Assembly: GCA_030058085.1 (NCBI GenBank)
Contig: JASGTU010000035.1
Location: 1 to 63,562, forward strand
Length of the DNA: 63,562 nt
DNA from: Chloroflexota bacterium
GTDB lineage: Bacteria; Chloroflexota; Anaerolineae; Caldilineales; Caldilineaceae
Reading direction: 5' to 3'
Positions 1-63,562 of the stretch are shown here, piece after piece. Below the pieces are notes generated by a model. The model was not told where the DNA came from, made no database searches, and was given only the letters and a program-made list of their open reading frames with translations. The position numbers were made by a program, and so were the translations under genes. Within the stretch, counting starts at the first letter, position 1, and the number at the start of each line of letters is the position of its first letter.

Positions 1-27
1 TCACGGCAACCTCTCTACCGCCGCCCT

Positions 28-430
28 GTTGCACCCGTCCTTCGGGGCGGGTGAGGATTGAAACCTGCAAACGGGTGAACTGGACTGCCGCGGCTTACGC
101 CAGGTTGCACCCGTCCTTCGGGGCGGGTGAGGATTGAAACCCATCTCGCCCCCCTACGGCCTATGCTCCACCACAAGTTGCACCCGTCCTTCGGGGCGGG
201 TGAGGATTGAAACGCACCCGTCGCCATCTGGCTGATGATGTACCGCTGGTTGCACCCGTCCTTCGGGGCGGGTGAGGATTGAAACCAGCATCGTCATCGG
301 GGCAGGCGCGTCGTATGAGGAGTTGCACCCGTCCTTCGGGGCGGGTGAGGATTGAAACGCCTACGGTGGATGTACGCGTGGACAAAAACACGGGTTGCAC
401 CCGTCCTTCGGGGCGGGTGAGGATTGAAAC
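28..430 (+). CRISPR. CRISPR array: 6 identical 37-nt repeats (GTTGCACCCGTCCTTCGGGGCGGGTGAGGATTGAAAC) and 5 spacers of 39, 36, 35, 36 and 35 nt. It probably continues off the left edge of the window.
   Basis: Repeats read directly at 28-64, 104-140, 177-213, 249-285, 322-358 and 394-430. Each repeat has an internal 9-bp hairpin (CACCCGTCC/GGGCGGGTG) with a TTCG loop and an ATTGAAAC 3' tail. Bases 1-27 look like a partial spacer. Confidence 0.97.
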
Positions 431-563
431 GCTCCTCGCGCGCGATGTCGTATGCACGCCCGGTCTGCCACTCCCCGGGAGCAGCGGACATGGGTATTTT
501 TGACTAAACCCGGCAATAGTGGATACACTGAAGGCGTTTGCTTTTGCGGCTTCGATTTGTTTT

Positions 564-609
<46 letters not shown>

Positions 610-615
610 TCTGGC

Positions 616-649
616 AACCGCCTTGAACGCAGGTTGAAGGCGGTTTTTT
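616..649 (+). terminator. Rho-independent terminator after the tRNA fragment
   Basis: 13-bp stem AACCGCCTTGAAC/GTTGAAGGCGGTT (one mismatch) with loop GCAG, followed by a T6 run at 644-649. Confidence 0.7.
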
Positions 650-691
650 GTGGGGTCGGTCAGGATGCCGGGTGCTTTGCGGCGTGTGGCG

Positions 692-1075
692 ATGAAAAAG
701 CAGGTCATGCACTACTTGTGGCTTATTCTCCTATCGGTGTCGGCCGGCGTGGCAGGGCAAACAGCGCTTAAGCTGGGCGTCAGCCAACCCGGCGCGGAAA
801 ACGCGGCCGCTAATTTGGCCTCGTTGCTGACGATGATCGTCCGCTCTCCGCTAGTGCTGCTCGGGCTGGTGCTGTATGGCGTGGGCGCGTTGGCCTGGAT
901 CGCCGTGCTGACGAAGTTGGATTTGAGCGTGGCGTATCCGTTCCTGGCCCTGAACTTTGTCCTCGTGGCGCTCACCTCGAAACTCGTGCTTGGCGAGAGC
1001 GTCCCGCTGCTGCGCTGGGTGGGCATCGCCGTGATCTGCGTGGGCATTTTGGTTGTCTCGCGCAGCAACCCGTAG
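692..1075 (+). CDS. Small 4-TM EamA/SMR-like (DMT superfamily, ArnE-like) membrane transporter
   Basis: ORF 650..1075. The product is hydrophobic, with four predicted TM segments (LWLILLSVSAGVAGQ..., LVLLGLVLYGVGALAWIAVL..., PFLALNFVLVALTS..., WVGIAVICVGILVV). Internal Met at 692 chosen as the start. Confidence 0.6.
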   Translation: MKKQVMHYLWLILLSVSAGVAGQTALKLGVSQPGAENAAANLASLLTMIVRSPLVLLGLVLYGVGALAWIAVLTKLDLSVAYPFLALNFVLVALTSKLVLGESVPLLRWVGIAVICVGILVVSRSNP

Positions 1076-1285
1076 CGCAGGCCGAGCCGGCGTCCCTCTT
1101 TTGTTAACGCATCCCTAACACATTCGGCGTATACTGGCGCACAAGGCGCTAGGCTGTCGCCGCGATTTGTGCGCGGTCCCTATCGCGTAGATACTCAGGG
1201 TAGGCGCATGGCCGCGCCCGCCTCGTCGAGCGCACATCTGCTCTGTGTTTGCAGTTGGCTGTTACTAGATCGGGATGATGAACCG

Positions 1286-2008
1286 ATGACCCACAAGGTG
1301 CTTGTCGTAGAAGACGAACCGGCGTTGGTCGATACGCTGGAATACAACTTGCTAAAGCAAGGCTACGAAGTCGTCATTGCCATGGACGGCGCCAAGGCGC
1401 TGGACATGGCTCGCCGCGAGCGCCCCGATGTGGTGGTGCTCGATATCATGTTGCCCGTGATGGACGGCTTCGAAGTGTGCCGCATCCTGCGGCAGGAGAC
1501 TAATGTCCCCATCCTCATGCTGACGGCTCGCACCGACGAGGTGGACAAGATCGTCGGGCTGGAAGTGGGGGCCGACGATTACCTGAGCAAGCCCTTTAGC
1601 ATGCGCGAACTGATGGCGCGCGTCAAGGCGTTGCTGCGTCGCGTGCGCCTGGCGCGCGAGGAAGCGAACGAGCAGGCCGCGGAGAAGCGGGACGCAGCCT
1701 TGCGGCAGGAAACGCTTGTGTTCGGGGATTTGACCATTGACCTGAACCGCCGCGAGGTGTCGTGCAAAGGACAGGCGCAGCACCTGAAGCCCAAGGAGTT
1801 CGATCTGCTGGTCTTTTTGGCTCGCAACCGCGGCATCGTGTTGAGCCGCGATCTGGTGCTGGAGCGCGTGTGGGGCTGGGATTATGACGGCGGCAGTCGC
1901 ACGGTCGATGTGCATGTGCGATGGCTGCGCGAGAAGATCGAACAGGACCCGTCGAGACCAGTGCGCATCGTCACCGTGCGCGGGGTCGGCTACCGTTTTG
2001 AGGGGTGA
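1286..2008 (+). CDS. OmpR/PhoB-family response regulator (PhoB/RegX3-like)
   Basis: Receiver motifs are [21 protein letters not shown] and KPF. The C-terminal winged-helix ends in [11 protein letters not shown] at 1286 ([10 protein letters not shown]) replaces the long N-terminal ORF extension. Confidence 0.9.
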
Positions 2009-2083
2009 TAGCAGGCGTCGCCCGTTTCAGACGGGCAAGCGCTGCGTGGGCGTGGCCGGCGCGGTCCGGGAGGCAATTCGCTG

Positions 2084-3949
2084 ATGGAGCAGAAGACAAG
2101 CAATGGGGCGGCAACGTCTTTGCAAGAGATGCTGAGCAGGCTTTGGCTGAGGACGCCGGCGCGCTTATCGCTATGGCCCGCGCTGGCTGTTCTGGCGATT
2201 ATGGCGGTCACGACCGCCCTTCTGTGGATGCGCCTCGGTCTATTCTATCGCGAACGGATCGATGTGCATTACGTGCAACAGGTCGAGCGCATCGCCGTGC
2301 AGGATGCCTTCCTCCGCGCCTGGTCGCAGGACGACGGCGCGTTGGGCGAGACGTTGCGCCAGTTAGCCCAGGTAACCGACGCCAGGCTGACCGCCCTCGA
2401 CAGCCAGGGGGCTGTGTTGGCGGACTCGCTCGGCAGCGCCGCGCCTGTTGTAGGGGACGGCATGCCCGAAGAGGTGCGCGCCGCGCTGGCGGGCAACATT
2501 GAGACGCATCGCCGCGAGGCCGGCGGTGAGCCGATGATGTTTGTGGCCGCTCCGGTGGTTCTTGACGGCGAGATCGCCGGCGCCGTACGGTTGGCGGCTT
2601 CCAACCAGGAGCTCGAGGCGACGCTTGCGCAGGCGCGCAACCATCTGCTCGCCATTTGTGCTGCGGCTAGCCTTCTCATCCTCCTGATCCTAGCCGTGAC
2701 CGCCGGCGGGACGAGCCGCTCGCTGCGCAAGCTGGCGGAGATGATCGAGCGCATCACCGGCGGCGATTTGGACGCACGCGTGATCATGTTGCGCCGAGAT
2801 GAGCTTGGCCGGCTGGGGAATGCGCTGAATGAGATGGCGGACAAGCTCCAGCGCCAGATGAAGAAGCGCGCCAGGGAGAAGGATCGCCTCAACACCGTGA
2901 TGCATGTGATGACGGACGGGGTGATGATCCTGGACCAGATGGGCGACGTGCGCCTGGTGAATCCGGCGGCGGCGCGCCTGCTGAAGACGACCCGGGCGCA
3001 GGCGTTGCGCCGTTCGTTTGTGCAGGTCACGCGCGATCACCGCGTGGCGGAGGTGTGGGCGCGTTGCCGCGAGTCTGGGGCCGAGCAGTCGGCGACTGTC
3101 GAGATGGCGAACGGCCAGTTCATCCGCGTGATCGTCACGCCCTTGCTCAAGCGCTCCCGGCGCGGCTATCTGGTGCTGCTGCAGGACCTGACGCAACTGC
3201 GGCGGCTGCAGACTGTGCGCCAGGACTTCGTGAGCAATGTGTCGCACGAATTGCGTACGCCGTTGGCTTCTCTGCATGCCCTGGTCGAAACTCTGCGCGA
3301 CGGCGCTATCGACGATCCGCCAGCCGCGGCGCGTTTCCTGGACCGCATGGAAGTGGAAGTGGACGCACTCACGCAGATGGTCGAGGAACTGCTGGAGCTA
3401 TCACGCATCGAATCGGGGCAGGCGCCGCTGGTTCTCAGCCCGATGTCTCTGCGCGATGTCGTCTTGCCGGCAGTCGAACGCTTGCAGCCCCAGGCCGAAC
3501 GCGCCCATGTCTTGCTCGACGTGCAGATTGCAGAGGATCTGCCGCCGGTCTTGGTGGACTGCGAGCGGATGCAGCAGGTGTTCACGAACCTCTTGCACAA
3601 CGCCATCAAGTTCTCTCCCGGCGGCGGCGATGTCACCGTGCGGACAGACGCCGCGTCGCCCTACGTTGAGGTGATCGTGCGCGATGCGGGCATCGGCATT
3701 CCCCGCAGCGAATTGACGCGCGTCTTTGAGCGATTCTATAAGACGGATCGTTCGCGCGCCTTCGGCGGCACCGGGCTTGGTCTGGCCATCTCCAAGCACA
3801 TTGTCCAGGCCCACGGCGGTGAGATTTGGGCGGACAGCGTGGAGGGAGAGTGGAGCGAGTTCCACTTTACCCTGCTGATCGCAGAGCCGGCGGAGCAGCC
3901 TGCGGATGAAACATCGGACGCGCAAGCTGAGAAGACAGACGCGCCGTAG
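2084..3949 (+). CDS. PhoR-like sensor histidine kinase (TM-HAMP-PAS-HisKA-HATPase)
   Basis: H-box FVSNVSHELRTPL. N, G1 and G2 boxes (LLHNAIKF, RDAGIGI, GGTGLGLAI). HAMP-like segment after the second TM. Adjacent to the regulator and the pst operon. Confidence 0.88.
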   Translation: MEQKTSNGAATSLQEMLSRLWLRTPARLSLWPALAVLAIMAVTTALLWMRLGLFYRERIDVHYVQQVERIAVQDAFLRAWSQDDGALGETLRQLAQVTDARLTALDSQGAVLADSLGSAAPVVGDGMPEEVRAALAGNIETHRREAGGEPMMFVAAPVVLDGEIAGAVRLAASNQELEATLAQARNHLLAICAAASLLILLILAVTAGGTSRSLRKLAEMIERITGGDLDARVIMLRRDELGRLGNALNEMADKLQRQMKKRAREKDRLNTVMHVMTDGVMILDQMGDVRLVNPAAARLLKTTRAQALRRSFVQVTRDHRVAEVWARCRESGAEQSATVEMANGQFIRVIVTPLLKRSRRGYLVLLQDLTQLRRLQTVRQDFVSNVSHELRTPLASLHALVETLRDGAIDDPPAAARFLDRMEVEVDALTQMVEELLELSRIESGQAPLVLSPMSLRDVVLPAVERLQPQAERAHVLLDVQIAEDLPPVLVDCERMQQVFTNLLHNAIKFSPGGGDVTVRTDAASPYVEVIVRDAGIGIPRSELTRVFERFYKTDRSRAFGGTGLGLAISKHIVQAHGGEIWADSVEGEWSEFHFTLLIAEPAEQPADETSDAQAEKTDAP

Positions 3950-4023
3950 CGTTAACATTGCAATCGGGCCGTCCATTGCAGCGCAACTCCTGAGCCATCC
4001 CCAATATCGATCCTCACAGAACG

Positions 4024-4072
4024 TTAACTAACGCTTAACGTTCTCTTTGTCTTTCGCCTCTCGTTTGTTAAT
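4024..4072 (+). promoter_or_regulatory. Candidate Pho-box direct repeats upstream of pstS
   Basis: TTAAC at 4024 and 4035 and TTAAT at 4068 lie on an 11-nt phase (offsets 0, 11, 44), as expected for OmpR-family tandem binding. A further GTTAAC lies at 3951. Confidence 0.4.
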
Positions 4073-4205
4073 CGCACTCACATACACTCGAGCCGTGGCC
4101 GGTTGCTGGATGTGTTGGCGGCGGCCAATTGGCTTGTGTGCAGGTCATCTGCACCCCGGATTGATTGCGAACATGGATTGCGAACTACACAAGGAGCAAG
4201 ACTCT

Positions 4206-5246
4206 ATGCGTCAATTGAGTTGGTTGATAGCGGCTGTGCTGGCAGTTCTCGTCTTGGCGGCCTGTGGCGGCGCCGCACCGGCTGCTGCGCCTGCGGCTGA
4301 AGCGGTTGTCACAGAGGCCCCCGCTGAAGAGGCGGTGGAGGCTCCGTCCCCGGCGGAAGGCGAGTTGCCGATGGTGGACCCGCTGACCGTGACCGGCGAC
4401 ATCGTGACCGCGGGCAGTTCGACGGTGTACCCGCTGAGCGAGGCCATGGCCGAACGCTTTATCAACGAGGGCTACAGCGGCAATATCACGATTGACAGCA
4501 TCGGTTCCGGCGCCGGCTTCGAGCGCTTCTGCGCGTCCGGCGAGACCGACATCTCCAACGCCAGCCGTCCGATCAAGGAGTCCGAGATCGAAGACTGCGC
4601 CGCCATCGGCCGCGCGCCCATCGAGATCCGCGTAGGGACGGACGCGCTGGCGGTCGTTGTCAATCCGGAAAATGACTGGCTGCCCGAAGGCGTGACGATG
4701 GAGCAGCTTGCTCAGATCTTCAGCGCCGATGTGGTCAACTGGTCGGACGTGCATGCAACTTGGCCTGCGGAGCCGATCCAGCGTTTCTCCCCCGGCACGG
4801 ACAGTGGCACGTATGACTTCTTCATCGAAGCCGTCGTGGAGCCCGTTTTTGGCGAGGAGGCCGAGACCAAATTCCTGGACGCGGCCAATCTCCAGTTGAG
4901 CGAGGATGATAACGTCTTGGTGCAGGGTATTGCCGGCAGCAAGTACGGCATCGGCTATTTCGGCTATGCGTACTACGCCGAGAACGAAGGCGTCATCGAC
5001 ATTCTTTCGATTGACGGCGTCGACGCCACGCCTGAATCTGTGGACGCCAACAGCTATCCGTTGGCCCGCCCGCTGTTCATCTATACCGATGCGGGCATCA
5101 TGCAGAGCAAGCCGCAGGTTGCCGCTTTCGTCAACTTCTATCTGACGTACGTCAACGAGGAAGTTGAGCGGGTCGGTTACTTCCCCGCCAGTGATGAGGC
5201 GCTCGACGGGGCGCGGGCGGCCTGGTTGGCGGCGGTAGGGCAGTAA
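4206..5246 (+). CDS. pstS: Phosphate ABC transporter substrate-binding lipoprotein PstS
   Basis: Lipoprotein signal MRQLSWLIAAVLAVLVLAAC. PBP-like core (GSSTVYPL, GSGAGF). RBS AAGGAG sits about 10 nt upstream of the ATG at 4206. Confidence 0.9.
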   Translation: MRQLSWLIAAVLAVLVLAACGGAAPAAAPAAEAVVTEAPAEEAVEAPSPAEGELPMVDPLTVTGDIVTAGSSTVYPLSEAMAERFINEGYSGNITIDSIGSGAGFERFCASGETDISNASRPIKESEIEDCAAIGRAPIEIRVGTDALAVVVNPENDWLPEGVTMEQLAQIFSADVVNWSDVHATWPAEPIQRFSPGTDSGTYDFFIEAVVEPVFGEEAETKFLDAANLQLSEDDNVLVQGIAGSKYGIGYFGYAYYAENEGVIDILSIDGVDATPESVDANSYPLARPLFIYTDAGIMQSKPQVAAFVNFYLTYVNEEVERVGYFPASDEALDGARAAWLAAVGQ

Positions 5247-5362
5247 AGCCGTCGCGGCGAGAGAATCGCCGCGGCGTTTGGTGAACGTCAACGCGGATGG
5301 GGAGAGGTTGCAGCCTGCTCTCCATCCGCCTGGTTTTGCCGGCGACGATGAGGAGCGTGGCA

Positions 5363-6364
5363 ATGCACAGAGAGATATCCGCCCGTTCGCCGCAACTCGG
5401 CGCGCCGCAACGGTTGGCGGGCGCACACATCGATTTGACGAGGCAGCGGCGGCCGGGCGAGATGGTCGTTCAGGCGTTTCTGTATCTGTGCGCGGCTGTT
5501 TCGATCTTCACGACGATCGGCATTGTCGTGGTGCTGGTGAACACAGCCGTGCATTTCTTCGCACGGCCCGAAGTCACCTTCTTGGACTTTCTTACAGGCA
5601 TCTCCTGGCAGCCGCGCATCAATGCCTTCGGCATCTGGCCCTTGTTGCTGATGACGCTGCTCATCAGTTTCATCGGCATGTTGATCGCCTTGCCGGTGGG
5701 GTTGATGATCGCCATCTATCTGAGCGAGTATGCGCCGCCGAAGGTGCGCAGCGCGCTGAAGCCGATTTTGGAGATCCTAGCCGGCGTGCCGACGGTGGTA
5801 TACGGCTACTTCGCGCTGACGTTTATGACGCCGCTGCTGCGCAGCCTGATCGGCGCGGACGTGGTGCAGATCTACAACGTTGCGTCGGCGGGCTTGGTCG
5901 TGGGCATCCTCATCCTGCCGCTGGTAACGTCCATGAGCGAGGATGCGCTGCGCGCTGTTCCGATGTCCTTGCGCGAGGCGGCCTATGGCGTGGGGGCGAC
6001 CAAACTGGAGACGTCCGTCAGCATCGTGCTGCCGGCTGCGCTGTCAGGGCTGGCGGCAGCGGTGATCGTGGCGATCTCGCGGGCCATTGGCGAGACGATG
6101 GTCGTCGCCATCGCCGCGGGCGCCGGCCCCCGCAACTTCGCAAGTTGGGGAGACGCCATCAACAACATGGCGCTGGTCAATCCGTTTACGGCCGGCGAGA
6201 CCATGACCGGGTATATGGTGCGCATCAGCGGCGGCGACATCAGCTATAACTCGGTGGACTACGACAGCCTTTTCGCCGTCGGCCTGGTACTCTTTGCGAT
6301 GACGCTCGGCCTGAATATCGTCAGCCGTCGCATCGTGCGCCGTTTCCGCGAAGTGTACGAATGA
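5363..6364 (+). CDS. pstC: Phosphate ABC transporter permease PstC
   Basis: Multi-TM permease with an EAA-like loop (EDALRAVPMSLREAAYGVGATKLET). RBS GAGGAG precedes the ATG at 5363. The start is uncertain (the ORF opens at 5297). Confidence 0.85.
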   Translation: MHREISARSPQLGAPQRLAGAHIDLTRQRRPGEMVVQAFLYLCAAVSIFTTIGIVVVLVNTAVHFFARPEVTFLDFLTGISWQPRINAFGIWPLLLMTLLISFIGMLIALPVGLMIAIYLSEYAPPKVRSALKPILEILAGVPTVVYGYFALTFMTPLLRSLIGADVVQIYNVASAGLVVGILILPLVTSMSEDALRAVPMSLREAAYGVGATKLETSVSIVLPAALSGLAAAVIVAISRAIGETMVVAIAAGAGPRNFASWGDAINNMALVNPFTAGETMTGYMVRISGGDISYNSVDYDSLFAVGLVLFAMTLGLNIVSRRIVRRFREVYE

Positions 6365-6392
6365 GGTATGCGAATAGCGAGGTGCATGGATC

Positions 6393-7694
6393 ATGACGAT
6401 CAAGCGAAGTAAAGGGGCCGAGGACGGCGCATTTCCTGCCGGCGCCGCGCTGCGTAGATTCGACGAATGGCGGCACCGGCGCGGGAGACTGTTCGGCATC
6501 CTATTGATGGCTTCGACGTTGGTCGGCATCGTGGCGCTGACAGCCTTGATTGTGTCGATCGTCAACGACTCGTTCGGTTATGTCGCCGTTCAGAATGAGC
6601 GCGATCCGCAATCCCTGGTTGCGGAGGTTGTGGGACAGGGCGCGTCCGTCAGCCCCGAGGCGACCTTGGCCGATCTGGACAAGGATGCCCTGGTGCGCAT
6701 CCTTGCTTCCGGCGTTTCTGCGGGCCGCATGCGCGCGCTGGAGGCGTGGCAGCCGATGGCCGAACGGACGCGCGAAGACGTGTTGGACCTGGTTGTGGCC
6801 GAAGTTGTGCGGCCTACAATCGTGCGTTCGTGGTCTTTTTCTGATTCGTTGTTCCGCAAGGCGGACATCGAGACGGCTGTGGCAGATATGGCGGGCGCCG
6901 AACTGGAGTGGCGCAACTGGGTGTCGTGGGATTTCGTCACTTCGCCGCAAAGCTCCAACCCGGCGGTAGCCGGTGTGCGTACGGCTATCCTGGGCTCGTT
7001 GTGGGTTGTCATCATCTGCATGCTTTTCGCGGCGCCGCTGGGTATCGGTACAGCGGTGTATCTGGAGGAGTATTCAAACCGAAATTGGTTCAGCAGCCTG
7101 GTGGACACCAACATCAACAACCTGGCCGGCGTGCCGTCGATCATTTACGGCTTGTTGGGGCTGGCGATTTTTGTGCGAGCCCTGGAACCGCTAACCAGCG
7201 GGGCCGTGATCGGTGCATCTGACCCGACGACGGCGAACGGACGCACTACGCTCTCCGCCGGGCTGACGCTGGGGTTGTTGACCCTGCCGCTGATCATCAT
7301 CAACGCGCGTGAGGCGATCCGCGCCGTGCCGCCGTCGTTGCGCGAGGCCAGCTACGGCCTGGGCGCCACGCGCTGGCAAACGGTGTGGAGCCACGTGCTG
7401 CCCAACGCCATCGGCGGCATTCTGACCGGTTCGATCCTGGCGGTCTCGCGTGCCATCGGCGAGACCGCCCCGCTGGTTGTGGTGGGCGCGTCGACCTTCA
7501 TCACGCTGGATCCGAGCGGGCCTTTCTCGAAGTTCACAGTGCTGCCGGCGCAGATCTACCAGTGGACCGCGCGCCCGCAGGCGGAGTTCCGCAACTTGGC
7601 CGCGGCGGCAAGCCTGACGCTCCTGCTCATGTTGATTGTCATGAACTCCGTTGCCGTCTACCTGCGCAATCGCTATAGCAGCCAGAGGATGTGA
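6393..7694 (+). CDS. pstA: Phosphate ABC transporter permease PstA (long form with an N-terminal TM and extracytoplasmic extension)
   Basis: C-terminal permease core with [25 protein letters not shown]. Position between pstC and pstB. Confidence 0.88.
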
Positions 7695-8524
7695 TGATGC
7701 TCAAACTGGATTCGACGGTGATGAAGGCGGACCAATCCGCCAATGGGACCCCGCCGGACGGCGAGTTGTCGATTGTCGCTCGGGACCTGAACGTCTACTA
7801 CGGGAACTTTCGCGCCGTGAAAGACGTCAATCTGGCGATCCCGCGCAAACAGATCACGGCGATGATCGGCCCTTCCGGCTGCGGAAAGAGCACCGTCCTG
7901 CGCTCCTTCAACCGCATGAACGACCTCATTCCCAGCGCACGCGTCGAGGGCGAGGTGATCTTTAACCGCCAAAATATCTATGCGCCGGAGATCGACCCGG
8001 TGGAGTTGCGCCGGCGTGTGGGCATGGTCTTTCAGAAGCCGAACCCTTTTCCCAAGAGCATCTACGACAACATCGCTTGGGGCGCCAAGATCAACGGGTT
8101 TCACGGCGATATGGACGACCTGGTCGAGGCGTCGCTGCGCAATGCGGCGCTGTGGGACGAGGTGAAGGACAAGCTCGACCAGAGCGCGCTGGGCCTTTCT
8201 GGCGGGCAACAGCAGCGGCTGTGCATTGCGCGTGCGATCGCCGTCCGCCCCGACATCATCCTGATGGACGAGCCGTGTTCGGCGTTGGACCCGATCGCCA
8301 CGCTGCGCATCGAGGACTTGATGCACGAGTTGACGAAAACGTATACGATTATCATCGTGACGCACAACATGCAGCAGGCCGCGCGCGTGTCTGACTATAC
8401 GGCGTTCTACATGGTCGACGACAGCCGCACCGGTAGCCTGGCTGAGTTCGGGCCGACTGAACAGATCTTCACGCGGCCCAAGAACAAAGCCACAGAGGAC
8501 TACATAACGGGGCGCTTCGGATAA
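7691..8524 (+). CDS. pstB: Phosphate ABC transporter ATP-binding protein PstB
   Basis: Walker [10 protein letters not shown], signature LSGGQQQRL, Walker B IILMDEP. Start overlaps the pstA stop (ATGA). Confidence 0.95.
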
Positions 8525-8687
8525 AGCGATAGCGGGGCAGCCGATAGGGGCGCGCCACAATGCCGCAACCCCGGGCTGCGCGCCGGTCGGGCTGCGATTG
8601 CGCTCAACCCCGGCTCAGGCTACAATAGCATGAACTCCGCAAGATTGCCGCTGATTGGCGCAGCGAATTGGAAGGGACGGCTGTTCA

Positions 8688-9374
8688 ATGGTGACACGCA
8701 TCCACTTCACGCGTGAACTGCAACGATTGCAGGACGAGATGATCATGTTGGGCAGCATGGTCGCCGAAGCGATCCAGGACGCGGTGCGCTCCTTGCGCGA
8801 GCGCGACCTGGAGACGGCGAAGCGTCTGATCAAGTATGACCGCACGCTCAACGCGCGCCGCTTCGAGATCGAGCGAGACACGCTCGTGCTGCTCGCCACA
8901 CAACAGCCGATGGCGGGCGATCTGCGCTTGCTTGCCGCCATCCTGGAGATCTCCACAGAACTGGAGCGCATGGGCGACTATGCCAAGGGCATCGCGCGCA
9001 TCACCCTTATGCTGGGCTTGGAGCCGATGGTGAAGCCCACGCCCGAAATACAGGTCATGGCGGACCGTGGCACGGATATGATGCGCCGCGCGCTGGATGC
9101 ATTTGTCAACCGCGACCTGGAAGCGGCAAAGGCGATCCCGCTAGAGGACGACGAGATCGACGCCATGTACAACAAGGTGAACCGGGAGTTGGTCACGACG
9201 ATGATGGCGCACCCGGACCGCAGCGACCAGGCCAACTATATGTCCTGGGCGGCGCATAACCTGGAGCGCTTCGCCGACCGTGTGACCAATATCTGCGAAC
9301 GCATCATGTACACGATCACCGGCGAATTTATGGAGTTCGATGCGGAAGAGCCGGGGATGAGCGGCATCCACTAG
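8688..9374 (+). CDS. phoU: Phosphate signalling complex protein PhoU
   Basis: Two PhoU repeats (LERMGDYA, LERFADRV). ATG at 8688 with an upstream GGAAGGGA RBS. Confidence 0.9.
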   Translation: MVTRIHFTRELQRLQDEMIMLGSMVAEAIQDAVRSLRERDLETAKRLIKYDRTLNARRFEIERDTLVLLATQQPMAGDLRLLAAILEISTELERMGDYAKGIARITLMLGLEPMVKPTPEIQVMADRGTDMMRRALDAFVNRDLEAAKAIPLEDDEIDAMYNKVNRELVTTMMAHPDRSDQANYMSWAAHNLERFADRVTNICERIMYTITGEFMEFDAEEPGMSGIH

Positions 9375-9399
9375 CGCACTTAAGCAGGTTGAACCGACG

Positions 9400-9435
9400 G
9401 CGTGGCGGGGGCGCGGCCCTCGTCACGCTTTTCTT
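9400..9435 (+). terminator. Rho-independent terminator of the pst-phoU operon
   Basis: 12-bp GC-rich stem GCGTGGCGGGGG/CCCTCGTCACGC (two G.U pairs), 5-nt loop, then TTTTCTT. Confidence 0.65.
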
Positions 9436-9604
9436 ATTGGCCATTTCCCCGTACTGCAAGTCCAACTCAGCCTCTGAATGAACCGAAAAGCCCCGGAAAA
9501 CCCCTCTGCTGGCCGATCTGACTGCTTTGCAGCCCGCGAGTCACAAAGATACTTGACATTATTCGTACCTAAATGGGCATATTATCGTCAACTATTAGTG
9601 AGAA

Positions 9605-11458
9605 GTGAATGTCGAGCTGCAATCCAAAATTAGGGAACTGCGTTTGGAAGAAGGACAGAATCTGGTCGGCAACCCGTATATCGTCGGCCGTTGGGTGCGG
9701 GGTGCGGATCACTACGACCGTAAAAGCCTCATCGAGTACTTGCTCGACGCCCAGGACACCGCTTTTTGGGTAGTCGGCACGCGGCGCATGGGCAAGACAT
9801 CGCTCCTGCGCCAGTTGGAATACCTTACCGACGACGAAAAGTCCCCTTACGTACCGCTGTTCTGGGACTTGCAGGGGTGCAGCACGCCGCAGGACCTTTC
9901 CGGCGAGCTATACCTGGCGATTGAGGACGTGGCGGAGCGTTTTGCGCGCCTGGACGTGGACACAACGTGTCTGCGAGACGATGACGCCGCCAATATTCTG
10001 CGCCGGCTGGGGCGCGAGACCATGCGCCACGGTCGCGAGCTGCTTCTGCTCGTGGACGAGGCCGAGGTGCTGATCGAGATTGGGCAGACGGAATCGGCCT
10101 GGTTGGCGCGCCTGCGCAAGGCGATGCAGGAAGGCAACCTGCGCGCCGTCATCGCCTCCACGCGGCTGTTGACGCAGCTCACCGACCAGAGCGGAAGCTG
10201 GATGACCAGCCCCTTCTTGTTCGGCTTCCACATGGTCAATTTGTGGACGCTGCACCGCGAGGGGGCGAAGGCGCTGGTGCGCCAAGCCCAGTCAGCGCAG
10301 CCCGTGCAGGCGGATGAGGCGTTAGTCGAGGAGATCTTGGACTACACCAACAGCCACCCCTACCTGGTGCAGTATCTGTGCCAGCGGCTGTTTGCGCCCG
10401 ACGCGAAAGACGGGCGTCTGCGGGCTGTCCAGGAAGACGACCTGGAAGTGGACCAGATGCTGGCGAGCTTTTTCCGGCTGGACTTCCACCGCTTGAGCGT
10501 GACCGAACGCCGTATTTTGCTGGCGGTCGCCGAGGCGGGCGCGCTGGACGAGGACGGTATCCGCGCTCGATTGGCGGACTGTGCGGACGTGCGCCTGATC
10601 TCGCTGCTCCATGCGCTGGAGGAACTGGGTCATCTGCGTCGTTGCGACGAGGGATGGGCCGCGGGCAGCGAGTTCTTGCTGCGTTGGCTGCAGGACAACA
10701 GCCGTCAGCTAGCCGAGGAGCTGCGCAATGAGGATACACCGGCGGCGGGCGGCAACGACGGCGCAGCGGACATGGAGGCGCTGGCGCGTACGCTGGGCAT
10801 CTCCCCGGAGCGCATCCAGGCGTTGGCCGGTCAGCGCATCACGTCCGACGGCGAGTTTTTCGAGGCGATCAAGCGCTTCTTCTACGAGATCCGCTACCTG
10901 GTCGAGCAGGACGACGGCCATAAACTGCTGGTCACGACGACGGCAGACGGCGCGCCGGTCCTGCGCAGCGAAGAGGACGTGCAAATCGCGCTGAAGCATT
11001 GGCTGCGACCCATGTGCCGCGCACTAAACATCCACATGGACCGCGAGGCGTTGACCGGGCGCGGCTTTCTCGACTTCAAGTTTTCCATCGGGCACGACTT
11101 CCGCTGTCTGGCCGAGGTGAAGCTGTTCCACAGCGCTCGGCTCGAAGACGGCATCGGCATTCAGTTGCCCACCTATATGATCGCGGATCGCGCCAGGTAC
11201 GGCATCTACGTGCCGATCTTCCTGGATCCGTCGGGCTACCTCGAAGCGGTCGCCAAGCTGGAGCAACTGGCGGGCGAGCGCGCGCAGAGTCACGGCGTCG
11301 AGATCGGCGTGGTCGACATACGCGCCTGGAAACCGGCGCCTGCATCTAGGGCCGGCGAGATCGAAGAGCGCAACCGCTACTACCCGGATGGCCTGGCAGT
11401 GCGCCGGTCAACAGAGACGGCAGGGCATGGCGAACCGGAACAAGAGAAGGAGGCCTAA
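9605..11458 (+). CDS. AAA+ (ATPase_2/COG1672-like, STAND-like) ATPase with a winged-helix region and a C-terminal RecB-like PD-(D/E)xK nuclease domain
   Basis: GTG start. Walker A GTRRMGKTS and Walker B LLLLVDEAE. wHTH-like segment ERRILLAVAEAG...LEELGHL. C-terminal motifs GFLDFKF ... AEVKL ... QLPTY correspond to D, ExK and QxxxY. Confidence 0.75.
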   Translation: MNVELQSKIRELRLEEGQNLVGNPYIVGRWVRGADHYDRKSLIEYLLDAQDTAFWVVGTRRMGKTSLLRQLEYLTDDEKSPYVPLFWDLQGCSTPQDLSGELYLAIEDVAERFARLDVDTTCLRDDDAANILRRLGRETMRHGRELLLLVDEAEVLIEIGQTESAWLARLRKAMQEGNLRAVIASTRLLTQLTDQSGSWMTSPFLFGFHMVNLWTLHREGAKALVRQAQSAQPVQADEALVEEILDYTNSHPYLVQYLCQRLFAPDAKDGRLRAVQEDDLEVDQMLASFFRLDFHRLSVTERRILLAVAEAGALDEDGIRARLADCADVRLISLLHALEELGHLRRCDEGWAAGSEFLLRWLQDNSRQLAEELRNEDTPAAGGNDGAADMEALARTLGISPERIQALAGQRITSDGEFFEAIKRFFYEIRYLVEQDDGHKLLVTTTADGAPVLRSEEDVQIALKHWLRPMCRALNIHMDREALTGRGFLDFKFSIGHDFRCLAEVKLFHSARLEDGIGIQLPTYMIADRARYGIYVPIFLDPSGYLEAVAKLEQLAGERAQSHGVEIGVVDIRAWKPAPASRAGEIEERNRYYPDGLAVRRSTETAGHGEPEQEKEA

Positions 11459-11461
11459 GGC

Positions 11462-12925
11462 ATGACGACCCCACGGCTGACCAAGACCAAATATCTCAGC
11501 GGGCGACAGTGCCTCAAGCGCCTGTGGTACGAAATATGGCGACCGCACCAGGTGTCGCCGCCTACCCTGAGCCAGCGCAGGATCATGGACCAGGGCACGG
11601 ACGTGGGTGAGCTGGCGCGGGAGCGCTTCCCCGGCGGCGTGCTGATCAGTTCGTTCCGGCGCAAGTCGTTGGACGAGACCGATGAGGCGCTGCGCAACGG
11701 CGCGACGTGTCTGTTCGAGCCGGCCTTCCTCTACGACGACATCCTCGTGCGCTGCGACATTCTGCACAAGCGCGACGACGGCGCCTGGGATATCATCGAG
11801 GTCAAGTCCTCGACCCAGGTCAAGCCCTATCACGTCGAAGACCTGTCCGTCCAGCGGTACGTACTGGAGGGCAGCGGCATGCGCATCGGCGCGGTCAAGC
11901 TGATGCACATCAACAGCCGCGAATGCGTCTATCCCGACCTGAGCAACCTCTTCGCCATCGAGGATGTAACGGACAAAGTCGACGCGGCCGCGGCGCAGTT
12001 GGGCGACAACCTCAAGGCCATGCGCGACGCGTTGCGCCGCAAACAGGAACCGGCCATCTTCATTGGGACGCGCTGCGATAAGCCCTTTCCCTGCCCGCTC
12101 AAGCGGCTGTGCTGGCGGCATGTGCCGCGTGAGTCTATCTTCACCATCCCGCGGCTGAGCGATGACAAGATCGATGATCTGGCGGCGCGCAACATCTTGC
12201 ATGTCTGCGACGTGCCCGCAGACTTCCCCCTTACGCCGGCTCAGCGGGACTATGTGGAGATGCAGCGCGGGGGCCAGCCGGTCATCCGCCTGGAAGGCAT
12301 CCGCCATCTGCTGGCGAAGTTGGAACGGCCAATCCACTTCCTCGACTTCGAGACCCTGGCTTATGCGGTGCCGTGTTTCGACGGCATGCGCCCCTATCAG
12401 GCGATGCCGTTCCAGTTTAGCTGCCATGTGTTGCACCGCAACGGGCGGCTGGGGCACCGTGAGTATCTGCACGAGGACGAGAGCGACCCGCGGCCCGCGG
12501 TGGCGCGCGCCCTGGTCAAGCACGTCGGGATGACGGGCTCGGTGGTGGCCTACAATGCCGGTTTCGAGCGCAGGGTGCTGACCGACCTGGCGGAAGCCGT
12601 GCCGGCGTATGCCGCCGAGCTGCACTCGATTGCGGCGCGGCTGTGGGATCAGCGTGACGTGTTCCGCCTCTTTTATGACCACCCCGCCTTCCTCGGTTCC
12701 ACTTCTATCAAGAACGTGCTGCCTGTGGTCGTGCCCGGCTTGTCCTATGCGGACTTGGCAATCCAGCACGGCGACGACGCTCAGTCGGTCTGGACAGAGA
12801 TGATTGCCTGCCAGGATGAGACGGCTAAAGCCAAGCTTGCCGCCGACCTGCGCGACTACTGCCAGTTGGATACCTACGCCATGGTCGAGATCCAGCGCGC
12901 GCTGGAGAAGCTGACGGCTAGCTGA
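11462..12925 (+). CDS. DUF2779-type protein: N-terminal Cas4/RecB-like PD-(D/E)xK nuclease with a 4-Cys cluster, plus a C-terminal DEDDy-like 3'-5' exonuclease fold
   Basis: Nuclease motifs CDILHK ... IIEVKSS ... QRYVL. Cysteines at GRQC and CDKPFPCPLKRLC. C-terminal FLDFET, YNAGFERR and YCQLD motifs. AAGGAGG RBS lies inside the end of the upstream gene, with a 3-nt gap. Confidence 0.75.
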   Translation: MTTPRLTKTKYLSGRQCLKRLWYEIWRPHQVSPPTLSQRRIMDQGTDVGELARERFPGGVLISSFRRKSLDETDEALRNGATCLFEPAFLYDDILVRCDILHKRDDGAWDIIEVKSSTQVKPYHVEDLSVQRYVLEGSGMRIGAVKLMHINSRECVYPDLSNLFAIEDVTDKVDAAAAQLGDNLKAMRDALRRKQEPAIFIGTRCDKPFPCPLKRLCWRHVPRESIFTIPRLSDDKIDDLAARNILHVCDVPADFPLTPAQRDYVEMQRGGQPVIRLEGIRHLLAKLERPIHFLDFETLAYAVPCFDGMRPYQAMPFQFSCHVLHRNGRLGHREYLHEDESDPRPAVARALVKHVGMTGSVVAYNAGFERRVLTDLAEAVPAYAAELHSIAARLWDQRDVFRLFYDHPAFLGSTSIKNVLPVVVPGLSYADLAIQHGDDAQSVWTEMIACQDETAKAKLAADLRDYCQLDTYAMVEIQRALEKLTAS

Positions 12926-12993
12926 ACCCGGCGACAAGCCTTTCCCCCGCCTTCATCGTGATTGTTCTTTCCCATCTGTGATGAAAGCTCTCT

Positions 12994-14772
12994 ATGCGTA
13001 TACGAGAAGTGCGTATTTCCGGTTTTCGTTCCATCCCGTTCTGCGCCGATATCGAGACGCCCGACGGCGCCGGCGTGCGGACGGCCAAGGCGGTGCGCAT
13101 ACAGTGGCGCCGCGACGCGTTTCGCTTTCAACTGCCTACGAGACGCAGCGGCGGACGCTCCATGTTGAGCGCCATCATCGGGGCTAACAGCGCGGGCAAG
13201 TCCACCATATTGCTGGCGCTGGACATGGCCTTCGGCAACACGGCCAAGCTGGACGAGGCAATGTTCAACGGCAAGCAGACGGACGAGCCGGTGATCGTGG
13301 AGGTGACGGTGCAGGGCGAGATCGAGCGCCCTAGCCAGTGGCACGCCGAAAACTGCACGCTCAACGGCAAGACGTATGCGCTGACCGTCGCTGCGGTGTG
13401 GACAGCGGCAGGCCGTACGCGCTTCATCCGTCGCGGCGACGGCCTCTATGCCAAACAGACGGCGCGTGACCGCGAACAGCTCGCCGTACTGCTGCCCGAA
13501 TTCCGTATTATCTGGGCGGATAGCCGTCTCAACGACGAGGCAAACCTTGAGAAGAAGAACCTGATCAGCGACTTGATCGACGCCCTGCTGGAGCAAGGAC
13601 AGGCGCAAGAGCTGTCGATCGTCCATCGTATCGACGGGCTGATGCGCGAGTTGCAGGCGCTGGTCGGTCGCGACAACCCGGCGGAGCCGCACTTGTGGCA
13701 GCCGGTCGAGGAGCTGGAGGCAAGCCTGTCGCGTGGCCTGGTGTCGATCACGCCGCAGCGCAGTCGCGTGCGCCTCAATTTGGACCAGAATATCCCGTCG
13801 CTGCGCAGTATCTTCACCCGGGGCGTCATGTCGATCGACAACGGCGTGGAGTTGGCCTTTGACCAGCACGGCCTAGGCTTGCAGCGCTCGTTCGTGGTGT
13901 CGACGCTGCGCACTTGGTGCGATCTGATCCGCGATGCACAGAAGGATTATGTCTTCGCCATCGAGGAGCCGGAGATCTATCTGCATCCCCATGCCACGCG
14001 TGTGCTGCTGAACACGCTGGAGGAGTTGGGGCGGCATGACCAGGTGATCTTCACGACGCACTCCAGCGAGTTCGTCAACCGGGCGCCGCTGGGCAACGTG
14101 CTGACCGTGCAGCGCTGCGACTGCGACAACCGCGTCGCCAGCCGCGTCACGCGGCCGAGTTTGGGCGGCCTGCGCGCCGACGACCTCGCCAAGGTGCAGC
14201 GTTATCTGCAGGAGGACCGCAGCGACATGCTCTTTGCGCGGGCGGCGCTGCTGGTGGAGGGACAAGCTGAGTTGTTCGCCCTGCCCAACTTCGCGCGCAC
14301 GTTGGGGCTGGACCTGGACGGCAATGGGGTGTCGGTGGTCTTTGTAAACGGGCTGGGCAACTTCTACACGTATCACCACATCCTGCGCGCCTTCAACATC
14401 CCCCACGTGATCCTGGTCGACGGCGACGGCAAGCCGCGCGAGCGTCTGCAGGAATACCGCGAGGCGGCGGATGCGGTCTACGTGCTGCCGCAGGATTTCG
14501 AGCAGGCCTTGGCGGATGCGCTCTCGCGCGAGCGGCTGCTCGAGTTGATGAACGAGTGCCTGCGGCGCAGGGGCAAGCCGGAGCGAGCGACCGCGCCGGT
14601 GGGCAAGCGAGCCGCGTCCGAATTGGCCGCGCTGGGCAAGCCGCTGGTGGGTCGCGTGGCGGGCGATATGCTGACGCGCGCCGAGGTGGAGCAAATGGCC
14701 GAGATCGTGGGCGCGCTGACCGAAACCGCGAAGGCCGCAGCGCTAGGCACAGTGGGGAACACGGATCGTTAA
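12994..14772 (+). CDS. OLD-family nuclease (ABC-type ATPase plus C-terminal TOPRIM)
   Basis: N-terminus MRIREVRISGFRSI. Walker A GANSAGKST. Walker B/D-loop FAIEEPEIYLHP. TOPRIM motifs LLVEGQAE and VILVDGDG. Confidence 0.85.
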   Translation: MRIREVRISGFRSIPFCADIETPDGAGVRTAKAVRIQWRRDAFRFQLPTRRSGGRSMLSAIIGANSAGKSTILLALDMAFGNTAKLDEAMFNGKQTDEPVIVEVTVQGEIERPSQWHAENCTLNGKTYALTVAAVWTAAGRTRFIRRGDGLYAKQTARDREQLAVLLPEFRIIWADSRLNDEANLEKKNLISDLIDALLEQGQAQELSIVHRIDGLMRELQALVGRDNPAEPHLWQPVEELEASLSRGLVSITPQRSRVRLNLDQNIPSLRSIFTRGVMSIDNGVELAFDQHGLGLQRSFVVSTLRTWCDLIRDAQKDYVFAIEEPEIYLHPHATRVLLNTLEELGRHDQVIFTTHSSEFVNRAPLGNVLTVQRCDCDNRVASRVTRPSLGGLRADDLAKVQRYLQEDRSDMLFARAALLVEGQAELFALPNFARTLGLDLDGNGVSVVFVNGLGNFYTYHHILRAFNIPHVILVDGDGKPRERLQEYREAADAVYVLPQDFEQALADALSRERLLELMNECLRRRGKPERATAPVGKRAASELAALGKPLVGRVAGDMLTRAEVEQMAEIVGALTETAKAAALGTVGNTDR

Positions 14773-14896
14773 TTGAATCCTAACAAGGCCAACACGCTGT
14801 ATTAACGCGTCCGGCCTATTATGGGCCTAAGCGAATCAGGAAGGACGACCCACAAGGGAGCGGGCCGGATGGTTTGCCCGCACAGACTGTAACACG

Positions 14897-14937
14897 GAGA
14901 GGCCGCATGGCATAGGAAGATTGCTGTGCGGCCTCTC
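14897..14937. terminator. Strong hairpin between convergent genes (OLD on +, CYTH-CHAD on -); a possible terminator
   Basis: Perfect 11-bp stem GAGAGGCCGCA/TGCGGCCTCTC with a 19-nt loop. Only a weak T tract (TGTTTCC) follows on the + strand. Confidence 0.4.
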
Positions 14938-14961
14938 TGTTTCCTTGTCCGGCTGCCAGGC

Positions 14962-16605
14962 CTAGATATGCGCCAGCGCTTCGCCAAGCAGACGCCGGTT
15001 GTCGTGCGCCACGAACGTTCGGTACGCCGCGGGGAACTCGGCCTGAAGGCGCGTGGCCGTGTCGGAGAGGTCCTGCAGACGAGCGCGGATGAGCTTCTCG
15101 TCCAGCCCGTCCTTTTGCCAGGCGAGCAGGCGGCCTCGCTCGACGAAGGTGTCGTTGAATGCGCCGAGGTGATCTTGCATGCGCTTAAGTTGGTCGACCA
15201 GCGCCTCTCCCTCCTTGCCCAGGAGGTGGCGGCTGAACTCCAGGCTGTAGCGCAGGTACTTGCACTCGATGCGCAGGGCGTGCATCTGCTCTGCCGGCGC
15301 TTCGCTCTCCGTTTCGACGAGCGGTTCGTAGGCGCGCACACGGGCGAAGCGCGCCATGATCACGCCGGGCATGACGTGGCGCACCTGCAAAGGCGCCGGC
15401 GCGGCCAGCTTCGCCACAGACCGTTTGACGCCCTTGCCGGGCGAGCGCGTGAACTTGATGAAGGCGGTAAGGGTTGCCGCATGTTGCGGCCCGTCCAGCC
15501 ATTCCAACAGCGCCTGGCGCGCGGCGGCGCGGCGCGCCTGTACGAATTCCTCCAGTTTGCACACGTCGGCTTGTTCCGCTTCGGGCAGGCCGGCGCGGAA
15601 TTCGCCCAGGTTTTCCAGCGCCACATCCAGATCGCGCACGGCGCCGAGTCGCCTGCCCAGACGTCGCAGGTCGGCGAAGGCCGGTTCGATGGCGGAACGC
15701 CGGAAATAGTGGCCGAACAACTCTTGAGCGGTGCGCGCCCTGCGGATGGCGACGCGCATCTCGTGGACGTACTCCGGGTCGTCGCCGATGCGGGCGCCGT
15801 ACTCCTGCAGAACGACCTGCATGATTTGTCGCCGCCAGATCAGACGGCAGGCTTCGGCCATGTGCATGGCGGGCTGGATGTCCGGATTGGCGACGTCTGC
15901 GCCGGGCGCCATCTCCGAGATCGCTTCCAGGGCGGCTTCCAGTTTGGAGGCGGAGCGACGCCGCAGGCCGGCGCGCTTGCCGAGCCGGTCTGCGAGCCTC
16001 TCTAGCTTGGCGACGTCTCCGTCCGGCAGCAATTCCAGTTCCAACTCGCGGAAGCGCGCGGCGGGGGGAGAGCCGTCGGCGTTGGCGCCGCGTTCATAGA
16101 CGCGCACGTCGTCCAAGCTCAATTCGGCCAAGGGCGCGTTTTGCTTGGTGGCTTTGCGTTTGCCTGCGGCTTGTTGCACGAGCCGTTGGAGCCGCGTTTG
16201 GCGCAAGGTGACGACCGGGCGCAACTTCCGACTGTCCGGGTTATGCGCGGCGACAAGGCCGCTTAGATCGGCGGAGCAGTGCGCCAGATAGGGCGGCTTG
16301 CCCGTCGCAGCGTCTACCGATTCCTCGCGCTCGATGCGGTCGTAGAGCGATGTGTTGCGGCGCGCTTCCAGGCTTTTGGCCGTGACGAGTAGGCGTTCGC
16401 CTGACCGGCGTGTGCGCAACGCCAGGCCGCGACGGATCAGGTCGAAGGAAGGCGTATCAAAGTAAACGTCGACGGTCTCGGCCGTGTGCGGCGACAGGAG
16501 TTGATAGCCGGGGGCGAGCGTTGCGCTGACGGCAAAGCGGTCGACGGTTTTCTGGTTGAGAATGGCGAATTTCGCTTCAGTCTCGTGCGGGTCTGGTAGG
16601 GGCAT
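14962..16605 (-). CDS. CYTH (triphosphate tunnel metalloenzyme) plus CHAD domain protein
   Basis: N-terminal ExExK motif (ETEAKF). CHAD-type helical region (HEMRVAIRRARTA, LGAVRDLDV). The Met at 16605 avoids overlap with the upstream kinase. Confidence 0.8.
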   Translation of the reverse strand: MPLPDPHETEAKFAILNQKTVDRFAVSATLAPGYQLLSPHTAETVDVYFDTPSFDLIRRGLALRTRRSGERLLVTAKSLEARRNTSLYDRIEREESVDAATGKPPYLAHCSADLSGLVAAHNPDSRKLRPVVTLRQTRLQRLVQQAAGKRKATKQNAPLAELSLDDVRVYERGANADGSPPAARFRELELELLPDGDVAKLERLADRLGKRAGLRRRSASKLEAALEAISEMAPGADVANPDIQPAMHMAEACRLIWRRQIMQVVLQEYGARIGDDPEYVHEMRVAIRRARTAQELFGHYFRRSAIEPAFADLRRLGRRLGAVRDLDVALENLGEFRAGLPEAEQADVCKLEEFVQARRAAARQALLEWLDGPQHAATLTAFIKFTRSPGKGVKRSVAKLAAPAPLQVRHVMPGVIMARFARVRAYEPLVETESEAPAEQMHALRIECKYLRYSLEFSRHLLGKEGEALVDQLKRMQDHLGAFNDTFVERGRLLAWQKDGLDEKLIRARLQDLSDTATRLQAEFPAAYRTFVAHDNRRLLGEALAHI

Positions 16606-16642
16606 GGCGATTGGCCTCGATGCGCGCCGGGATAACCAAGCG

Positions 16643-19141
16643 CTAAGAATCTTGCCGCGTAACGGGAGAACGGGACAGAGTAAGCGACTGCAGGGCGTCG
16701 TCATCCGGCGCTTTGGGCAGCAAAACGTCGAAGCGCGTGCCCTTGTCGATCTCGCTGCTCACAGTAATCTTGCCGCCGTGGATGTCGACGATCTCTTTGA
16801 CAATCGCCAGGCCGAGACCGGTGCCGGGGATATCGTCCGGCTGGCGATGGTTGCCGCGATAGAAGCGCTCGAAAAGATGGGGCAGATCTTCGGGCAGGAT
16901 GCCGATGCCGCTGTCTTCCACGGTGAAACGCACCATGTCTGCGCGATCGGTCTGAGCCGTGCTGACGCGCACATATCCGGCGCGCGTGTAGTGCAAGGCA
17001 TTGGCTACGAGGTTGGTGACTAGCTGCGAAAGCTGGTTGATGTCGCCGTTGACTAGGGGCAATTGCGGGTCAGGCGAAAATGCCAGTTGAATACCGGCTG
17101 ACTCGGCCTGCGGCTGGTGCAAGGCGACGATCTGGGCGGAGACGGCGTTGAGGTCGGTGGGTTCGACCGTCAACGCCTGGCGCTGCGCAATCTCGATGCG
17201 CGAGAGATTGAGGATGTCGTCGACCAGTTGGCCAAGACGCTCGACGCTGATCTGGAGCATGGATTCGTATTGAGCGCGCTTGTCGGCTTTGCCGCGCTGC
17301 AGCAAGTGCATGTAGAGCTTGAGGTTGCTGATGGGCGTGCGCAATTCGTGCGAGACATTCGAGACAAATTTGGATTTCAGCTGGTCGAGTTCAAGCAGCC
17401 GTTTATTCGCTTCGGCCAGTTCTCGGGTGCGTTCGGCCACGCGCAGTTCCAGGTCTGCGGCATAGCGTTGGATCTCGGTGTAGAGGTCGGCGCGGTGGAT
17501 GGCGTTGGCGGCCATATCCGCCATGGCGAGGAGGGTGCCGAGCGCCCGATCTGTGATCGGCTCGTCCCGGCCGATCCAGAGCACGCCGACGCAGCGGTGT
17601 TGGGCCATGAGGGGGACAGCGGCAACTGCGGTGGCATCGCCCAGGAAGCGCGTCAGGTAGTGCCGGTTGTCCTCGCGCACGAAATTGTTGACATAAGTGG
17701 AGCCACTTTCGATGACATAGGCGGCGGCTTGTTCGGGCGTTAGGCGGCGGCCCGTCATGTAGGCGTGTTCGCCTGCAGCCAGTTCGACGGTGACTTCGCC
17801 GCTGTCTGCATCGGTAGTCAGGCAGAGGGCGCCTGTCAGGTTGAGCGCCGACATGATCTGGTCGAGGACGATGGGCAACATCTCGGCACGTGTAGCGGCT
17901 TTGCGCAGAGAAGCGGCGACGCTGAGCAGCGCCTCGCGCTCGCTTTCGACGCGACGACGCTCGGTGATGTCGCGCTGCATGACGGCGTAGTTGATGATAG
18001 CGCCGCTGCGGTCGCGGATGGGAAAGACACTGATCTCTATCTCGCACTGCATGCCGGATCGACAGCGACAGCGCGTCAAACCCGACCAGGGGATGCCCGC
18101 CGCAATCAGAGAGCGATAGTGGTTGCAGAAGTCGTCGGTGTAGATGGCGCGCAGGTCGGGCAGGGATTGCCCGAGGATATCCGCCGCGCGACAGCCGGTC
18201 ATCGCCTCGAATGCGGCGTTGGCGTAGACGATGAGCCCGTGTGTATCGGTGATGAGAACGGTTTCCACGGCCTGTTCCACCACGGTGGCAAGACGGGCGA
18301 TCTCCTGTTCGGCGTGCACGCGGTCGGTGAAGTCGCGCGACACGGCAAGGACGGAGCGAATGACGCCGTCGGCGTCGAATTCGGGCACGAGATGGGCATC
18401 GAAGCTGCGCATTTCCTCGTAGAAGGGCAGGTCATACTCGATGCGCACAGCCTCGCCTTTCTCGAAGACCTGTGCCAACGAGCGACGCCAGAAGTCCATC
18501 AACTCATGCGGAAAAGGCGCCTGGTCGATGGGCGCACCCAGGTATGCTTCGGGCGTTCCGCCGGTGATGCGCTGGACGGAGCGGTTGGTGTAGATGTAGC
18601 GCAGGTCGCGATCGAAGCGGCTGATCATGTCGGGCGAGTTTTCGGCCAGCGTACGGAACATGACCTCGCTCGCCTGTAGGGCGAGTTGGGTGCGACGCAG
18701 GCGCGCGGCCACCTGGATGCGCGCCAGTAGTTCACGGCGGCCTACCGGTTTGACAACATAATCGTCGGCGCCGGCTTCCAGCCCGCTGACGCGGTCGTCT
18801 TCGCTCGTCTTCAAGGCCGAGAGCATAACCACATACGATGTGGCAAACTCCGGCTGCTCTTTGATGCTCCGGCAGATGTCGCCGCCGTCCATGTCTGGGA
18901 GGACGCGGTCGAGCAAAACGATGTCGGGCCTTTGGTCCCAGAGGATTTGCAGGGCGGCTCGTCCTGTCGCGGCTTCGAGAATGCGGTAGCCTGCTTGGCT
19001 CAGGATGTGGCTATAGAGGCGCAGCAAGCTGGGCGAGTCCTCGACGATCAAAATGGAGATGGGCGCATCATCTGCGCCGGATGGTGAGTTCATAAGGCGG
19101 CTGTCGATTTCCGAATGCGAAGACGCACGAGATGGTTCCAT
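16643..19141 (-). CDS. Hybrid sensor: N-terminal receiver, two PAS domains, GAF, HisKA and HATPase
   Basis: Receiver ILIVEDSP ... LLDRVLPDMDG ... KPV. PAS-like repeats. H-box FVSNVSHELRTPI. G-boxes EDSGIGI and GTGLGLAI. Confidence 0.88.
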   Translation of the reverse strand: MEPSRASSHSEIDSRLMNSPSGADDAPISILIVEDSPSLLRLYSHILSQAGYRILEAATGRAALQILWDQRPDIVLLDRVLPDMDGGDICRSIKEQPEFATSYVVMLSALKTSEDDRVSGLEAGADDYVVKPVGRRELLARIQVAARLRRTQLALQASEVMFRTLAENSPDMISRFDRDLRYIYTNRSVQRITGGTPEAYLGAPIDQAPFPHELMDFWRRSLAQVFEKGEAVRIEYDLPFYEEMRSFDAHLVPEFDADGVIRSVLAVSRDFTDRVHAEQEIARLATVVEQAVETVLITDTHGLIVYANAAFEAMTGCRAADILGQSLPDLRAIYTDDFCNHYRSLIAAGIPWSGLTRCRCRSGMQCEIEISVFPIRDRSGAIINYAVMQRDITERRRVESEREALLSVAASLRKAATRAEMLPIVLDQIMSALNLTGALCLTTDADSGEVTVELAAGEHAYMTGRRLTPEQAAAYVIESGSTYVNNFVREDNRHYLTRFLGDATAVAAVPLMAQHRCVGVLWIGRDEPITDRALGTLLAMADMAANAIHRADLYTEIQRYAADLELRVAERTRELAEANKRLLELDQLKSKFVSNVSHELRTPISNLKLYMHLLQRGKADKRAQYESMLQISVERLGQLVDDILNLSRIEIAQRQALTVEPTDLNAVSAQIVALHQPQAESAGIQLAFSPDPQLPLVNGDINQLSQLVTNLVANALHYTRAGYVRVSTAQTDRADMVRFTVEDSGIGILPEDLPHLFERFYRGNHRQPDDIPGTGLGLAIVKEIVDIHGGKITVSSEIDKGTRFDVLLPKAPDDDALQSLTLSRSPVTRQDS

Positions 19142-19496
19142 GCCAGTTCAGTATCTCGGGCCGCCGCTATGCGGCCGAAACAGGGATGAGCGCACGAGCG
19201 CGGCTAATCTGCAATGTTGCTGCGCTGTCCCGCATGGCGGGGGTACACATGGTCGCGATGCCCAATTGCTGCAGCAACGCGAGCCCATCGAACAATCCTA
19301 ACATATCATCGAAAGGCCTTTGCTGCAACACGTCCCGCGAAATCGCGACATGAGGCGCAACCACGCGCCAGAGGGCGCGCCGGTAGGTTGGCGAGCGTCT
19401 GCCACGGCATGATATGATTGGGCCGCGGCTCCGCCTGCGGAAGGCTTCTTACTTGCGAGATAGGCTGGCGATAGGGGAGCCCCTGGAAGCGGGTGG

Positions 19497-20708
19497 GTGA
19501 TGAGCCAGACCGGGAAATTGCGCATCGCGTACTTCTTGGAAGGGATGCCGGCAAGCGGCGTGGAGACGAGCACGAGCCTGACGGCGCATGCCTTGGCGAA
19601 GGCCGGACACGCCGTCACTGTGTTTACGCCGTGGGTGCGCAGCGACCGCGCCGCTCGCGCCGACGACGATGACGGACGCGTCGAATTCTTTCGCCTGCCC
19701 AGGTTTCGCTTGCCCAGCGACCAGGAAGTCTATTGGAGTATGCCGGTCAGCGTGAGCGTGACGACGAAATTCGGGCGCGCGCACTATGACGTCATCCATG
19801 TCCATGCTTCGACGGTAGTATGTGCGCTGGCTTGGCAGCTTTCACGGCTGTTCAGTGTGCCGGTGGTCTATACCTACCATACGATGTCGAAGGAGTATAC
19901 CCACTACTATCGCCGCTTTTTCGGGCCGGCTGATCTGTGGCTGGAATCGGTTGTGGAGCATTATGACCGGCTGATCTGCAACCGGGCGCGGGCTGTAGTA
20001 GCGCCTTCGCACAAAGCCGCCGCGTACCTGGAGCGCCTGGCGATTGAGCCGCCGGTGTTTGTCATTCCCAACGGCGTCGACGAGCGGCGGTTCTATCCGG
20101 GGCAATCCGATTACTTGCGCGAGCGGTTCTTCCTTCCGGACACAGCGCGCATCCTGCTCTTTGTGGGCAGGCTTAACCAGGAGAAGCGGCCGGATGCCGT
20201 CTACGCAGTCTTCCGGCGTCTCGCCCGTTGGCGCCCTGAGCTGCATCTGGTGATGGCCGGCGCGGGGCCGATGGAGGCCGCGTTGCGCGCACAAGCCGCC
20301 CGTGAAGGGCTGGCATCGCGGGTACATTTTTCCGGCGTTGTTCCCTACGCGATGATGCCGGAGGTCTACCGGTCGGCCGATCTGTGGCTGTCGGCGTCGA
20401 CAAGCGAGGTGCACCCGATGGCGGCGCTGGAGGCCGTGGCGTCGGGGCTGCCTGTGGCGGCGCTGGCGGATGACGCGCTGCGCGGCGTGGTGGAGCATGG
20501 CGTCAACGGCTTTGCTGTACAGGATATCGACGCGTTGGTTCAGGTCGCGGGCGAATTGCTGGATGATACGCAACTGCGCGCGGGGATGGCCGCTGCGTCG
20601 GCGGAACTAGGCCGCCGGTATCGCGTCGACGCGACCGCCGCGCGTCTGGCGGAACTATATGGCGACGTGCGACGATGGGCCAAACTGAGGCCAGAACTCG
20701 CCGCGTAG
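19497..20708 (+). CDS. GT4-family (GT-B fold) glycosyltransferase
   Basis: N-terminal GG-like VETS segment. C-terminal EX7E region (SEVHPMAALEAVASGLPV). Confidence 0.8.
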   Translation: MMSQTGKLRIAYFLEGMPASGVETSTSLTAHALAKAGHAVTVFTPWVRSDRAARADDDDGRVEFFRLPRFRLPSDQEVYWSMPVSVSVTTKFGRAHYDVIHVHASTVVCALAWQLSRLFSVPVVYTYHTMSKEYTHYYRRFFGPADLWLESVVEHYDRLICNRARAVVAPSHKAAAYLERLAIEPPVFVIPNGVDERRFYPGQSDYLRERFFLPDTARILLFVGRLNQEKRPDAVYAVFRRLARWRPELHLVMAGAGPMEAALRAQAAREGLASRVHFSGVVPYAMMPEVYRSADLWLSASTSEVHPMAALEAVASGLPVAALADDALRGVVEHGVNGFAVQDIDALVQVAGELLDDTQLRAGMAAASAELGRRYRVDATAARLAELYGDVRRWAKLRPELAA

Positions 20709-20755
20709 CAGCGATCTGCGCGGGTACGTTGCCGCACACAACAGGAGCATTACTC

Positions 20756-21922
20756 ATGATCGAAACGCCTGTCGCCCCGAGCCTCTCCGGCGTGATGCCA
20801 TCCCAGATTCGCGAACTGGCCGATGTCGCCTTCGGCATGGAAGGCGTGCTGAAGCTGCACTTCGGCGAGTCCAACATGCCGACGCCCGACTACATCAAGC
20901 AGGCGGCAAGCCAGGCGCTCGCTGACGGCTACACCTACTACTCCGAGAACGGCGGCATCCCGCCGCTGCGCGCCAAGATCGCAGAGAAGACCGCAGCGCT
21001 GCACGGCGTGCAACTTGACCCAGACGCCGAGATTGTGGTGACGGCGTCGGGCACGCAGGCGCTTAATGTGGGCATCCGCTGCGCCATCGACCCGGGGACG
21101 GAGGCGATTGTGCTGACGCCCAACTGGCCGAACGGAGCGGAGATCGTGCGCATGTTCGGGGCGACGCCGGTCGAGGTCCCCTTTGCGTACGACGGTAAGC
21201 GCTTCAGCGTCGACATGGACGCGGTGGCGGCTGCGCTCACCGACAAGACGCGGCTGCTGCTCTATACATCGCCGTCCAACCCGCTAGGGTGGGTGGCGAC
21301 ACAGGCGGAGCAGCAGGCGCTGCTGGACTTCTGCAGGCGGCATGGCTTGTGGCTGTTGGCCGACGAGGTCTACGAGCGGCTCTATTACCAGGGCGAGGTC
21401 GCTCCGTCGATCTTGCGCCTGTGCACGCGTGACGATGCGGTGATCGTCGTGCAGTCGTTTTCCAAGACCTACTGCATGACGGGCTGGCGGCTGGGCTGGC
21501 TGGTCTCGCGGCGCGACCTGGTGCACAAGGCCACGCAGTTGAACGAGTTCATCGTCTCGCACGCGCCCACCATGATTCAGCGGGCGGGCATTGTCGCGTT
21601 GGAGCAGGGCGAGGATGACGTGAACGCCATGGCGGAGCTGCTGGCGGAACGCATGTCGTTCTGTTACGACGCGCTTACGTCGTCGAGCCGCGTGTCGCTG
21701 CCCAAGCCGGCCGGAGCCTTCTACCTCTTCCCGCGCATCGAAGGGGTGAGCCGCTCGTTCGACTTCGCTGTGCAACTTCTGAAGGAGACGAAGGTGTCCG
21801 TAGCGCCGGGCGCAGCCTTCGGTTACGGCGGTGAAGGCGCGTTGCGCGTCTGTTTCGCCTCGGATATGTCCATCCTAGAGCCGGCCATGGAGCGCATGGT
21901 GCGGTTCATCGAACGTTATTGA
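20756..21922 (+). CDS. Class I/II PLP-dependent aminotransferase (aspartate aminotransferase-like)
   Basis: SPSNPLG motif and PLP-lysine motif SFSKTYCMTGWRLGW. ATG at 20756 with an AGGAG RBS. Confidence 0.88.
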   Translation: MIETPVAPSLSGVMPSQIRELADVAFGMEGVLKLHFGESNMPTPDYIKQAASQALADGYTYYSENGGIPPLRAKIAEKTAALHGVQLDPDAEIVVTASGTQALNVGIRCAIDPGTEAIVLTPNWPNGAEIVRMFGATPVEVPFAYDGKRFSVDMDAVAAALTDKTRLLLYTSPSNPLGWVATQAEQQALLDFCRRHGLWLLADEVYERLYYQGEVAPSILRLCTRDDAVIVVQSFSKTYCMTGWRLGWLVSRRDLVHKATQLNEFIVSHAPTMIQRAGIVALEQGEDDVNAMAELLAERMSFCYDALTSSSRVSLPKPAGAFYLFPRIEGVSRSFDFAVQLLKETKVSVAPGAAFGYGGEGALRVCFASDMSILEPAMERMVRFIERY

Positions 21923-21944
21923 GCAAACCGAGAAAGGTGCTGAG

Positions 21945-22274
21945 ATGGCCCAAGTTTCCTCTCCCAACCGCGTCCTGCGGCACGTCGTCCTCTTTTCCTT
22001 CAAGCACGATGCCACGCCCGAACAGATCCGCCAGGTCGAGGAGGCCTTTTGCGCGCTGCCGGGCCAGATCGACGCCATCCATGACTTTGAGTGGGGGACC
22101 GATGTCAGCGTCGAGAACATTGCGCATGGCTTCACCCATTGCTTCCTCGTGACGTTTCTCTCGGAGGCGGACCGGGCGGTCTATCTGCCGCATCCGGCGC
22201 ACAAGGCGTTCGGCGCGCTGCTGGCCCCCATCAAGGAGAACGTGCTTGTGATCGACTACTGGACGGAGAGATAG
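21945..22274 (+). CDS. Dabb (stress-responsive alpha/beta barrel) family protein
   Basis: LRHVVLFSFK ... FEWG ... HPAH pattern, 109 aa. Confidence 0.75.
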   Translation: MAQVSSPNRVLRHVVLFSFKHDATPEQIRQVEEAFCALPGQIDAIHDFEWGTDVSVENIAHGFTHCFLVTFLSEADRAVYLPHPAHKAFGALLAPIKENVLVIDYWTER

Positions 22275-22276
22275 CC

Positions 22277-23236
22277 ATGCCCAAGGTGGTGATGTTGACA
22301 ACGCTCGCCCCGACCACGGCGCAGCGGCTCGTGGAAGTTGCTCCGCCCGGTTATGAGGTCGAGGTTCACTCGGCAAAGCTGCCGGTCGAGGCGCAGCGGG
22401 ACGCGGTGGCGGACGCCGATTTTCTGATCCTGTTCCCGCCTAGCCTGGACAACGCCGTGTTGGCCGGGGCCAAGCGGCTGAAGCTGATCCAGTTGGTCAG
22501 CGCGGGCTTCGACCAGATCGACATCGACCTGTGCCGCCGCATGGGGATTCCGGTCGCCAACAACGGCGGGGCCAACGCGCTGGATGTGGCGGAACACACG
22601 TTGACCCTGCTGCTCGCCTTCTACCGGCGGCTGCGCGAGATGGACGCCAACGTGCGCCAAGGCCGCTGGGCCGCCATCGATTCGGGCGCGACTACGTATA
22701 CGATCCAGGGCAAGACGGTTGGCATTGCCGGCCTGGGCAACATCGGCCGGCATGTGGCGCGGCTGCTGCGGGCCTTCGGCGCCACGCTGCTCTACGCCGA
22801 CGCCGAACCGGCCCCGCTTGGCGTGGAGCAGGAACTCGGCATCGTGCGCGTTGAACTCGACGACTTGCTGCAGCGCGCCGACGCGGTGACCTTGCATGTG
22901 CCCCTGAACGCGTCGACGCGCGGGCTGATCGGCGCTCGCGAACTGGCCCTGATGAAGCCGTCAGCCGTGCTGATCAATACGTGCCGCGGGCCGGTCGTCG
23001 ACGAGCAGGCGCTGGCCGCGGCCCTGCGCGACGGCGTGATCGCCGGCGCGGCTCTGGATGTGTTTGCCCAGGAGCCGCCCGACCCGGAGAATCCGCTCTT
23101 CGAGTTGGACAACGTACTGCTCACGCCGCACAGCGCAGGCGTGACGGTCGATACCTGGGCGCGGCGCGGCAGGTTCGTGTTCGAGAACTTGCAACGCGTG
23201 TGGAACGGCGAGCCGCCGCTGGCGGTCGTGTCTTGA
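22277..23236 (+). CDS. D-isomer-specific 2-hydroxyacid dehydrogenase family protein
   Basis: NAD-binding motif GIAGLGNIGRHVA. Catalytic region LINTCRGPVVDE ... TPHSAG. ATG lies 3 nt after the upstream stop. Confidence 0.88.
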   Translation: MPKVVMLTTLAPTTAQRLVEVAPPGYEVEVHSAKLPVEAQRDAVADADFLILFPPSLDNAVLAGAKRLKLIQLVSAGFDQIDIDLCRRMGIPVANNGGANALDVAEHTLTLLLAFYRRLREMDANVRQGRWAAIDSGATTYTIQGKTVGIAGLGNIGRHVARLLRAFGATLLYADAEPAPLGVEQELGIVRVELDDLLQRADAVTLHVPLNASTRGLIGARELALMKPSAVLINTCRGPVVDEQALAAALRDGVIAGAALDVFAQEPPDPENPLFELDNVLLTPHSAGVTVDTWARRGRFVFENLQRVWNGEPPLAVVS

Positions 23237-23300
23237 GGGGAGTTGTCAAGCCCGGTGCGAGATTGAGGCATTCACGCAGTGCAAGCGGAGGGCGTAGGCC

Positions 23301-24146
23301 ATGCACATGAGTTGCCTGCCCGTGTCGCTCTATGCGGCATTGAGCGCGGGCGAGATGACGTTGGTCGGGTGGCTTCGGCTCGCCGCAGAGCTGGGCTTGG
23401 ACGGGGCGGACGTCAGTGTAATGCATCTGGCGGACCACACGCCGGCGATGCTGGCGGCAGTACGTCGCCAGGCGGAGGAGTGCGGGCTGCGCATCGCCAT
23501 GCTGGTGGCGTATTCGGACTTCACGCAGACGGATGCCAAGGAGCGTGCGCGGCAGCGCCAAACGCTAGAGCGGCACATCGCGACGGCGGCCGCGCTCGGC
23601 GCGCCCTTTTTGCGCGTCACCGCAGGGCAGGCGCACCCCGGCGTGAGCAGGGAGGACGGGATCGCCTGGGCTGTCGAGGGGCTGACCGCGTGCTTGGATG
23701 CGGCGCAGGCAGCAGGCGTCACGCTCGTGTACGAGAACCACACGCGCGGCTACGGCTGGGCGCACAATGACTTCTCGCAACCTGCCGAGGTGTTCCTAGA
23801 GATCGTGCGGCGCACGCAGGATACCGGCCTGCGCGTGCTGTTCGACACGGCCAACACGCTGGCGCACGGCGATGACCCGCTGGCGGTCGTGCGCAGCGTG
23901 CTGCCGCGCGTGGCCGCGGTGCATGTCAACGACATACGCCGGGCCGGTCACTTCGAGCCGGTGATCGCGGGCACGGGCGTGGCGCCGATAACCGAGCTTC
24001 TGCGCGAATTGGTCCGATCGGGCTTCGACGGCTGGGTCAGCGTGGAAGAGGCCAGCAACCAAGGCGAGGCCGGCTTCCGCCAGGCCATCCCCTACGTGGA
24101 ACGGATCTGGGCGGAGGCGGGCGGAGCGGCGAGAATGCGGCAGTAG
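23301..24146 (+). CDS. Sugar phosphate isomerase/epimerase (xylose isomerase-like TIM barrel)
   Basis: Typical LVYENH ... DTANT ... HVND motif pattern. Confidence 0.75.
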   Translation: MHMSCLPVSLYAALSAGEMTLVGWLRLAAELGLDGADVSVMHLADHTPAMLAAVRRQAEECGLRIAMLVAYSDFTQTDAKERARQRQTLERHIATAAALGAPFLRVTAGQAHPGVSREDGIAWAVEGLTACLDAAQAAGVTLVYENHTRGYGWAHNDFSQPAEVFLEIVRRTQDTGLRVLFDTANTLAHGDDPLAVVRSVLPRVAAVHVNDIRRAGHFEPVIAGTGVAPITELLRELVRSGFDGWVSVEEASNQGEAGFRQAIPYVERIWAEAGGAARMRQ

Positions 24147-24175
24147 GGTTTGCCGGAAGGGTCAAGGAATAAAGA

Positions 24176-24208
24176 GAGCCGGTCCCGTAATGGGGCCGGC
24201 TCCTTTTG
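24176..24208 (+). terminator. Rho-independent terminator
   Basis: 11-bp stem GAGCCGGTCCC/GGGGCCGGCTC, loop GTAAT, followed by CTTTTGTG. Confidence 0.65.
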
Positions 24209-24257
24209 TGTGCGGTAGGCGGCGAAGTAGAAGCTCCATGACCATCGAGTCATCTTG

Positions 24258-24328
24258 TTATGCTGAGCGTAGCGTAAGCATCCCGACGACGCCTCGTCCG
24301 AGATTCCTCGCTAACGCTCGGAATGACC
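24258..24328. repeat. REP/MITE-like intergenic repeat, copy A (inverted relative to copies B and C)
   Basis: The reverse complement, GTCATTCCGAGCGTTAGCGAGGAATCTCGGACGAGGCGTCGTCGGGATGCT..., matches copy C over about 50 nt with a few substitutions. Confidence 0.7.
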
Positions 24329-24348
24329 AATCTAGTGCAAGCACTTAC

Positions 24349-25317
24349 TCAGGGTAGGGGCGCGGTGTAGAAGAGGCGATCCATGCCCATGCCGACGAAG
24401 AGCAGCGCCAGGTAGAGCAGGCTGTACTTGTAGAGCCGCCAGATGTTGGCGTTGGTCGGGCGGCGGTAGATGTCGAGCGCTTGCTGCAGAAACACGCCGT
24501 TAAGCGCCAGCGAAATGAGCAGGTAGACCGGCCCGAAGTAGCCGAGGAAGACCGGGATCGTGCTGATGAGCGTGAGCAGGACGCTGTAGATCAAAATCTG
24601 CCGGTGCGTCTCGCGTTGGCCGGCGATGACGGGCAGCATGGGCACGCCGGCTGCGCCGTATTCCTTCTGGCGCAGCAGGGCCAGCGCCCAGAAGTGTGGC
24701 GGCGTCCAGAAGAAGACGATCATAAAGAGAAAGACGGCAAGCAGCGAGATTTCGCCGGAGACCGCGGCCCAGCCCACCAGAGGCGGCACTGCGCCGGCCG
24801 CGCCGCCGATCACGATGTTCTGCGTGCTGCTGCGTTTGAGGTGCGCAGTATAGACGAAGACATAGAAGAGGATGCCGATCAGCGCCAGGACTGCGGAAAG
24901 CAGGTTGACCGTCCACCACAGTTGGAAGAAGCTGACCGCGCTGAGCAGGATGCCGAAGATCAACACCTGGTTGGGCGTCATGCGACCGGCGGGCAGCGGG
25001 CGCAAGCGGGTGCGCACCATGACGTGATCGATATCGCGGTCGACGTACTGGTTGATGGTATTGGCGCCGCCGGCGGCGAGGAAGCCGCCGAGCAACGTCC
25101 ACAAAATCAGAGCGGCGCTAGGGGCGCTGGGCCCGGCTAGGAACATGGGCGCCAGCGTTACGACCAGCAGCAGCGAGATGATGCGCGGCTTGGTCAGCGC
25201 GACGTAATCGCTGATGGCGAGTCGCACCAGGGCTTGTTCTTTGGATAACGGCTGGCCGCTCGTGTCGGCGCTGCGTACATTGTCCAGCGTGCTCGATTGA
25301 AGCTGCATAGCTGCCAA
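24349..25317 (-). CDS. ctaB: Protoheme IX farnesyltransferase (heme O synthase)
   Basis: UbiA-family multi-TM protein with LTKPRII and NQYVDRDID motifs. Located in the oxidase cluster. Confidence 0.9.
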   Translation of the reverse strand: MAAMQLQSSTLDNVRSADTSGQPLSKEQALVRLAISDYVALTKPRIISLLLVVTLAPMFLAGPSAPSAALILWTLLGGFLAAGGANTINQYVDRDIDHVMVRTRLRPLPAGRMTPNQVLIFGILLSAVSFFQLWWTVNLLSAVLALIGILFYVFVYTAHLKRSSTQNIVIGGAAGAVPPLVGWAAVSGEISLLAVFLFMIVFFWTPPHFWALALLRQKEYGAAGVPMLPVIAGQRETHRQILIYSVLLTLISTIPVFLGYFGPVYLLISLALNGVFLQQALDIYRRPTNANIWRLYKYSLLYLALLFVGMGMDRLFYTAPLP

Positions 25318-25364
25318 GTTGCTCCTCTGCTGAAGGCGTCGTCAAGCGCCCAGGCTGTTAGCGG

Positions 25365-26198
25365 TCACGCGTGGCCGGAATGGCGGGAAAGGTCCGCCAC
25401 GGCTGCACCGGCTTCTTGAACATCCGGCTGATCGCCGTCCTCCGGCGGCTGTGCGGCTAAGCGCGCCAGCCGTTTCTCCTGCTGCTGTATGAGAAAGAGA
25501 TAACCGATGCCCAGGATGGCGGCGAACATGAACCACTGTATGGCGTAGCTGAAATGGCTGCCCTCGTCCAGGCGCAACGGCTCCTCGCGATAGGGCAGAT
25601 CGGTATAGGCCCGGCCTTCTTCGGGCAGTTGCAGGATGAAGACCGGCAGCAATTCGTAGGGCATCTGCGGCTGCACCGCGTCGACGTTGAGCGAGAACCA
25701 TTCGATCTGCGGTTCGTCGGGTATGGTCGGCGCCTTGCCGGACGGCAGGAGTTGCGACTCCTGGAGCAGGCCGATGACGGGTGCACCGGCAGGCTCTTCG
25801 AACTGGGGCCAGTGCTCCGGCGTCGATTGGTTGTAGGGAACCCAGCCGCGCGCCACGAGGATGGCGCGCTCGTCTTCCAGGACAAGCGGCGTCACCAAGA
25901 CCACGCCGGGCACGTCGCCGCGCGGGCGTTCCTTGAGGAGGATCTGGTTGGCGTAGTCGAACTCGCCCCGCGCCTCGACGCGCCGGAATTCCAGTTCGGC
26001 CAGGTCGGCGGGCAGCCCCTCGACGACGAGGTCAAAGGGGGCTTCTTGCCAGCGCTCGGCCACGGTGGCGTTGTAGGCGCGGCGTTGTTCGAGCCGGTCC
26101 AGTTGCCAGAAGCCAAGCCGGATGAGCAGGGCTACGCCGGCGATGATGAGCAGCGTGGCCCACCACCAGCGCCGATTGAAAAGCTTCGTCAGGACCAC
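25365..26198 (-). CDS. SURF1-family cytochrome oxidase assembly protein
   Basis: N-terminal TM followed by GFWQLDRLEQRR, and a C-terminal TM. Typical SURF1 layout. Confidence 0.8.
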   Translation of the reverse strand: MVLTKLFNRRWWWATLLIIAGVALLIRLGFWQLDRLEQRRAYNATVAERWQEAPFDLVVEGLPADLAELEFRRVEARGEFDYANQILLKERPRGDVPGVVLVTPLVLEDERAILVARGWVPYNQSTPEHWPQFEEPAGAPVIGLLQESQLLPSGKAPTIPDEPQIEWFSLNVDAVQPQMPYELLPVFILQLPEEGRAYTDLPYREEPLRLDEGSHFSYAIQWFMFAAILGIGYLFLIQQQEKRLARLAAQPPEDGDQPDVQEAGAAVADLSRHSGHA

Positions 26199-26863
26199 CG
26201 GATGCCACCCCCGCTTTCCAGGCTTGCACTGAGTTGTTGAGACGGGCGGGCGGCGCGTTGCGAGCGGCGCGGCCGCGTCGTCTTGGGCGTCTGTTTAGAC
26301 GCGCGTGCAGCGATCAGCCCCAACACCCCCAGAAGCAGTATGCCGCCGATTCCTATCAGCGTCCAGTTGAGTTGGCGAGCCGCTTCCACAGCCACAGCAA
26401 AATCGCCCTGCCCGCCGCCGTCTGGGCCTTCGACGGCAATGGAGATGCGCCAATCGCCTTCGCTGGGCAAGACCGTGTCGGTTTCGTAATAGACGTCGCC
26501 TAACGCCTGCTGTGTGACGGCGGGCGCTTCAATTGCCGGCCCGGACCCGTCCAGCGGGGTGAAGGTGACCAGCACGCTTGCGCCGCTCACAGGCGTTTCG
26601 ATCTGTCCGGGCTGCGCGTCGGCGCCGGCTGGCTGCGTGACGGCGATGGTGACGTGCGCATCGCCCACGCGCAGCGGTTCCGGTTCCGTCCATGCGTAGA
26701 GCCGGTAGGGGCCGATGGCTTGGTTGGTGAGGCGAGGCGTGCCGCCGCCATGCGCCTGCGCCGTTTGAGCGGGCAGAGCGAGCGGCAAAAGCGCTCCCAG
26801 GATCAGCAGGCCCAGCGTTCGGAATGCCGAAGCGGGCGCGAGGCGAACCATGCGCACACTCAT
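26189..26863 (-). CDS. Secreted, C-terminally anchored protein of unknown function (YtkA/FixH-like Ig-fold is a guess)
   Basis: Signal peptide, mature N-terminus AHGGGTP, one C-terminal TM and a basic tail. Translationally overlaps ctaG and SURF1. Confidence 0.45.
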   Translation of the reverse strand: MSVRMVRLAPASAFRTLGLLILGALLPLALPAQTAQAHGGGTPRLTNQAIGPYRLYAWTEPEPLRVGDAHVTIAVTQPAGADAQPGQIETPVSGASVLVTFTPLDGSGPAIEAPAVTQQALGDVYYETDTVLPSEGDWRISIAVEGPDGGGQGDFAVAVEAARQLNWTLIGIGGILLLGVLGLIAARASKQTPKTTRPRRSQRAARPSQQLSASLESGGGIRWS

Positions 26864-27816
26864 GCCGAGTCCGCACCGTGCGAATTGGCGGCTTTAAGCT
26901 GCTTCCAGCGGTTCTGCACCACGCGATGCTCCAGGCCTGGCGCAATGAACTTGTCGTCTGCGTCCCAGCCTTCGGGTCTGACGGGCAGCGGCTCCTTGGA
27001 CATGAACATGCGTGCCAGGATGATCAGCGCGGCCAGGAGGAACATCATGCTGCCGGGGATCCACATGATGGCGCCGCTGATCATCTGATCCTGCAGCGCG
27101 GTGAAGCCCCAGATGCGCGGGGCCGACAAATAGTAGGTGTAGATGACATTGGGCGCGAAGGCGATAGTCACTGCCACGGCCATATTGGGCGGGATGACGC
27201 CGATCAGATAGGCCATGCTCGCCCAGCCGGAGCGCTTGCCGTGGATGCGGGGCGCGGCGCCGATCACGTGCCACCAGAAGAGCATGGCCGCACCGAAAAA
27301 CGTGATGTGCTGGATGTCGTGGACCCAGTCTTGGCGCAGGGCTAGATCGTAGAGCGAGGCGTCGTGCCAACCCAGGTAGACAGTTAGGAAGATGAGCCAG
27401 ACGATGAAAGGCCGGGTGACGGCAGCCAGGCCGCGACGAAAGCCGGACGGCTGCGAAAAGAGGCTCGCCACGCGCATTCGCAAAGCCGCGGGCAGCGCCC
27501 ATACCATAAACGGGAAGGGATTCGCCAGCAGCAACAGCGGCGCAGCCAGCATGATCGAGAGCATGTGCTGAAGCATATGCATGAAGAAGAGCTGCCCGCC
27601 CAGCCGGTCGATGGGCGAGAGCAGCGAAACAGCCAGGATCGCCAGCCCGGCGTAGTAGGAAAGCAAGCGCGGCCAATTGGCAAGCTGACCGCGCTTGCTT
27701 TGCCTGCGCAGCCTGAACCAACCCAGCGTATAGAGCGCGCCCAACGTAAGCAGGACGGCGACTATTTCGAGGCGCCACTCCCAAGAAGAGAGCAGCGCCT
27801 TTACCAGCGGATGCAT
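26860..27816 (-). CDS. ctaG: Cytochrome c oxidase assembly factor CtaG (Bacillus caa3 type)
   Basis: Multi-TM protein with FFMHMLQHMLSIMLAAPLLLL, typical of the caa3_CtaG family. Confidence 0.8.
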   Translation of the reverse strand: MHPLVKALLSSWEWRLEIVAVLLTLGALYTLGWFRLRRQSKRGQLANWPRLLSYYAGLAILAVSLLSPIDRLGGQLFFMHMLQHMLSIMLAAPLLLLANPFPFMVWALPAALRMRVASLFSQPSGFRRGLAAVTRPFIVWLIFLTVYLGWHDASLYDLALRQDWVHDIQHITFFGAAMLFWWHVIGAAPRIHGKRSGWASMAYLIGVIPPNMAVAVTIAFAPNVIYTYYLSAPRIWGFTALQDQMISGAIMWIPGSMMFLLAALIILARMFMSKEPLPVRPEGWDADDKFIAPGLEHRVVQNRWKQLKAANSHGADSA

Positions 27817-27956
27817 GACCGAGCCTTCCTCTGCGTCAGGACGTAACCGCTCCAGCAGCTAACGATGTCCCTACGCCATACCTATCGAGAAGTTCGTTAC
27901 TCCCCTATAGTATAATCACATGCCGCGCAGCTTGGCGGTGTGTTTGCCCACTATCT

Positions 27957-28048
27957 GTCATTCTGAAGCGAGCGCTAGTGAGCTGAAGAATCGCGTCGTA
28001 CCAGCGGTCGGGATGCTTCGCTCGGGAACCCTCTGGGTGCAGCATGAC
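27957..28048. repeat. REP/MITE-like intergenic repeat, copy B
   Basis: GTCATTCTGAAGCGAGC...GAAGAATC...GGGATGCTTCGCTC...GCAGCATGAC. The termini are inverted (GTCAT/ATGAC). Confidence 0.65.
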
Positions 28049-28074
28049 ATAGTCGTATTTAGTGAACAAACCGC

Positions 28075-28668
<594 letters not shown>

Positions 28669-28671
28669 GGG

Positions 28672-28878
28672 TTAGTGTTCTCCCTCCGGCGACCACAGCC
28701 GCGAGACGTGCATGTATGCCTGGACTACGATGACGGCCTTGAACAGGGCGATCAACATCAGGAAGATGGCGCTGTCCAGGCTGATGGCAACATAGAACTC
28801 GATGATGGTGAGTACGGCGAGCGTCAGCGCGATCATGGCTGAGCGACCGTAGGCCTTTGTGCGGGCAGAGTTGTTCAC
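28672..28878 (-). CDS. ctaF: Cytochrome c oxidase subunit IV (prokaryotic COX4 family), 68 aa
   Basis: Two-TM product with LFKAVIVVQAYMHV. GTG start at 28878 preceded by GGAGAAAGGGA. The longer ORF would overlap ctaD. Confidence 0.7.
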   Translation of the reverse strand: MNNSARTKAYGRSAMIALTLAVLTIIEFYVAISLDSAIFLMLIALFKAVIVVQAYMHVSRLWSPEGEH

Positions 28879-28928
28879 GTGCGGTTCCCTTTCTCCGTGT
28901 TGAGTCGAGCGCCAAGCTAGGCTGCTGG

Positions 28929-30779
<1,851 letters not shown>

Positions 30780-30813
30780 GTGTTGTATTCCTCCTCCGTA
30801 GTTCCTATGCCGT

Positions 30814-31617
30814 CTAGTTGGACTGGGCGTCTGCGTCAGTTTCGACGTCAGTATCAGCGTCAGTTTCGTCACCGGTTTGGGCGAGTGCGGGCGCTGTGCC
30901 GGCTGTTCGTTCGGCAAGCCATTGCTCGTATTCCGCCTGTTCGACAATGCGCACGGGCGCCACCATGCTGTAGTGACTTAGGCCGCATAACTCGGCGCAA
31001 TCGACCGTGTATTCGCCCGTCACCGAGGGCGTAAAGCGCAGCGTAGTTGTCATGCCGGGCACGAGGTCCTGTTTCACCCGCATTTCAGGGATCCAGAACG
31101 AATGGATAACATCGCGCGATGTCATGTCCATTCGCGCCGCTCGGTCGACGGGCAGCACCAACTCGTTCGATGCGACGCCGCTGTCGGGATACTCAAAGAG
31201 CCAGGACCACTGGAAGCCGGTGACGTTGACCGTGATTTCGTCCGGCGCGGCGCGTGTGACGTCCGACAGCGCACGGACGCCGAAAAAGCCGAAGACGAAA
31301 ACCACGATAAGCGGGATGACCGTCCAGGCGATCTCCAGGACGGTGTTGCCTTCGAAGTGCGCGCCTTCGCTTTCGTCGCCGTCCTTCTTGCGGAAGACGA
31401 ACAGGCTGTAGAGCATGATCACGACGACCAGCGAGAAAAGGAAGGCGATCAGCGTGAGATGCCAACTGGTCAACTGGTCGATGACCTGCGCCTGATGGCT
31501 GCCTTGTACGGGCATAGGCAGTATGGCTTTGAGCAGCAGATCCAACAGCACCGTCGTAATCGCCACAAGTACGCCGGCGATGATAAAATGGCGAATGTCG
31601 GTTGCGGACTTTGGCAT
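30814..31617 (-). CDS. ctaC: Cytochrome c oxidase subunit II (CuA)
   Basis: CuA site HSFWIPE ... CAELCGLSHYSM. The first ATG is at 31617; an alternative TTG start lies at 31653. Confidence 0.9.
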   Translation of the reverse strand: MPKSATDIRHFIIAGVLVAITTVLLDLLLKAILPMPVQGSHQAQVIDQLTSWHLTLIAFLFSLVVVIMLYSLFVFRKKDGDESEGAHFEGNTVLEIAWTVIPLIVVFVFGFFGVRALSDVTRAAPDEITVNVTGFQWSWLFEYPDSGVASNELVLPVDRAARMDMTSRDVIHSFWIPEMRVKQDLVPGMTTTLRFTPSVTGEYTVDCAELCGLSHYSMVAPVRIVEQAEYEQWLAERTAGTAPALAQTGDETDADTDVETDADAQSN

Positions 31618-31830
31618 AGCGGCTACCTTCTTCTGCTTGTTGTTTCTGGTCAATCGCGATCCGAATACGATGCCAACTGGTTAGACCGACCTACGCCGGT
31701 CGGTGAGCCAGTGTACACCCGCCGCGGCTGGCGTGGACATGAGCTATGTTCCAATCTTGCCCGCATTTTTCAACAAGCTTCATAAAAATGCGGCGAAAAG
31801 GCGCGTTAGGTAAGAGCTCGCGTTAGGACT

Positions 31831-31915
31831 GCCATTCCGAGCAGTAGCGAGGAATCTCGGGTGAGGCGTCGCCGTGACGCTCCGCTATGAGACGCTTCGC
31901 TGCGTTCGGCATGAC
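31831..31915. repeat. REP/MITE-like intergenic repeat, copy C
   Basis: GCCATTCCGAGCAGTAGCGAGGAATCTCGGGTGAGGCGTCGCCGTGACGCT...CTTCGCTGCGTTCGGCATGAC. Confidence 0.7.
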
Positions 31916-31937
31916 TGACGGTCAAAGAGCCATTCGC

Positions 31938-32279
31938 TTAGGCGAAGGACGCAACGGCCAATAGCACGACCAGGGCGATAGGCAGGGCGGTCAGGACGAC
32001 CTCTCGGCCTACGTCAAGGGCAAACGGACGGTTTGGCGCAGCGCCCGCCTGTCTGCGATATTGGCGCACCGATGCCACGGTAGTTTGGACAAGCCAGATT
32101 TGGAGCGCCACGAACACGACAAAGCCGGTGAAGGCCAGGGCGGGGAACGCTTGCCCGGACCAGGCATGCGGAAAGCGCAGTTGGGGCAGCGCGACCGCAG
32201 GCAGATAGCTGAGCGTCACCCATGCGATGACGCCCGCCAAGATGAGGATGGAGCCGATTCTGCGCAGTTGTTTTCCCAT
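31938..32279 (-). CDS. Small membrane protein of unknown function (3 TM)
   Basis: Hydrophobic 113-aa ORF immediately upstream of the oxidase operon on the same strand. No recognisable motif. Confidence 0.45.
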   Translation of the reverse strand: MGKQLRRIGSILILAGVIAWVTLSYLPAVALPQLRFPHAWSGQAFPALAFTGFVVFVALQIWLVQTTVASVRQYRRQAGAAPNRPFALDVGREVVLTALPIALVVLLAVASFA

Positions 32280-32434
32280 TTTCCCAGTCCCTCTCTCTCC
32301 TGAAGCGACGGGCGTGGATTGTACCAGCCTTGATCAGGCGTGTCAAACGAGATCGGGTCTACCGGACATTTTGGAGGCGAGCGAGGGATGGCATGGGCGC
32401 GGATGCTGATAGGCTGAACGCGGCGCGACGCGTT

Positions 32435-32463
32435 TTGACAGAAACATCGGGACGCGCTAGAAT
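32435..32463 (+). promoter_or_regulatory. Sigma70-like promoter of the fur-family/ATPase operon
   Basis: TTGACA (32435-32440), 17-nt spacer, TAGAAT (32458-32463). Confidence 0.6.
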
Positions 32464-32476
32464 GTCGGCTGTTGTT

Positions 32477-32520
32477 TAGAATCGTTCTAGATTTCGTCAT
32501 GCGAGAAATGTGAACGATTC
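32477..32520 (+). promoter_or_regulatory. Candidate Fur-family operator: two near-palindromic GAAnnnTTC boxes
   Basis: TAGAATCGTTCTA at 32477-32489. Its core is the reverse complement of GAACGATTC at 32511-32519. Both lie between the -10 element and the start codon. Confidence 0.4.
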
Positions 32521-32547
32521 GGTTGTAGGAAGGATGGGGTCAACAAG

Positions 32548-33054
32548 GTGGCGAAGACGGATATCTTTCTCAGCGCCTTAAAGCTGTCTGGCAGGCGCAT
32601 CACCGAGCAGCGGCGCATCATCTGCGATTACCTGGCGAACTGCCGCACGCACCCGACGGCATCGCGCATTTACGCCGAACTGGCTGCGGCGCACCCCGAG
32701 ATCAGCCGGGCCACGGTGTATAACACCCTCAATACGCTGCAAGAACTCGGCGCGCTGGTCGAAATCAGCTTTGGCGATGGACATACGCACTACGAGACCA
32801 ATCCGGCGCCGCACGTTAACCTAGTCTGTTTGCGCTGTCACCGCATCATCGACGTTCCGGTCGCCTCGCCGCTTGAGGGCGTAGAGGCGGAACGGTGGCA
32901 TGAGGCCGGTTTCTGGCCAATCGCAGTGAAGATGGAGGTTTACGGCTTTTGTTCCGAATGCCGTAAGCGCAAGAAAGAGGAAATCCGGGACCAATGGCGA
33001 CAAAGCCATGAGCAAATGCTGGCAAGCAGGCCTGATGAGGCGGAGGACGAGTAG
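32548..33054 (+). CDS. Fur-family metalloregulator (Fur/PerR/Zur class unresolved)
   Basis: GTG start. DNA-binding ISRATVYNTLNTL, HHH-type site GHTHYE, and two CxxC pairs (CLRCHR, CSECRK). Confidence 0.85.
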   Translation: MAKTDIFLSALKLSGRRITEQRRIICDYLANCRTHPTASRIYAELAAAHPEISRATVYNTLNTLQELGALVEISFGDGHTHYETNPAPHVNLVCLRCHRIIDVPVASPLEGVEAERWHEAGFWPIAVKMEVYGFCSECRKRKKEEIRDQWRQSHEQMLASRPDEAEDE

Positions 33055-35085
33055 ATGACGATGGAGACCGCGCAGTCCGCGGTGCAATCTGGAGGGAAGC
33101 CGTCCGGCGGCGCGCCGAGCCTGTTCGTGTTCGCGCTGTGGCGCGATAACGTCGAGTTGACGTTGGCTGCGATCACGCTGGTCGCGCTGCTCATCGGCTG
33201 GATTGGCGGGTCGGTGACCGGCTTGCTGCCGCAATGGGCGGTGACCGTTTTTGCGGTGATCGCTTTCGGCGCGGGGGGCTATTCCGGTTTGAAAGGCGCT
33301 ATCGAGGAGGCCAAGGAAGGCCGCCTCGACATCGACTTCCTGATGATCGCGGCGGCCCTGGGCGCGGCTTTGATCGGCGAGTGGGAAGAAGGGGCGTTGC
33401 TGCTCTTCCTCTTCACGCTGAGCGGCGCGCTCGAGGAGTTCGCCATGGACCGTACGCGCAAGGCCATCGAGGCGCTGGGCAATCTGCGCCCGGAAGTGGC
33501 GCTGGTACGCCGCAACGGCGCGGAGGTCTCAGTGCCGGTGGAGGACTTGCGTGTCTCGGAGATCGTCCTTGTTCGCCCCGGTGAGCGGCTGCCCGTAGAC
33601 GGTGCAGTTGTCAAGGGCTCAAGTTCGATTGACCAAAGCCCCATCACGGGCGAGAGCGTGCCGGTGCTTAAGGAGATCAGCGATCCGGTCTACGCCGGCA
33701 CGATCAACGGCGGCGGCGCGTTGGAGATCGAAGTCAGCAAGCCGGCGTCGGAAAGCACCTTGAGCAAGATCATCAAACTGGTGGCGGATGCGCAGAAGGA
33801 CGCCGCGCCGACACAGCAGTTCATCGACCGTTTCAGCCAGCCCTATACCTATGCTGTGATCGCGGCCACGCTGTTGGCGATCGCTATCCCGTGGTTCTTC
33901 GTCAATGAGCCGTTCGGCGACACGCTCTACCGCGCCATGACGCTCTTGGTGGTGGCAAGCCCCTGCGCGCTGATCATCAGCACGCCTGCCAGCATCCTCA
34001 GCGCCATCGCCGCCGGTGCGCGCAATGGGGTGCTCTTCAAGGGCGGCGCCTACCTCGAAAAGGCGGCTGCGATACGCGCCGTGGCCTTCGACAAGACCGG
34101 CACCTTGACCCACGGCAGGCCGGTTGTGACCAACGTGCATCCGCTCAGCGGCTACCAGCGCGCCGACTTACTGCGCATGGCGGGCAGCGCCGAGATGCGC
34201 AGCGAACACCACATCGGACGGGCGATCGTCGAGGAAGCGCAGAAGGACGGCATTGAGTTGGAAGAGCCGCTGGAATTCTGCGCCGTCGCCGGGCACGGCA
34301 TTGAAGCCAAGTTCCAGCGCGATGGCCATGTCGAGACAATCTTCATTGGCAACGACAAGCTGTTCATGAACGAGGAGATGGAATTCTCGCCCGCCATCCG
34401 CTTGATCGGCGACGCGCTGCAGAAGCAAGGCAAGACGGCCATGCTCGTGGTGCGGCGCAGCACCGTAGAGGATACGCTCGGCTCCGTGCGCGACTGGGAA
34501 GTGGTCGGTTATCTGGCGGTGGCAGACTCCGTGCGGCCTGAATCTAGGGCGGCGGTAGAGAGTCTGCGCGCCCTCGGCGTGGAGCGCATCGCCATGCTGA
34601 CGGGCGACAATAAGGAGGTCGCGGACGCCATTGCGAGCGAGGTCGGCATTACCGAGGTGTACAGCGGCTTGTTGCCGGAGGAAAAGGTCGAGGTGATCGA
34701 GCGGCTGGTCGGTGAGACAGACGTGGCGATGGTGGGCGACGGCGTCAACGACGCTCCGGCGCTGGCGACCGCCTCAATCGGCATTGCCATGGGGGCCGGC
34801 GGCACAGACGTGGCGCTGGAAACCGCCGACGTGGTGCTGATGTCATCCGACCTGTCGAAGCTCCCCTTTATGCTGCGTCTGGGCCGGGAGGCGGAACGCA
34901 TCGTACGCCAGAACGTGATCTTCTCGGTGGGCGTGATCTTGACGCTGGTGACGCTGACGATCCTCGTGCCGATATTTGTGAAGGGGTTCTCGCTGCCGCT
35001 GCCGTTGGGCGTCGTCGGTCACGAGGGCAGCACGCTGATCGTCGTGACCAACGGCTTGCGCATGTTGGCGATGCGGCCAAAATAG
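33055..35085 (+). CDS. P1B-4-type heavy-metal (Co/Zn/Fe-class) exporting P-type ATPase lacking an N-terminal HMA domain
   Basis: TM motif SPC (VVASPCALII), phosphorylation site DKTGTLT, GDGVNDAP, and the C-terminal TM motif HEGSTLIV. Confidence 0.85.
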   Translation: MTMETAQSAVQSGGKPSGGAPSLFVFALWRDNVELTLAAITLVALLIGWIGGSVTGLLPQWAVTVFAVIAFGAGGYSGLKGAIEEAKEGRLDIDFLMIAAALGAALIGEWEEGALLLFLFTLSGALEEFAMDRTRKAIEALGNLRPEVALVRRNGAEVSVPVEDLRVSEIVLVRPGERLPVDGAVVKGSSSIDQSPITGESVPVLKEISDPVYAGTINGGGALEIEVSKPASESTLSKIIKLVADAQKDAAPTQQFIDRFSQPYTYAVIAATLLAIAIPWFFVNEPFGDTLYRAMTLLVVASPCALIISTPASILSAIAAGARNGVLFKGGAYLEKAAAIRAVAFDKTGTLTHGRPVVTNVHPLSGYQRADLLRMAGSAEMRSEHHIGRAIVEEAQKDGIELEEPLEFCAVAGHGIEAKFQRDGHVETIFIGNDKLFMNEEMEFSPAIRLIGDALQKQGKTAMLVVRRSTVEDTLGSVRDWEVVGYLAVADSVRPESRAAVESLRALGVERIAMLTGDNKEVADAIASEVGITEVYSGLLPEEKVEVIERLVGETDVAMVGDGVNDAPALATASIGIAMGAGGTDVALETADVVLMSSDLSKLPFMLRLGREAERIVRQNVIFSVGVILTLVTLTILVPIFVKGFSLPLPLGVVGHEGSTLIVVTNGLRMLAMRPK

Positions 35086-35117
35086 AGACGCACTCCGTTA
35101 CATTACACCAATAAAAA

Positions 35118-35158
35118 GGCGGCGGCCTCGAACAAGGCCGCCGCTTTTATTTTGTTTT
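35118..35158. terminator. Bidirectional rho-independent terminator between convergent genes
   Basis: Stem GCGGCGGCC/GGCCGCCGC, flanked by an A-run on the left and TTTTATTTTGTTTT on the right. Confidence 0.75.
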
Positions 35159-35169
35159 GGCAAACGCGC

Positions 35170-36369
35170 CTACGGCCGCGCCGGCGAGCCGTCCGGCCAG
35201 CGCGTCTGCGTCCAGAACTCCACTTCGTCGACGGGCGGGTATTGCGCAGCTAGCTCCTCGTCGATGTCGATGCCCAGGCCGGGCTTGTCGTTGGGATACA
35301 TGTAGCCGTCACGCACTTCGGGCAGGCCGGGGAACATATCATAGACCAGGGCGGGGAAACGACACCATTCCTGGATGCCGAAGTTGGGCGCCCACAGGTC
35401 GAGATGCAGGTTAGCGGCATGGCCCACCGGCGAGGTGTCGCCCGGCCCGTGCCACGCGGTGCGAACGCCGTACATATGTGCGAAGTCAGCGACGGCTCGC
35501 GCAGGCGTGATGCCGCCCATCTGGCTGACGTGCATGCGGATGAAGTCGATCAGCTTGCCCGCGATGAGGGGCTGCCACTCGCGCGGGTTGTTGAACAACT
35601 CGCCCATAGCGAGGGGCGTGGCGCACTGCTCGCGGATGCGGTCGAACCACTCGATGTCTTCGGGGGCTAGCGCATCTTCGAGAAAGAAGAGCTTGTACGG
35701 CTCGACGTCCTTGGCGAACTGCACGGCGTCGATGGGCTGCAGGCGCTCGTGGATGTCGTGCAGCAGTTCCACTTCGTCGCCCAATTCGGCGCGCACATGG
35801 TCGATCATGTCGAGCATGTTACGCATGTAGGCGCGCGGGTCGTAGTAATGGCCGTCCGGCGAGCCGTCGGGTCGCGGCGGCATGTCCGACCTGCCGCCGT
35901 AGCCGCCCATCTGCACGCGGATGTAGTGATAGCCCTCCGCCATAAAGCGGCGCACATTGTCCTCGACTTCATAGGCGTCGCGGCCGTCGGCATGGACATA
36001 GACCGCGGCGGCCTCGCGGCACTTGCCGCCGAGCAGGTCGTAGAGCGGCATGTTCGCCTTTTTACCCTTGATGTCCCACAAGGCCTGGTCGATGCCGGAG
36101 ATAGCGTTGTTGAGGACGGGGCCGTTGCGCCAGTAGCTATGCACCGTCGCCATGCGGTACAACTCCTCGATGCGCGAGACGTCGCGGCCGAGGACGAAGG
36201 GCTTGAGGTGCTTTTCGACGGCAGCGACCACAGGGTGATAGCGCTGCGTGAAGGTGGCGCAGCCCAGCCCATACAGCCCCGGCTCGGAGGTGACGACCTT
36301 GACGATGACAAGGCGAGAGCCGGCCGGCTGGGTGACGATGACCTGAACATCCTGAATGGTGACGGGCAT
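35170..36369 (-). CDS. Enolase-superfamily dehydratase (RspA / D-mannonate dehydratase-like subgroup)
   Basis: N-terminus VIVTQPAGSRLVIVKVVTSEPGLYGLGCATFTQR and the overall RspA/ManD-like sequence pattern. Confidence 0.8.
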   Translation of the reverse strand: MPVTIQDVQVIVTQPAGSRLVIVKVVTSEPGLYGLGCATFTQRYHPVVAAVEKHLKPFVLGRDVSRIEELYRMATVHSYWRNGPVLNNAISGIDQALWDIKGKKANMPLYDLLGGKCREAAAVYVHADGRDAYEVEDNVRRFMAEGYHYIRVQMGGYGGRSDMPPRPDGSPDGHYYDPRAYMRNMLDMIDHVRAELGDEVELLHDIHERLQPIDAVQFAKDVEPYKLFFLEDALAPEDIEWFDRIREQCATPLAMGELFNNPREWQPLIAGKLIDFIRMHVSQMGGITPARAVADFAHMYGVRTAWHGPGDTSPVGHAANLHLDLWAPNFGIQEWCRFPALVYDMFPGLPEVRDGYMYPNDKPGLGIDIDEELAAQYPPVDEVEFWTQTRWPDGSPARP

Positions 36370-36373
36370 GGGG

Positions 36374-37165
36374 CTACTCCGATCTGGCTTGGGTGTTGGA
36401 ATCGCCGTTGCGCCTGGCGGGCATGAAGATCTCGTAACCGACCGGATCGCCGTAGCCGTCGATCTCTTCGGGAGCGACGCCCGGACTTTCCAGCGCGGCG
36501 ATCACGATGCGTTTGTTGAAGATGCCGACGTACTCGCTTGCCAGGTATTCGTCTACGGGCATCCAGCGCGATTCTTCGATCTCGCTCTGCTGGATGGTGA
36601 TCTCCTGGCTAAGAGGCGAGAGCCGGCAGATGAAATAGATATCGGACTTGTTCCAGCGATAGCCGTGCCAGTGGCGGAAACAAACGAGTGAGTCGAATTT
36701 GGCGCGTACGCCGGTTTCCTCGAACACCTCGCGGATGACGGCGTTGACCAGGTGCTCGCCGGGTTGCAGCGCGCCGCCGGGGAGTTTGTAGTAAGGACGG
36801 CTGAGGTCGCGGCGATGCAGTTCATTCACGACCAGCAGTTCCTGCCGTTCGTTCAGGACGACGGCCCCTGCACCGATGAAGTGCGTGGCAAAGGACGGCA
36901 CGAGCGCATCGGGCTTGAGGCGGCAGACCAGGCTGAGGCTGTCTTCCGCGGCGTGGTGATAGGTGAAACCGGCCTCGGTCGCCGGCGGGACGAGCGCGGC
37001 GCGGGGGATAGGCAGTTCCAACCAGACCACACCGCGGCCCTCTTGCCGCCAGACACCCAGGGAGAAATCCAGGCGGCGGCGAAACTCAGCCGGATCGGCG
37101 GGTAGCCGATCTGCGGTTACTTCGACGCCGTTGAAGCGATTGACTACATGGTCCAAGATCTGCAT
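36374..37165 (-). CDS. NUDIX hydrolase with an N-terminal accessory domain
   Basis: Nudix box GGALQPGEHLVNAVIREVFEETGV. Start at ATG 37165; the ORF opens at 37207. Confidence 0.8.
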   Translation of the reverse strand: MQILDHVVNRFNGVEVTADRLPADPAEFRRRLDFSLGVWRQEGRGVVWLELPIPRAALVPPATEAGFTYHHAAEDSLSLVCRLKPDALVPSFATHFIGAGAVVLNERQELLVVNELHRRDLSRPYYKLPGGALQPGEHLVNAVIREVFEETGVRAKFDSLVCFRHWHGYRWNKSDIYFICRLSPLSQEITIQQSEIEESRWMPVDEYLASEYVGIFNKRIVIAALESPGVAPEEIDGYGDPVGYEIFMPARRNGDSNTQARSE

Positions 37166-37232
37166 ATCCAACTTCCGTTTAGAACTCGACCTGCTTGTTG
37201 ACGACACTCGCCGTTCGCTGCGGCATTGCGCC

Positions 37233-38408
37233 TCACACTGCGTCTTTCAGCCAGCGCTCGAACCAGTTGAAAGCCTCGGCTTGCATGTCGGGCTCGAATT
37301 TGTGGGGGCCGGGGTAGAAGGTGCAGCGGTAGCGTTCGGAGGCCCCGGCTTTGCCGTAGATGCCGGCTAACATGCGGTCTGCCCGCTGCATCTCCGGCAG
37401 CGTGAAGAGCGGGTCCGCTTCGTTGTTGAGCACGAGGGTGGGCAGCGGGACGCGCAGGCCGAGAATCTCCGGGTAGTCCAGTTCGGGCGGCAGCAGCGGC
37501 ACGTAACACATCCAGGTATGCGTGTGGCTGCGGTTAAGGAGGTAGTCGCGCCAGGTGGTCATCATGCCGGCGCAGACGGCGCAGCGAATGCGCGGGTCAA
37601 GGCCGGCGAGGAAGACCGTGCGCAATCCGCCGCCGGACAGCCCGCCGCAGCCCACGCGCGAGGCGTCTACGTCCGGGCGCGCGCACAGCACGTCCAGTGC
37701 GCGCTGGTCTTCGGCGGAGAAGACGCCAGGCCAGGTCGTGCCGGCGGAGAAGAGCGACTTGGCCAGGATCGACTCGTGCATGGCTGCCCATTGGTTGTAG
37801 GCGGCGATGTTCTGCGGGTTTTCGGGGTCGTCGTCACTTAGCCCGTCACGGATGGCTTCGGGCACATCGGCTAGGCGGACGCGGCGGCTGGCGAAGGCGA
37901 AGGCGTCGGGGACGAGCACGGCATAGCCGCGTTTGGCAAGCTCATTGGCCCAGGCCGTGCTGCCATAGGATTCGGCCTGGTGCTCCTGCACGACAGGGTG
38001 CAGTTCTTGCGATGTGCGCGTGATCTTGCGGCAGCCGAGGTATTTGTTGCCGCCGTGGTCATGCAGGGCGACGACGCCCGGCAGTTTGCCCGTCGCGCCG
38101 GCCGGCTTGAGGAAGATGGCGGCAGTAGGCGGGCCGTAGGGCAGTTGCCAGGACAGTTCTTCGATATGGAGGCCGTCAAATTCGTATTGCGCCTGCACGG
38201 TAGCTGCCGGCGCGCCGCCCGTATCCGGCTGGGCTAGCCGGGCAAGCAACTGGGCGCGGGCTTCCTCTCGCCACGCATCCAGGTTTGTGACTTCTGCGCG
38301 GCGAAATGAGTATCTGCCCGGCTGGTCCGGAGTGAGCAAGGCGGCCCATGCGCCATAGGCGCCGATCATCGTGGTGGCATTGCCGGCGTGATGTGTGTTG
38401 CCTGCCAT
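37233..38408 (-). CDS. Alpha/beta hydrolase (acetyl-xylan-esterase / dienelactone-hydrolase-like)
   Basis: HDHGG oxyanion region and nucleophile elbow GLSGG. Start at 38408 (MAGNTHH). Confidence 0.65.
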   Translation of the reverse strand: MAGNTHHAGNATTMIGAYGAWAALLTPDQPGRYSFRRAEVTNLDAWREEARAQLLARLAQPDTGGAPAATVQAQYEFDGLHIEELSWQLPYGPPTAAIFLKPAGATGKLPGVVALHDHGGNKYLGCRKITRTSQELHPVVQEHQAESYGSTAWANELAKRGYAVLVPDAFAFASRRVRLADVPEAIRDGLSDDDPENPQNIAAYNQWAAMHESILAKSLFSAGTTWPGVFSAEDQRALDVLCARPDVDASRVGCGGLSGGGLRTVFLAGLDPRIRCAVCAGMMTTWRDYLLNRSHTHTWMCYVPLLPPELDYPEILGLRVPLPTLVLNNEADPLFTLPEMQRADRMLAGIYGKAGASERYRCTFYPGPHKFEPDMQAEAFNWFERWLKDAV

Positions 38409-38427
38409 GGAGCGTTCCTTTGGGGTG

Positions 38428-38808
38428 TTACAGAGGTTTGCCGCGCTGCACAAGTTGCAACGGCTCGTGCCACGGCGTGCGCAGGAAGGCGAGCTTGTCG
38501 CCGGCAGCCGTGCTGGTGATCTCGCCGACGGGCGTTGCCCCGGCCTCGATCAGTCTCCGGCGATCCGCCTCGATATCGGTGGCGGCGAAGGCGAAATGCA
38601 GCAGATACGGGCTCATGGCGGCGTAATCGGGGATTGGCGCAGATGTGTTGTGGTACAACTCGATCATGCTGCCGGACGCGTCTGCCACGAAGTGCATGTA
38701 TGGGGCTTCGACGGATGACAGGACGATGCGCATTCCAAAGTTGTCGACCAGCCATTGGGCGAGTAAGGCCGGTTCGCTGACGTTGACGGCGATGTGTTCA
38801 AGCTTCAT
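38428..38808 (-). CDS. VOC/glyoxalase-family protein
   Basis: MKLEHIAVNV ... HFAF pattern. GAGGAG RBS before the ATG at 38808. Confidence 0.7.
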   Translation of the reverse strand: MKLEHIAVNVSEPALLAQWLVDNFGMRIVLSSVEAPYMHFVADASGSMIELYHNTSAPIPDYAAMSPYLLHFAFAATDIEADRRRLIEAGATPVGEITSTAAGDKLAFLRTPWHEPLQLVQRGKPL

Positions 38809-39190
38809 GTAGGTCTCCTCTGCGGGTGAAGGGCGGCGCGCCCTCCGGCGTGTGTTATACCGCTGGCCGACCGCGCTGAAAAGCCTTCTCGGGGACGCCT
38901 GGCAAGACGAGCGCGTGGCCGGCCTCGTTCCGGCGTTGAGAACCCGTCCATTGTAGATCAGGAATTGGAAATTCGTCATATTGCCTGGCCGCGCTGCGGC
39001 GCAGCAACGACACCGCTCTTCTTACCTGGTAGGATCGGACTGATAGTATAATGGTAAGGATGCGCGGGTCCCTAAACGACGTTGGTAGGTTTGTCGAACG
39101 GGCCCTGCCGGACACATCAAGAAATACTGACATAGACACTGCATCCCCCCTTCAAAGGCGGGATCAGGACGACGGTGAAAAAAGGCATCT

Positions 39191-39892
39191 ATGAAGAGTG
39201 TAGAGGCGGCGGAACTGATTCGCCAAATGGAGAATTCGGGATTCGATATGGTCGCTCGCCCGCACCCGCGCAGCCCAGGGTATGGCGCGCTGCTCGTGGC
39301 GATGCGGCGGATCCCCACCGAAAGACACTTTGACCCAGAGGCAATTCAACTTTTTGTGAGCGAGGGGCGGGGATACCCTGCCGCGGCGACGTTGCATATT
39401 GCTAGCGAGTTGGGTGACCGCAACCGGGTATGCCCAGGACAGATCGAGATCGTAGACCGGCTCAACAAGCGACTGGGATTTTTTACCTTCGGCGGTGAGA
39501 TCGACGTGGCAGTGGGGCCGCAAGTCAGCGTATTCTCGATCCGGTCTCAGGCGCCGGTATTGCATTTGTCCAATGGCTTCACCGATGAGATGGCTGATCA
39601 GCTTGCATCGGGGACCGAGGCGCTGTGGGCCAGGCTGCGCGTGCGGTGGGGCGTGAATGACAGCGCGTTTATGCGCCGGCTGGCCTCAATCCACCCGTTG
39701 GAATTGTACGCCGCCACATTGGAGTCGCTGCACGTCTCATATCAAGATTCGCCCATCTTGCGCCAGACCTTCCCCGAATTCTACGGCATGTTGCGCCGCG
39801 AGTTACAGTGGGTGGAAAGCCCCGACGTCTTGGGGAAGAAGCATCTGGCCCTGAGCGACCTAATGGTTCCGGCGGAGAGCGACTGGGGTTGA
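39191..39892 (+). CDS. Hypothetical protein, 233 aa, no recognisable motifs
   Basis: Clean ORF in a visibly more AT-rich stretch. A TATAAT element at 39047-39052 implies a 5' UTR of about 130 nt. Confidence 0.5.
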   Translation: MKSVEAAELIRQMENSGFDMVARPHPRSPGYGALLVAMRRIPTERHFDPEAIQLFVSEGRGYPAAATLHIASELGDRNRVCPGQIEIVDRLNKRLGFFTFGGEIDVAVGPQVSVFSIRSQAPVLHLSNGFTDEMADQLASGTEALWARLRVRWGVNDSAFMRRLASIHPLELYAATLESLHVSYQDSPILRQTFPEFYGMLRRELQWVESPDVLGKKHLALSDLMVPAESDWG

Positions 39893-39917
39893 CAGGCAGC
39901 GGGGACAGCCCTATACT
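39889..39917 (+). promoter_or_regulatory. Sigma70-like promoter driving the ZTP riboswitch and purH
   Basis: TTGACA (39889-39894, overlapping the upstream stop codon), 17-nt spacer, TATACT (39912-39917). Confidence 0.55.
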
Positions 39918-39938
39918 GGACCCGCCGAACTAAAGCTA

Positions 39939-40056
39939 GGCCCTTTCGACTGGCGAAGGCGCGCACCGATCACATTGATTCACATTGATCGGCGCCGCGT
40001 GGAAATGACCACGAGGGAGAGGGGGCCGGCCGATTCTGACAGCCGTTCGCCTGGGC
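39939..40056 (+). promoter_or_regulatory. ZTP (pfl motif) riboswitch
   Basis: P1 is GGCCCUUU (39939-46) pairing with AGGGGGCC (40020-27). J1/2 is CGACUGGCGAA. P2 is CGUGG-AAAUGA-CCACG, followed by AGGGAG. The 3' pseudoknot element is CGCCUGGGC (40048-56). Located upstream of purH, a classic ZTP-regulated gene. Confidence 0.8.
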
Positions 40057-40057
40057 T

Positions 40058-40099
40058 GGGCAGTCGAACCTGAAGACGGTTCGGCTGCCCTTTTTATTT
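40058..40099 (+). terminator. Riboswitch expression-platform terminator
   Basis: 13-bp stem GGGCAGTCGAACC/GGTTCGGCTGCCC, loop TGAAGAC, then TTTTTATTT. Confidence 0.8.
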
Positions 40100-40178
40100 C
40101 TCGCCATCCGGCGCATAGCGACTCGATCCGCAATGTGTTGCGGTACACGATCCGACCCGACAAGAAAGGAAATGAGTC

Positions 40179-41711
40179 ATGTCCGCGTTCCGAGCGCTGC
40201 TTTCTGTATCCGATAAATCCGGTCTGGCGGAATTCGCCCAGAGGCTGCACGAGGCCAGCGGCGAGATGATCGCCTCCGGCGGCACCGCCCGCAAGATCAG
40301 CGACACGGGCTTGCCTGTGCGGGCTGTTGAGGAAGTCACCGGTTTTCCGGAGATCCTAGGCGGGCGCGTCAAGACGCTGCACCCAGCCATCCACGGCGGG
40401 ATTCTGGCGCGGCGAACGTCTTCCCACTTGGACGAGCTGAGCGAGCACGGCATCGGCCAAATTGACCTGGTCGTGGTGAATCTGTACCCGTTCCAGGAAA
40501 CGGTGGCGCAGGCCAATGTCACGCTGGCGACCGCGGTCGAAGAGATCGACATCGGCGGCGTGGCGCTGCTGCGCGCCGCGGCCAAGAACCACGAATCCGT
40601 GACCGTGGTCTGCGATCCGGCGGACTATGATTGGGTGGCGGAGGCTTTTGCGCGCGGCGGAACGAGCGCCACCGAGCGGAAGCAACTGGCGCTCAAGGCG
40701 TTCCGTCATACTGCCGAGTATGACACGGCCATTGCCGCCTACCTCGCCGGGCAGGTGGGTGAGGAGGACAGCGCACCGTTGCCGGAGCATCTGCGCCTGG
40801 ACCTCGTACGCGTGCAGTTGAATCGTTACGGCGAAAACCCGCACCAAGCCGGCGCGCTCTACGCCTATGCCGGGGAGGAGGCGCCCTTTACGGTGCTGCA
40901 CGGCAAGGAAATGAGCTATAACAACTGGCTTGATCTGGACGGAAGCTGGCAGGCCGCACAGGATTTCCGCGAGCCGACCGTGGCCATTATCAAGCACGGC
41001 AACCCATGCGGGCTGGCCTGCGCTGATACGCTGGCGCAGGCTTACGAAAAAGCGTTGGCAAGCGACCCGGACAGCGCTTTCGGCGGCATCATCTCCGTCA
41101 ATCGCCCCCTGGATGTAGCGACCGCTAAGCTCATGGCTGAGTTATTCGCCGAGGTCATCGCGGCGCCGGCCTTTGACGAAGACGCGCTCGCCGTGTTGAC
41201 GAAAAAGAAGAACCTGCGCCTGACAGCCCCGACAGGCGTCAAGCCGCGGCCGTTGAGCCTGCGCAGTGTGAATGGCGGCATCCTCGTCCAGGAACTGGAC
41301 CGCAGCGAGTTGGACATGAACCCGGAAGGATGGCGCATCGTCAGCCGGCGACAGCCAACCGCAGAGCAACTGGCTGACCTGGCCTTTGCCTGGCGCGTGG
41401 CGCGCCACGTCAAGAGCAACGCCATCGTCTTCGTCAAGGACCGGGCTACCGTGGGCGTCGGCGCGGGCCAGATGAGCCGCGTCGACTCTGTCATGCTGGC
41501 GGGCTATAAAGCCGGCGAGCGCGCCCGCGACGCCGTGATGGCGTCCGACGCCTTCTTCCCGTTCGCCGACGGTATCGTAGCCGCGGCCAAGCACGGCATT
41601 ACGGCTGTTGTGCAGCCGGGCGGCTCGGTGCGCGACGAAGAGGTGATCGCCGCTGCGGATGAACTGGGGCTGGCGATGGCCTTTACGGGCGCGCGGCACT
41701 TTCGCCACTAA
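40179..41711 (+). CDS. purH: Bifunctional AICAR transformylase / IMP cyclohydrolase
   Basis: Full-length PurH ([32 protein letters not shown]). Confidence 0.97.
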
Positions 41712-41768
41712 GCACGCGAGCCCGCCTCCGTACCTGCGTCTGCCGTTTCCCGGTCAAAGAGGGGACAG

Positions 41769-41804
41769 ATGTCACGTGACATGCTTGTCTGCACGCGCTA
41801 TACT
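41769..41804 (+). promoter_or_regulatory. Promoter with an overlapping perfect 14-nt palindrome (candidate operator)
   Basis: Palindrome ATGTCACGTGACAT at 41769-41782. It contains a -35-like GTGACA (41776-81), followed by a 17-nt spacer and TATACT (41799-41804). Confidence 0.5.
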
Positions 41805-41869
41805 GGGGGCAGTCCGGTTGCCGGTGCGTCGCGTAGGCGTAGACCGCCTGTCGAGAAGGAGATACGGCC

Positions 41870-42190
41870 GTGAAGATCGTCATGGATCGAAACTACTGTG
41901 ATGCCGCCCTGTCCTTTTGTGCGCGCTGTTCCGCCGCCTATTTCCGTAGACCGTTGGGCACGGATCGACCGTGCATTGTCGACGTGATCGACGACGGCGA
42001 TGAGGAGATGCTGCATTTCGTCTTGCTGACGGACGGTCGCGAGCTGGAGTTTGACCTAACCGACGAAATCCAGGAGGGGCTTGCCGCCGAGGGCTGGGAG
42101 TTCTTGGCTGATTTTGACCCGGGCTTCTTCCGAGCAGGTGCAGCGCAACGCTGGCGCGAACTGTCGCATTTGCCGGCGACCCACGATTAG
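41870..42190 (+). CDS. Small acidic Cys-containing hypothetical protein (106 aa)
   Basis: GTG start preceded by GAAGGAG. N-terminal C-x7-C-x2-C ... C pattern. No confident family assignment. Confidence 0.5.
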   Translation: MKIVMDRNYCDAALSFCARCSAAYFRRPLGTDRPCIVDVIDDGDEEMLHFVLLTDGRELEFDLTDEIQEGLAAEGWEFLADFDPGFFRAGAAQRWRELSHLPATHD

Positions 42191-42237
42191 CTCGACCGTG
42201 CGCTTGAAGAGAGCCGGCGCGCGGCGGCAGCTTTCGA

Positions 42238-42780
42238 GTGATGATGATGCGGAAACATGACCGGCGCGGGGGGCTGGGGACTGAGCGCGAAAGCGGCGGC
42301 TCCGGCCCCCCGGCCGCGTCTTCGCGCGGCGTCGATGCGCTGATCGCCGGCGTGAGCGCCAATGCTCTGCAGGCGTTGCGCGACGCGCGTCCGGCGGACT
42401 GGTTTGTGCGTACGCTCGCCGAGCAGTATGCCTATATCAAACTGGGGGACCTGCATCGCCCGTGGCGGTTCCTGCGCCAGATGGCGGGCGCCCCGCCGGT
42501 GCAGCTCGGCGTCGAAGGCTTCCGGCAGGATTTGGTGGACGACTACAACCCGGCGCGGCACTACATGGCCTTCGTATTTATCGGCTTCTATCTGCCGGGC
42601 TTCAGCGCCACGCTGATGCTCTGGCTGTGGGAGATCGCCAGCTTTGTGCGTTATCGCGGGGAATGGAGTTGGCCGGACATGGCGAGCGGGCGGATCGGCA
42701 TTGCGCATGGCCGGCTGGTCAGGCGCTATGGCCCCGTTGTATTGCCGGGGCTGATCGCGGGCGAGTTAGCCGAGCGGTAG
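42238..42780 (+). CDS. Hypothetical protein with one or two hydrophobic segments (180 aa)
   Basis: ORF with a GTG/ATG start cluster. It overlaps rnhA convergently by 15 nt. No recognisable motif. Confidence 0.45.
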
Positions 42781-43284
42781 CCCCGGCTGCTCTGCGGGCG
42801 GTTGCTCCGGCTCGTCAAGATCGACCGGGTCGTTGGCATCGGCGTTGCGCGCCGCCTCATTGGCGAGCGTGTCGGCGCGTTCGTTCATTTCTTGTCCGGC
42901 GTGCCCTTTGAGCCATTCCCAAGACACCCCGCCGGCGGGCTGGTGCCGCTCAATGGCGTCGAGCAATCGCTGCCATAGATCGCGGTTCTTCACCGGTTGT
43001 TTGGTTGAGGTTCGCCAGCCTTTACGCTGCCAGTTATGTACCCACTTCGTGATGCCGTCACGCAGATAGGCGCTGTCCGTGTAGATGACCACGCGACAGG
43101 GGCGTGTGAGCGCTTCCAGCGCTTCGATGGCGGCGCGCATCTCCATGCGGTTGTTGGTGGTGTGGCTGGCGCGCCCGACGAGTTCCTTGCTGTGCTCGCC
43201 GAATTGCAGAATGGCTGCCCAGCCGCCCGGGCCGGGATTGCCGATGCAACCGCCGTCTGTGTGGATGATGACGTGTTCGCTCAT
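42766..43284 (-). CDS. rnhA: Ribonuclease HI
   Basis: [17 protein letters not shown] ... [14 protein letters not shown] ... YTDS ... GHAG..MNERAD. Confidence 0.93.
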
Positions 43285-43288
43285 GAGA

Positions 43289-45163
43289 TTATTGCTGGGT
43301 GCGGACTTCGATAAAGGTGGTCTCGCCGGCCTTGACCTCGAATTCGGCGCGAACGCTTTCGCCGTTCACGTTGCCGATCAGGTAGTAGTAACCGGCGGGC
43401 ACGTCGCCCATCGCCCCGTTCTCGCCCCACGCCGGGTCAGGGCCGATGTTCTCCGTGTCGAGGTATGTCTCGATTTGGCGCGCCCAGACGGCTTTGCCGC
43501 CTTCGAAACGGGCGATGCTGATTTTGGCCCCGGCCCACGTTCGCCCGTCTCCGGTGAGCAGGCGCACGGCAACCACGCCGCGGCCGACCGCCGGCTTCAT
43601 CCACAGATACGGATTGACGTTGTTGGCGTAGGTGTTGGCGCCTAGCCTCACCTCAACGTGCAGGTGCGGCCCGATGGCGATGCCCGTCATGCCTACGAGG
43701 CCGACGATATCCGTAGGCTGGACGCGCTGGCCTACGCTGGCGAGCGTTTCATTGAGGTGCCCATAGAGTACGAACACGTCGAGATGCCCGCCCGCCACAG
43801 GCAGACGCTGATCTAGGCGGATGACGACAGTCCCTCCATAGAAGTTATTGTAGGGCCCCAGGAGGACGGGGTCATCCGGTCCGGCATGGATGACCTCGCC
43901 GGTAACGCCTGCCTGAACGGGCGTCCCCAGCGGGTTCGAGATGTCTATGCCGTGGTGAGGCCGGTAGCGGTTGCCCGCTGTGGAGCCAAACTGGTAGTTC
44001 GGGCTGGCCATCGTGTTGGGCACCGCTTCGGAGAACGGGTTATCCACCCAGAAATGGTCGTTGCGGTCAGCCGGCAACGGCGCAAAAGAAGACCACAGTC
44101 GTCCAGGCCCCGTACTGGATGCAACCCAGGCGGGCGTAGGCTGCGGCAGCGGGGTGGGCGTCGGCGTGGGCGGCGGCAGCGGAGTCGGCGTAAAGCGCAC
44201 GCCGACGGCCGGCACGATCTCAACCTTAGGTATGCTGCTCTCGGCGATGGCGGTGTTCACCTCGGCAGCGCTGAGAAGATCGGGCGTCGCCGTTGCGGTG
44301 GGAAGCAGCATGACCTGCGGAAAGGCGGATGCTCTGCCCGCAGAGGGGCGCACCACTTCCTCGGAAAATGGCCTGACGGCCGGCTCAGCATCGGGGACTG
44401 GCGCCGGTATCTCAAGCGCGATTACCAGCGGCGTCGGGTTGATCTGGTCCTCTAGAAGCGGCGCCAGCATCTCGGAGATGGCGTCGCTGTCCTCATCACC
44501 GTTGGCGCGCAGTTCGACTGCGGGCATTTCTTGTCCGTTGGCTGAAAGTGGGGCGTCAGCGGGCGTGGCCGCGGCGTCTTCTAAGACAATGCCGCCCGGT
44601 GTGGCGTCGTCGTCGTCGATGGCGGGTATGAGCGTAGGCGCAGCCGTAGGGTTAACACCGGGTTCCTGCGCCACCGTCGGCGTCACCACTTCGATAGCGG
44701 CGAAGGGGCTGGCTTGCGCCGGCTCCACGGACAGGCCGGCGTTGTCCGATTCGGCGGTGCGAGTGGCGGTTTCGTTGGCCGGATTGACGACGGCAAGGGA
44801 TCGCTCCTGACTCGAAGGGCCTTGAGCGGAAGGGCGTTGGGCGTTGGATGCAGAAAATAGGGACAGGGCCGTGTCGGAGCCTGCCGCGCGCGGCCACGAC
44901 CACCACATGACCACGACGACGAGGCCCAAAAGACCAAAGCGCGCGGTCAGCGAACTCAGCTTACGTTTGCCTGCCGCCGGAGAGTGCTGCGCGTCTTTCG
45001 CTTCGGCAGGCGCATACAGGTCAGGATTCTGTGTAAAAAGTGCACCCTGTGCTAGAATTTCTTGCTGTTCGGCGTCGTCAGGGCCGGAAGGGTCCTGATT
45101 TGGAGACCGGCGCAACCACCGTGTGAGACGAGAATCTGCCATGAGTTCGGAGAATTTCCCCAT
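43289..45163 (-). CDS. M23-family peptidoglycan metalloendopeptidase with a long low-complexity N-terminal region
   Basis: HHGIDIS ... GPHLHVEV M23 motifs, an N-terminal TM and a Pro/Ala/Thr-rich linker. The start is uncertain (45163 or 45142). Confidence 0.8.
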
Positions 45164-46016
45164 ATCGACTGCCTTACCGGTCCGCCACTTCGACATCTTC
45201 ACGCTGTTCCCGGCGATGTTCTGCGGCCCGATGTCCGAGAGCATCATCCGCCGCGCCCAGGATAATGGGCTGGTCAGCGTTGCGCTGCATGATATTCGTT
45301 CCTACACCACAGACAAGCACCATGTCTGCGATGACTCGCCCTATGGCGGCGGCGGCGGCATGGTCATGAAGCCGGAGCCGATCGTGCGTGCAGTCGAGAC
45401 GGTTCTCGCCCGGCCTGCCGGTTGGACGCTGCCCGAGGCGGACGCTTACGTCAATCTGCCGCCATGGGACATCGAACAACCCTTACAAAAGCCGCCGCAA
45501 ACAGCCGTCATCTTGCTTTCGCCGCAAGGCCGCCTGCTCAATCAGAGCGTTGTAGCCGAGTTGGGCGCATACCGTCGTCTCGCCCTAATCTGCGGACGCT
45601 ATGAGGGCGTAGATGAACGGGTGCGCACCCAATTGGTAACAGACGAGATCAGCATCGGCGACTACGTACTGAGCGGCGGTGAACTGGCGGCGATGGTCAT
45701 CGTCGATGCCATGACCCGCGTCATTCCCGGAGCGCTCGGCGACGCCTTCGGCGCTCATCGCGACAGCCATTCGCCCGGTCTGGGCGGGCTGCTAGAGGGG
45801 CCGCAATATACGCGGCCGCCCGTATTTCGCAATGAGGCGGCGCCCGACGTGCTCTTGAGCGGGCACCACGGCCAGATTGAACAATGGCGGCGAGAGCAAG
45901 CTCTGCTGCGCACGTATCAACGGCGGCCGGAACTGCTCGATTCGTTGCCGCTCTCTGCTGATGATCGCGGATTTCTCAGGAAGCTTGGGTGGCGAGCGGA
46001 GGAAGTGGAAGATTGA
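45141..46016 (+). CDS. trmD: tRNA (guanine37-N1)-methyltransferase
   Basis: [25 protein letters not shown] and [16 protein letters not shown] motifs. Contains an internal insertion of about 40 aa. Confidence 0.9.
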
Positions 46017-46349
46017 GTCGCAGCAACACTGCTGGCGACAAGATAAGGTGATAATGCCCCCGGACGATCCGTTCGCCTACCGCACATCCGCGCTTGTTCT
46101 GTTGGGGCAATTATAGCGTCGATCGGCGCGCCGACAAAATCGGCAACGTCGATTCCGGGTCAAAATTTTGGCGGATGGCCGCAGTCGAGCCGTGGGAAGA
46201 CAGTCAGAAACAACGGTTATGCTGCTTTGAGCAGAATGAGTTTTGGCGCAGGTCGGCCACTTGTGATAAACTGCGAAGGTTGTGAACTTAAGACACCAGA
46301 CGTTACTGCCGATGTCGGCAGTCTGATTGCATAAAGGATCGGTGACGTC

Positions 46350-46712
46350 ATGACGAATGCACTCATGGCTTCTCTGCAGCCAGAACTGAACGCCGAGATG
46401 CCGGATATTAGTCCGGGCGATACGGTGCGTGTCCACCAGCGGATCACCGAGGGGCGCAACGAGCGCGTGCAGGTGTTCCAGGGCGTGGTGATTGCCCAGC
46501 ACGGCGGCAAATCGGCCGGCGCGACCTATACGGTGCGGCGCACAGGCGCGCATGGCGTCGGCGTCGAGCGCACGTTCCCGCTGTACAGCAAGGCTGTAGA
46601 GCGCGTGGAGGTGTTGCGCAAGGCGAAGGTGCGGCGGGCGCAGCTTTACTACCTGCGCGAGCGCCAGGGCAAGGCTGCACGCCTGCGCGAGAAGCGTTTC
46701 CTCAGGACATAA
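46350..46712 (+). CDS. rplS: 50S ribosomal protein L19
   Basis: GDTVRVH.RI.EG..ERVQ.FQGVVI ... RRAKLYYLR pattern. Confidence 0.96.
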   Translation: MTNALMASLQPELNAEMPDISPGDTVRVHQRITEGRNERVQVFQGVVIAQHGGKSAGATYTVRRTGAHGVGVERTFPLYSKAVERVEVLRKAKVRRAQLYYLRERQGKAARLREKRFLRT

Positions 46713-46764
46713 CGAGGGCCAAGCGCTGCGTATTTTGTCGCGCTGAAGGAAATAGGCTATTAGG

Positions 46765-46798
46765 ACGCCGGCCAAGCTTTGGCCGGCGTTTTGTCTTT
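46765..46798 (+). terminator. Rho-independent terminator after rplS
   Basis: 11-bp stem ACGCCGGCCAA/TTGGCCGGCGT, then TTTGTCTTT. Confidence 0.75.
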
Positions 46799-46847
46799 GG
46801 GGCGCCGCTGTTTTGTGTCGGGCAAGGCGGTATGCTACTTTGTGGGT

Positions 46848-47519
46848 ATGGGAAAATCGGCGCCGATTCCTGATCTATTGCTTGAGGGCGCGCTCTGGCA
46901 CGCCGGCGCGCGCGTGGTGGCGGGCGTCGACGAGGCCGGGCGCGGCGCGTTGGCAGGGCCGGTGGCAGCGGCTGCGGTGGTTGTGCCGGCGCACGACACG
47001 TCTGCCGGCGTGTGGAGCCGGGTGCGCGACAGCAAGCTGCTGACCGCACGAGCGCGCGCTGCGTTGGAGGCGGAGATCCAGCAGGCTGCACAGGCGTGGG
47101 CGGTGGGCGTCAGTTCCGCCGCAGAGGTCGACGAGGCGGGTGTGGCGGTCGCCACGCGGTTGGCGATGATCCGCGCCATCGAGGCGTTGTCGCTGCCTCC
47201 GGATCACCTGCTGATCGACTGGGTGAGGCTGCCGCAACTCAACATCGCCCAGACCAGTTTTTCCAAGGCCGATCAGCGCTCTGTATCGGTCGCGGCGGCG
47301 TCGATCCTGGCAAAGGTGCATCGGGACCGCTTGATGGCGGCCTTGCATGGCGACTACCCGGACTACGGCTTTGCCGCCAATAAGGGCTACGGCGCGCCGC
47401 AGCATCTGGCGGCTATCGAGCGTCTAGGTCCTTGCCCGCAGCACCGGCTCTCGTTTGCGCCGCTGGCGCAGAGGTCGACCTTGTTCGACGCGGGCCCGCC
47501 TTCCGGGAGTACGCCATGA
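46848..47519 (+). CDS. rnhB: Ribonuclease HII
   Basis: VAGVDEAGRGALAGPV ... DSK ... motifs. ATG at 46848. Confidence 0.9.
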   Translation: MGKSAPIPDLLLEGALWHAGARVVAGVDEAGRGALAGPVAAAAVVVPAHDTSAGVWSRVRDSKLLTARARAALEAEIQQAAQAWAVGVSSAAEVDEAGVAVATRLAMIRAIEALSLPPDHLLIDWVRLPQLNIAQTSFSKADQRSVSVAAASILAKVHRDRLMAALHGDYPDYGFAANKGYGAPQHLAAIERLGPCPQHRLSFAPLAQRSTLFDAGPPSGSTP

Positions 47520-47938
47520 CGCGAGCGGTAAGGCGCGCGCCAGATGGACGGCGACAGCTTGGACAGCGCGGCGAGGAGCTTGCGGTGCACTCGCTGGCAG
47601 AGGCCGGGTTGGAGATCGTCGAGCGCAACTGGCGCTGCCGCCAGGGCGAGATCGATATCGTGGCGCGCGATGTGGGTCCGGACTATGTGCGCGGCATTCA
47701 AGATGCGGCCTGGCTTGTACTGGTGGAGGTGCGCACGCGTCGCGGCGAAACCTACGGCTCGGCGCGCGAGTCGGTGAACTGGCGCAAGCAGGCCAAGCTG
47801 CGCACGGTGGCAGAGGCTTACGTCCAGCAGGCGGCGTGGACAGGGCCGTGGCGCATCGACGTCGTGGCGGTGCAGGTCGACGGTTCCGGGCGCGTGGTCT
47901 CCCTCGAACACATCCGCAACGCGGTCAGAGGCGTCTGA
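47516..47938 (+). CDS. YraN-family (UPF0102) endonuclease-like protein
   Basis: GEELA ... NWRCRQGEIDIVARD ... VEVRTRR pattern. ATGA overlap with rnhB. Confidence 0.8.
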   Translation: MTRAVRRAPDGRRQLGQRGEELAVHSLAEAGLEIVERNWRCRQGEIDIVARDVGPDYVRGIQDAAWLVLVEVRTRRGETYGSARESVNWRKQAKLRTVAEAYVQQAAWTGPWRIDVVAVQVDGSGRVVSLEHIRNAVRGV

Positions 47939-47941
47939 TCC

Positions 47942-48907
47942 ATGCAGCCTGCGACGAGGCCTGAACGTCAGGCCGCTCCCAAGCAGCCTCTCATCGTCCT
48001 ACTTGGGCCGACCGCGGTCGGCAAGACCGAACTCAGCCTCCAGCTTTGCGAGCGCATCGACGGCGAGATCGTCGGCGCGGACAGCCGGCAGATCTACCGC
48101 GGCATGGCGATCGGTACGGCTTTGGTCGGCGACGCCGAACGGGCGCGCGTGCCGCACCATCTGCTCGATTTCTGCGCTCCTGACGAGACGTTGACGGTCG
48201 CCGCCTATCAGCGCATGGCCTACGCCGTGATCGACGACATCCACCGGCGCGGCGCTGTGCCGGTCTTGACGGGCGGCACAGCGCTATACGTGCGCGCCGT
48301 GACGGAGGGGCTGCGCATACCGGAGGTCCCGCCCAATCCGGCGCTGCGCGCTGAGTTGGAGGAAACCCTGCGTCGCGAGGGGCGCGAGGCGCTGTTTGAG
48401 CGGCTGCGCAGCCTCGATCCGGCGACGGCTGCGGTGATCGACGGCAACAACCCGCGGCGCGTGATGCGCGCGCTGGAGATCGTGATCAGCACAGGCAAGT
48501 CGAAAGTAGAACTGGAAGGGGCGATGCCGCCTCCTTACCAGACGCTGTTGATTGGGCTGGACCGGCCGCGCGATGAGTTGTACGCGCGCATCGACCGCCG
48601 CGTAGATGAGATGGTGGAGATTGGATTGATCGACGAGACGCGGCGGCTGCTCGCCGCGGGCTATGACACGCGCCTGCCGTCGATGACGGGCCTCGGCTAT
48701 CGCGAAATGACGGCCTACCTGAGCGGCGGACTGGCTTTGGATGAAGCCGTGGCGCGCATCAAGACCGAGACGCATCGCTACGTGCGGGATCAGTACACCT
48801 GGTTCCGCCGCATGGCAGGCGTGCAGTGGTTCGACATGCAGGCCGGGGACAGCCCGCAGCGCATCATGGCGCTGGCGGAGGCTTTTCTGTCTGGGGAGTT
48901 ACGCTGA
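47942..48907 (+). CDS. miaA: tRNA dimethylallyltransferase
   Basis: P-loop [17 protein letters not shown], and the HHL motif (VPHHLLDF). Confidence 0.93.
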
Positions 48908-48932
48908 GCCTGAGGGAGATGGGAGGAGAGTT

Positions 48933-49706
48933 ATGCGGCTTGAGGGCAAGACGGCCATTATCACGGGCGGGGCGGGCGCGATTGGCCGGGCGACCGCCAT
49001 GCTTTTTGCGCAAGAGGGCGCGGCGGTCGTGCTGGCGGACGTCGACGACGGAGCCGGCGAACAGGCCGCGACCGCCATCCGCGAGCAAGGTGGCGCGGCG
49101 CTCTATGTTCACGCCGGCGTCACGCGCTTGGCCGACTGCGAGGCGATGGTGCGCGCGGCCGAGACTGAATTCGGCCGGCTGGACATCCTCTTCAACAACG
49201 CCGGCATCATGTTGAGCGCCGACGGTGACGCGCTCAATACAGACGAGGACGTCTGGGATCGAACGTTGGCGGTCAACTTGAAGGGCGTGTTTTTGGGGTG
49301 CAAGGCGGGCATACCGGCGCTGCGCCGTGCGGGCGGCGGGTCGATCATCAATACGGCTTCGTTTGTCGCCAAGGTGGGCGCGGCTACGCCGCAATTGGCG
49401 TATACGGCGAGCAAGGGAGGCGTGCTGGCAATGACGCGCGAACTGGCTGTCATCCACGCCCGCGAGAACATCCGCGTCAACGCGCTGTGTCCGGGACCGC
49501 TGCGCACGGAATTGCTGATGAAGTTTCTGGATACGGAGCAGAAGCGGCAGAGGCGCCTGGTGCATATCCCCGCGGGGCGATTTGGCGAGGCGCGCGAGAT
49601 GGCCTATGCCGCCCTCTTTCTCGCATCCGACGAGTCATCCTATATGACGGGCGCGGAGTTTGTGGTGGACGGCGGCATCACTGCGGCCTATGTGACGCCG
49701 GAATAA
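48933..49706 (+). CDS. SDR-family oxidoreductase
   Basis: TGGAGAIG cofactor motif, NNAG, and catalytic YTASK. GGGAGGAG RBS. Confidence 0.85.
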   Translation: MRLEGKTAIITGGAGAIGRATAMLFAQEGAAVVLADVDDGAGEQAATAIREQGGAALYVHAGVTRLADCEAMVRAAETEFGRLDILFNNAGIMLSADGDALNTDEDVWDRTLAVNLKGVFLGCKAGIPALRRAGGGSIINTASFVAKVGAATPQLAYTASKGGVLAMTRELAVIHARENIRVNALCPGPLRTELLMKFLDTEQKRQRRLVHIPAGRFGEAREMAYAALFLASDESSYMTGAEFVVDGGITAAYVTPE

Positions 49707-49722
49707 GCGGGAACGGCCTGCG

Positions 49723-49754
49723 AAAAAAAACATCCGCCGGCATCGACCGGCGGA
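49723..49754 (-). terminator. Rho-independent terminator of the LysM gene (minus strand)
   Basis: Stem TCCGCCGG/CCGGCGGA with an A8 run on the + strand, which gives a U8 run after the hairpin on the minus-strand transcript. Confidence 0.7.
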
Positions 49755-49788
49755 CGTCAAGACTGCGGGCCGGCTGCGTCTGCGTCGG

Positions 49789-50760
49789 TTAGCTGCCGGG
49801 GATGATCAACTCCTGGCCCTCGAAGAGGGCGTCGGGGTCGGTTAGTCCGTTGAACTCGAGAATCTCCTCGACGGTGACGCCGTAGCGGATGGCGATGCCG
49901 AGCAGGCTTTCGCCGCTCTGTACGACATGCACGGCGCCCTGGCGGACAAGAACGTCGCGTTGGGTGACGCCGGGGATGATCAACTCCTGTCCGACGCGCA
50001 GCAGGTTGCTGTCGACGAGGTTGTTCGCCTGGATGATGGCGTCGGCGCTAACCCCGTAGATGCCGGCGATCTCGAAGAGGCCCTGGCCTGCCTGGACAAC
50101 ATGCACGACGTTTGCGCCTGGGACTGCCGGTGAGACCGCGTCACCCGGCTCCGCGCCGGCTTCACCTGCCTCGGCGGGCGGCTGGTAGTTGGGGATGATG
50201 ATCTCCATGCCGACGGTCAGGTTATTGCGATCTAGTAGGTTGTTGAACTCCATGATCGTGTTGGGGTTGATCCCAAAGCGCAGCGCGATGCCGTTGAGGG
50301 TATCGCCCGGCTGGATGGTGTAGGCGAAGGGGCCGGGGGTGGGGGTGGGCATGCCTTCGGCGGTCATGCCTTCGACATAGGGTACGTAGAGCGGTTGGCC
50401 GACGTAGAGGTTGTCGCCCTCCAGCGCATTGAGGTCGCGCAGGGTTTCCAGGTCGGTGTCGAACTTAAAGGCGATGGATGAGAGCGTTTCGCCGGGCTGC
50501 ACTGCGTATTGGAACGTCTCGGGGCGGAGCACTGCGGTCGGCGTTGCCTCCGCCTCCGGCGTGCCCGTGCTCAACGGCTCCACTTCGGGCTCGGCGTTGG
50601 GTGCACTCTGGGCGGATTCTTGGATCTGAATAGGCGTAGGCGGTACGTTGGCCAGCGCCGAGGTCGCGGTAGGCTCCGGCGTGGGGCGTTCCCGGGTGCA
50701 GGCTGCTAACAGCAAGGCCAGCGCCAGCACAATTACAGCTTTACGGTACGCGGCATCCAC
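49789..50760 (-). CDS. Lipoprotein with four LysM peptidoglycan-binding repeats
   Basis: Lipobox LLLAAC. Four Y/H-x-V-Q-x-G-(E/D)-(T/S)-L ... type repeats (for example YAVQPGETLSSIA). GTG start. Confidence 0.85.
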   Translation of the reverse strand: MDAAYRKAVIVLALALLLAACTRERPTPEPTATSALANVPPTPIQIQESAQSAPNAEPEVEPLSTGTPEAEATPTAVLRPETFQYAVQPGETLSSIAFKFDTDLETLRDLNALEGDNLYVGQPLYVPYVEGMTAEGMPTPTPGPFAYTIQPGDTLNGIALRFGINPNTIMEFNNLLDRNNLTVGMEIIIPNYQPPAEAGEAGAEPGDAVSPAVPGANVVHVVQAGQGLFEIAGIYGVSADAIIQANNLVDSNLLRVGQELIIPGVTQRDVLVRQGAVHVVQSGESLLGIAIRYGVTVEEILEFNGLTDPDALFEGQELIIPGS

Positions 50761-50801
50761 GACATTCCCTCCGATGTGTTGACAGCGGCTCTATGACAGA
50801 G

Positions 50802-50830
50802 ATAATAGCACGGCGGCAGGCGAAGTGCAA
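50802..50830 (-). promoter_or_regulatory. Sigma70-like promoter for the LysM gene
   Basis: On the minus strand: TTGCAC (50830-50825), 17-nt spacer, TATTAT (50807-50802). A GGAGGGA RBS lies downstream. Confidence 0.4.
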
Positions 50831-50835
50831 GCGAA

Positions 50836-51429
50836 TTAGCGTAATATCTGGTAGGTGGTGGAGGCGGCTAGGAAGGCAAAGATGAGTAGCGGCAGGTTGA
50901 ACGGCGAAAAACCGAGGAACAGCGCCGCGCCCATACCGCCAAGCAAGACGCCAAAGACGATGCCGGCTAAGGCGAAGTAACGCAACCGGCGGCTGCGGCG
51001 CCGGCTGATCGCCCGGCGGATGATCTGCGCCAAGATTCCGCCCGCGGCGCCACCGACCATGAAGGCGATGATCAGGCTGAAGAACCAGAAAGGGAAAATG
51101 CCGAACAGGAAGGCGGCAATAGGCGCGGCGATGGCGGAGACGATCAGCGCCACCACGAACGCGATCAGGTTGTCGTTGGGCGCGGCGTTAAAGTAATTGT
51201 CCTGCACGCCGCGGATGCATTCTTTGCAGCGATAGCCTACGTCGGTGAGTTGGGCGCACTTGAGGCAGATCGGCTTGCCGCAGCGATTGCAGCGCAATAG
51301 CGTCTCTACGTCGGGATGGTTGGCGCAGTAGAGAACCTCGGCAGGCTGATCGCCGGACGAAGCCTGGCGCATATCGCCATCTGTTCGGCTATCCGTCGTG
51401 CTGTCAACTGTCGGCGTCGAGTCGGTCAA
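50836..51429 (-). CDS. Membrane protein with an N-terminal B-box-like zinc ribbon and 4 TM segments
   Basis: C-x2-H ... C-x2-C ... C-x2-C ... C-x2-C cluster (CANHP, CNRCG, CLKC, CKEC), followed by hydrophobic segments. Confidence 0.6.
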   Translation of the reverse strand: MTDSTPTVDSTTDSRTDGDMRQASSGDQPAEVLYCANHPDVETLLRCNRCGKPICLKCAQLTDVGYRCKECIRGVQDNYFNAAPNDNLIAFVVALIVSAIAAPIAAFLFGIFPFWFFSLIIAFMVGGAAGGILAQIIRRAISRRRSRRLRYFALAGIVFGVLLGGMGAALFLGFSPFNLPLLIFAFLAASTTYQILR

Positions 51430-51440
51430 GGGTGCGGCTC

Positions 51441-52430
<990 letters not shown>

Positions 52431-52737
52431 GCCGATGTACGTTTAGCTGCGCGTACAATCCGGCAAAGCCGCTTGCAACGCCAACGAACTGCTGTGTGCC
52501 GGTCGACATAGGTGGATGATAGTGTACGGGGCATGATCCGTCAAATTGATGGCTCCGATTGGGCGGCGGCTAGCGTTGTCGCGTACTAGTCGCTCGTACG
52601 GCTTCCTTGCCGTCGCTACAGAGCGTTCAGCTAAAACGGGCGAATAGCCCTCCGTTTGGCTGCATGCTAACTCTATGATGCGATCCGCATGCGTTGGAGT
52701 CGCACGGCAAATCGCCCTGTGGTATGATACGAAAATC

Positions 52738-53529
52738 ATGCGCGTTCTGGTTTTGTCAGACATCCATGCCAATCTGGTCGCCCTGGAGACGGTGCTGAAC
52801 GCCGCCCAGGGCAAGTTCGACGCGATCTGGTGCCTAGGCGACGTGGTCGGCTATGGGCCGCGGCCTAACGAGTGTATCGAGATCATCCGCGAGCGGGCGG
52901 CGCTGTGCGTGATGGGCAACCACGATTGGGCCGTGCTGGATCGTCCGGGCATCAACGTGGACGACTTCAATCCGCATGCGCGCCAGGCGGTGCTGTGGAC
53001 GCGGCAGGCGCTGACGCCGGAAAACCTGGCGTACCTCAACCAATTGCCTGATACGCCGATTCACCCTGAAGGCGCCAGCAACGTGCTGGTCACCCATGCC
53101 AGCCCGCGTGAGCCGGTGTGGGAATATATCTTGACGCCGAGCATTGCGATGGAGAACTTCGCGTCGTTCGAGGACCCCATTTGCCTGGTCGGGCACACGC
53201 ACAAGCCGGTTATCTTCCGCTGGTCGCTGCATGCGCGGGTAAACGCCGGGCCCGACGAGTACCGCCCGGCGACGGTGGACATGCTGCAACCGCAGGCGGG
53301 AGCGTCGGTTGCGCTTGCCGCCGCGCCGAACTTGCGCCTGATCATCAACCCCGGCAGCGTCGGTCAGCCGCGTGATAATGACGCCCGGGCGTCCTATGCC
53401 ATCCTGGATTTGGCGGCGATGACCTGGCGGGCAGAACGCATCGCTTATCCGATTGAACTGACGCAAGGGCAAATGCAAGAGGCTGGTCTGCCGCGCCGGC
53501 TAATTGACCGGCTGAGTTTCGGCTGGTAG
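52738..53529 (+). CDS. Calcineurin-like metallophosphoesterase (YfcE/MJ0936-like)
   Basis: LSDIHAN, GDVVGYG, GNHD and GHTH motifs. Confidence 0.85.
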   Translation: MRVLVLSDIHANLVALETVLNAAQGKFDAIWCLGDVVGYGPRPNECIEIIRERAALCVMGNHDWAVLDRPGINVDDFNPHARQAVLWTRQALTPENLAYLNQLPDTPIHPEGASNVLVTHASPREPVWEYILTPSIAMENFASFEDPICLVGHTHKPVIFRWSLHARVNAGPDEYRPATVDMLQPQAGASVALAAAPNLRLIINPGSVGQPRDNDARASYAILDLAAMTWRAERIAYPIELTQGQMQEAGLPRRLIDRLSFGW

Positions 53530-53569
53530 GCCTCGCCCGTGCGGCGTCGAAGACAGTCGTCAGAGCGCA

Positions 53570-56128
53570 TCAGCGCGCATTGCCGTTCGGCTCACCCAGT
53601 GTAGAGCCGTCTCCGCCTAAGTCGTCCCCGCCCAACCGATCGTACATCTCAAACCAGTCGGGCAGTTCCTGGGAGCGTTGATGCGCGCGGGTCGCTTCTT
53701 GTTGCTGGCGATAGAGCTCGATGCGGCGGCGGATCTCCTCGCTCACCCCACGCGGGTTGGGCACCCAATCGAAGGTGAACATACCCTCTGTGGCCGCGGT
53801 TTGCAAGCGTACATTGCCGAAGCCGAAGAGGAAGTTGATCGGGCTGGGCATGCTGACTTCGATATTCTCGATTTCGCCCAGGAGCGCACTGCGCCGGTTT
53901 TCGGCAAAGAAGAGCGGCTTCTTCTCGACGTCAGCGAGCTGCTTGTAGTCCACTTCGTAGGTGTCGTTGCGCCAGTCGGCTACGTTCCAGGCGAACCAAG
54001 CGGCTGCCCCCAGGCCGAACACAGCCAGGACGATGTCGACGGCGGCGACGACGGCGTTGAGCGATTCGGGCAGGAATCGTTGGCCCGCCAGAAGCAACAG
54101 GATGAAGATGAGAATGGTGGTTGGGCTGGCGACCCTGCCCAACAGGATCAGCCAGTGTTTGCGCCAGACAATCAGGTCTAGCGAGGTTGGCTGTGAGGGC
54201 TGGGCAGGCCGCAAGCGCTCGAGCGTGCGACGCATCCAGGAGCGTTCCGGCTCCTCTACCACGCGGCCGGCGGTGACGCGTACCGGCATATGGAGACGAA
54301 GCCCTAGCCGCTGCTCCAGCAGGTTCTGGATAATCATCTTGCTGGAGGCCTGGTAGTGGAGTTGGCGCAGGCCCTGCTGCTCCAGGATGGTGCGGCGGAT
54401 GTTATGGGCATTGGGCACAAAGTCAAACCGGATCGAGCCGGCGGCAGCGGCTGTTTGGATATGCAGGTTGCCGTAGTTAAGCAGGTTGCCGAAAAAGGTG
54501 AGCTTCACGTCCACACCTCGAATCTGTTCCAGAAAAGCAGCCTGGCGCCACTCGGCGATGAACAGCACCTTTTCCTGGTGGACGAGGCGTTGATTGGTGA
54601 CGAGAATATAGTCATTCAGGTAGTCGATGATCGACCACAGAAGTTGGCCGGCGGCTACGGCGGTGAACACGCCAAGCACACCGATGTGCCAAAGGGTCGT
54701 CCAACCGCGCAGAAGGAAAAGGGTGTAGACAAGAGCCAAAAAGGTAAAGAGGACGAATGAGATGGCTGTCTTGCGCAGCAGGACGATGGCATGGCGGCGC
54801 TGCAAGAGAACGAGGTTTTCGCCGGGGGAGAGCCACGAATAGCGACGGCGCGCTTGCGTGCGCCCGAGGAAGCGCTCCGCCGCCGGGCCGAGGTTGAGGC
54901 GCTCCATCAGATGCGGCCCGGCGTCGTCCAGGAAGGTGCGGAAGTCCTCATTGTGCAGCCGCAGCCATTGACTGCCCGCCTCGGCCTGTACGGTGGACTC
55001 CAGCGGGTGATCCACCTTAAGGGCAAGTTCGCTGAAGAAATTGGGGCCATAGACACGCGCCGGCTGCAGGGCATGGCCGTCTTCCAGAGCGCGCAGCATT
55101 GCCTGGCTGCCCGGCATCAGGATCCAAAGGCTGTCGCCTGTCTCGCCCTGTTGCATAAGCAGATGGGGGATGGGCACATGGTAATGGCTCATATAGCCGA
55201 GCAGCCGGTGGCGCTGTTCCGGCGTGAAGCCGGCAAAGGGCGCAGTCGCATCAATGGCCTCGATGCGCCGGTCGCGCAGATCGCGTTCGGCGCGCTCCGG
55301 GTCGACGTTGGTGAGTTCGACGAGTGTGAGCCGCGGCCATACGAAGACGTCCGCTTCACCCACGGCGTGCGCCCAATGTCCATAGCGTTCGTCTTCGGCG
55401 TGGGCGGGGTCGGGCAGCGGCGCATTGAGGACGCCGAAGCCCATGCCGTTGCCGAGCCACATGGCCGCCCCGTCGGGCCATGTCAGCCGGATTTGCCCCT
55501 GGTTGACGATAAATATATGATCAGCAATGGCATCCTCGGCGTAAACGGCTTCGTCGGGCTGCAGATGTACCTGGCGAGCCGCCTCGGCGACATAGGCCAG
55601 GGTCGTCAGTTCCAGGTTGCGAAAGAGCGGAACCGTACGCAGCCGGCCCATCACGTCGACGGGTGCGATGCGTTTACGCAACTCCGGGAAGGCATAAAGC
55701 AGCCGCTCCAGCGCGGTGGCGTCGATGGCGGCATACCGGCAGAATTCGACGGCGCGGGTGCGCGTGCTGTGTTTGCGCCCATAAAGCAGATCGTAGGCGC
55801 CGACAAGCTGCCCGGCGCCGACCTCGCGACGCAGCGAGACGCGCCGCCGGCTGCCGGCGGCGGCGCTGATGCGATCTTGGGAGAGGCTGCCGGACGTTAG
55901 GAGATAGACGTGCGTTACCGGAGCGTCTTGCTCATACAGAATGGCACGCGGGCGCAGTTCACCGACAGTCACTGCCCCGTAGAGGATGTGCTCCACGTCG
56001 TCGCGGCGCAGCCCCCACTGGATCATCAAGGCGATGACCTGGGCTAGCGCCACTGCGGGGTCCGCAGCGACCTCTGCGGCGACCCCTGCCTGGCTTTCGT
56101 CTTGGCTTTCGTCGTAGCTGATGTCCAT
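53570..56128 (-). CDS. Multi-domain membrane protein: tandem cyclic-nucleotide-binding-like domains plus YdbT-like bPH (PH_2) membrane modules
   Basis: CAP/cNMP-like segments (LFRNLE ... IFIVNQGQIRL; FAGFTPEQ ... LWILMPGS). Two TM-pair plus bPH units (ILVTNQRLV..., NVRLQTAA...). ATG at 56128 lies 10 nt after the uvrC stop. Confidence 0.65.
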   Translation of the reverse strand: MDISYDESQDESQAGVAAEVAADPAVALAQVIALMIQWGLRRDDVEHILYGAVTVGELRPRAILYEQDAPVTHVYLLTSGSLSQDRISAAAGSRRRVSLRREVGAGQLVGAYDLLYGRKHSTRTRAVEFCRYAAIDATALERLLYAFPELRKRIAPVDVMGRLRTVPLFRNLELTTLAYVAEAARQVHLQPDEAVYAEDAIADHIFIVNQGQIRLTWPDGAAMWLGNGMGFGVLNAPLPDPAHAEDERYGHWAHAVGEADVFVWPRLTLVELTNVDPERAERDLRDRRIEAIDATAPFAGFTPEQRHRLLGYMSHYHVPIPHLLMQQGETGDSLWILMPGSQAMLRALEDGHALQPARVYGPNFFSELALKVDHPLESTVQAEAGSQWLRLHNEDFRTFLDDAGPHLMERLNLGPAAERFLGRTQARRRYSWLSPGENLVLLQRRHAIVLLRKTAISFVLFTFLALVYTLFLLRGWTTLWHIGVLGVFTAVAAGQLLWSIIDYLNDYILVTNQRLVHQEKVLFIAEWRQAAFLEQIRGVDVKLTFFGNLLNYGNLHIQTAAAAGSIRFDFVPNAHNIRRTILEQQGLRQLHYQASSKMIIQNLLEQRLGLRLHMPVRVTAGRVVEEPERSWMRRTLERLRPAQPSQPTSLDLIVWRKHWLILLGRVASPTTILIFILLLLAGQRFLPESLNAVVAAVDIVLAVFGLGAAAWFAWNVADWRNDTYEVDYKQLADVEKKPLFFAENRRSALLGEIENIEVSMPSPINFLFGFGNVRLQTAATEGMFTFDWVPNPRGVSEEIRRRIELYRQQQEATRAHQRSQELPDWFEMYDRLGGDDLGGDGSTLGEPNGNAR

Positions 56129-56138
56129 GACGGTTGGG

Positions 56139-58034
56139 CTACAGATGCTCCTTGACGGCAACCGCTGACCGGCGATCCATGCCCGGTACGGCCAAGAGGT
56201 CGTCGAGCGAGGCTTGCCGGATGCGTTCGAGATCGCCGCCGAAATAGGTGAGCAGCGCCTTGCGCCGCGCCGGACCGATGCCCGGCACGTCGTCCAGCTT
56301 GGAGCGCGTCTGTTCTTTACGACGCAGATTACGGTGATAGGTGATGGCGAATCGATGGGCCTCGTCGCGAATGCGCTGGACGAGGTGCAGCGCCGAGCTG
56401 CCGCGTTTGAGCCACAGGGCTTTGGATTCGCCGGGGCGGAAAATCTCCTCCTCGCGCTTGGCAAGCCCTACGACGGGGATGCGGTCGAGAAGGTCGAACT
56501 CGCCGAGCACCTCGACGGCGATGCCCAACTGGCCCTTGCCGCCGTCGACGATCACCAGGTCGGGTACCATGCGCCAGCTCTCGTCGGAGCGGTTTTTCTT
56601 GCCGGGGTCGGAAGCGTTGTCCTCGATGATGCGGCGGAAGCGGCGGCGCAACATCTCGCGCATGCTGGCGAAGTCGTCGGGCTCGCCTTGGCTGCCTTTG
56701 CCGCGGATCTTGAAACGCTTGTAGGCGTTCTTCTGCGGTACGCCGCGGGCAAAGACGACCATCGAGCCGACGGTGTTCGTTCCCTGCAGCGTGCTGACGT
56801 CGAAGCACTCGATGCGCGTGGGGGGGCGTTCCAGCCGCAGCGCTTGTTGCAGGTCGGTGAGGGCTTCGGTCTGGCGGTTGGTGTCGGCGGTCCACTCTGC
56901 TTGCTGGAGGCGCAGGTATTCGGCTGCGTTCTTTTCGGCTGTCTCCATCAGGCTGCGCTTGGGGCCGCGCAAGGGTACGCGCAGTTCTGCCTTGCCGCCG
57001 CGCCGTTCCGCCAGCCATTCCTCTAGGATAGATTGGTCGTCCGGCATGGCCTGTACCAGAATCAGCCTGGGGATGAAGGCGGCGTTGTCGTAGAAGCGCT
57101 GGATGAATGTCCCAACCAGCAAGCCGTGCTGGTTGACGTCAGCCTGCGGAGCTTCTGCGCCTTCGAGGATGAAGTTCTCGCGGCCGATCAAGCGGCCATG
57201 ACGAACCATGAAGACCTGTACGGCGGTATCGCCGGTGCGGGCGTCTTGGGCCAGCGCCACATAGTCGGCATCCTCGACCTTTGCGGCTACCATCTTCTGT
57301 TGATCGGCTATCTGGCGGGCCGACTTGATGCGGTCGCGGTAGAGCGCGGCCAACTCGAAGTTGAGGTTCTCGGCGGCGCGCGCCATCTGCGCTTCCATCC
57401 GGGCCAACACGCCCTCTGAGTCGCCGTTCAGGAAATCCATCAGTTGCCGCAAGGTGTCCCGATATTCGCCCCGCGTCTGTGCGCCGATGCAGGGGCCGCC
57501 GCACATTTTGATGTGGTAATAGAGACAGGGACGCGGGTCCTGCCCTGTGATAGTGCGTTCGCAGTCGAGATAAGGGAAGACGCGGCGCAGCGCTTCGAGC
57601 GTCTGGCGGCAGGCGCGGGCGCTGGTGTAGGGGCCGAAGTAGCGCGCCCCGTCGTGAAGCATATTGCGCACGATTTCGATCTTGGGGAAATCGTCCTGCC
57701 AGTTGATCTTGATGTAGGGGAAGGACTTGTCGTCCTTCAGGCGGATGTTGTAGCGCGGTTGAAAACGCTTGATCAACTCGTTTTCGAGGATCAGCGCTTC
57801 GAGTTCCGTCTTTGTGACCCACCAGGTGATATCACGAATCTCGTCGACCAGCGCCAGAGTCTTGGGCGTGTGTTGTGCGCTGCTGTGGAAGTAGCTGCGC
57901 ACGCGGTTGCGCAGCACAAGCGCCTTGCCGACGTAGATGACGTCGCCGCGCTCGTTCAGCATCTGGTAGCAGCCGGGGCTGTCGGGCAGTTGCGCCAGCT
58001 TGCGGCTGACAGCTTCGGGCAGTTCACGATTCAT
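56139..58034 (-). CDS. uvrC: Excinuclease ABC subunit C
   Basis: GIY-YIG N-terminus (GCYQMLNERGDVIYVGKA), UvrBC-binding region, RNase H-like endonuclease domain and C-terminal (HhH)2. Confidence 0.96.
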   Translation of the reverse strand: MNRELPEAVSRKLAQLPDSPGCYQMLNERGDVIYVGKALVLRNRVRSYFHSSAQHTPKTLALVDEIRDITWWVTKTELEALILENELIKRFQPRYNIRLKDDKSFPYIKINWQDDFPKIEIVRNMLHDGARYFGPYTSARACRQTLEALRRVFPYLDCERTITGQDPRPCLYYHIKMCGGPCIGAQTRGEYRDTLRQLMDFLNGDSEGVLARMEAQMARAAENLNFELAALYRDRIKSARQIADQQKMVAAKVEDADYVALAQDARTGDTAVQVFMVRHGRLIGRENFILEGAEAPQADVNQHGLLVGTFIQRFYDNAAFIPRLILVQAMPDDQSILEEWLAERRGGKAELRVPLRGPKRSLMETAEKNAAEYLRLQQAEWTADTNRQTEALTDLQQALRLERPPTRIECFDVSTLQGTNTVGSMVVFARGVPQKNAYKRFKIRGKGSQGEPDDFASMREMLRRRFRRIIEDNASDPGKKNRSDESWRMVPDLVIVDGGKGQLGIAVEVLGEFDLLDRIPVVGLAKREEEIFRPGESKALWLKRGSSALHLVQRIRDEAHRFAITYHRNLRRKEQTRSKLDDVPGIGPARRKALLTYFGGDLERIRQASLDDLLAVPGMDRRSAVAVKEHL

Positions 58035-58224
58035 GGCGGCATTGTACCACGGCCTTGCCTTCAGAGCATGCGCTGTGCACTACAAAGCGGCGAGACGCAT
58101 TGCTGTACAGCGGACTGTGTGAGCGCGCCGTACTCTGGTAGAATGGGCTTACTCGCGCTGCGCCTGGGCATCCGATTGGCCGGGAACGCGCGCGGCGCAC
58201 CTGGCGGAAAAGATAGAGGCGTCG

Positions 58225-58698
58225 ATGTCGAACCATACGCGCACCATCGTCTATTCGGGAGTGTTGGCCGCCGCCTATGTCGTCCTAACATTGGCGCTGG
58301 CGCCGATCTCCTTCTTGCAGATACAGTTCCGAGTTTCCGAGATTCTTAAACCGGCAGTGCTGTGGAACCCGGTTTTCGCCGTCGCCTTTGGCATCGGCAC
58401 GTTCCTTGCCAACCTCACGTCGCCCTTCGGCGCGTGGGATTTCGTGGCGATGGCCCTGGTGGATGCCGTGGCGGCGCTCGTCTGTTGGTGGATGCGCCGG
58501 TGGCCTATTGTTGCTGTAGCCGTCCAGGCCGTCTTGATCAGCGCCGGCGTGGCGATTTTCCCGCTGCATTTCGGCGGCGGGCTGCCGATTGTGCTGTCCT
58601 TTGTGAGCGTGCTGGCATCGCAGTTGATCCTGCTGGTAGGCGGCTATTACTTGGTCTGGCGCAAGGCCGGCCCAATCTTGTTCAGGGGGACGCGATGA
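58225..58698 (+). CDS. queT: QueT-family queuosine-precursor transporter
   Basis: 5-TM protein with the characteristic ISFLQIQFRVSE segment. Confidence 0.7.
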   Translation: MSNHTRTIVYSGVLAAAYVVLTLALAPISFLQIQFRVSEILKPAVLWNPVFAVAFGIGTFLANLTSPFGAWDFVAMALVDAVAALVCWWMRRWPIVAVAVQAVLISAGVAIFPLHFGGGLPIVLSFVSVLASQLILLVGGYYLVWRKAGPILFRGTR

Positions 58699-59648
58699 GG
58701 GGCGGCAACAAGAAGGAGCTGGTCAGTAAGCTGGCCGCGCTGCGTGACGATCCGCCGGCGCAAGCGGCCTATGCATTGACCTTGCTGGACGCCAAGAATG
58801 GGCTGGAAGCGGTGCGCGCCGCGTTGGAGGTGTTGGCGAAACACCCGCAGGATGAGGCGCGGCCCAAGCTGCGCGCGCTGTACGAACACTATGCCGCCCA
58901 CAACGGCACGCGCGACGTGGGCGCGTACACGCGCAGCGCTATTCTCAAGGCGTTGCGTCGGGTTGCGCGCCCGGCGGACACGGACATCCTACTCACCGCC
59001 GTCACGACCTATGAGTTTCCGCCCCCGGCTTTTGCGGAGGAGGCGGGTATGCTGCGCGGCGGGGCGCTGATCGTCCTTAGCGAGGTGGACGAACAAGTGG
59101 CGCGCTACTTCGCTACGCGTTTGCTGGCTGACGGCTACACCGAGCGCATGTCGGGCGAGCCGGCGCTGACCGCGGTGCAGGTTTTGGCGACGCAGGAGGA
59201 ATGGCTGCCGATCTATTTCTGCGCGGTCCAGAGCGCCAATGGCGCACCGGCGGAGGTCGTCGCCGACTGTCTGCGCCAGTTGACCGCGGCGCCTCTGCCT
59301 GTGGTGCAGGAACTCGTCAAGCAGTTTGGCGAAGGCGAGAATTTGCCTGCGCTCGTCGGGCTATTCGACCTGCTTTTGCAGCACCGTTCCGGCCCGCAGG
59401 GGTTGGACTTCTTGGCGAACTTCCTGCAAACGACGCATGACATGGATCTGTATCGCTACCTGTGTATGGTGATGGCGACATCACCGCACGCGAGCGCGCG
59501 TGAAGCGCTTGCCGCGGCGGGTCGCTATGAGTTAGGGCGGGCGAAGCTGGAGGTGCTGCGCGAGGTTTTGGAATTGGCGCCGCCCGATCCGGCATTGGCC
59601 GAACTACGCGATCATATTGCCCCGTCGCACGGCGGAAAGCGGGGCTGA
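58695..59648 (+). CDS. Hypothetical alpha-helical (HEAT/ARM-like) repeat protein
   Basis: The ATG overlaps the queT stop (ATGA). The product is Leu/Ala-rich and helical, with no catalytic motifs. Confidence 0.5.
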   Translation: MRGGNKKELVSKLAALRDDPPAQAAYALTLLDAKNGLEAVRAALEVLAKHPQDEARPKLRALYEHYAAHNGTRDVGAYTRSAILKALRRVARPADTDILLTAVTTYEFPPPAFAEEAGMLRGGALIVLSEVDEQVARYFATRLLADGYTERMSGEPALTAVQVLATQEEWLPIYFCAVQSANGAPAEVVADCLRQLTAAPLPVVQELVKQFGEGENLPALVGLFDLLLQHRSGPQGLDFLANFLQTTHDMDLYRYLCMVMATSPHASAREALAAAGRYELGRAKLEVLREVLELAPPDPALAELRDHIAPSHGGKRG

Positions 59649-59720
59649 CGAGAGTATCGTCAGCGTAGGTCGGGTGCATGAAATAGCGGGATTTGTCGGG
59701 GGAGGGACCTTGATTTTGTC

Positions 59721-59750
59721 TTGCCCGAATGCCCGGCAATGTGGTATAGT
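59721..59750 (+). promoter_or_regulatory. Promoter of the candidate sRNA
   Basis: TTGCCC (59721-26), 18-nt spacer, TGgTATAGT (extended -10; TATAGT at 59745-50). Confidence 0.5.
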
Positions 59751-59756
59751 ATAGGT

Positions 59757-59975
59757 GACTCTGCAGTTTCCGTGATCGGATAGAATGCGGGGCGAGCCAA
59801 CACCTTAAATACGGGAGCACGATCAAGCGGCGTGGAAGTGTTAGCCTTGGCCTTTTGGCCTCGGCAAGACGGAAGCGCCCAATCGGCGCCCACCTGCGTT
59901 AGCAGGTTCGTACCCACTGTCCACACGATCCTGCGGAGTCATGCCCGTCCGTACTATACGGACGGCTTTCTTTTT
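59757..59975 (+). ncRNA. Candidate stand-alone structured sRNA: a ~184-nt core plus an intrinsic terminator. Family unknown; 6S-like is one hypothesis.
   Basis: The 5' GACTCTGCAG (59757-66) pairs with CTGCGGAGTC (59931-40). Further interrupted helices and three GC-rich hairpins lie inside. Terminator CCGTCCGTA-CTA-TACGGACGG plus T-run at 59945-59975. The downstream gene has its own promoter. Confidence 0.55.
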
Positions 59976-59987
59976 ATGTTGAGTCAA

Positions 59988-60016
59988 TTGACGGGTTGCG
60001 CCCTTTGTGGTAGACT
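59988..60016 (+). promoter_or_regulatory. Sigma70-like promoter of the MBL-fold hydrolase gene
   Basis: TTGACG (59988-93), 17-nt spacer, TGgTAGACT (TAGACT at 60011-16). Confidence 0.5.
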
Positions 60017-60055
60017 GGCGTTCAGGTTGTCATAAAGCATTGCAGCGTTGCGGCT

Positions 60056-60976
60056 GTGAGCAGCAGCCGCCGGGCCGGGAAGAGAGAGTTTCGAGTGGCT
60101 ATCATCCGTACGCGCGTCGCCGACGATACGTGGGTTTTTACCAGCGAGCTATATCTAGAGGTAAATGCGGGGCTGGTGGTGACGCCCGAGGGCGGCGTCC
60201 TCATCGACACCCTGCCGTTTCCGTCTGAGACGAGACAGATCATCGCCTTTGCACGGCGAGCTTGCCCGAAGGGCATTCGCTACGTCGTCAACACAGTCTC
60301 CCATGCCGACCATGTGTACGGGTCGTATCTGTTCCCCGATGCGGTGTTGATCGCGCACGAGCAGTGCCGGCAGATGTTGGAGGAGCACGCCTTTGATGCG
60401 CTGGCGCAGGCCAAGGAGCACACGCCGGAACTGCGCGAGGTGCAGATTCGCTTGCCCAAACTGGTCTTTAACGAAGGCATGCTCGTTCGTTTGGGCGGCA
60501 AGACGATCCACATTTTCAATACGCCCGGCCCATCGCCCGAGGTGTGCTCTGTGCATGTGCGCGAGGAAAAGGTGCTGTTCGCCAGCGACCTAATGATGCC
60601 CGTGCCGGTGATTTCGGGGCCGTTCGCCGACATCGACGTCTATAAGCAGTCGTTGAACAACCTGTACGACTACAATTTGGAAAGCATCGTCCAGGGGCAC
60701 GGCGAGATTCTGCTGCGCGGCGAGGTGACGAGCAGCATTCAGGCCAGCATCCAGTATATCGACGCAATTCAGGCGACGGTTGAACAACTGATGGACGAGG
60801 GCGCCACCAAGCATGACCTGGCACAGTTGGACATCGAGCAGTTCGGGCGCAGCCGCATTCCACTGGGCGGCGTCGTGCAGCAGTTCCATACCGCGAACCT
60901 GCTCTATCTTTGGGAGCGGGCGCGACGAGCGCGGCGCGCCCTGCGTCGTGCAGGGATAGCCGGCGTCTCCGCTTGA
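60056..60976 (+). CDS. MBL-fold metallo-hydrolase
   Basis: [12 protein letters not shown] ... VSHADHVYG ... FNTPGPSP ... D ... QGHG pattern. GTG start at 60056, or alternatively 60095. Confidence 0.75.
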
Positions 60977-60993
60977 CCTGATCGGACGATTGC

Positions 60994-61788
60994 ATGTCTG
61001 AGGATGTTGAAGCACGGCTGTTGAGCATTGTCGAGTCGATCCGCGAATTGCCGCCGTCGCAACGACGGCGGCTGGTGCGCCGGCTGCGCATTAGCGGGCT
61101 GTTGGGGCCGATGGAGTGTCTCACCGACCGCGGCCGTTTGCAGATTGCGCCGGCCTTGGCCTATCGTCCGCCGTCCTCACCCGAAGAAGAGGCTGACGTC
61201 CCGCCGCCGGCGGCAAGCACATTGGTGCGCCCGGAACCGGACGAGCCGCAAACGCCCGAGGCGGCGATCGCGCCGGCGCAACCCGATTACCGCACGCCGG
61301 TGAGCGGCAAAGTCGTTGTCGGCTCGCCTGCAGAGAAATCGCCTGCATCCCCACACGAGATGGCCCCGCTGCCGGGGCAGGCCCCGGAACAACCGATTGT
61401 GATCATCTTTGACGGCGGCAGCCGCGGCAACCCCGGCCAAGGATACGGCAGTTATGCGCTGCGCTGGCCCGGCGCGTCGCAGCAGATCGTGCGGCTGCGT
61501 TTCGGCGACAAGGTGACCAACAACGAGGCCGAATACGATACCCTGATTGCAGCGCTGGAGGCAGTGTTGCAGCGGCTGGCAGACAACCGGGCCCGGCCCC
61601 ACACGGCGCGGCTCGACATCCGCGGCGATTCGGCGCTGGTGATCAACCAGGTGTTGGGCGAGTGGGAATGCAAGGAGCCCCGGCTCAAGGTGCGCTGTGA
61701 GCGTGTTCGCTCTCTGCTCAAGCGTTTCGGGCAGTGGACGCTAACCCATCATCGCCGCGAGAAGAGCGTGGACGTGTTGGGCCACTAG
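60994..61788 (+). CDS. RNase H-fold (RVT_3/RNase HI-like) protein with a ~130-aa Pro-rich N-terminal region
   Basis: C-terminal IIFDGGSRGNPGQGYGS ... NNEAEYDTLIAALE ... IRGDS ... motifs. Confidence 0.7.
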   Translation: MSEDVEARLLSIVESIRELPPSQRRRLVRRLRISGLLGPMECLTDRGRLQIAPALAYRPPSSPEEEADVPPPAASTLVRPEPDEPQTPEAAIAPAQPDYRTPVSGKVVVGSPAEKSPASPHEMAPLPGQAPEQPIVIIFDGGSRGNPGQGYGSYALRWPGASQQIVRLRFGDKVTNNEAEYDTLIAALEAVLQRLADNRARPHTARLDIRGDSALVINQVLGEWECKEPRLKVRCERVRSLLKRFGQWTLTHHRREKSVDVLGH

Positions 61789-61950
61789 CCCCGCTGCTGT
61801 TCATCCCCTTCATTTCCAGAAGCCACGAGGCGAAGCCCCTCCCTACCGGTTTCGGCGGATCGCGCCGGCGGATGATATACTCGTGGGTAACTACGCCAAC
61901 CGCAACCTAGGAGGATACCTATCGTGGGCGACATTCAGTCAACGGGCGAT

Positions 61951-62574
61951 ATGACCGTAAGCGGTTTTCTCGAAGCGTTAGCCGCCCGATCTTCGACGCC
62001 GGGCGGTGGCGGCGCGGCTGCGGTCAGCGGCAGTATGGCCGCGGCGTTGATCAGCATGGTGATCAACTTCACCGCCGGCAGCAAGAAGTACGCAGACGTG
62101 GAAGAGGAGATGCGGCGGCATCTGGTCGTGAGCGAAGGGCTGCGCGGCGAACTGCTGGCCCTGGCGGACCGCGATGTGGAAGCCTTCAACGCCGTGTCGG
62201 CCTGCTATGGCATGCCCAAAGCAACGGATGAGGAGAAGGCGGCGCGCACCGCTGCACTGCAAGAAGCGCTGAAGGGCGCGACGCGCGTCCCCTACCTGAC
62301 CGCGGAGAAATGCCTGGCTGTGATCGAACTGGCCGAACCGGTGGGCGCCAAGGGCAACGCCAACGTGGTCAGCGACGCCGCCACTGCGCTGCATTTGGCG
62401 ACCGCAGCCCTGCACAGCGCGCTGGTCAACGTCAACATCAACCTGAAGTTCATCAAAGACGAGGCATTCGTGGCGGAGTGGTCAGCCAAGCGTGACGATC
62501 TGCTGGCGCGACTGGCGGATGTGCATGCGCGGGCTGTCGCTGCCTGCGAACAGACTCTAGGGATGTCGCTATGA
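61951..62574 (+). CDS. fchA: Cyclodeaminase/cyclohydrolase-family protein (methenyl-THF cyclohydrolase FchA-like)
   Basis: [28 protein letters not shown], typical of FTCD_C. An alternative GTG start lies at 61924. Confidence 0.8.
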
Positions 62575-63440
62575 CCGCTAAGCTGATGGACGGTAACGCC
62601 CTTTCTAGGGCGATCAAGGCGCAGATCAAGACGGACGTGGCGGATTTCGCAGGGCAGCGGGGTTATGCGCCTGTGTTGGCCGCGCTGCGTGTGGGCGATG
62701 ACGATGCCAGCGCAGGCTATGCCCGCGCCATCGGCAAGAACTGTCGCAGCGTAGGCGTCGAGTTCCGCGAGACAGCTTTGCCGGACGGCGCTACGCAGGC
62801 CGAGGCGGAGGCCGCTCTGCGAGCGCTTGATGCGGACACATCCGTACATGGCATCATGATTCTTGAGCCGCTACCGCCCCAGATCGACCACGATGCGCTG
62901 GTTCTTTCGCTGGATCCGGCGAAGGATGTCGACGGCGTGCATCCGCTCAACGCAGGCCGGTTGCAGCAGCAGCGCCCGCCCTTTTTCGTGCCCGCCACGC
63001 CCGCAGGCGGCATCCGTCTTCTGGAGGAGGCAGGCGTCAATTTCCGCGGCAGCCATGCGGTGATGGTCGGGCGCAGCGACATTGTCGGCAAGCCTATGGC
63101 CTTGCTCATGCTGCACAGGCATTGCACCGTAACGCTGGCGCACAGCCGCACGCAGGATCTGCCCGCGGTCTGTCGCAGCGCCGACATCCTGTGCGTGGCT
63201 GTGGGCCGCGCCGAGATGGTGAAAGGCGACTGGGTTAAACCAGGCGCCACGGTGGTGGACTTCGGTACGAACTACACCGGCGACGGGCTGAAGGGCGATT
63301 GCGATCAGGCGAGCGTAGCTCAAGTCGCCGCGTTGCTCACGCCGGTTCCGGGCGGCACAGGTCCGATGACCAACGCCATGCTCATGAGCAATGTGCTGGA
63401 AGCCGCGAAGCAGGCGGCAATCGGCCAGAGTCGACAATAA
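62571..63440 (+). CDS. folD: Bifunctional methylene-THF dehydrogenase / methenyl-THF cyclohydrolase
   Basis: [19 protein letters not shown] and VVGRS.IVGKP..LLL motifs. Start overlaps the fchA stop. Confidence 0.95.
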
Positions 63441-63562
63441 GCAGCGAACATCGAGGGCGGCAGGTTTGACCAGGCGAGGACGGAATTTCCGGATTGCACG
63501 CAGCCTTCCGGAAGGTGATGCGAAAGGTTTGGTTCACCTGGCCGTCCTGCTCGGCTATTTGG

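Follow-up and report, generated by a model that had tools for sequence, protein, structure and literature searches.

Organization of the three-gene cassette

We analyzed a 63,562-nt stretch of DNA (the window) in which three co-directional plus-strand genes lie between the pst-phoU operon (pstSCAB-phoU) and a CYTH-CHAD gene (Table 1). The gene structure is directly established, since ORF calling places all three reading frames, the 3-nt and 68-nt gaps between them and the AAGGAGG motif at the end of gene 1 exactly where the first-pass annotation had put them. The TAA stop codon of gene 1 (11456-11458) is separated by 3 nt from the ATG of gene 2 (11462), and the ribosome-binding site embedded in the 3' end of gene 1 suggests that translation of the two genes may be coupled. 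The stop codon of gene 2 (12923-12925) is 68 nt from the start of gene 3 (12994), and no terminator was found between these two genes. The start of gene 1 is uncertain; initiation at a TTG at 9644 would yield a 604-aa protein, and a 604-aa NCBI member of the gene 1 cluster fits this TTG.

Table 1. Coordinates of the cassette genes, their domains and the flanking elements in the window
Feature	Positions	Strand	Details
Intrinsic-terminator-like hairpin and T-run	9399..9429	+	14-bp stem with 10 GC pairs, then TTTCTTATTG; ends the upstream pst-phoU operon
Upstream non-coding region, lower G+C	9430..9604	+	presumed promoter/leader of the cassette
Gene 1	9605..11458	+	617 aa; ORC/STAND-like P-loop ATPase, winged helix and C-terminal DUF8371, a predicted PD-(D/E)xK-type nuclease
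Gene 1 Walker A, GTRRMGKTS	9776..9802	+	residues 58-66; >=90% conserved in 32 homologs
Gene 1 Walker B, LLLVDEAE	10043..10066	+	residues 147-154; D151 and E152 invariant
Gene 1 DUF8371 domain	10817..11389	+	residues about 405-595; Pfam PF28130
Gene 2 ribosome-binding site, AAGGAGG	11447..11453	+	within the last codons of gene 1, 8 nt 5' of the ATG
Gene 2	11462..12925	+	487 aa; DUF2779 family, two predicted nuclease domains
Gene 2 N-terminal Cas4/RecB-like nuclease	11462..12136	+	PADLOC Cas4 9.5e-5 and conserved residues
Gene 2 C-terminal DUF2779/DEDDy-type 3'-5' exonuclease (RNase H-like)	12335..12886	+	PF11074 5e-39
Gene 3	12994..14772	+	592 aa; OLD family ABC-ATPase/Toprim nuclease
Gene 3 Toprim nuclease domain	14230..14430	+	residues 413-479; PF20469 1.7e-17; E422, E426 and D476-G-D478 invariant
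Hairpin, 19-nt arms, 9-nt loop	14894..14940	.	inverted repeat I10, separating gene 3 from the convergent CYTH-CHAD gene

The terminator-like hairpin behind pst-phoU indicates that the cassette is a transcription unit separate from that operon. The non-coding region that follows it carries a TTGACA hexamer at about 9554, and a consensus scan of the region upstream of the cassette found no convincing plus-strand promoter. The hairpin downstream of gene 3 is likely a bidirectional terminator that closes the cassette. The window otherwise carries housekeeping genes; around the cassette, neither an integrase nor a tRNA was found, nor any flanking repeats or anomaly in G+C. A CRISPR array lies at 28-430, 9 kb from the cassette, and is absent at related loci; no cas1 or cas2 adjoins the cassette.

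Domain composition of the encoded proteins

The first-pass annotation described the gene 1 product as an AAA+/STAND-like ATPase fused to a RecB-like nuclease. The ATPase part of this description holds, and the best structural matches are small archaeal ATPase_2-family proteins (2qen, E=2e-11; 2fna, E=1e-8) together with ORC/Cdc6. At the sequence level, the match to ATPase_2 (PF01637) falls below the Pfam cut-off (23.2 versus 33.2 bits) and that to AAA_22 is barely over its threshold. The C-terminal domain was considered as DUF234 (PF03008) and this assignment was rejected; DUF234 was not detected in gene 1 even at E up to 10, and Pfam assigns DUF8371. DUF8371 is an uncharacterized domain with a conserved nuclease signature (E...D...ExK...QxxxY), represented in gene 1 by the invariant residues E456, Q460, E481, D490, E504-x-K506 and Q520-xxx-Y524, and its core is predicted to be alpha-beta-beta-beta-alpha-beta. 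Profile searches and fold searches against PDB and BFVD gave no significant match for DUF8371; the nuclease part of the description is thus a prediction from these motifs and the predicted secondary structure.

Gene 2 was correctly read as a DUF2779-type protein (PF11074, E=5e-39) that combines a Cas4-like Fe-S nuclease with a DEDDy exonuclease, an assignment for which we drew on the family literature (PMC13621843, PMC3985635). In the N-terminal part, a weak PADLOC match to Cas4 is accompanied by four invariant cysteines (C17, C205, C211 and C217), a putative Fe-S cluster, and by conserved D99, E113-V114-K115, Q131 and Y133. The exonuclease domain has invariant D295, E297, E369 and Y466-xxx-D470, and an RNase_H_2 match is found in the ortholog at locus L009. 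The DUF2779 protein of JCVI-syn3.0 (MMSYN1_0389) is the same fusion of Cas4-like and DEDDy nucleases, but has two cysteines where gene 2 has all four. Unlike solo Cas4/DUF2779 proteins, the gene 2 clade is always preceded by gene 1.

The assignment of gene 3 to the OLD-family ABC-ATPase/TOPRIM nucleases is borne out by matches to AAA_15 (8e-23), OLD-like_TOPRIM (2e-17) and the PADLOC model 'Old' (3e-47), and by invariant G63-K69-S70 (Walker A), Q297-R298, E324-E325-P-E327 and H356. The best solved relative is the Class 1 OLD of Thermus scotoductus (PDB 6P74, E=4e-20). Like the Class 1 proteins P2 Old, 6P74, Vibrio cholerae OLD and E. coli YbjD, gene 3 has the ABC-ATPase plus Toprim architecture with all OLD catalytic residues, and its size is within the Class 1 range, whereas it carries about 30 additional residues ahead of Walker A. 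Many PADLOC GajA models also match gene 3 (best 2e-42).

The domain identities and intact catalytic motifs are observed directly, and the catalytic residues are invariant in all six enzymatic modules. The cassette encodes two NTPase modules and four predicted nuclease modules, in line with the first-pass count.

Linkage across genomes and the exchangeable third position

Full-length gene 1 was found at 13 loci among 118 matching stretches. The sample comprised 18 distinct gene 1 lineages with <90% gene 1 identity between them, and all belong to Caldilineales (filamentous Chloroflexi). In all 16 lineages that could be evaluated, gene 2 lies directly after gene 1, with about 44-58% amino-acid identity, and OLD occupies the third position at 9 of the 13 evaluable loci. 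Gene 1 and gene 2 form a strictly conserved unit, the cassette DUF2779 proteins are one clade, and at least three alternative modules can take the third place, OLD most often. The three genes are conserved neighbors within one bacterial order, gene 1 and gene 2 in every evaluable lineage and OLD in most evaluable loci. Fortuitous adjacency of three unrelated genes, which the first-pass annotation named as a refuting outcome, is highly improbable and is effectively refuted by this lineage survey. Each family also exists without the others, and DUF2779 and OLD relatives do occur alone; gene order is nevertheless maintained in many divergent genomes, none of the evaluable loci had gene 1 without gene 2, the two adjoin with a 3-nt gap and an embedded ribosome-binding site, and the trio recurs in nine lineages.

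At the other four evaluable loci, OLD is replaced by an unknown gene pair with an EAD1 adaptor or by a CHAT protease neighborhood. Three of them (L009, L013 and L139) have the order gene 1-gene 2-X-Y, where Y carries EAD1 in L009 (PF19955, 5e-16) and L139; a patatin gene is added after X-Y in L139, a single case, and a defense dGTPase follows in L013 (PADLOC 7e-99). The fourth (L140) has an unrelated third gene, and the second gene after DUF2779 encodes a CHAT protease. A NACHT-FGE protein follows in L011. The third position appears to behave like an effector slot, filled by OLD, by the X-Y pair with EAD1 or by an unrelated gene in the vicinity of CHAT.

This exchange also bears on a second reading, in which the gene 1-gene 2 module and an autonomous Class 1 OLD are independent units travelling together as a mini defense island. 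OLD is missing from those four cassettes with unrelated genes in its place, the closest solved relative of gene 3 is a stand-alone protein, Class 1 OLDs act alone (PMC12392090, PMC13261556), and gene 3 is spaced less tightly from gene 2 (68 nt here, about 2-140 nt at other loci) than gene 2 is from gene 1. However, the cassette-type OLD clade (>=52% identity) occurs only downstream of gene 1-gene 2 wherever the context is readable, in contrast to Class 1 OLDs, which are single genes in variable neighborhoods. Two OLD homologs picked from the gene 3 matches, blind to gene 1, both lie in trios, and at least 17 contig sizes are common to the gene 1 and gene 3 match lists. The lack of a terminator between gene 2 and gene 3, the slot-like third position and a gene order that stays unbroken while both flanks are rearranged also speak against independent units, which we regard as a possible but rather doubtful explanation.

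Most OLD-type copies occupy the phoU...CYTH-CHAD interval, as in the window. At related loci, phoU and gene 1 are 0.3-6 kb apart, with unrelated genes in between, and some loci have additional ABC-transporter genes ahead of CHAD; the trio is intact in both situations. Because a single order contains the cassette and most of its OLD-type copies share a locus, much of its conservation reflects one origin and vertical descent, and the conserved linkage therefore derives from essentially one ancestral event.

The stable site between pstSCAB-phoU and the CYTH-CHAD gene in many genomes, the native G+C, the lack of mobility genes and the absence of cassette homologs from the viral contigs searched would fit a housekeeping or stress-induced module for DNA repair, recombination or nucleic-acid turnover, possibly linked to phosphate starvation and without involvement in conflicts with phages or mobile elements. 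Repair enzymes often contain Cas4/RecB-like, DEDD and Toprim domains, and neither DUF2779 nor OLD is restricted to defense: in JCVI-syn3.0, a minimal Mycoplasma cell, DUF2779 is quasi-essential (PMC13621843), and the archaeal class 5 OLD Cran1 has a cell-cycle role (PMC12796447). We nevertheless consider this reading unlikely. The terminator insulates the cassette from phoU, and full-length gene 1 was not found in at least 12 complete Caldilineaceae chromosomes, in which the scan showed only a shorter ATPase paralog. The replacement of the third gene by an EAD1-tagged protein, or by patatin or CHAT neighbors, is a hallmark of conflict systems (PMC7159879).

Relatives of all three components also recur in defense islands and plasmid accessory regions. 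The sister OLD clade adjoins MmeI-type R-M, PLD-SNF2/DUF1156/DUF499, TIR-pentapeptide arrays and a type ISP enzyme. DUF2779 relatives adjoin BREX, HicAB, a NACHT NTPase gene (overlapping DUF2779 in L143) and dGTPase, and on plasmids a GHKL ATPase and PLD nuclease. DUF8371 proteins are found in a methyltransferase-helicase-GIY-YIG operon, beside SIR2, and on plasmids beside integrase and toxin-antitoxin genes. The cassette in the window does not itself lie in a defense island; such settings are seen for more distant relatives of its components. Conserved linkage and module exchange are direct observations, while a defense role is what family precedent and these neighborhoods suggest.

Comparison with named systems and proposed function

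PADLOC, Pfam and NCBIfam recognize only the OLD protein as a defense component, in agreement with the initial view that the trio matches no named system. The canonical OLD partners are indeed absent, as the cassette has neither a GajB-like helicase nor a reverse transcriptase, and retron RNA and split AriA/AriB are likewise missing. It also lacks a component for telling self from non-self, for example a methyltransferase. The cassette resembles Gabija in placing an OLD nuclease in an operon with a partner acting on DNA ends. However, GajB is UvrD-like and the cassette has no UvrD/PcrA/Rep helicase gene, its OLD partners being an ORC/STAND-like ATPase-nuclease and a DUF2779 double nuclease, and GajA structures are only distant matches to gene 3 (E about 5e-5).

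The ATPase and winged-helix fold of gene 1 resembles NLRs and Avs4, here joined to a predicted nuclease, and STAND genes also lie near the cassette or DUF2779 elsewhere (L011 and L143). In contrast to Avs, gene 1 carries its effector at the C terminus and lacks a sensor array of the TPR/LRR/WD40 type, and none of the PADLOC Avs models match it. Archaeal-type ATPase_2 proteins with DUF234, a domain with a restriction-endonuclease-like fold, share the plan of a 2qen/2fna-fold P-loop ATPase, a winged helix and a C-terminal PD-(D/E)xK-like domain, but gene 1 has DUF8371 in place of DUF234.

The EAD-coupled conflict systems of Kaur, Burroughs, Iyer and Aravind (2020, PMC7159879) likewise combine a constant NTPase-centered core with rapidly exchanged effectors. 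That study describes the EAD1 adaptor in NTP-dependent conflict systems of multicellular bacteria, Chloroflexi among them, and the likeness extends to EAD1 on a cassette variant component, patatin or caspase-like (CHAT) neighbors and a filamentous Chloroflexi host. The gene 1-DUF2779 core, however, does not correspond to any core in that work (vWA-MoxR, GAP1 GTPase and others), which mentions neither Toprim nor Cas4, and the OLD-bearing form in the window has no EAD.

Most likely, the cassette is a new defense system built around an OLD nuclease. More specifically, we favor, with moderate confidence, a chromosomal, Caldilineales-restricted, three-gene nucleic-acid-degrading conflict system against phages or mobile elements, in which gene 1 and gene 2 form the core and the effector can be exchanged. 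OLD proteins are established defense effectors (PMC10568477, PMC12392090), and by family precedent OLD in the third position would be a nickase or 5'-3' exonuclease. Gene 1 may be a nucleotide-dependent switch or sensor with one cutter, and gene 2, with its Cas4-like Fe-S nuclease and DEDDy 3'-5' exonuclease, could work on DNA ends of either polarity. A trigger would change the nucleotide state of gene 1, of OLD or of both; DNA would then be nicked or cut by OLD, by the DUF8371 domain or by both; and DUF2779 would resect the resulting ends, so that invader DNA or, if the response is abortive, host DNA is destroyed. We infer the order of these events, DNA versus RNA as the substrate and any physical complex. 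The closest mechanistic analogy would be Gabija, in which a nick is made and a partner then acts on the ends.

Domain content of the cassette

The three open reading frames of the cassette lie on the plus strand, exactly where the first-pass annotation had placed them, and the AAGGAGG motif that it had reported in the end of gene 1 and its 68-nt second gap were likewise recovered. Judged by motifs, its tally of two NTPase and four nuclease modules holds. Because hairpins lie at both ends of the cassette and no terminator was found in the 68-nt gap between genes 2 and 3, the cassette looks like a single transcription unit of its own. The start position of gene 1 is uncertain, and an alternative TTG start at 9644 fits a 604-aa NCBI member of the gene 1 cluster, located on a contig of 63,562 bases and thus as long as the window.

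Coordinates of the cassette, of related loci in other genomes, contigs, and plasmids (L handles), and of other features in the window
Feature	Sequence	Position	Strand	Remark
Gene 1 ORF	window	9605-11458	+	617 aa; TAA stop 11456-11458
Gene 2 ORF	window	11462-12925	+	487 aa; ATG start at 11462
Gene 3 ORF	window	12994-14772	+	592 aa
AAGGAGG	window	11447-11453	+	within gene 1
Terminator-like hairpin, strong	window	9399-9429		downstream of phoU
Hairpin, 19-nt arms	window	14894-14940		between gene 3 and convergent gene
Schlafen-matched part of gene 1	window	~11057-11302		residues ~485-566
phoU to CYTH-CHAD interval	window	9375-14961		
CRISPR array	window	28-430		
GT4 glycosyltransferase	window	19497-20708		
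ZMP/ZTP riboswitch	window	39936-40063		47 bits
purH	window	40179-41711		
6S RNA gene	window	59755-59943		52 bits
X-Y pair	L009	13379-15692		replaces OLD; homologous across the three loci
X-Y pair	L013	13388-15506		replaces OLD
X-Y pair	L139	11430-13764		replaces OLD
GT4 gene	L139	6292-7620		
Gene 1 paralogue	L084	7001-8320		
Gene 1 paralogue	L085	7001-8341		
Split gene 1 and DUF2779 homologues	L140	1995-5445		long-read metagenome contig
DUF2779 locus	L143	4147-8473		Aliarcobacter cryaerophilus plasmid pM830MA
DUF2779 locus	L144	5064-9458		Planktothrix agardhii plasmid p2
DUF8371-protein locus	L151	1-6449		Paenarthrobacter plasmid pA
DUF8371-protein locus	L152	691-6425		Rhodobacter plasmid
DUF8371-protein locus	L145	5801-8413		Nitrosospira plasmid 1

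Sequence matches to the ATPase part of gene 1 are weak, with AAA_22 at 29 bits and AAA_35 below its cut-off. The combination of ATPase_2 (PF01637) and DUF234, which the first-pass annotation had proposed to look for, was rejected by sequence: ATPase_2 reaches 23.2 bits against a Pfam cut-off of 33.2, and DUF234 is not detected in gene 1 even at E values up to 10. The Walker A (GTRRMGKTS, residues 58-66) and Walker B (LLLVDEAE, residues 147-154) motifs are almost invariant in a 32-sequence alignment. The best structural matches of the AlphaFold model of gene 1 (pLDDT 75) are the archaeal Walker-type ATPases 2qen (E=2e-11) and 2fna (1e-8), followed by ORC/Cdc6, plant NLRs, and Avs4; the fold is NLR/Avs4-like but nearer to ATPase_2 and ORC/Cdc6. 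The Walker motifs and this 2qen/2fna/ORC-like fold indicate that gene 1 is, by prediction, an ORC/STAND-like P-loop ATPase with a winged helix and without a repeat-type sensor. Its homologues give weak nSTAND1 and nSTAND2 Pfam matches, no sensor repeats were found in gene 1 itself, and it matches none of the PADLOC Avs models. Neither its sequence nor its architecture identifies gene 1 as an Avs protein.

The C-terminus of gene 1 (approximately residues 405-595) corresponds to DUF8371 (PF28130) in precomputed Pfam matches, which also record the domain in full-length gene 1 homologues; the local Pfam copy did not detect it in gene 1. Among diverse members, E456, Q460, E481, D490, E504-x-K506, Q520-xxx-Y524, and S581 are invariant, and a confident AF2 model of the domain (pLDDT 84) places D490 and the ExK motif on consecutive strands in an alpha-beta-beta-beta-alpha-beta core. 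These motifs and the predicted secondary structure fit the PD-(D/E)xK/RecB-like pattern that had been proposed for gene 1; a significant fold or profile match did not emerge. Foldseek returned only non-significant matches to RPB5, Can2, EndoMS, and BstYI in the PDB (best E=0.012) and non-significant matches in BFVD (best 0.002), with phage 'restriction endonucleases' among the non-significant matches, and hhalign against the Cas4-like domain of gene 2 was not significant, with the ExK strand alone aligned. Judging from motifs and model, we consider DUF8371 likely to be a nuclease. A profile of diverse DUF8371 members also weakly matches the nuclease core of human Schlafen 12 in the PDB (E=0.004), and SLFN14 more weakly, with the ExK strand opposite 'VEIK' of SLFN12. 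That DUF8371 might cut RNA rather than DNA is a lead from this match, which is not significant enough to rely on.

Gene 2 is clearly a member of the DUF2779 family (PF11074; 133.8 bits against a cut-off of 23.3). According to published analyses, members of this uncharacterised family join a Cas4-like nuclease to a DEDD(h/y) RNase-H-fold exonuclease, and the family is quasi-essential in JCVI-syn3.0 (PMC13621843, PMC3985635). Both modules named in the first reading of the sequence are recognizable in 22 homologues: C17, C205, C211, C217, D99, V114-K115, and Q131 are invariant in the N-terminal part, where at least 90% of the homologues share E113 and Y133, and D295, E297, E369, Y466, and D470 are invariant in the exonuclease. 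Since the four cysteines and the D..ExK motifs are present, gene 2 is Cas4-like in chemistry only; identity with a CRISPR Cas4 was rejected, as the match to Cas_Cas4 (PF01930) stays at 15.7 bits, below the cut-off of 22.7, and no cas genes adjoin gene 2.

Gene 3 carries an N-terminal ABC-type ATPase of the OLD family with Walker A, Walker B, a signature-like motif, and an H-loop (AAA_15, 8e-23; AAA_21, 3e-20), and an OLD-like_TOPRIM domain (PF20469, 1.7e-17, residues 413-478) that aligns with the Toprim domains of 6P74, 6NJV, and 6NK8. Its catalytic residues are all invariant in 22 homologues, namely G63..K69-S70, Q297-R298, E324-E325-P-E327, and H356 in the ATPase and E422, E426, and D476-G-D478 in the Toprim domain. 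PADLOC matches it to 'Old' (3e-47) and GajA (2e-42), and the closest solved structure is the Class 1 OLD of Thermus scotoductus (E=4e-20). By its sequence, gene 3 truly belongs to the OLD family, as had been claimed.

Linkage and setting of the three genes

A scan with the gene 1 alignment over one genome per GTDB species found 13 full-length gene 1 loci, all in Caldilineales (Caldilineaceae, Litorilinea, and Ca. Fredericiella), and more than 60 loci with a shorter, ATPase-only paralogue of ~435 aa. In at least 12 complete Caldilineaceae chromosomes the scan found the paralogue only, and the cassette is therefore accessory within this family. Further loci were added from metagenome contigs and exact-protein look-ups, and for linkage counts gene 1 was clustered at 90% identity into 18 lineages. 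The supposition that homologues of the three genes occur as neighbours is borne out: gene 2 directly follows gene 1 in all 16 evaluable lineages, at gene 1 identities of 44-58%, and the third gene is OLD in 9 of 13. The coupling of genes 1 and 2 is strict. Two OLD homologues chosen from the gene 3 match list alone both proved to lie in trios, and at least 17 contig sizes are common to the gene 1 and gene 3 match lists. The trio also stays intact despite changes in its flanks, with 0.3-6 kb of unrelated genes between phoU and gene 1 and ABC-transporter genes preceding CHAD in some loci. Each of the three families is also found alone, but their chance adjacency here is excluded. The cassette DUF2779 proteins form one clade apart from solo relatives in a neighbour-joining tree without bootstrap, and most OLD-type cassettes sit in the same phoU...CHAD interval; the linkage therefore essentially arose once and was kept over deep divergence.

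The third position of the cassette is shown to be exchangeable. It is occupied in three of the 13 lineages by a homologous pair of genes, X and Y (L009, L013, and L139), and in one (L140) by an unrelated gene followed by a CHAT protease gene. X (~400-510 aa) has no Pfam match, and Y (~280-320 aa) has a C-terminal EAD1 adaptor in L009 (5e-16) and L139, with none detectable in L013. The gene after X-Y encodes a NUDIX protein in L009, a defence dGTPase in L013, and a patatin in L139. Absence of OLD from four of the 13 cassettes and the looser spacing between genes 2 and 3 would suit a gene 1-gene 2 pair merely travelling together with an autonomous Class 1 OLD; we regard this as unlikely, as OLD proteins of the cassette-type clade were seen only together with genes 1 and 2. 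In L140, the gene 1 and DUF2779 homologues are each split in two ORFs, which reflects either cassette decay in that lineage or assembly frameshift errors.

The cassette in the window is preceded by genes for a PhoR-like kinase, pstS, two pst permease genes, pstB, and phoU, and is followed by convergent genes for a CYTH-CHAD protein and a hybrid histidine kinase. The remainder of the window is core chromosome, including uvrC, cytochrome oxidase, purH with a ZTP riboswitch, and 6S RNA. The G+C content of the cassette is native, and no integrase or bounding repeats were found around it; the repeats there are short, imperfect, and scattered, with none at both ends. Given the native G+C, the housekeeping neighbours, and the absence of mobility features, the cassette is here a solitary insert in a phosphate-homeostasis locus, outside any defence island. 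The first-pass annotation had proposed to look for defence-island siting across genomes; in this window, pst-phoU and CYTH-CHAD flank the cassette. A phage or prophage origin was rejected, as there are no viral-contig relatives in IMG/VR, no tRNA in the window, and no end-marking repeats.

A housekeeping module for repair or turnover would be an alternative: the chromosomal site is stable, DUF2779 is quasi-essential in Mycoplasma, and the OLD protein Cran1 acts in the cell cycle (PMC12796447). This seems quite improbable to us: the cassette is absent from sister genomes, and the variants with EAD1, patatin, or CHAT proteins fit such a role poorly.

The phoU to CYTH-CHAD interval is a variable region in Caldilineaceae (window, L004, L006, L007, L008, L141, and L142), with both flanks phosphate/polyphosphate-related. 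Inserts upstream of the cassette differ by genome and comprise aminotransferase, MR_MLE enolase-superfamily, and membrane-protein genes, and a sugar ABC-transporter set is inserted downstream.

The ~435-aa paralogue (L014-L079, L084, and L085) is ~50% identical to the ATPase half of gene 1, lacks DUF8371, and turned up in over 60 species-representative genomes of Caldilineales. It was rejected as a cassette member, as its conserved context is a different one and never includes DUF2779 or OLD. The gene order at L084 and L085 is a 1000-aa Reg_prop protein, the paralogue ATPase, a DegT aminotransferase, and a GT2 glycosyltransferase; the Reg_prop protein of L085 weakly matches nSTAND6, and several paralogue loci have a second weak gene 1-like match ~1 kb upstream.

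Relation to described systems and proposed function

OLD nucleases are now sorted by partner into five classes, and the context of gene 3 matches none of them, whether stand-alone, GajB, retron, AriA/AriB, or Sulfolobales membrane-protein partner. The canonical partners are absent, as the first-pass annotation had it: no helicase ORF lies at 7000-18000 of the window, no reverse transcriptase domain occurs in the cassette or its flanks, and the ATPase and Toprim domains are not split. Assignment to Class 1 (stand-alone) was rejected, as genes 1 and 2 lie upstream in every locus with readable context, and assignment to Class 2 (Gabija), as gene 3 is flanked by DUF2779 upstream and by the convergent CYTH-CHAD gene downstream. 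Class 3 (retron) was rejected for lack of the reverse transcriptase; Rfam gave no family at gathering score in or near the cassette, and the retron Eco8 effector model scores 25 bits on gene 3 against a cut-off of 250. Against Class 4 (PARIS), gene 3 is a fused single protein of 592 aa, and the AriA models cover its ATPase half only. Class 5 (Cran1) is described as a Sulfolobales clade whose operon includes a membrane protein (PMC12796447); by its bacterial host (Caldilineales) and its partners, gene 3 falls outside it.

The trio also maps onto no named system, in agreement with the original claim. PADLOC and NCBIfam gave only P-loop-level matches for gene 1 (mad8, 6.5e-4) and only Cas4-level matches for gene 2, and models of MADS, PtuA, and retron systems matched gene 3 far below their cut-offs; membership of a named system was rejected. 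In the literature searched, we found no paper tying DUF2779 to OLD or to any defence system, and none that mentions PF28130 or ties it to either. A 2026 survey of STAND proteins (PMC13581612) contains no mention of OLD, Cas4, Chloroflex, operon, or exonuclease.

From sequence, the cassette is a candidate OLD-containing multi-gene defence system with new partners. We tentatively read it, at somewhat less than even confidence, as a new multi-component defence system and a new OLD context class, with OLD as an interchangeable effector of a gene 1-gene 2 core; if true, this would give DUF2779 and DUF8371, two widespread families, their first functional setting. Gene 1 would then act as a nucleotide-dependent switch, whose winged helix might bind nucleic acid and whose own nuclease might also cut. 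OLD could contribute ATP-regulated nicking or 5'-3' degradation, by analogy with Class 1 and 2 OLD proteins (PMC7049728, PMC10568477, PMC12392090), and DUF2779 could resect both strand polarities from the ends made. Either invader DNA would be degraded in a targeted manner or the infection would be abortive. Neither a methyltransferase nor any other self-marking component was found in the cassette. The closest analogy is Gabija, in which OLD nicking is coupled to a partner acting on DNA ends. The exchange of OLD for an EAD1 protein plus patatin or for CHAT is similar to the EAD-coupled NTPase conflict systems of multicellular bacteria (PMC7159879).

An ATPase-nuclease plus a double exonuclease would constitute a sixth context for OLD and provide a natural experiment on how partners license its activity. 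DUF2779 occurs across bacteria and plasmids and is quasi-essential in a minimal synthetic cell, with no known role, and DUF8371, with ~1,400 cluster representatives, is entirely uncharacterised; an operon binding both to OLD yields testable hypotheses for each family. OLD, EAD1-patatin, and CHAT at one operon position illustrate how effector modules are swapped in a filamentous phylum that has received little study. The cassette ranges over uncultured or little-studied Caldilineales only, and its interest for specialists in phage defence and OLD is tempered by this narrow taxonomic range and the single evolutionary origin.

Wider families and other features of the window

Relatives of gene 2 at ~50% identity are stand-alone genes in three large genomes, one of them a Leptolyngbyaceae cyanobacterium, with HsdR/HicAB, an HD protein, or a BREX locus as neighbours. 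On the Aliarcobacter plasmid (L143), a NACHT protein with DUF4145 precedes DUF2779 with a 14-nt overlap, and an SF1-helicase-like pair and a dGTPase lie downstream. On the Planktothrix plasmid (L144), the order is a GHKL HATPase_c_3 protein, DUF2779, and a PLD nuclease, set within an ORC-like/helicase cluster. A further plasmid has a PD-(D/E)XK gene, DUF2779, and a WYL regulator in succession. Homology of the Planktothrix and Aliarcobacter ATPases to gene 1 was rejected, as they are of GHKL and NACHT types, and DUF8371 was found in neither; an NTPase followed by DUF2779 may be a recurrent theme on unrelated plasmids.

Our own DUF8371 domain profile matched 1410 cluster representatives. Among the 118 top hits in which the domain is complete, a P-loop precedes it in only 3, and the gene 1 fusion is therefore a minority architecture. 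The common form is ~475 aa long, has no P-loop, and carries a conserved N-terminal domain without a Pfam match. It occurs in three plasmid settings (L151, L152, and L145): in an overlapping DNA methyltransferase-DEAD helicase-GIY-YIG-DUF8371 operon, beside a 1262-aa SIR2 protein, and, on a small conjugative plasmid, beside integrase and toxin-antitoxin genes. The common form looks like a separate uncharacterised defence-associated family. The next OLD clade, at 41-50% identity, adjoins an MmeI-type enzyme, PLD-SNF2/DUF1156/DUF499 genes, TIR-pentapeptide arrays, a type ISP enzyme, and a reverse transcriptase. These neighbour surveys therefore indicate that all three component families keep company with defence genes and mobile elements.

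A CRISPR array ~9 kb upstream of the cassette has at least six 37-nt repeats (GTTGCACCCGTCCTTCGGGGCGGGTGAGGATTGAAAC, Rfam CRISPR-DR9) and runs off the 5' end of the window, so that its cas genes, if any, lie beyond the window. None of the 152 related loci fetched contains the repeat, so the array was rejected as part of the cassette system. Among the other features of the window are the 6S RNA gene and the ZMP/ZTP riboswitch, the latter directly 5' of purH. The GT4 glycosyltransferase gene has a secondary match to Pfam 'GT4-conflict' (5.5e-10), and a GT4 gene similarly lies just upstream of the L139 variant cassette, which is probably a coincidence.

Follow-up and report, generated by a model that had tools for sequence, protein, structure and literature searches.

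A very probable 6S RNA gene (ssrS) in a bacterium of the Caldilineaceae (Chloroflexota)

Among bacterial RNAs, 6S RNA is well known and abundant; by imitating an open promoter it sequesters RNA polymerase. In proteobacteria, its gene, ssrS, is often linked to the folate gene ygfA. What defines the family is a rod-shaped fold in which a large central bubble lies between a closing stem and an internal stem with interior loops; predictions across the bacteria exceed 1700 6S RNAs (PMC8876501). The mechanism has been established in E. coli and B. subtilis, where the rod with its open bubble imitates an open promoter, occupies the active site of the housekeeping holoenzyme and templates a short pRNA; the stable pRNA duplex then unwinds helix P2, refolds 6S RNA and frees the polymerase (PMC8876501). 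The two model RNAs differ in the 3′ strand of the bubble, which in E. coli is unstructured in the free RNA and forms an induced hairpin of 9 bp, whereas B. subtilis 6S-1 (BsrB) carries a small pre-formed hairpin there (PMC8876501). 6S RNA has previously been reported in Chloroflexi, going by a citation of Wehner et al. (2014) in PMC7726162. A further described system is Ms1, presented in PMC9130861 as an abundant RNA of rod-like shape with a structural relationship to 6S RNA; it binds RNA polymerase in its core form and is reported from Actinobacteria, which mostly lack 6S RNA.

The locus described here lies in a stretch of 63,562 nt from a Caldilineaceae bacterium, referred to below as the window. 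An initial annotation, made from the sequence alone, had described positions 59721-59975 as a stand-alone promoter-to-terminator unit encoding a structured RNA of unknown family, with a suspected resemblance to 6S RNA. When the window was compared with Rfam 15 using cmscan, a match to RF00013 (6S/SsrS) was found at 59755-59943, on the + strand only, with a score of 52.1 bits against a gathering score of 46.4. The match is 189 nt long, spans model positions 1-187 of 187 and has an E-value of 1.3e-9 over a 500-nt region. No other Rfam family came near its threshold in a permissive scan of the 500-nt region, where the next best E-value was 0.02. Since the match is full-length and exceeds the curated threshold, the RNA is known rather than novel, and the description as an unknown family has to be dropped; the suspected resemblance to 6S RNA, by contrast, is borne out by the Rfam match, by a reciprocal model and by a covarying 6S rod. 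We therefore consider it very probable that 59721-59975 is the ssrS gene, encoding 6S RNA, of this bacterium, and 6S RNA at this locus is an already known kind of element, not a new RNA family. The gene is detected by the curated model at the standard threshold, which means that routine annotation pipelines would already name it; the locus should carry the label ssrS and be removed from lists of novel-RNA candidates.

Every computable defining feature of the 6S family is present in the window RNA, and no family-defining feature differs. Like other members of RF00013, it is about 185 nt long, rod-shaped and abundantly transcribed, with its own promoter and terminator. The mature core likely extends from 59757 to 59940, between the ends of the closing stem, giving 184 nt by the closing stem and 189 nt by the Rfam match, both within the range of about 180-200 nt expected for 6S RNA. 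The margin over the RF00013 gathering score is only about 6 bits, and the 6S assignment was therefore tested independently. The apical stem aligns poorly with the Rfam consensus, with posterior probabilities of 3-6 and several non-canonical pairs, and at the apical loop the window RNA has 14 inserted nucleotides that the model lacks. The low score is attributable to the longer, diverged apical stem together with a GC-rich helix P2.

Evidence for the 6S fold came from thermodynamic and comparative analyses. With a minimum free energy (MFE) of −83.2 kcal/mol (z = −4.73), the 184-nt core is more stable than each of 200 dinucleotide shuffles. In the MFE fold, a rod, the 10-bp closing stem is continued by further helices up to a large asymmetric internal loop, beyond which lies a long interrupted apical stem; the centroid fold and the consensus folds from 8 and from 30 sequences show this architecture as well. 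In a model-fitted alignment of 77 distinct sequences, 47 of 58 pairs show compensatory changes; 91.8% of alignment cells pair, a share that drops to 36-50% once the 3′ partners are shifted by 1-3 columns, and none of 500 shuffles reached any of the observed covariation measures. An alignment fitted to the model leans towards the model, so the analysis was repeated with plain MAFFT and RNAalifold. This model-free treatment of 30 sequences recovered the same architecture, with compensatory changes at 23 of 39 pairs. These data establish that the RNA folds into the 6S rod, with closing stem, asymmetric central bubble and apical stem, and they answer the question of homology and covariation raised by the initial annotation with a conserved structure.

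The individual elements can be placed on the + strand as follows. The closing stem pairs GACUCUGCAG (59757-59766) with CUGCGGAGUC (59931-59940) in the MFE fold, and the 3′ strand is also supported by the consensus folds and by covariation; this is the pairing of the first 10 nt with nt 175-184 that had been proposed at the outset, and 8 of the 9 pairs of helix 1 are compensatory. The helices proposed for nt 16-18/168-170 and 22-27/161-166 likewise recur in the MFE and consensus folds. Helix P2, the “downstream duplex”, joins GGGGCGAGCC (59789-59798) to GGUUCGUACCC (59905-59915), as seen in the MFE and consensus folds and by covariation, with 5 of 10 pairs compensatory (helix 5 of the alignment). 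The 5′ strand of the central bubble, AACACCUUAAAUAC, comprises 14 nt (59799-59812) that are unpaired in the MFE fold, the centroid and both consensus folds. The apical (internal) stem, with its interior loops, occupies 59813-59891 in the MFE and consensus folds and is capped by the hairpin GCCUUGGCC-UUUU-GGCCUCGGC (59844-59865); helices 6-11 mostly covary, and the apical hairpin pairs in 85-94% of homologue cells. The 3′ strand of the bubble (59892-59907; MFE and constrained folds) contains a small hairpin, predicted to have 3 bp (UGC/GCA) in the free RNA, whose closing pair covaries (CG 45, GC 12, UG 10, UA 5, AU 3).

Not all of the local pairings first proposed are conserved. Three GC-rich hairpins had been listed inside the rod: the apical hairpin and CCUGC-GUUA-GCAGG are both conserved, but GCGCC-CAAUC-GGCGC is paired in only 50-51% of cells across homologues, which is the background level, and the same bases take part in the covarying apical stem. 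Alternative pairings of GAUCG (nt 18-22) with nt 64-68 or 170-174 do exist in the window sequence, but across the family they are paired at 47-53%, again the background level, and were rejected as conserved features. In the eight close Caldilineaceae sequences, the pairing with 170-174 is present in 95% of cells; since the only changes there are G-U wobbles, none of them compensatory, this figure is uninformative. The suggestion that GAUCG supports functional alternative folds is therefore not backed by conservation.

The neighbouring uvrC gene places the source bacterium in the Caldilineaceae, and homologues of the window RNA were sought within 10 kb of uvrC at 80 loci from related genomes. 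Using nhmmer, a homologue was found only in the seven closest genomes, whose uvrC identity to the source bacterium is 75-97%; at the remaining 73 loci, neither nhmmer nor a covariance model found the RNA within 10 kb, so the wider synteny is not kept. In all seven relatives the gene order is the same: a hypothetical protein, the RNA, a metallo-β-lactamase (MBL)-fold gene and an RNase H-like gene. The closest relatives of the source bacterium are metagenome-assembled genomes, and the window DNA itself is present in anaerobic-digester, biogas and wastewater metagenomes. The seven syntenic Caldilineaceae homologues score 50.3-55.3 bits against RF00013, all above 46.4, so that the window RNA and its relatives exceed the gathering score by only 4-9 bits. 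For this lineage, RF00013 seems to operate close to the limit of what it can detect.

Independent support for the family assignment came from a reciprocal test. A covariance model, R1, was built from eight sequences alone, the window RNA and its seven syntenic homologues, and metagenomes were searched with a pattern composed of the blocks that are invariant in these eight sequences (GAGCCAA, CCCACCTG and CAGGTTC). R1 matches at least 73 further metagenome RNAs, nearly all of them over the full length of the model, at 22-82 bits. When 20 of these matches were tested against Rfam, 19 were identified as 6S RNA at identical coordinates, with 64-125 bits. Because RNAs retrieved by R1 are scored as strong 6S RNAs by Rfam, the window RNA is homologous to 6S members recognized by the curated model. 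Invariance of GAGCCAA, CCCACCUG and CAGGUUC in the metagenome set is required by the search pattern and hence is not evidence of conservation; the seven genome homologues, which were chosen without the pattern, also keep all three blocks. The one exception among the 20 (L152, 5001-5182, − strand) is the best of these R1 matches outside the Caldilineaceae clade; it scores 81.8 bits at full length and falls below the RF00013 gathering score. Another metagenome contig with a 6S match (L125) also carries a tmRNA gene (RF00023, 137.5 bits) at 5667-6055 on the + strand, 2.6 kb downstream of its 6S RNA and cut by the contig end.

The reciprocal result also bears on the possibility that the locus encodes a 6S-like RNA with a different function, either an Ms1-like binder of core polymerase or a second, non-canonical 6S paralogue that accumulates in a different pattern, as Bacillus 6S-2 does. 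The modest RF00013 score (52.1 against 46.4) leaves some room for such a reading, as does the structural relationship of Ms1 to 6S RNA stated in PMC9130861. Moreover, some bacteria carry two to four 6S genes (PMC7726162, PMC8876501), and with 63.6 kb of the genome covered by the window, another ssrS gene could lie elsewhere. Nevertheless, the match extends over the whole 6S model, including the blocks flanking the bubble, no other Rfam family approaches its threshold in the region, and the RNAs retrieved by R1 include ones to which Rfam assigns 6S scores of 64-125 bits. For Ms1 in particular, PMC9130861 describes the RNA for Actinobacteria, whereas the host here belongs to the Chloroflexota and the window RNA matches the 6S model itself. 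We regard a different function as very unlikely.

The assignment to 6S RNA is accompanied by a complete transcription unit. A promoter scan placed a −35 hexamer, TTGCCC, at 59721-59726 (+) and an extended −10 element, TGgTATAGT, at 59742-59750 (+), with the TG flagged before the second hexamer and a −35/−10 spacer of 18 nt. Three promoter-like sites, this promoter among them, were found in 1 kb by a consensus scan, compared with 0.5 expected from shuffles. All seven syntenic homologues have a TTGC-type −35 element at an equal distance together with an extended −10 element of the form TGnTATAnT. G59757, the predicted transcription start of the 6S RNA, lies 7 nt 3′ of the −10 hexamer, in agreement with the spacing of about 7 nt given in the initial annotation. 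Directly 3′ of the RNA, a terminator scan identified an intrinsic terminator at 59945-59975 (+), as had been read from the sequence: a 9-bp stem with a 3-nt loop, CCGTCCGTA-CTA-TACGGACGG (59945-59965), followed by CTTTCTTTTT. A hairpin and T-run occur at the equivalent position in all seven homologues, with compensating changes in stem and loop. With both signals found by scanning and kept in every homologue, the description of the locus as a stand-alone promoter-to-terminator unit holds.

Expression of this unit is evident from metatranscriptomes. Most 31-mers of the RNA were found in 16 metatranscriptome runs, and in 10 runs from several studies a single contig each was assembled on the RNA within the region 59300-60400, all of them inside 59702-59954. 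These contigs are 153-237 nt long with depths of 3.5-26, values that are rough because assembled contigs carry no strand and no exact ends and measure abundance poorly. The flanking coding sequence of the upstream gene had zero depth in the 10 runs. DNA runs from the same study as four of the RNA runs cover the stretch at about 4×, apart from short assembly breaks. In one RNA run (X35), the downstream gene is represented by a separate contig that begins at 60045, about 29 nt past the −10 element of a second promoter, with a gap to the RNA. RNA-only contigs, even DNA coverage and a separate downstream contig together show that the ssrS unit is transcribed independently, at a level far above that of its neighbours. 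From its extended −10 promoter, of the σ70/σA type, comes an abundant, discrete transcript, about 184-190 nt long, whose 3′ end lies at the intrinsic terminator or before it. A discrete transcript, the observation for which the initial annotation had called, is therefore seen in 10 runs, albeit as strandless contigs. These runs add wastewater and digester metatranscriptome evidence for the expression of 6S RNA in uncultured Caldilineaceae.

The contigs also give some indication of the transcript ends. Nine of the 10 lie within 59768-59954 and start at 59768-59796. Most stop at 59933-59938, and one reaches 59954, which suggests a mature 3′ end near 59940 that is trimmed from a terminator-containing precursor. 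The remaining contig (run X25) begins at 59702, in the promoter region and 55 nt upstream of the predicted start; this could mean that transcription continues from the upstream gene, that a distal second promoter exists or that DNA was carried over.

The same observations bear on whether the RNA could instead act in cis, as a leader or riboswitch-like element controlling the downstream MBL-fold gene (60056-60976). The RNA precedes that gene by 113 nt on the shared strand, and the pairing of the two is kept in all seven syntenic relatives. A leader, though, would be co-transcribed with its gene with no terminator and promoter between them, and here the strong terminator at 59945-59975 is followed by a separate promoter (TTGACG-17-TAGACT, 59988-60016). 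This second promoter had already been noted in the initial annotation and is confirmed by the scan and by the separate RNA contig from 60045. Contigs of the RNA stop at about 59938-59954, leaving a gap before the mRNA contig, and most RNA runs show the RNA contig without any contig of the MBL-fold gene. In addition, the RNA matches a trans-acting family and, for 73 of the 80 related genomes, was not found at distances of up to 10 kb from uvrC. A role as a leader is accordingly extremely improbable, and the earlier preference for a trans-acting or housekeeping RNA is upheld by the terminator, the downstream promoter, the discontinuous contigs and the 6S match.

The weakest alternative, that an overlapping open reading frame (ORF) such as 59832-60035 (+; 67 aa) encodes a small protein, can be given a negligible probability: mechanical ORFs of 48-169 aa do overlap the RNA, so the initial statement that no ORF is present holds only in the sense that counts here, but no frame is conserved among homologues, the longest open stretches differ in frame and strand from one close relative to another, indels of 1, 2 and 5 nt fall inside the RNA, substitutions compensate base pairs and the 67-aa ORF runs across the terminator into the next promoter. 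The overlapping ORFs were accordingly rejected as coding sequences.

If the window RNA works as the 6S RNAs of E. coli and B. subtilis do, the mechanism can be laid out along its structure. By analogy, it would bind RNA polymerase and serve as a pRNA template. The rod with its open bubble would imitate an open promoter, and the RNA would thereby dampen housekeeping transcription when nutrients are scarce. Upon nutrient resupply, polymerase would copy the 5′ strand of the bubble and the adjacent helix strand into a short pRNA, with the 5′ strand of P2 (59789-59798) predicted, from the mechanism in PMC8876501, to template most of it. Positional analogy would place the pRNA start opposite C59801, the last base of GAGCCAAC, at the 5′ edge of the bubble. 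The predicted G-initiated pRNA would read 5′-GUUGGCUCGCCCC..., its 5′ beginning being 5′-GUUGGCUC... pRNA synthesis on B. subtilis 6S-1 starts at nt 40 with GTP (PMC8876501), and the start predicted here is likewise a G, opposite a C near the 5′ edge of the bubble. Assembled contigs contain no pRNAs, which are 9-14 nt long.

In this scheme, the pRNA:6S duplex would open P2, the 3′ bubble hairpin would grow from 3 to 6 bp, and the 6S:pRNA complex would then leave the polymerase. Constrained folds are consistent with the structural step. When the template nucleotides were forced to be unpaired, both arms of the rod were kept and the 3′ hairpin was extended from 3 to 6 bp, giving ACCUGC-GUUA-GCAGGU, with the extension capturing the GGU freed from P2. 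As modelled, this extension agrees with the release mechanism described in PMC8876501. In E. coli 6S RNA, too, the 3′ strand of P2 extends the 3′ bubble hairpin after P2 opens (PMC8876501), but there the hairpin is absent from the free RNA and reaches 9 bp, whereas here 3 bp are predicted already in the free RNA and 6 bp in the extended form. The pre-formed hairpin predicted for the window RNA is shared with B. subtilis 6S-1 (PMC8876501). A helix corresponding to the bubble collapse of the B. subtilis type, which would join GGUUCGUACCC to the distal part of the 5′ bubble, offers by eye at most three contiguous pairs. The folds thus suggest a shortened version of release of the E. coli type, in an RNA whose small hairpin is already present beforehand, as it is in B. 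subtilis 6S-1.

One difference from the better-known 6S RNAs concerns helix P2. In the Caldilineaceae this helix is GC-rich (GGGGCGAGCC/GGUUCGUACCC), whereas in most of the other 6S relatives retrieved it is AU-rich (GUUUUGAGCC/GGUUCAAAAC), amounting to a swap of several pairs, with GGGC/G(U)ACCC in the clade against UUUU/AAAA in the wider set. The AU-rich P2 and pRNA template of the wider relatives read UUUUGAGCC/GGUUCAAAA. These relatives carry UUUUGAGCCAAC at the template, a sequence that presumably resembles the template of B. subtilis 6S-1. Compared with 6S-1, both P2 and the predicted pRNA (GUUGGCUCGCCCC) are far more GC-rich in the Caldilineaceae clade. Given the GC-rich P2, the predicted pRNA:6S duplex would be much more stable in this clade. 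RF00013 operates near its detection limit here and the L152 RNA falls below its gathering score, and so 6S RNA may be under-annotated in the Caldilineales and Anaerolineae. As a tentative proposal, to which we give only a minor chance, the GC-rich P2 and pRNA together with the longer apical stem would make release measurably different in the Caldilineaceae, and 6S RNA would be under-annotated in the Caldilineales and Anaerolineae. If release does differ in this subclade, shorter pRNAs might suffice, for example, or the NTP threshold might be higher. A refined RF00013 seed that includes Caldilineaceae sequences would improve the annotation of 6S RNA in Chloroflexota.

The neighbourhood of ssrS differs from that in E. 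coli: ygfA is not directly downstream, and the neighbour is instead the MBL-fold hydrolase. A gene for a formiminotransferase-cyclodeaminase C-terminal domain protein (FTCD_C, folate-linked) lies at 61924-62574 (+), 2 kb downstream of ssrS, with the MBL-fold gene and the RNase H-like gene between them. The upstream gene (58692-59648; 318 aa) looked HEAT-like by eye, but it has no Pfam match and is called hypothetical.

Several other features were seen in the window. A CRISPR array at 28-430, cut by the start of the window, has at least six identical 37-nt repeats, each matching Rfam CRISPR-DR9 with 46.6 bits, and spacers of about 36-39 nt. No cas genes were found in the 9 kb on the window side of the array; genes for an OmpR-type response regulator, a PAS/HAMP histidine kinase and a PBP_like_2 protein are located there. 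Just past the array, at 547-609 (+), is a tRNA-like fragment with a good T-arm (CTGGGTTCGAGTCCCAG), which scores 21.1 bits against the Rfam tRNA model, below the gathering score of 29, and is followed by a hairpin and T-run at about 614-650. ARAGORN calls no tRNA or tmRNA in the window, this fragment included, which could be a decayed tRNA or a remnant of an integration site. Finally, a ZMP/ZTP riboswitch (RF01750; 47 bits against a gathering score of 39) was detected at 39936-40063 (+). It contains an insertion of about 39 nt that includes an inverted repeat, and it lies 115 nt upstream of purH (40179-41711; AICARFT/IMPCHase), the classical arrangement for this riboswitch.
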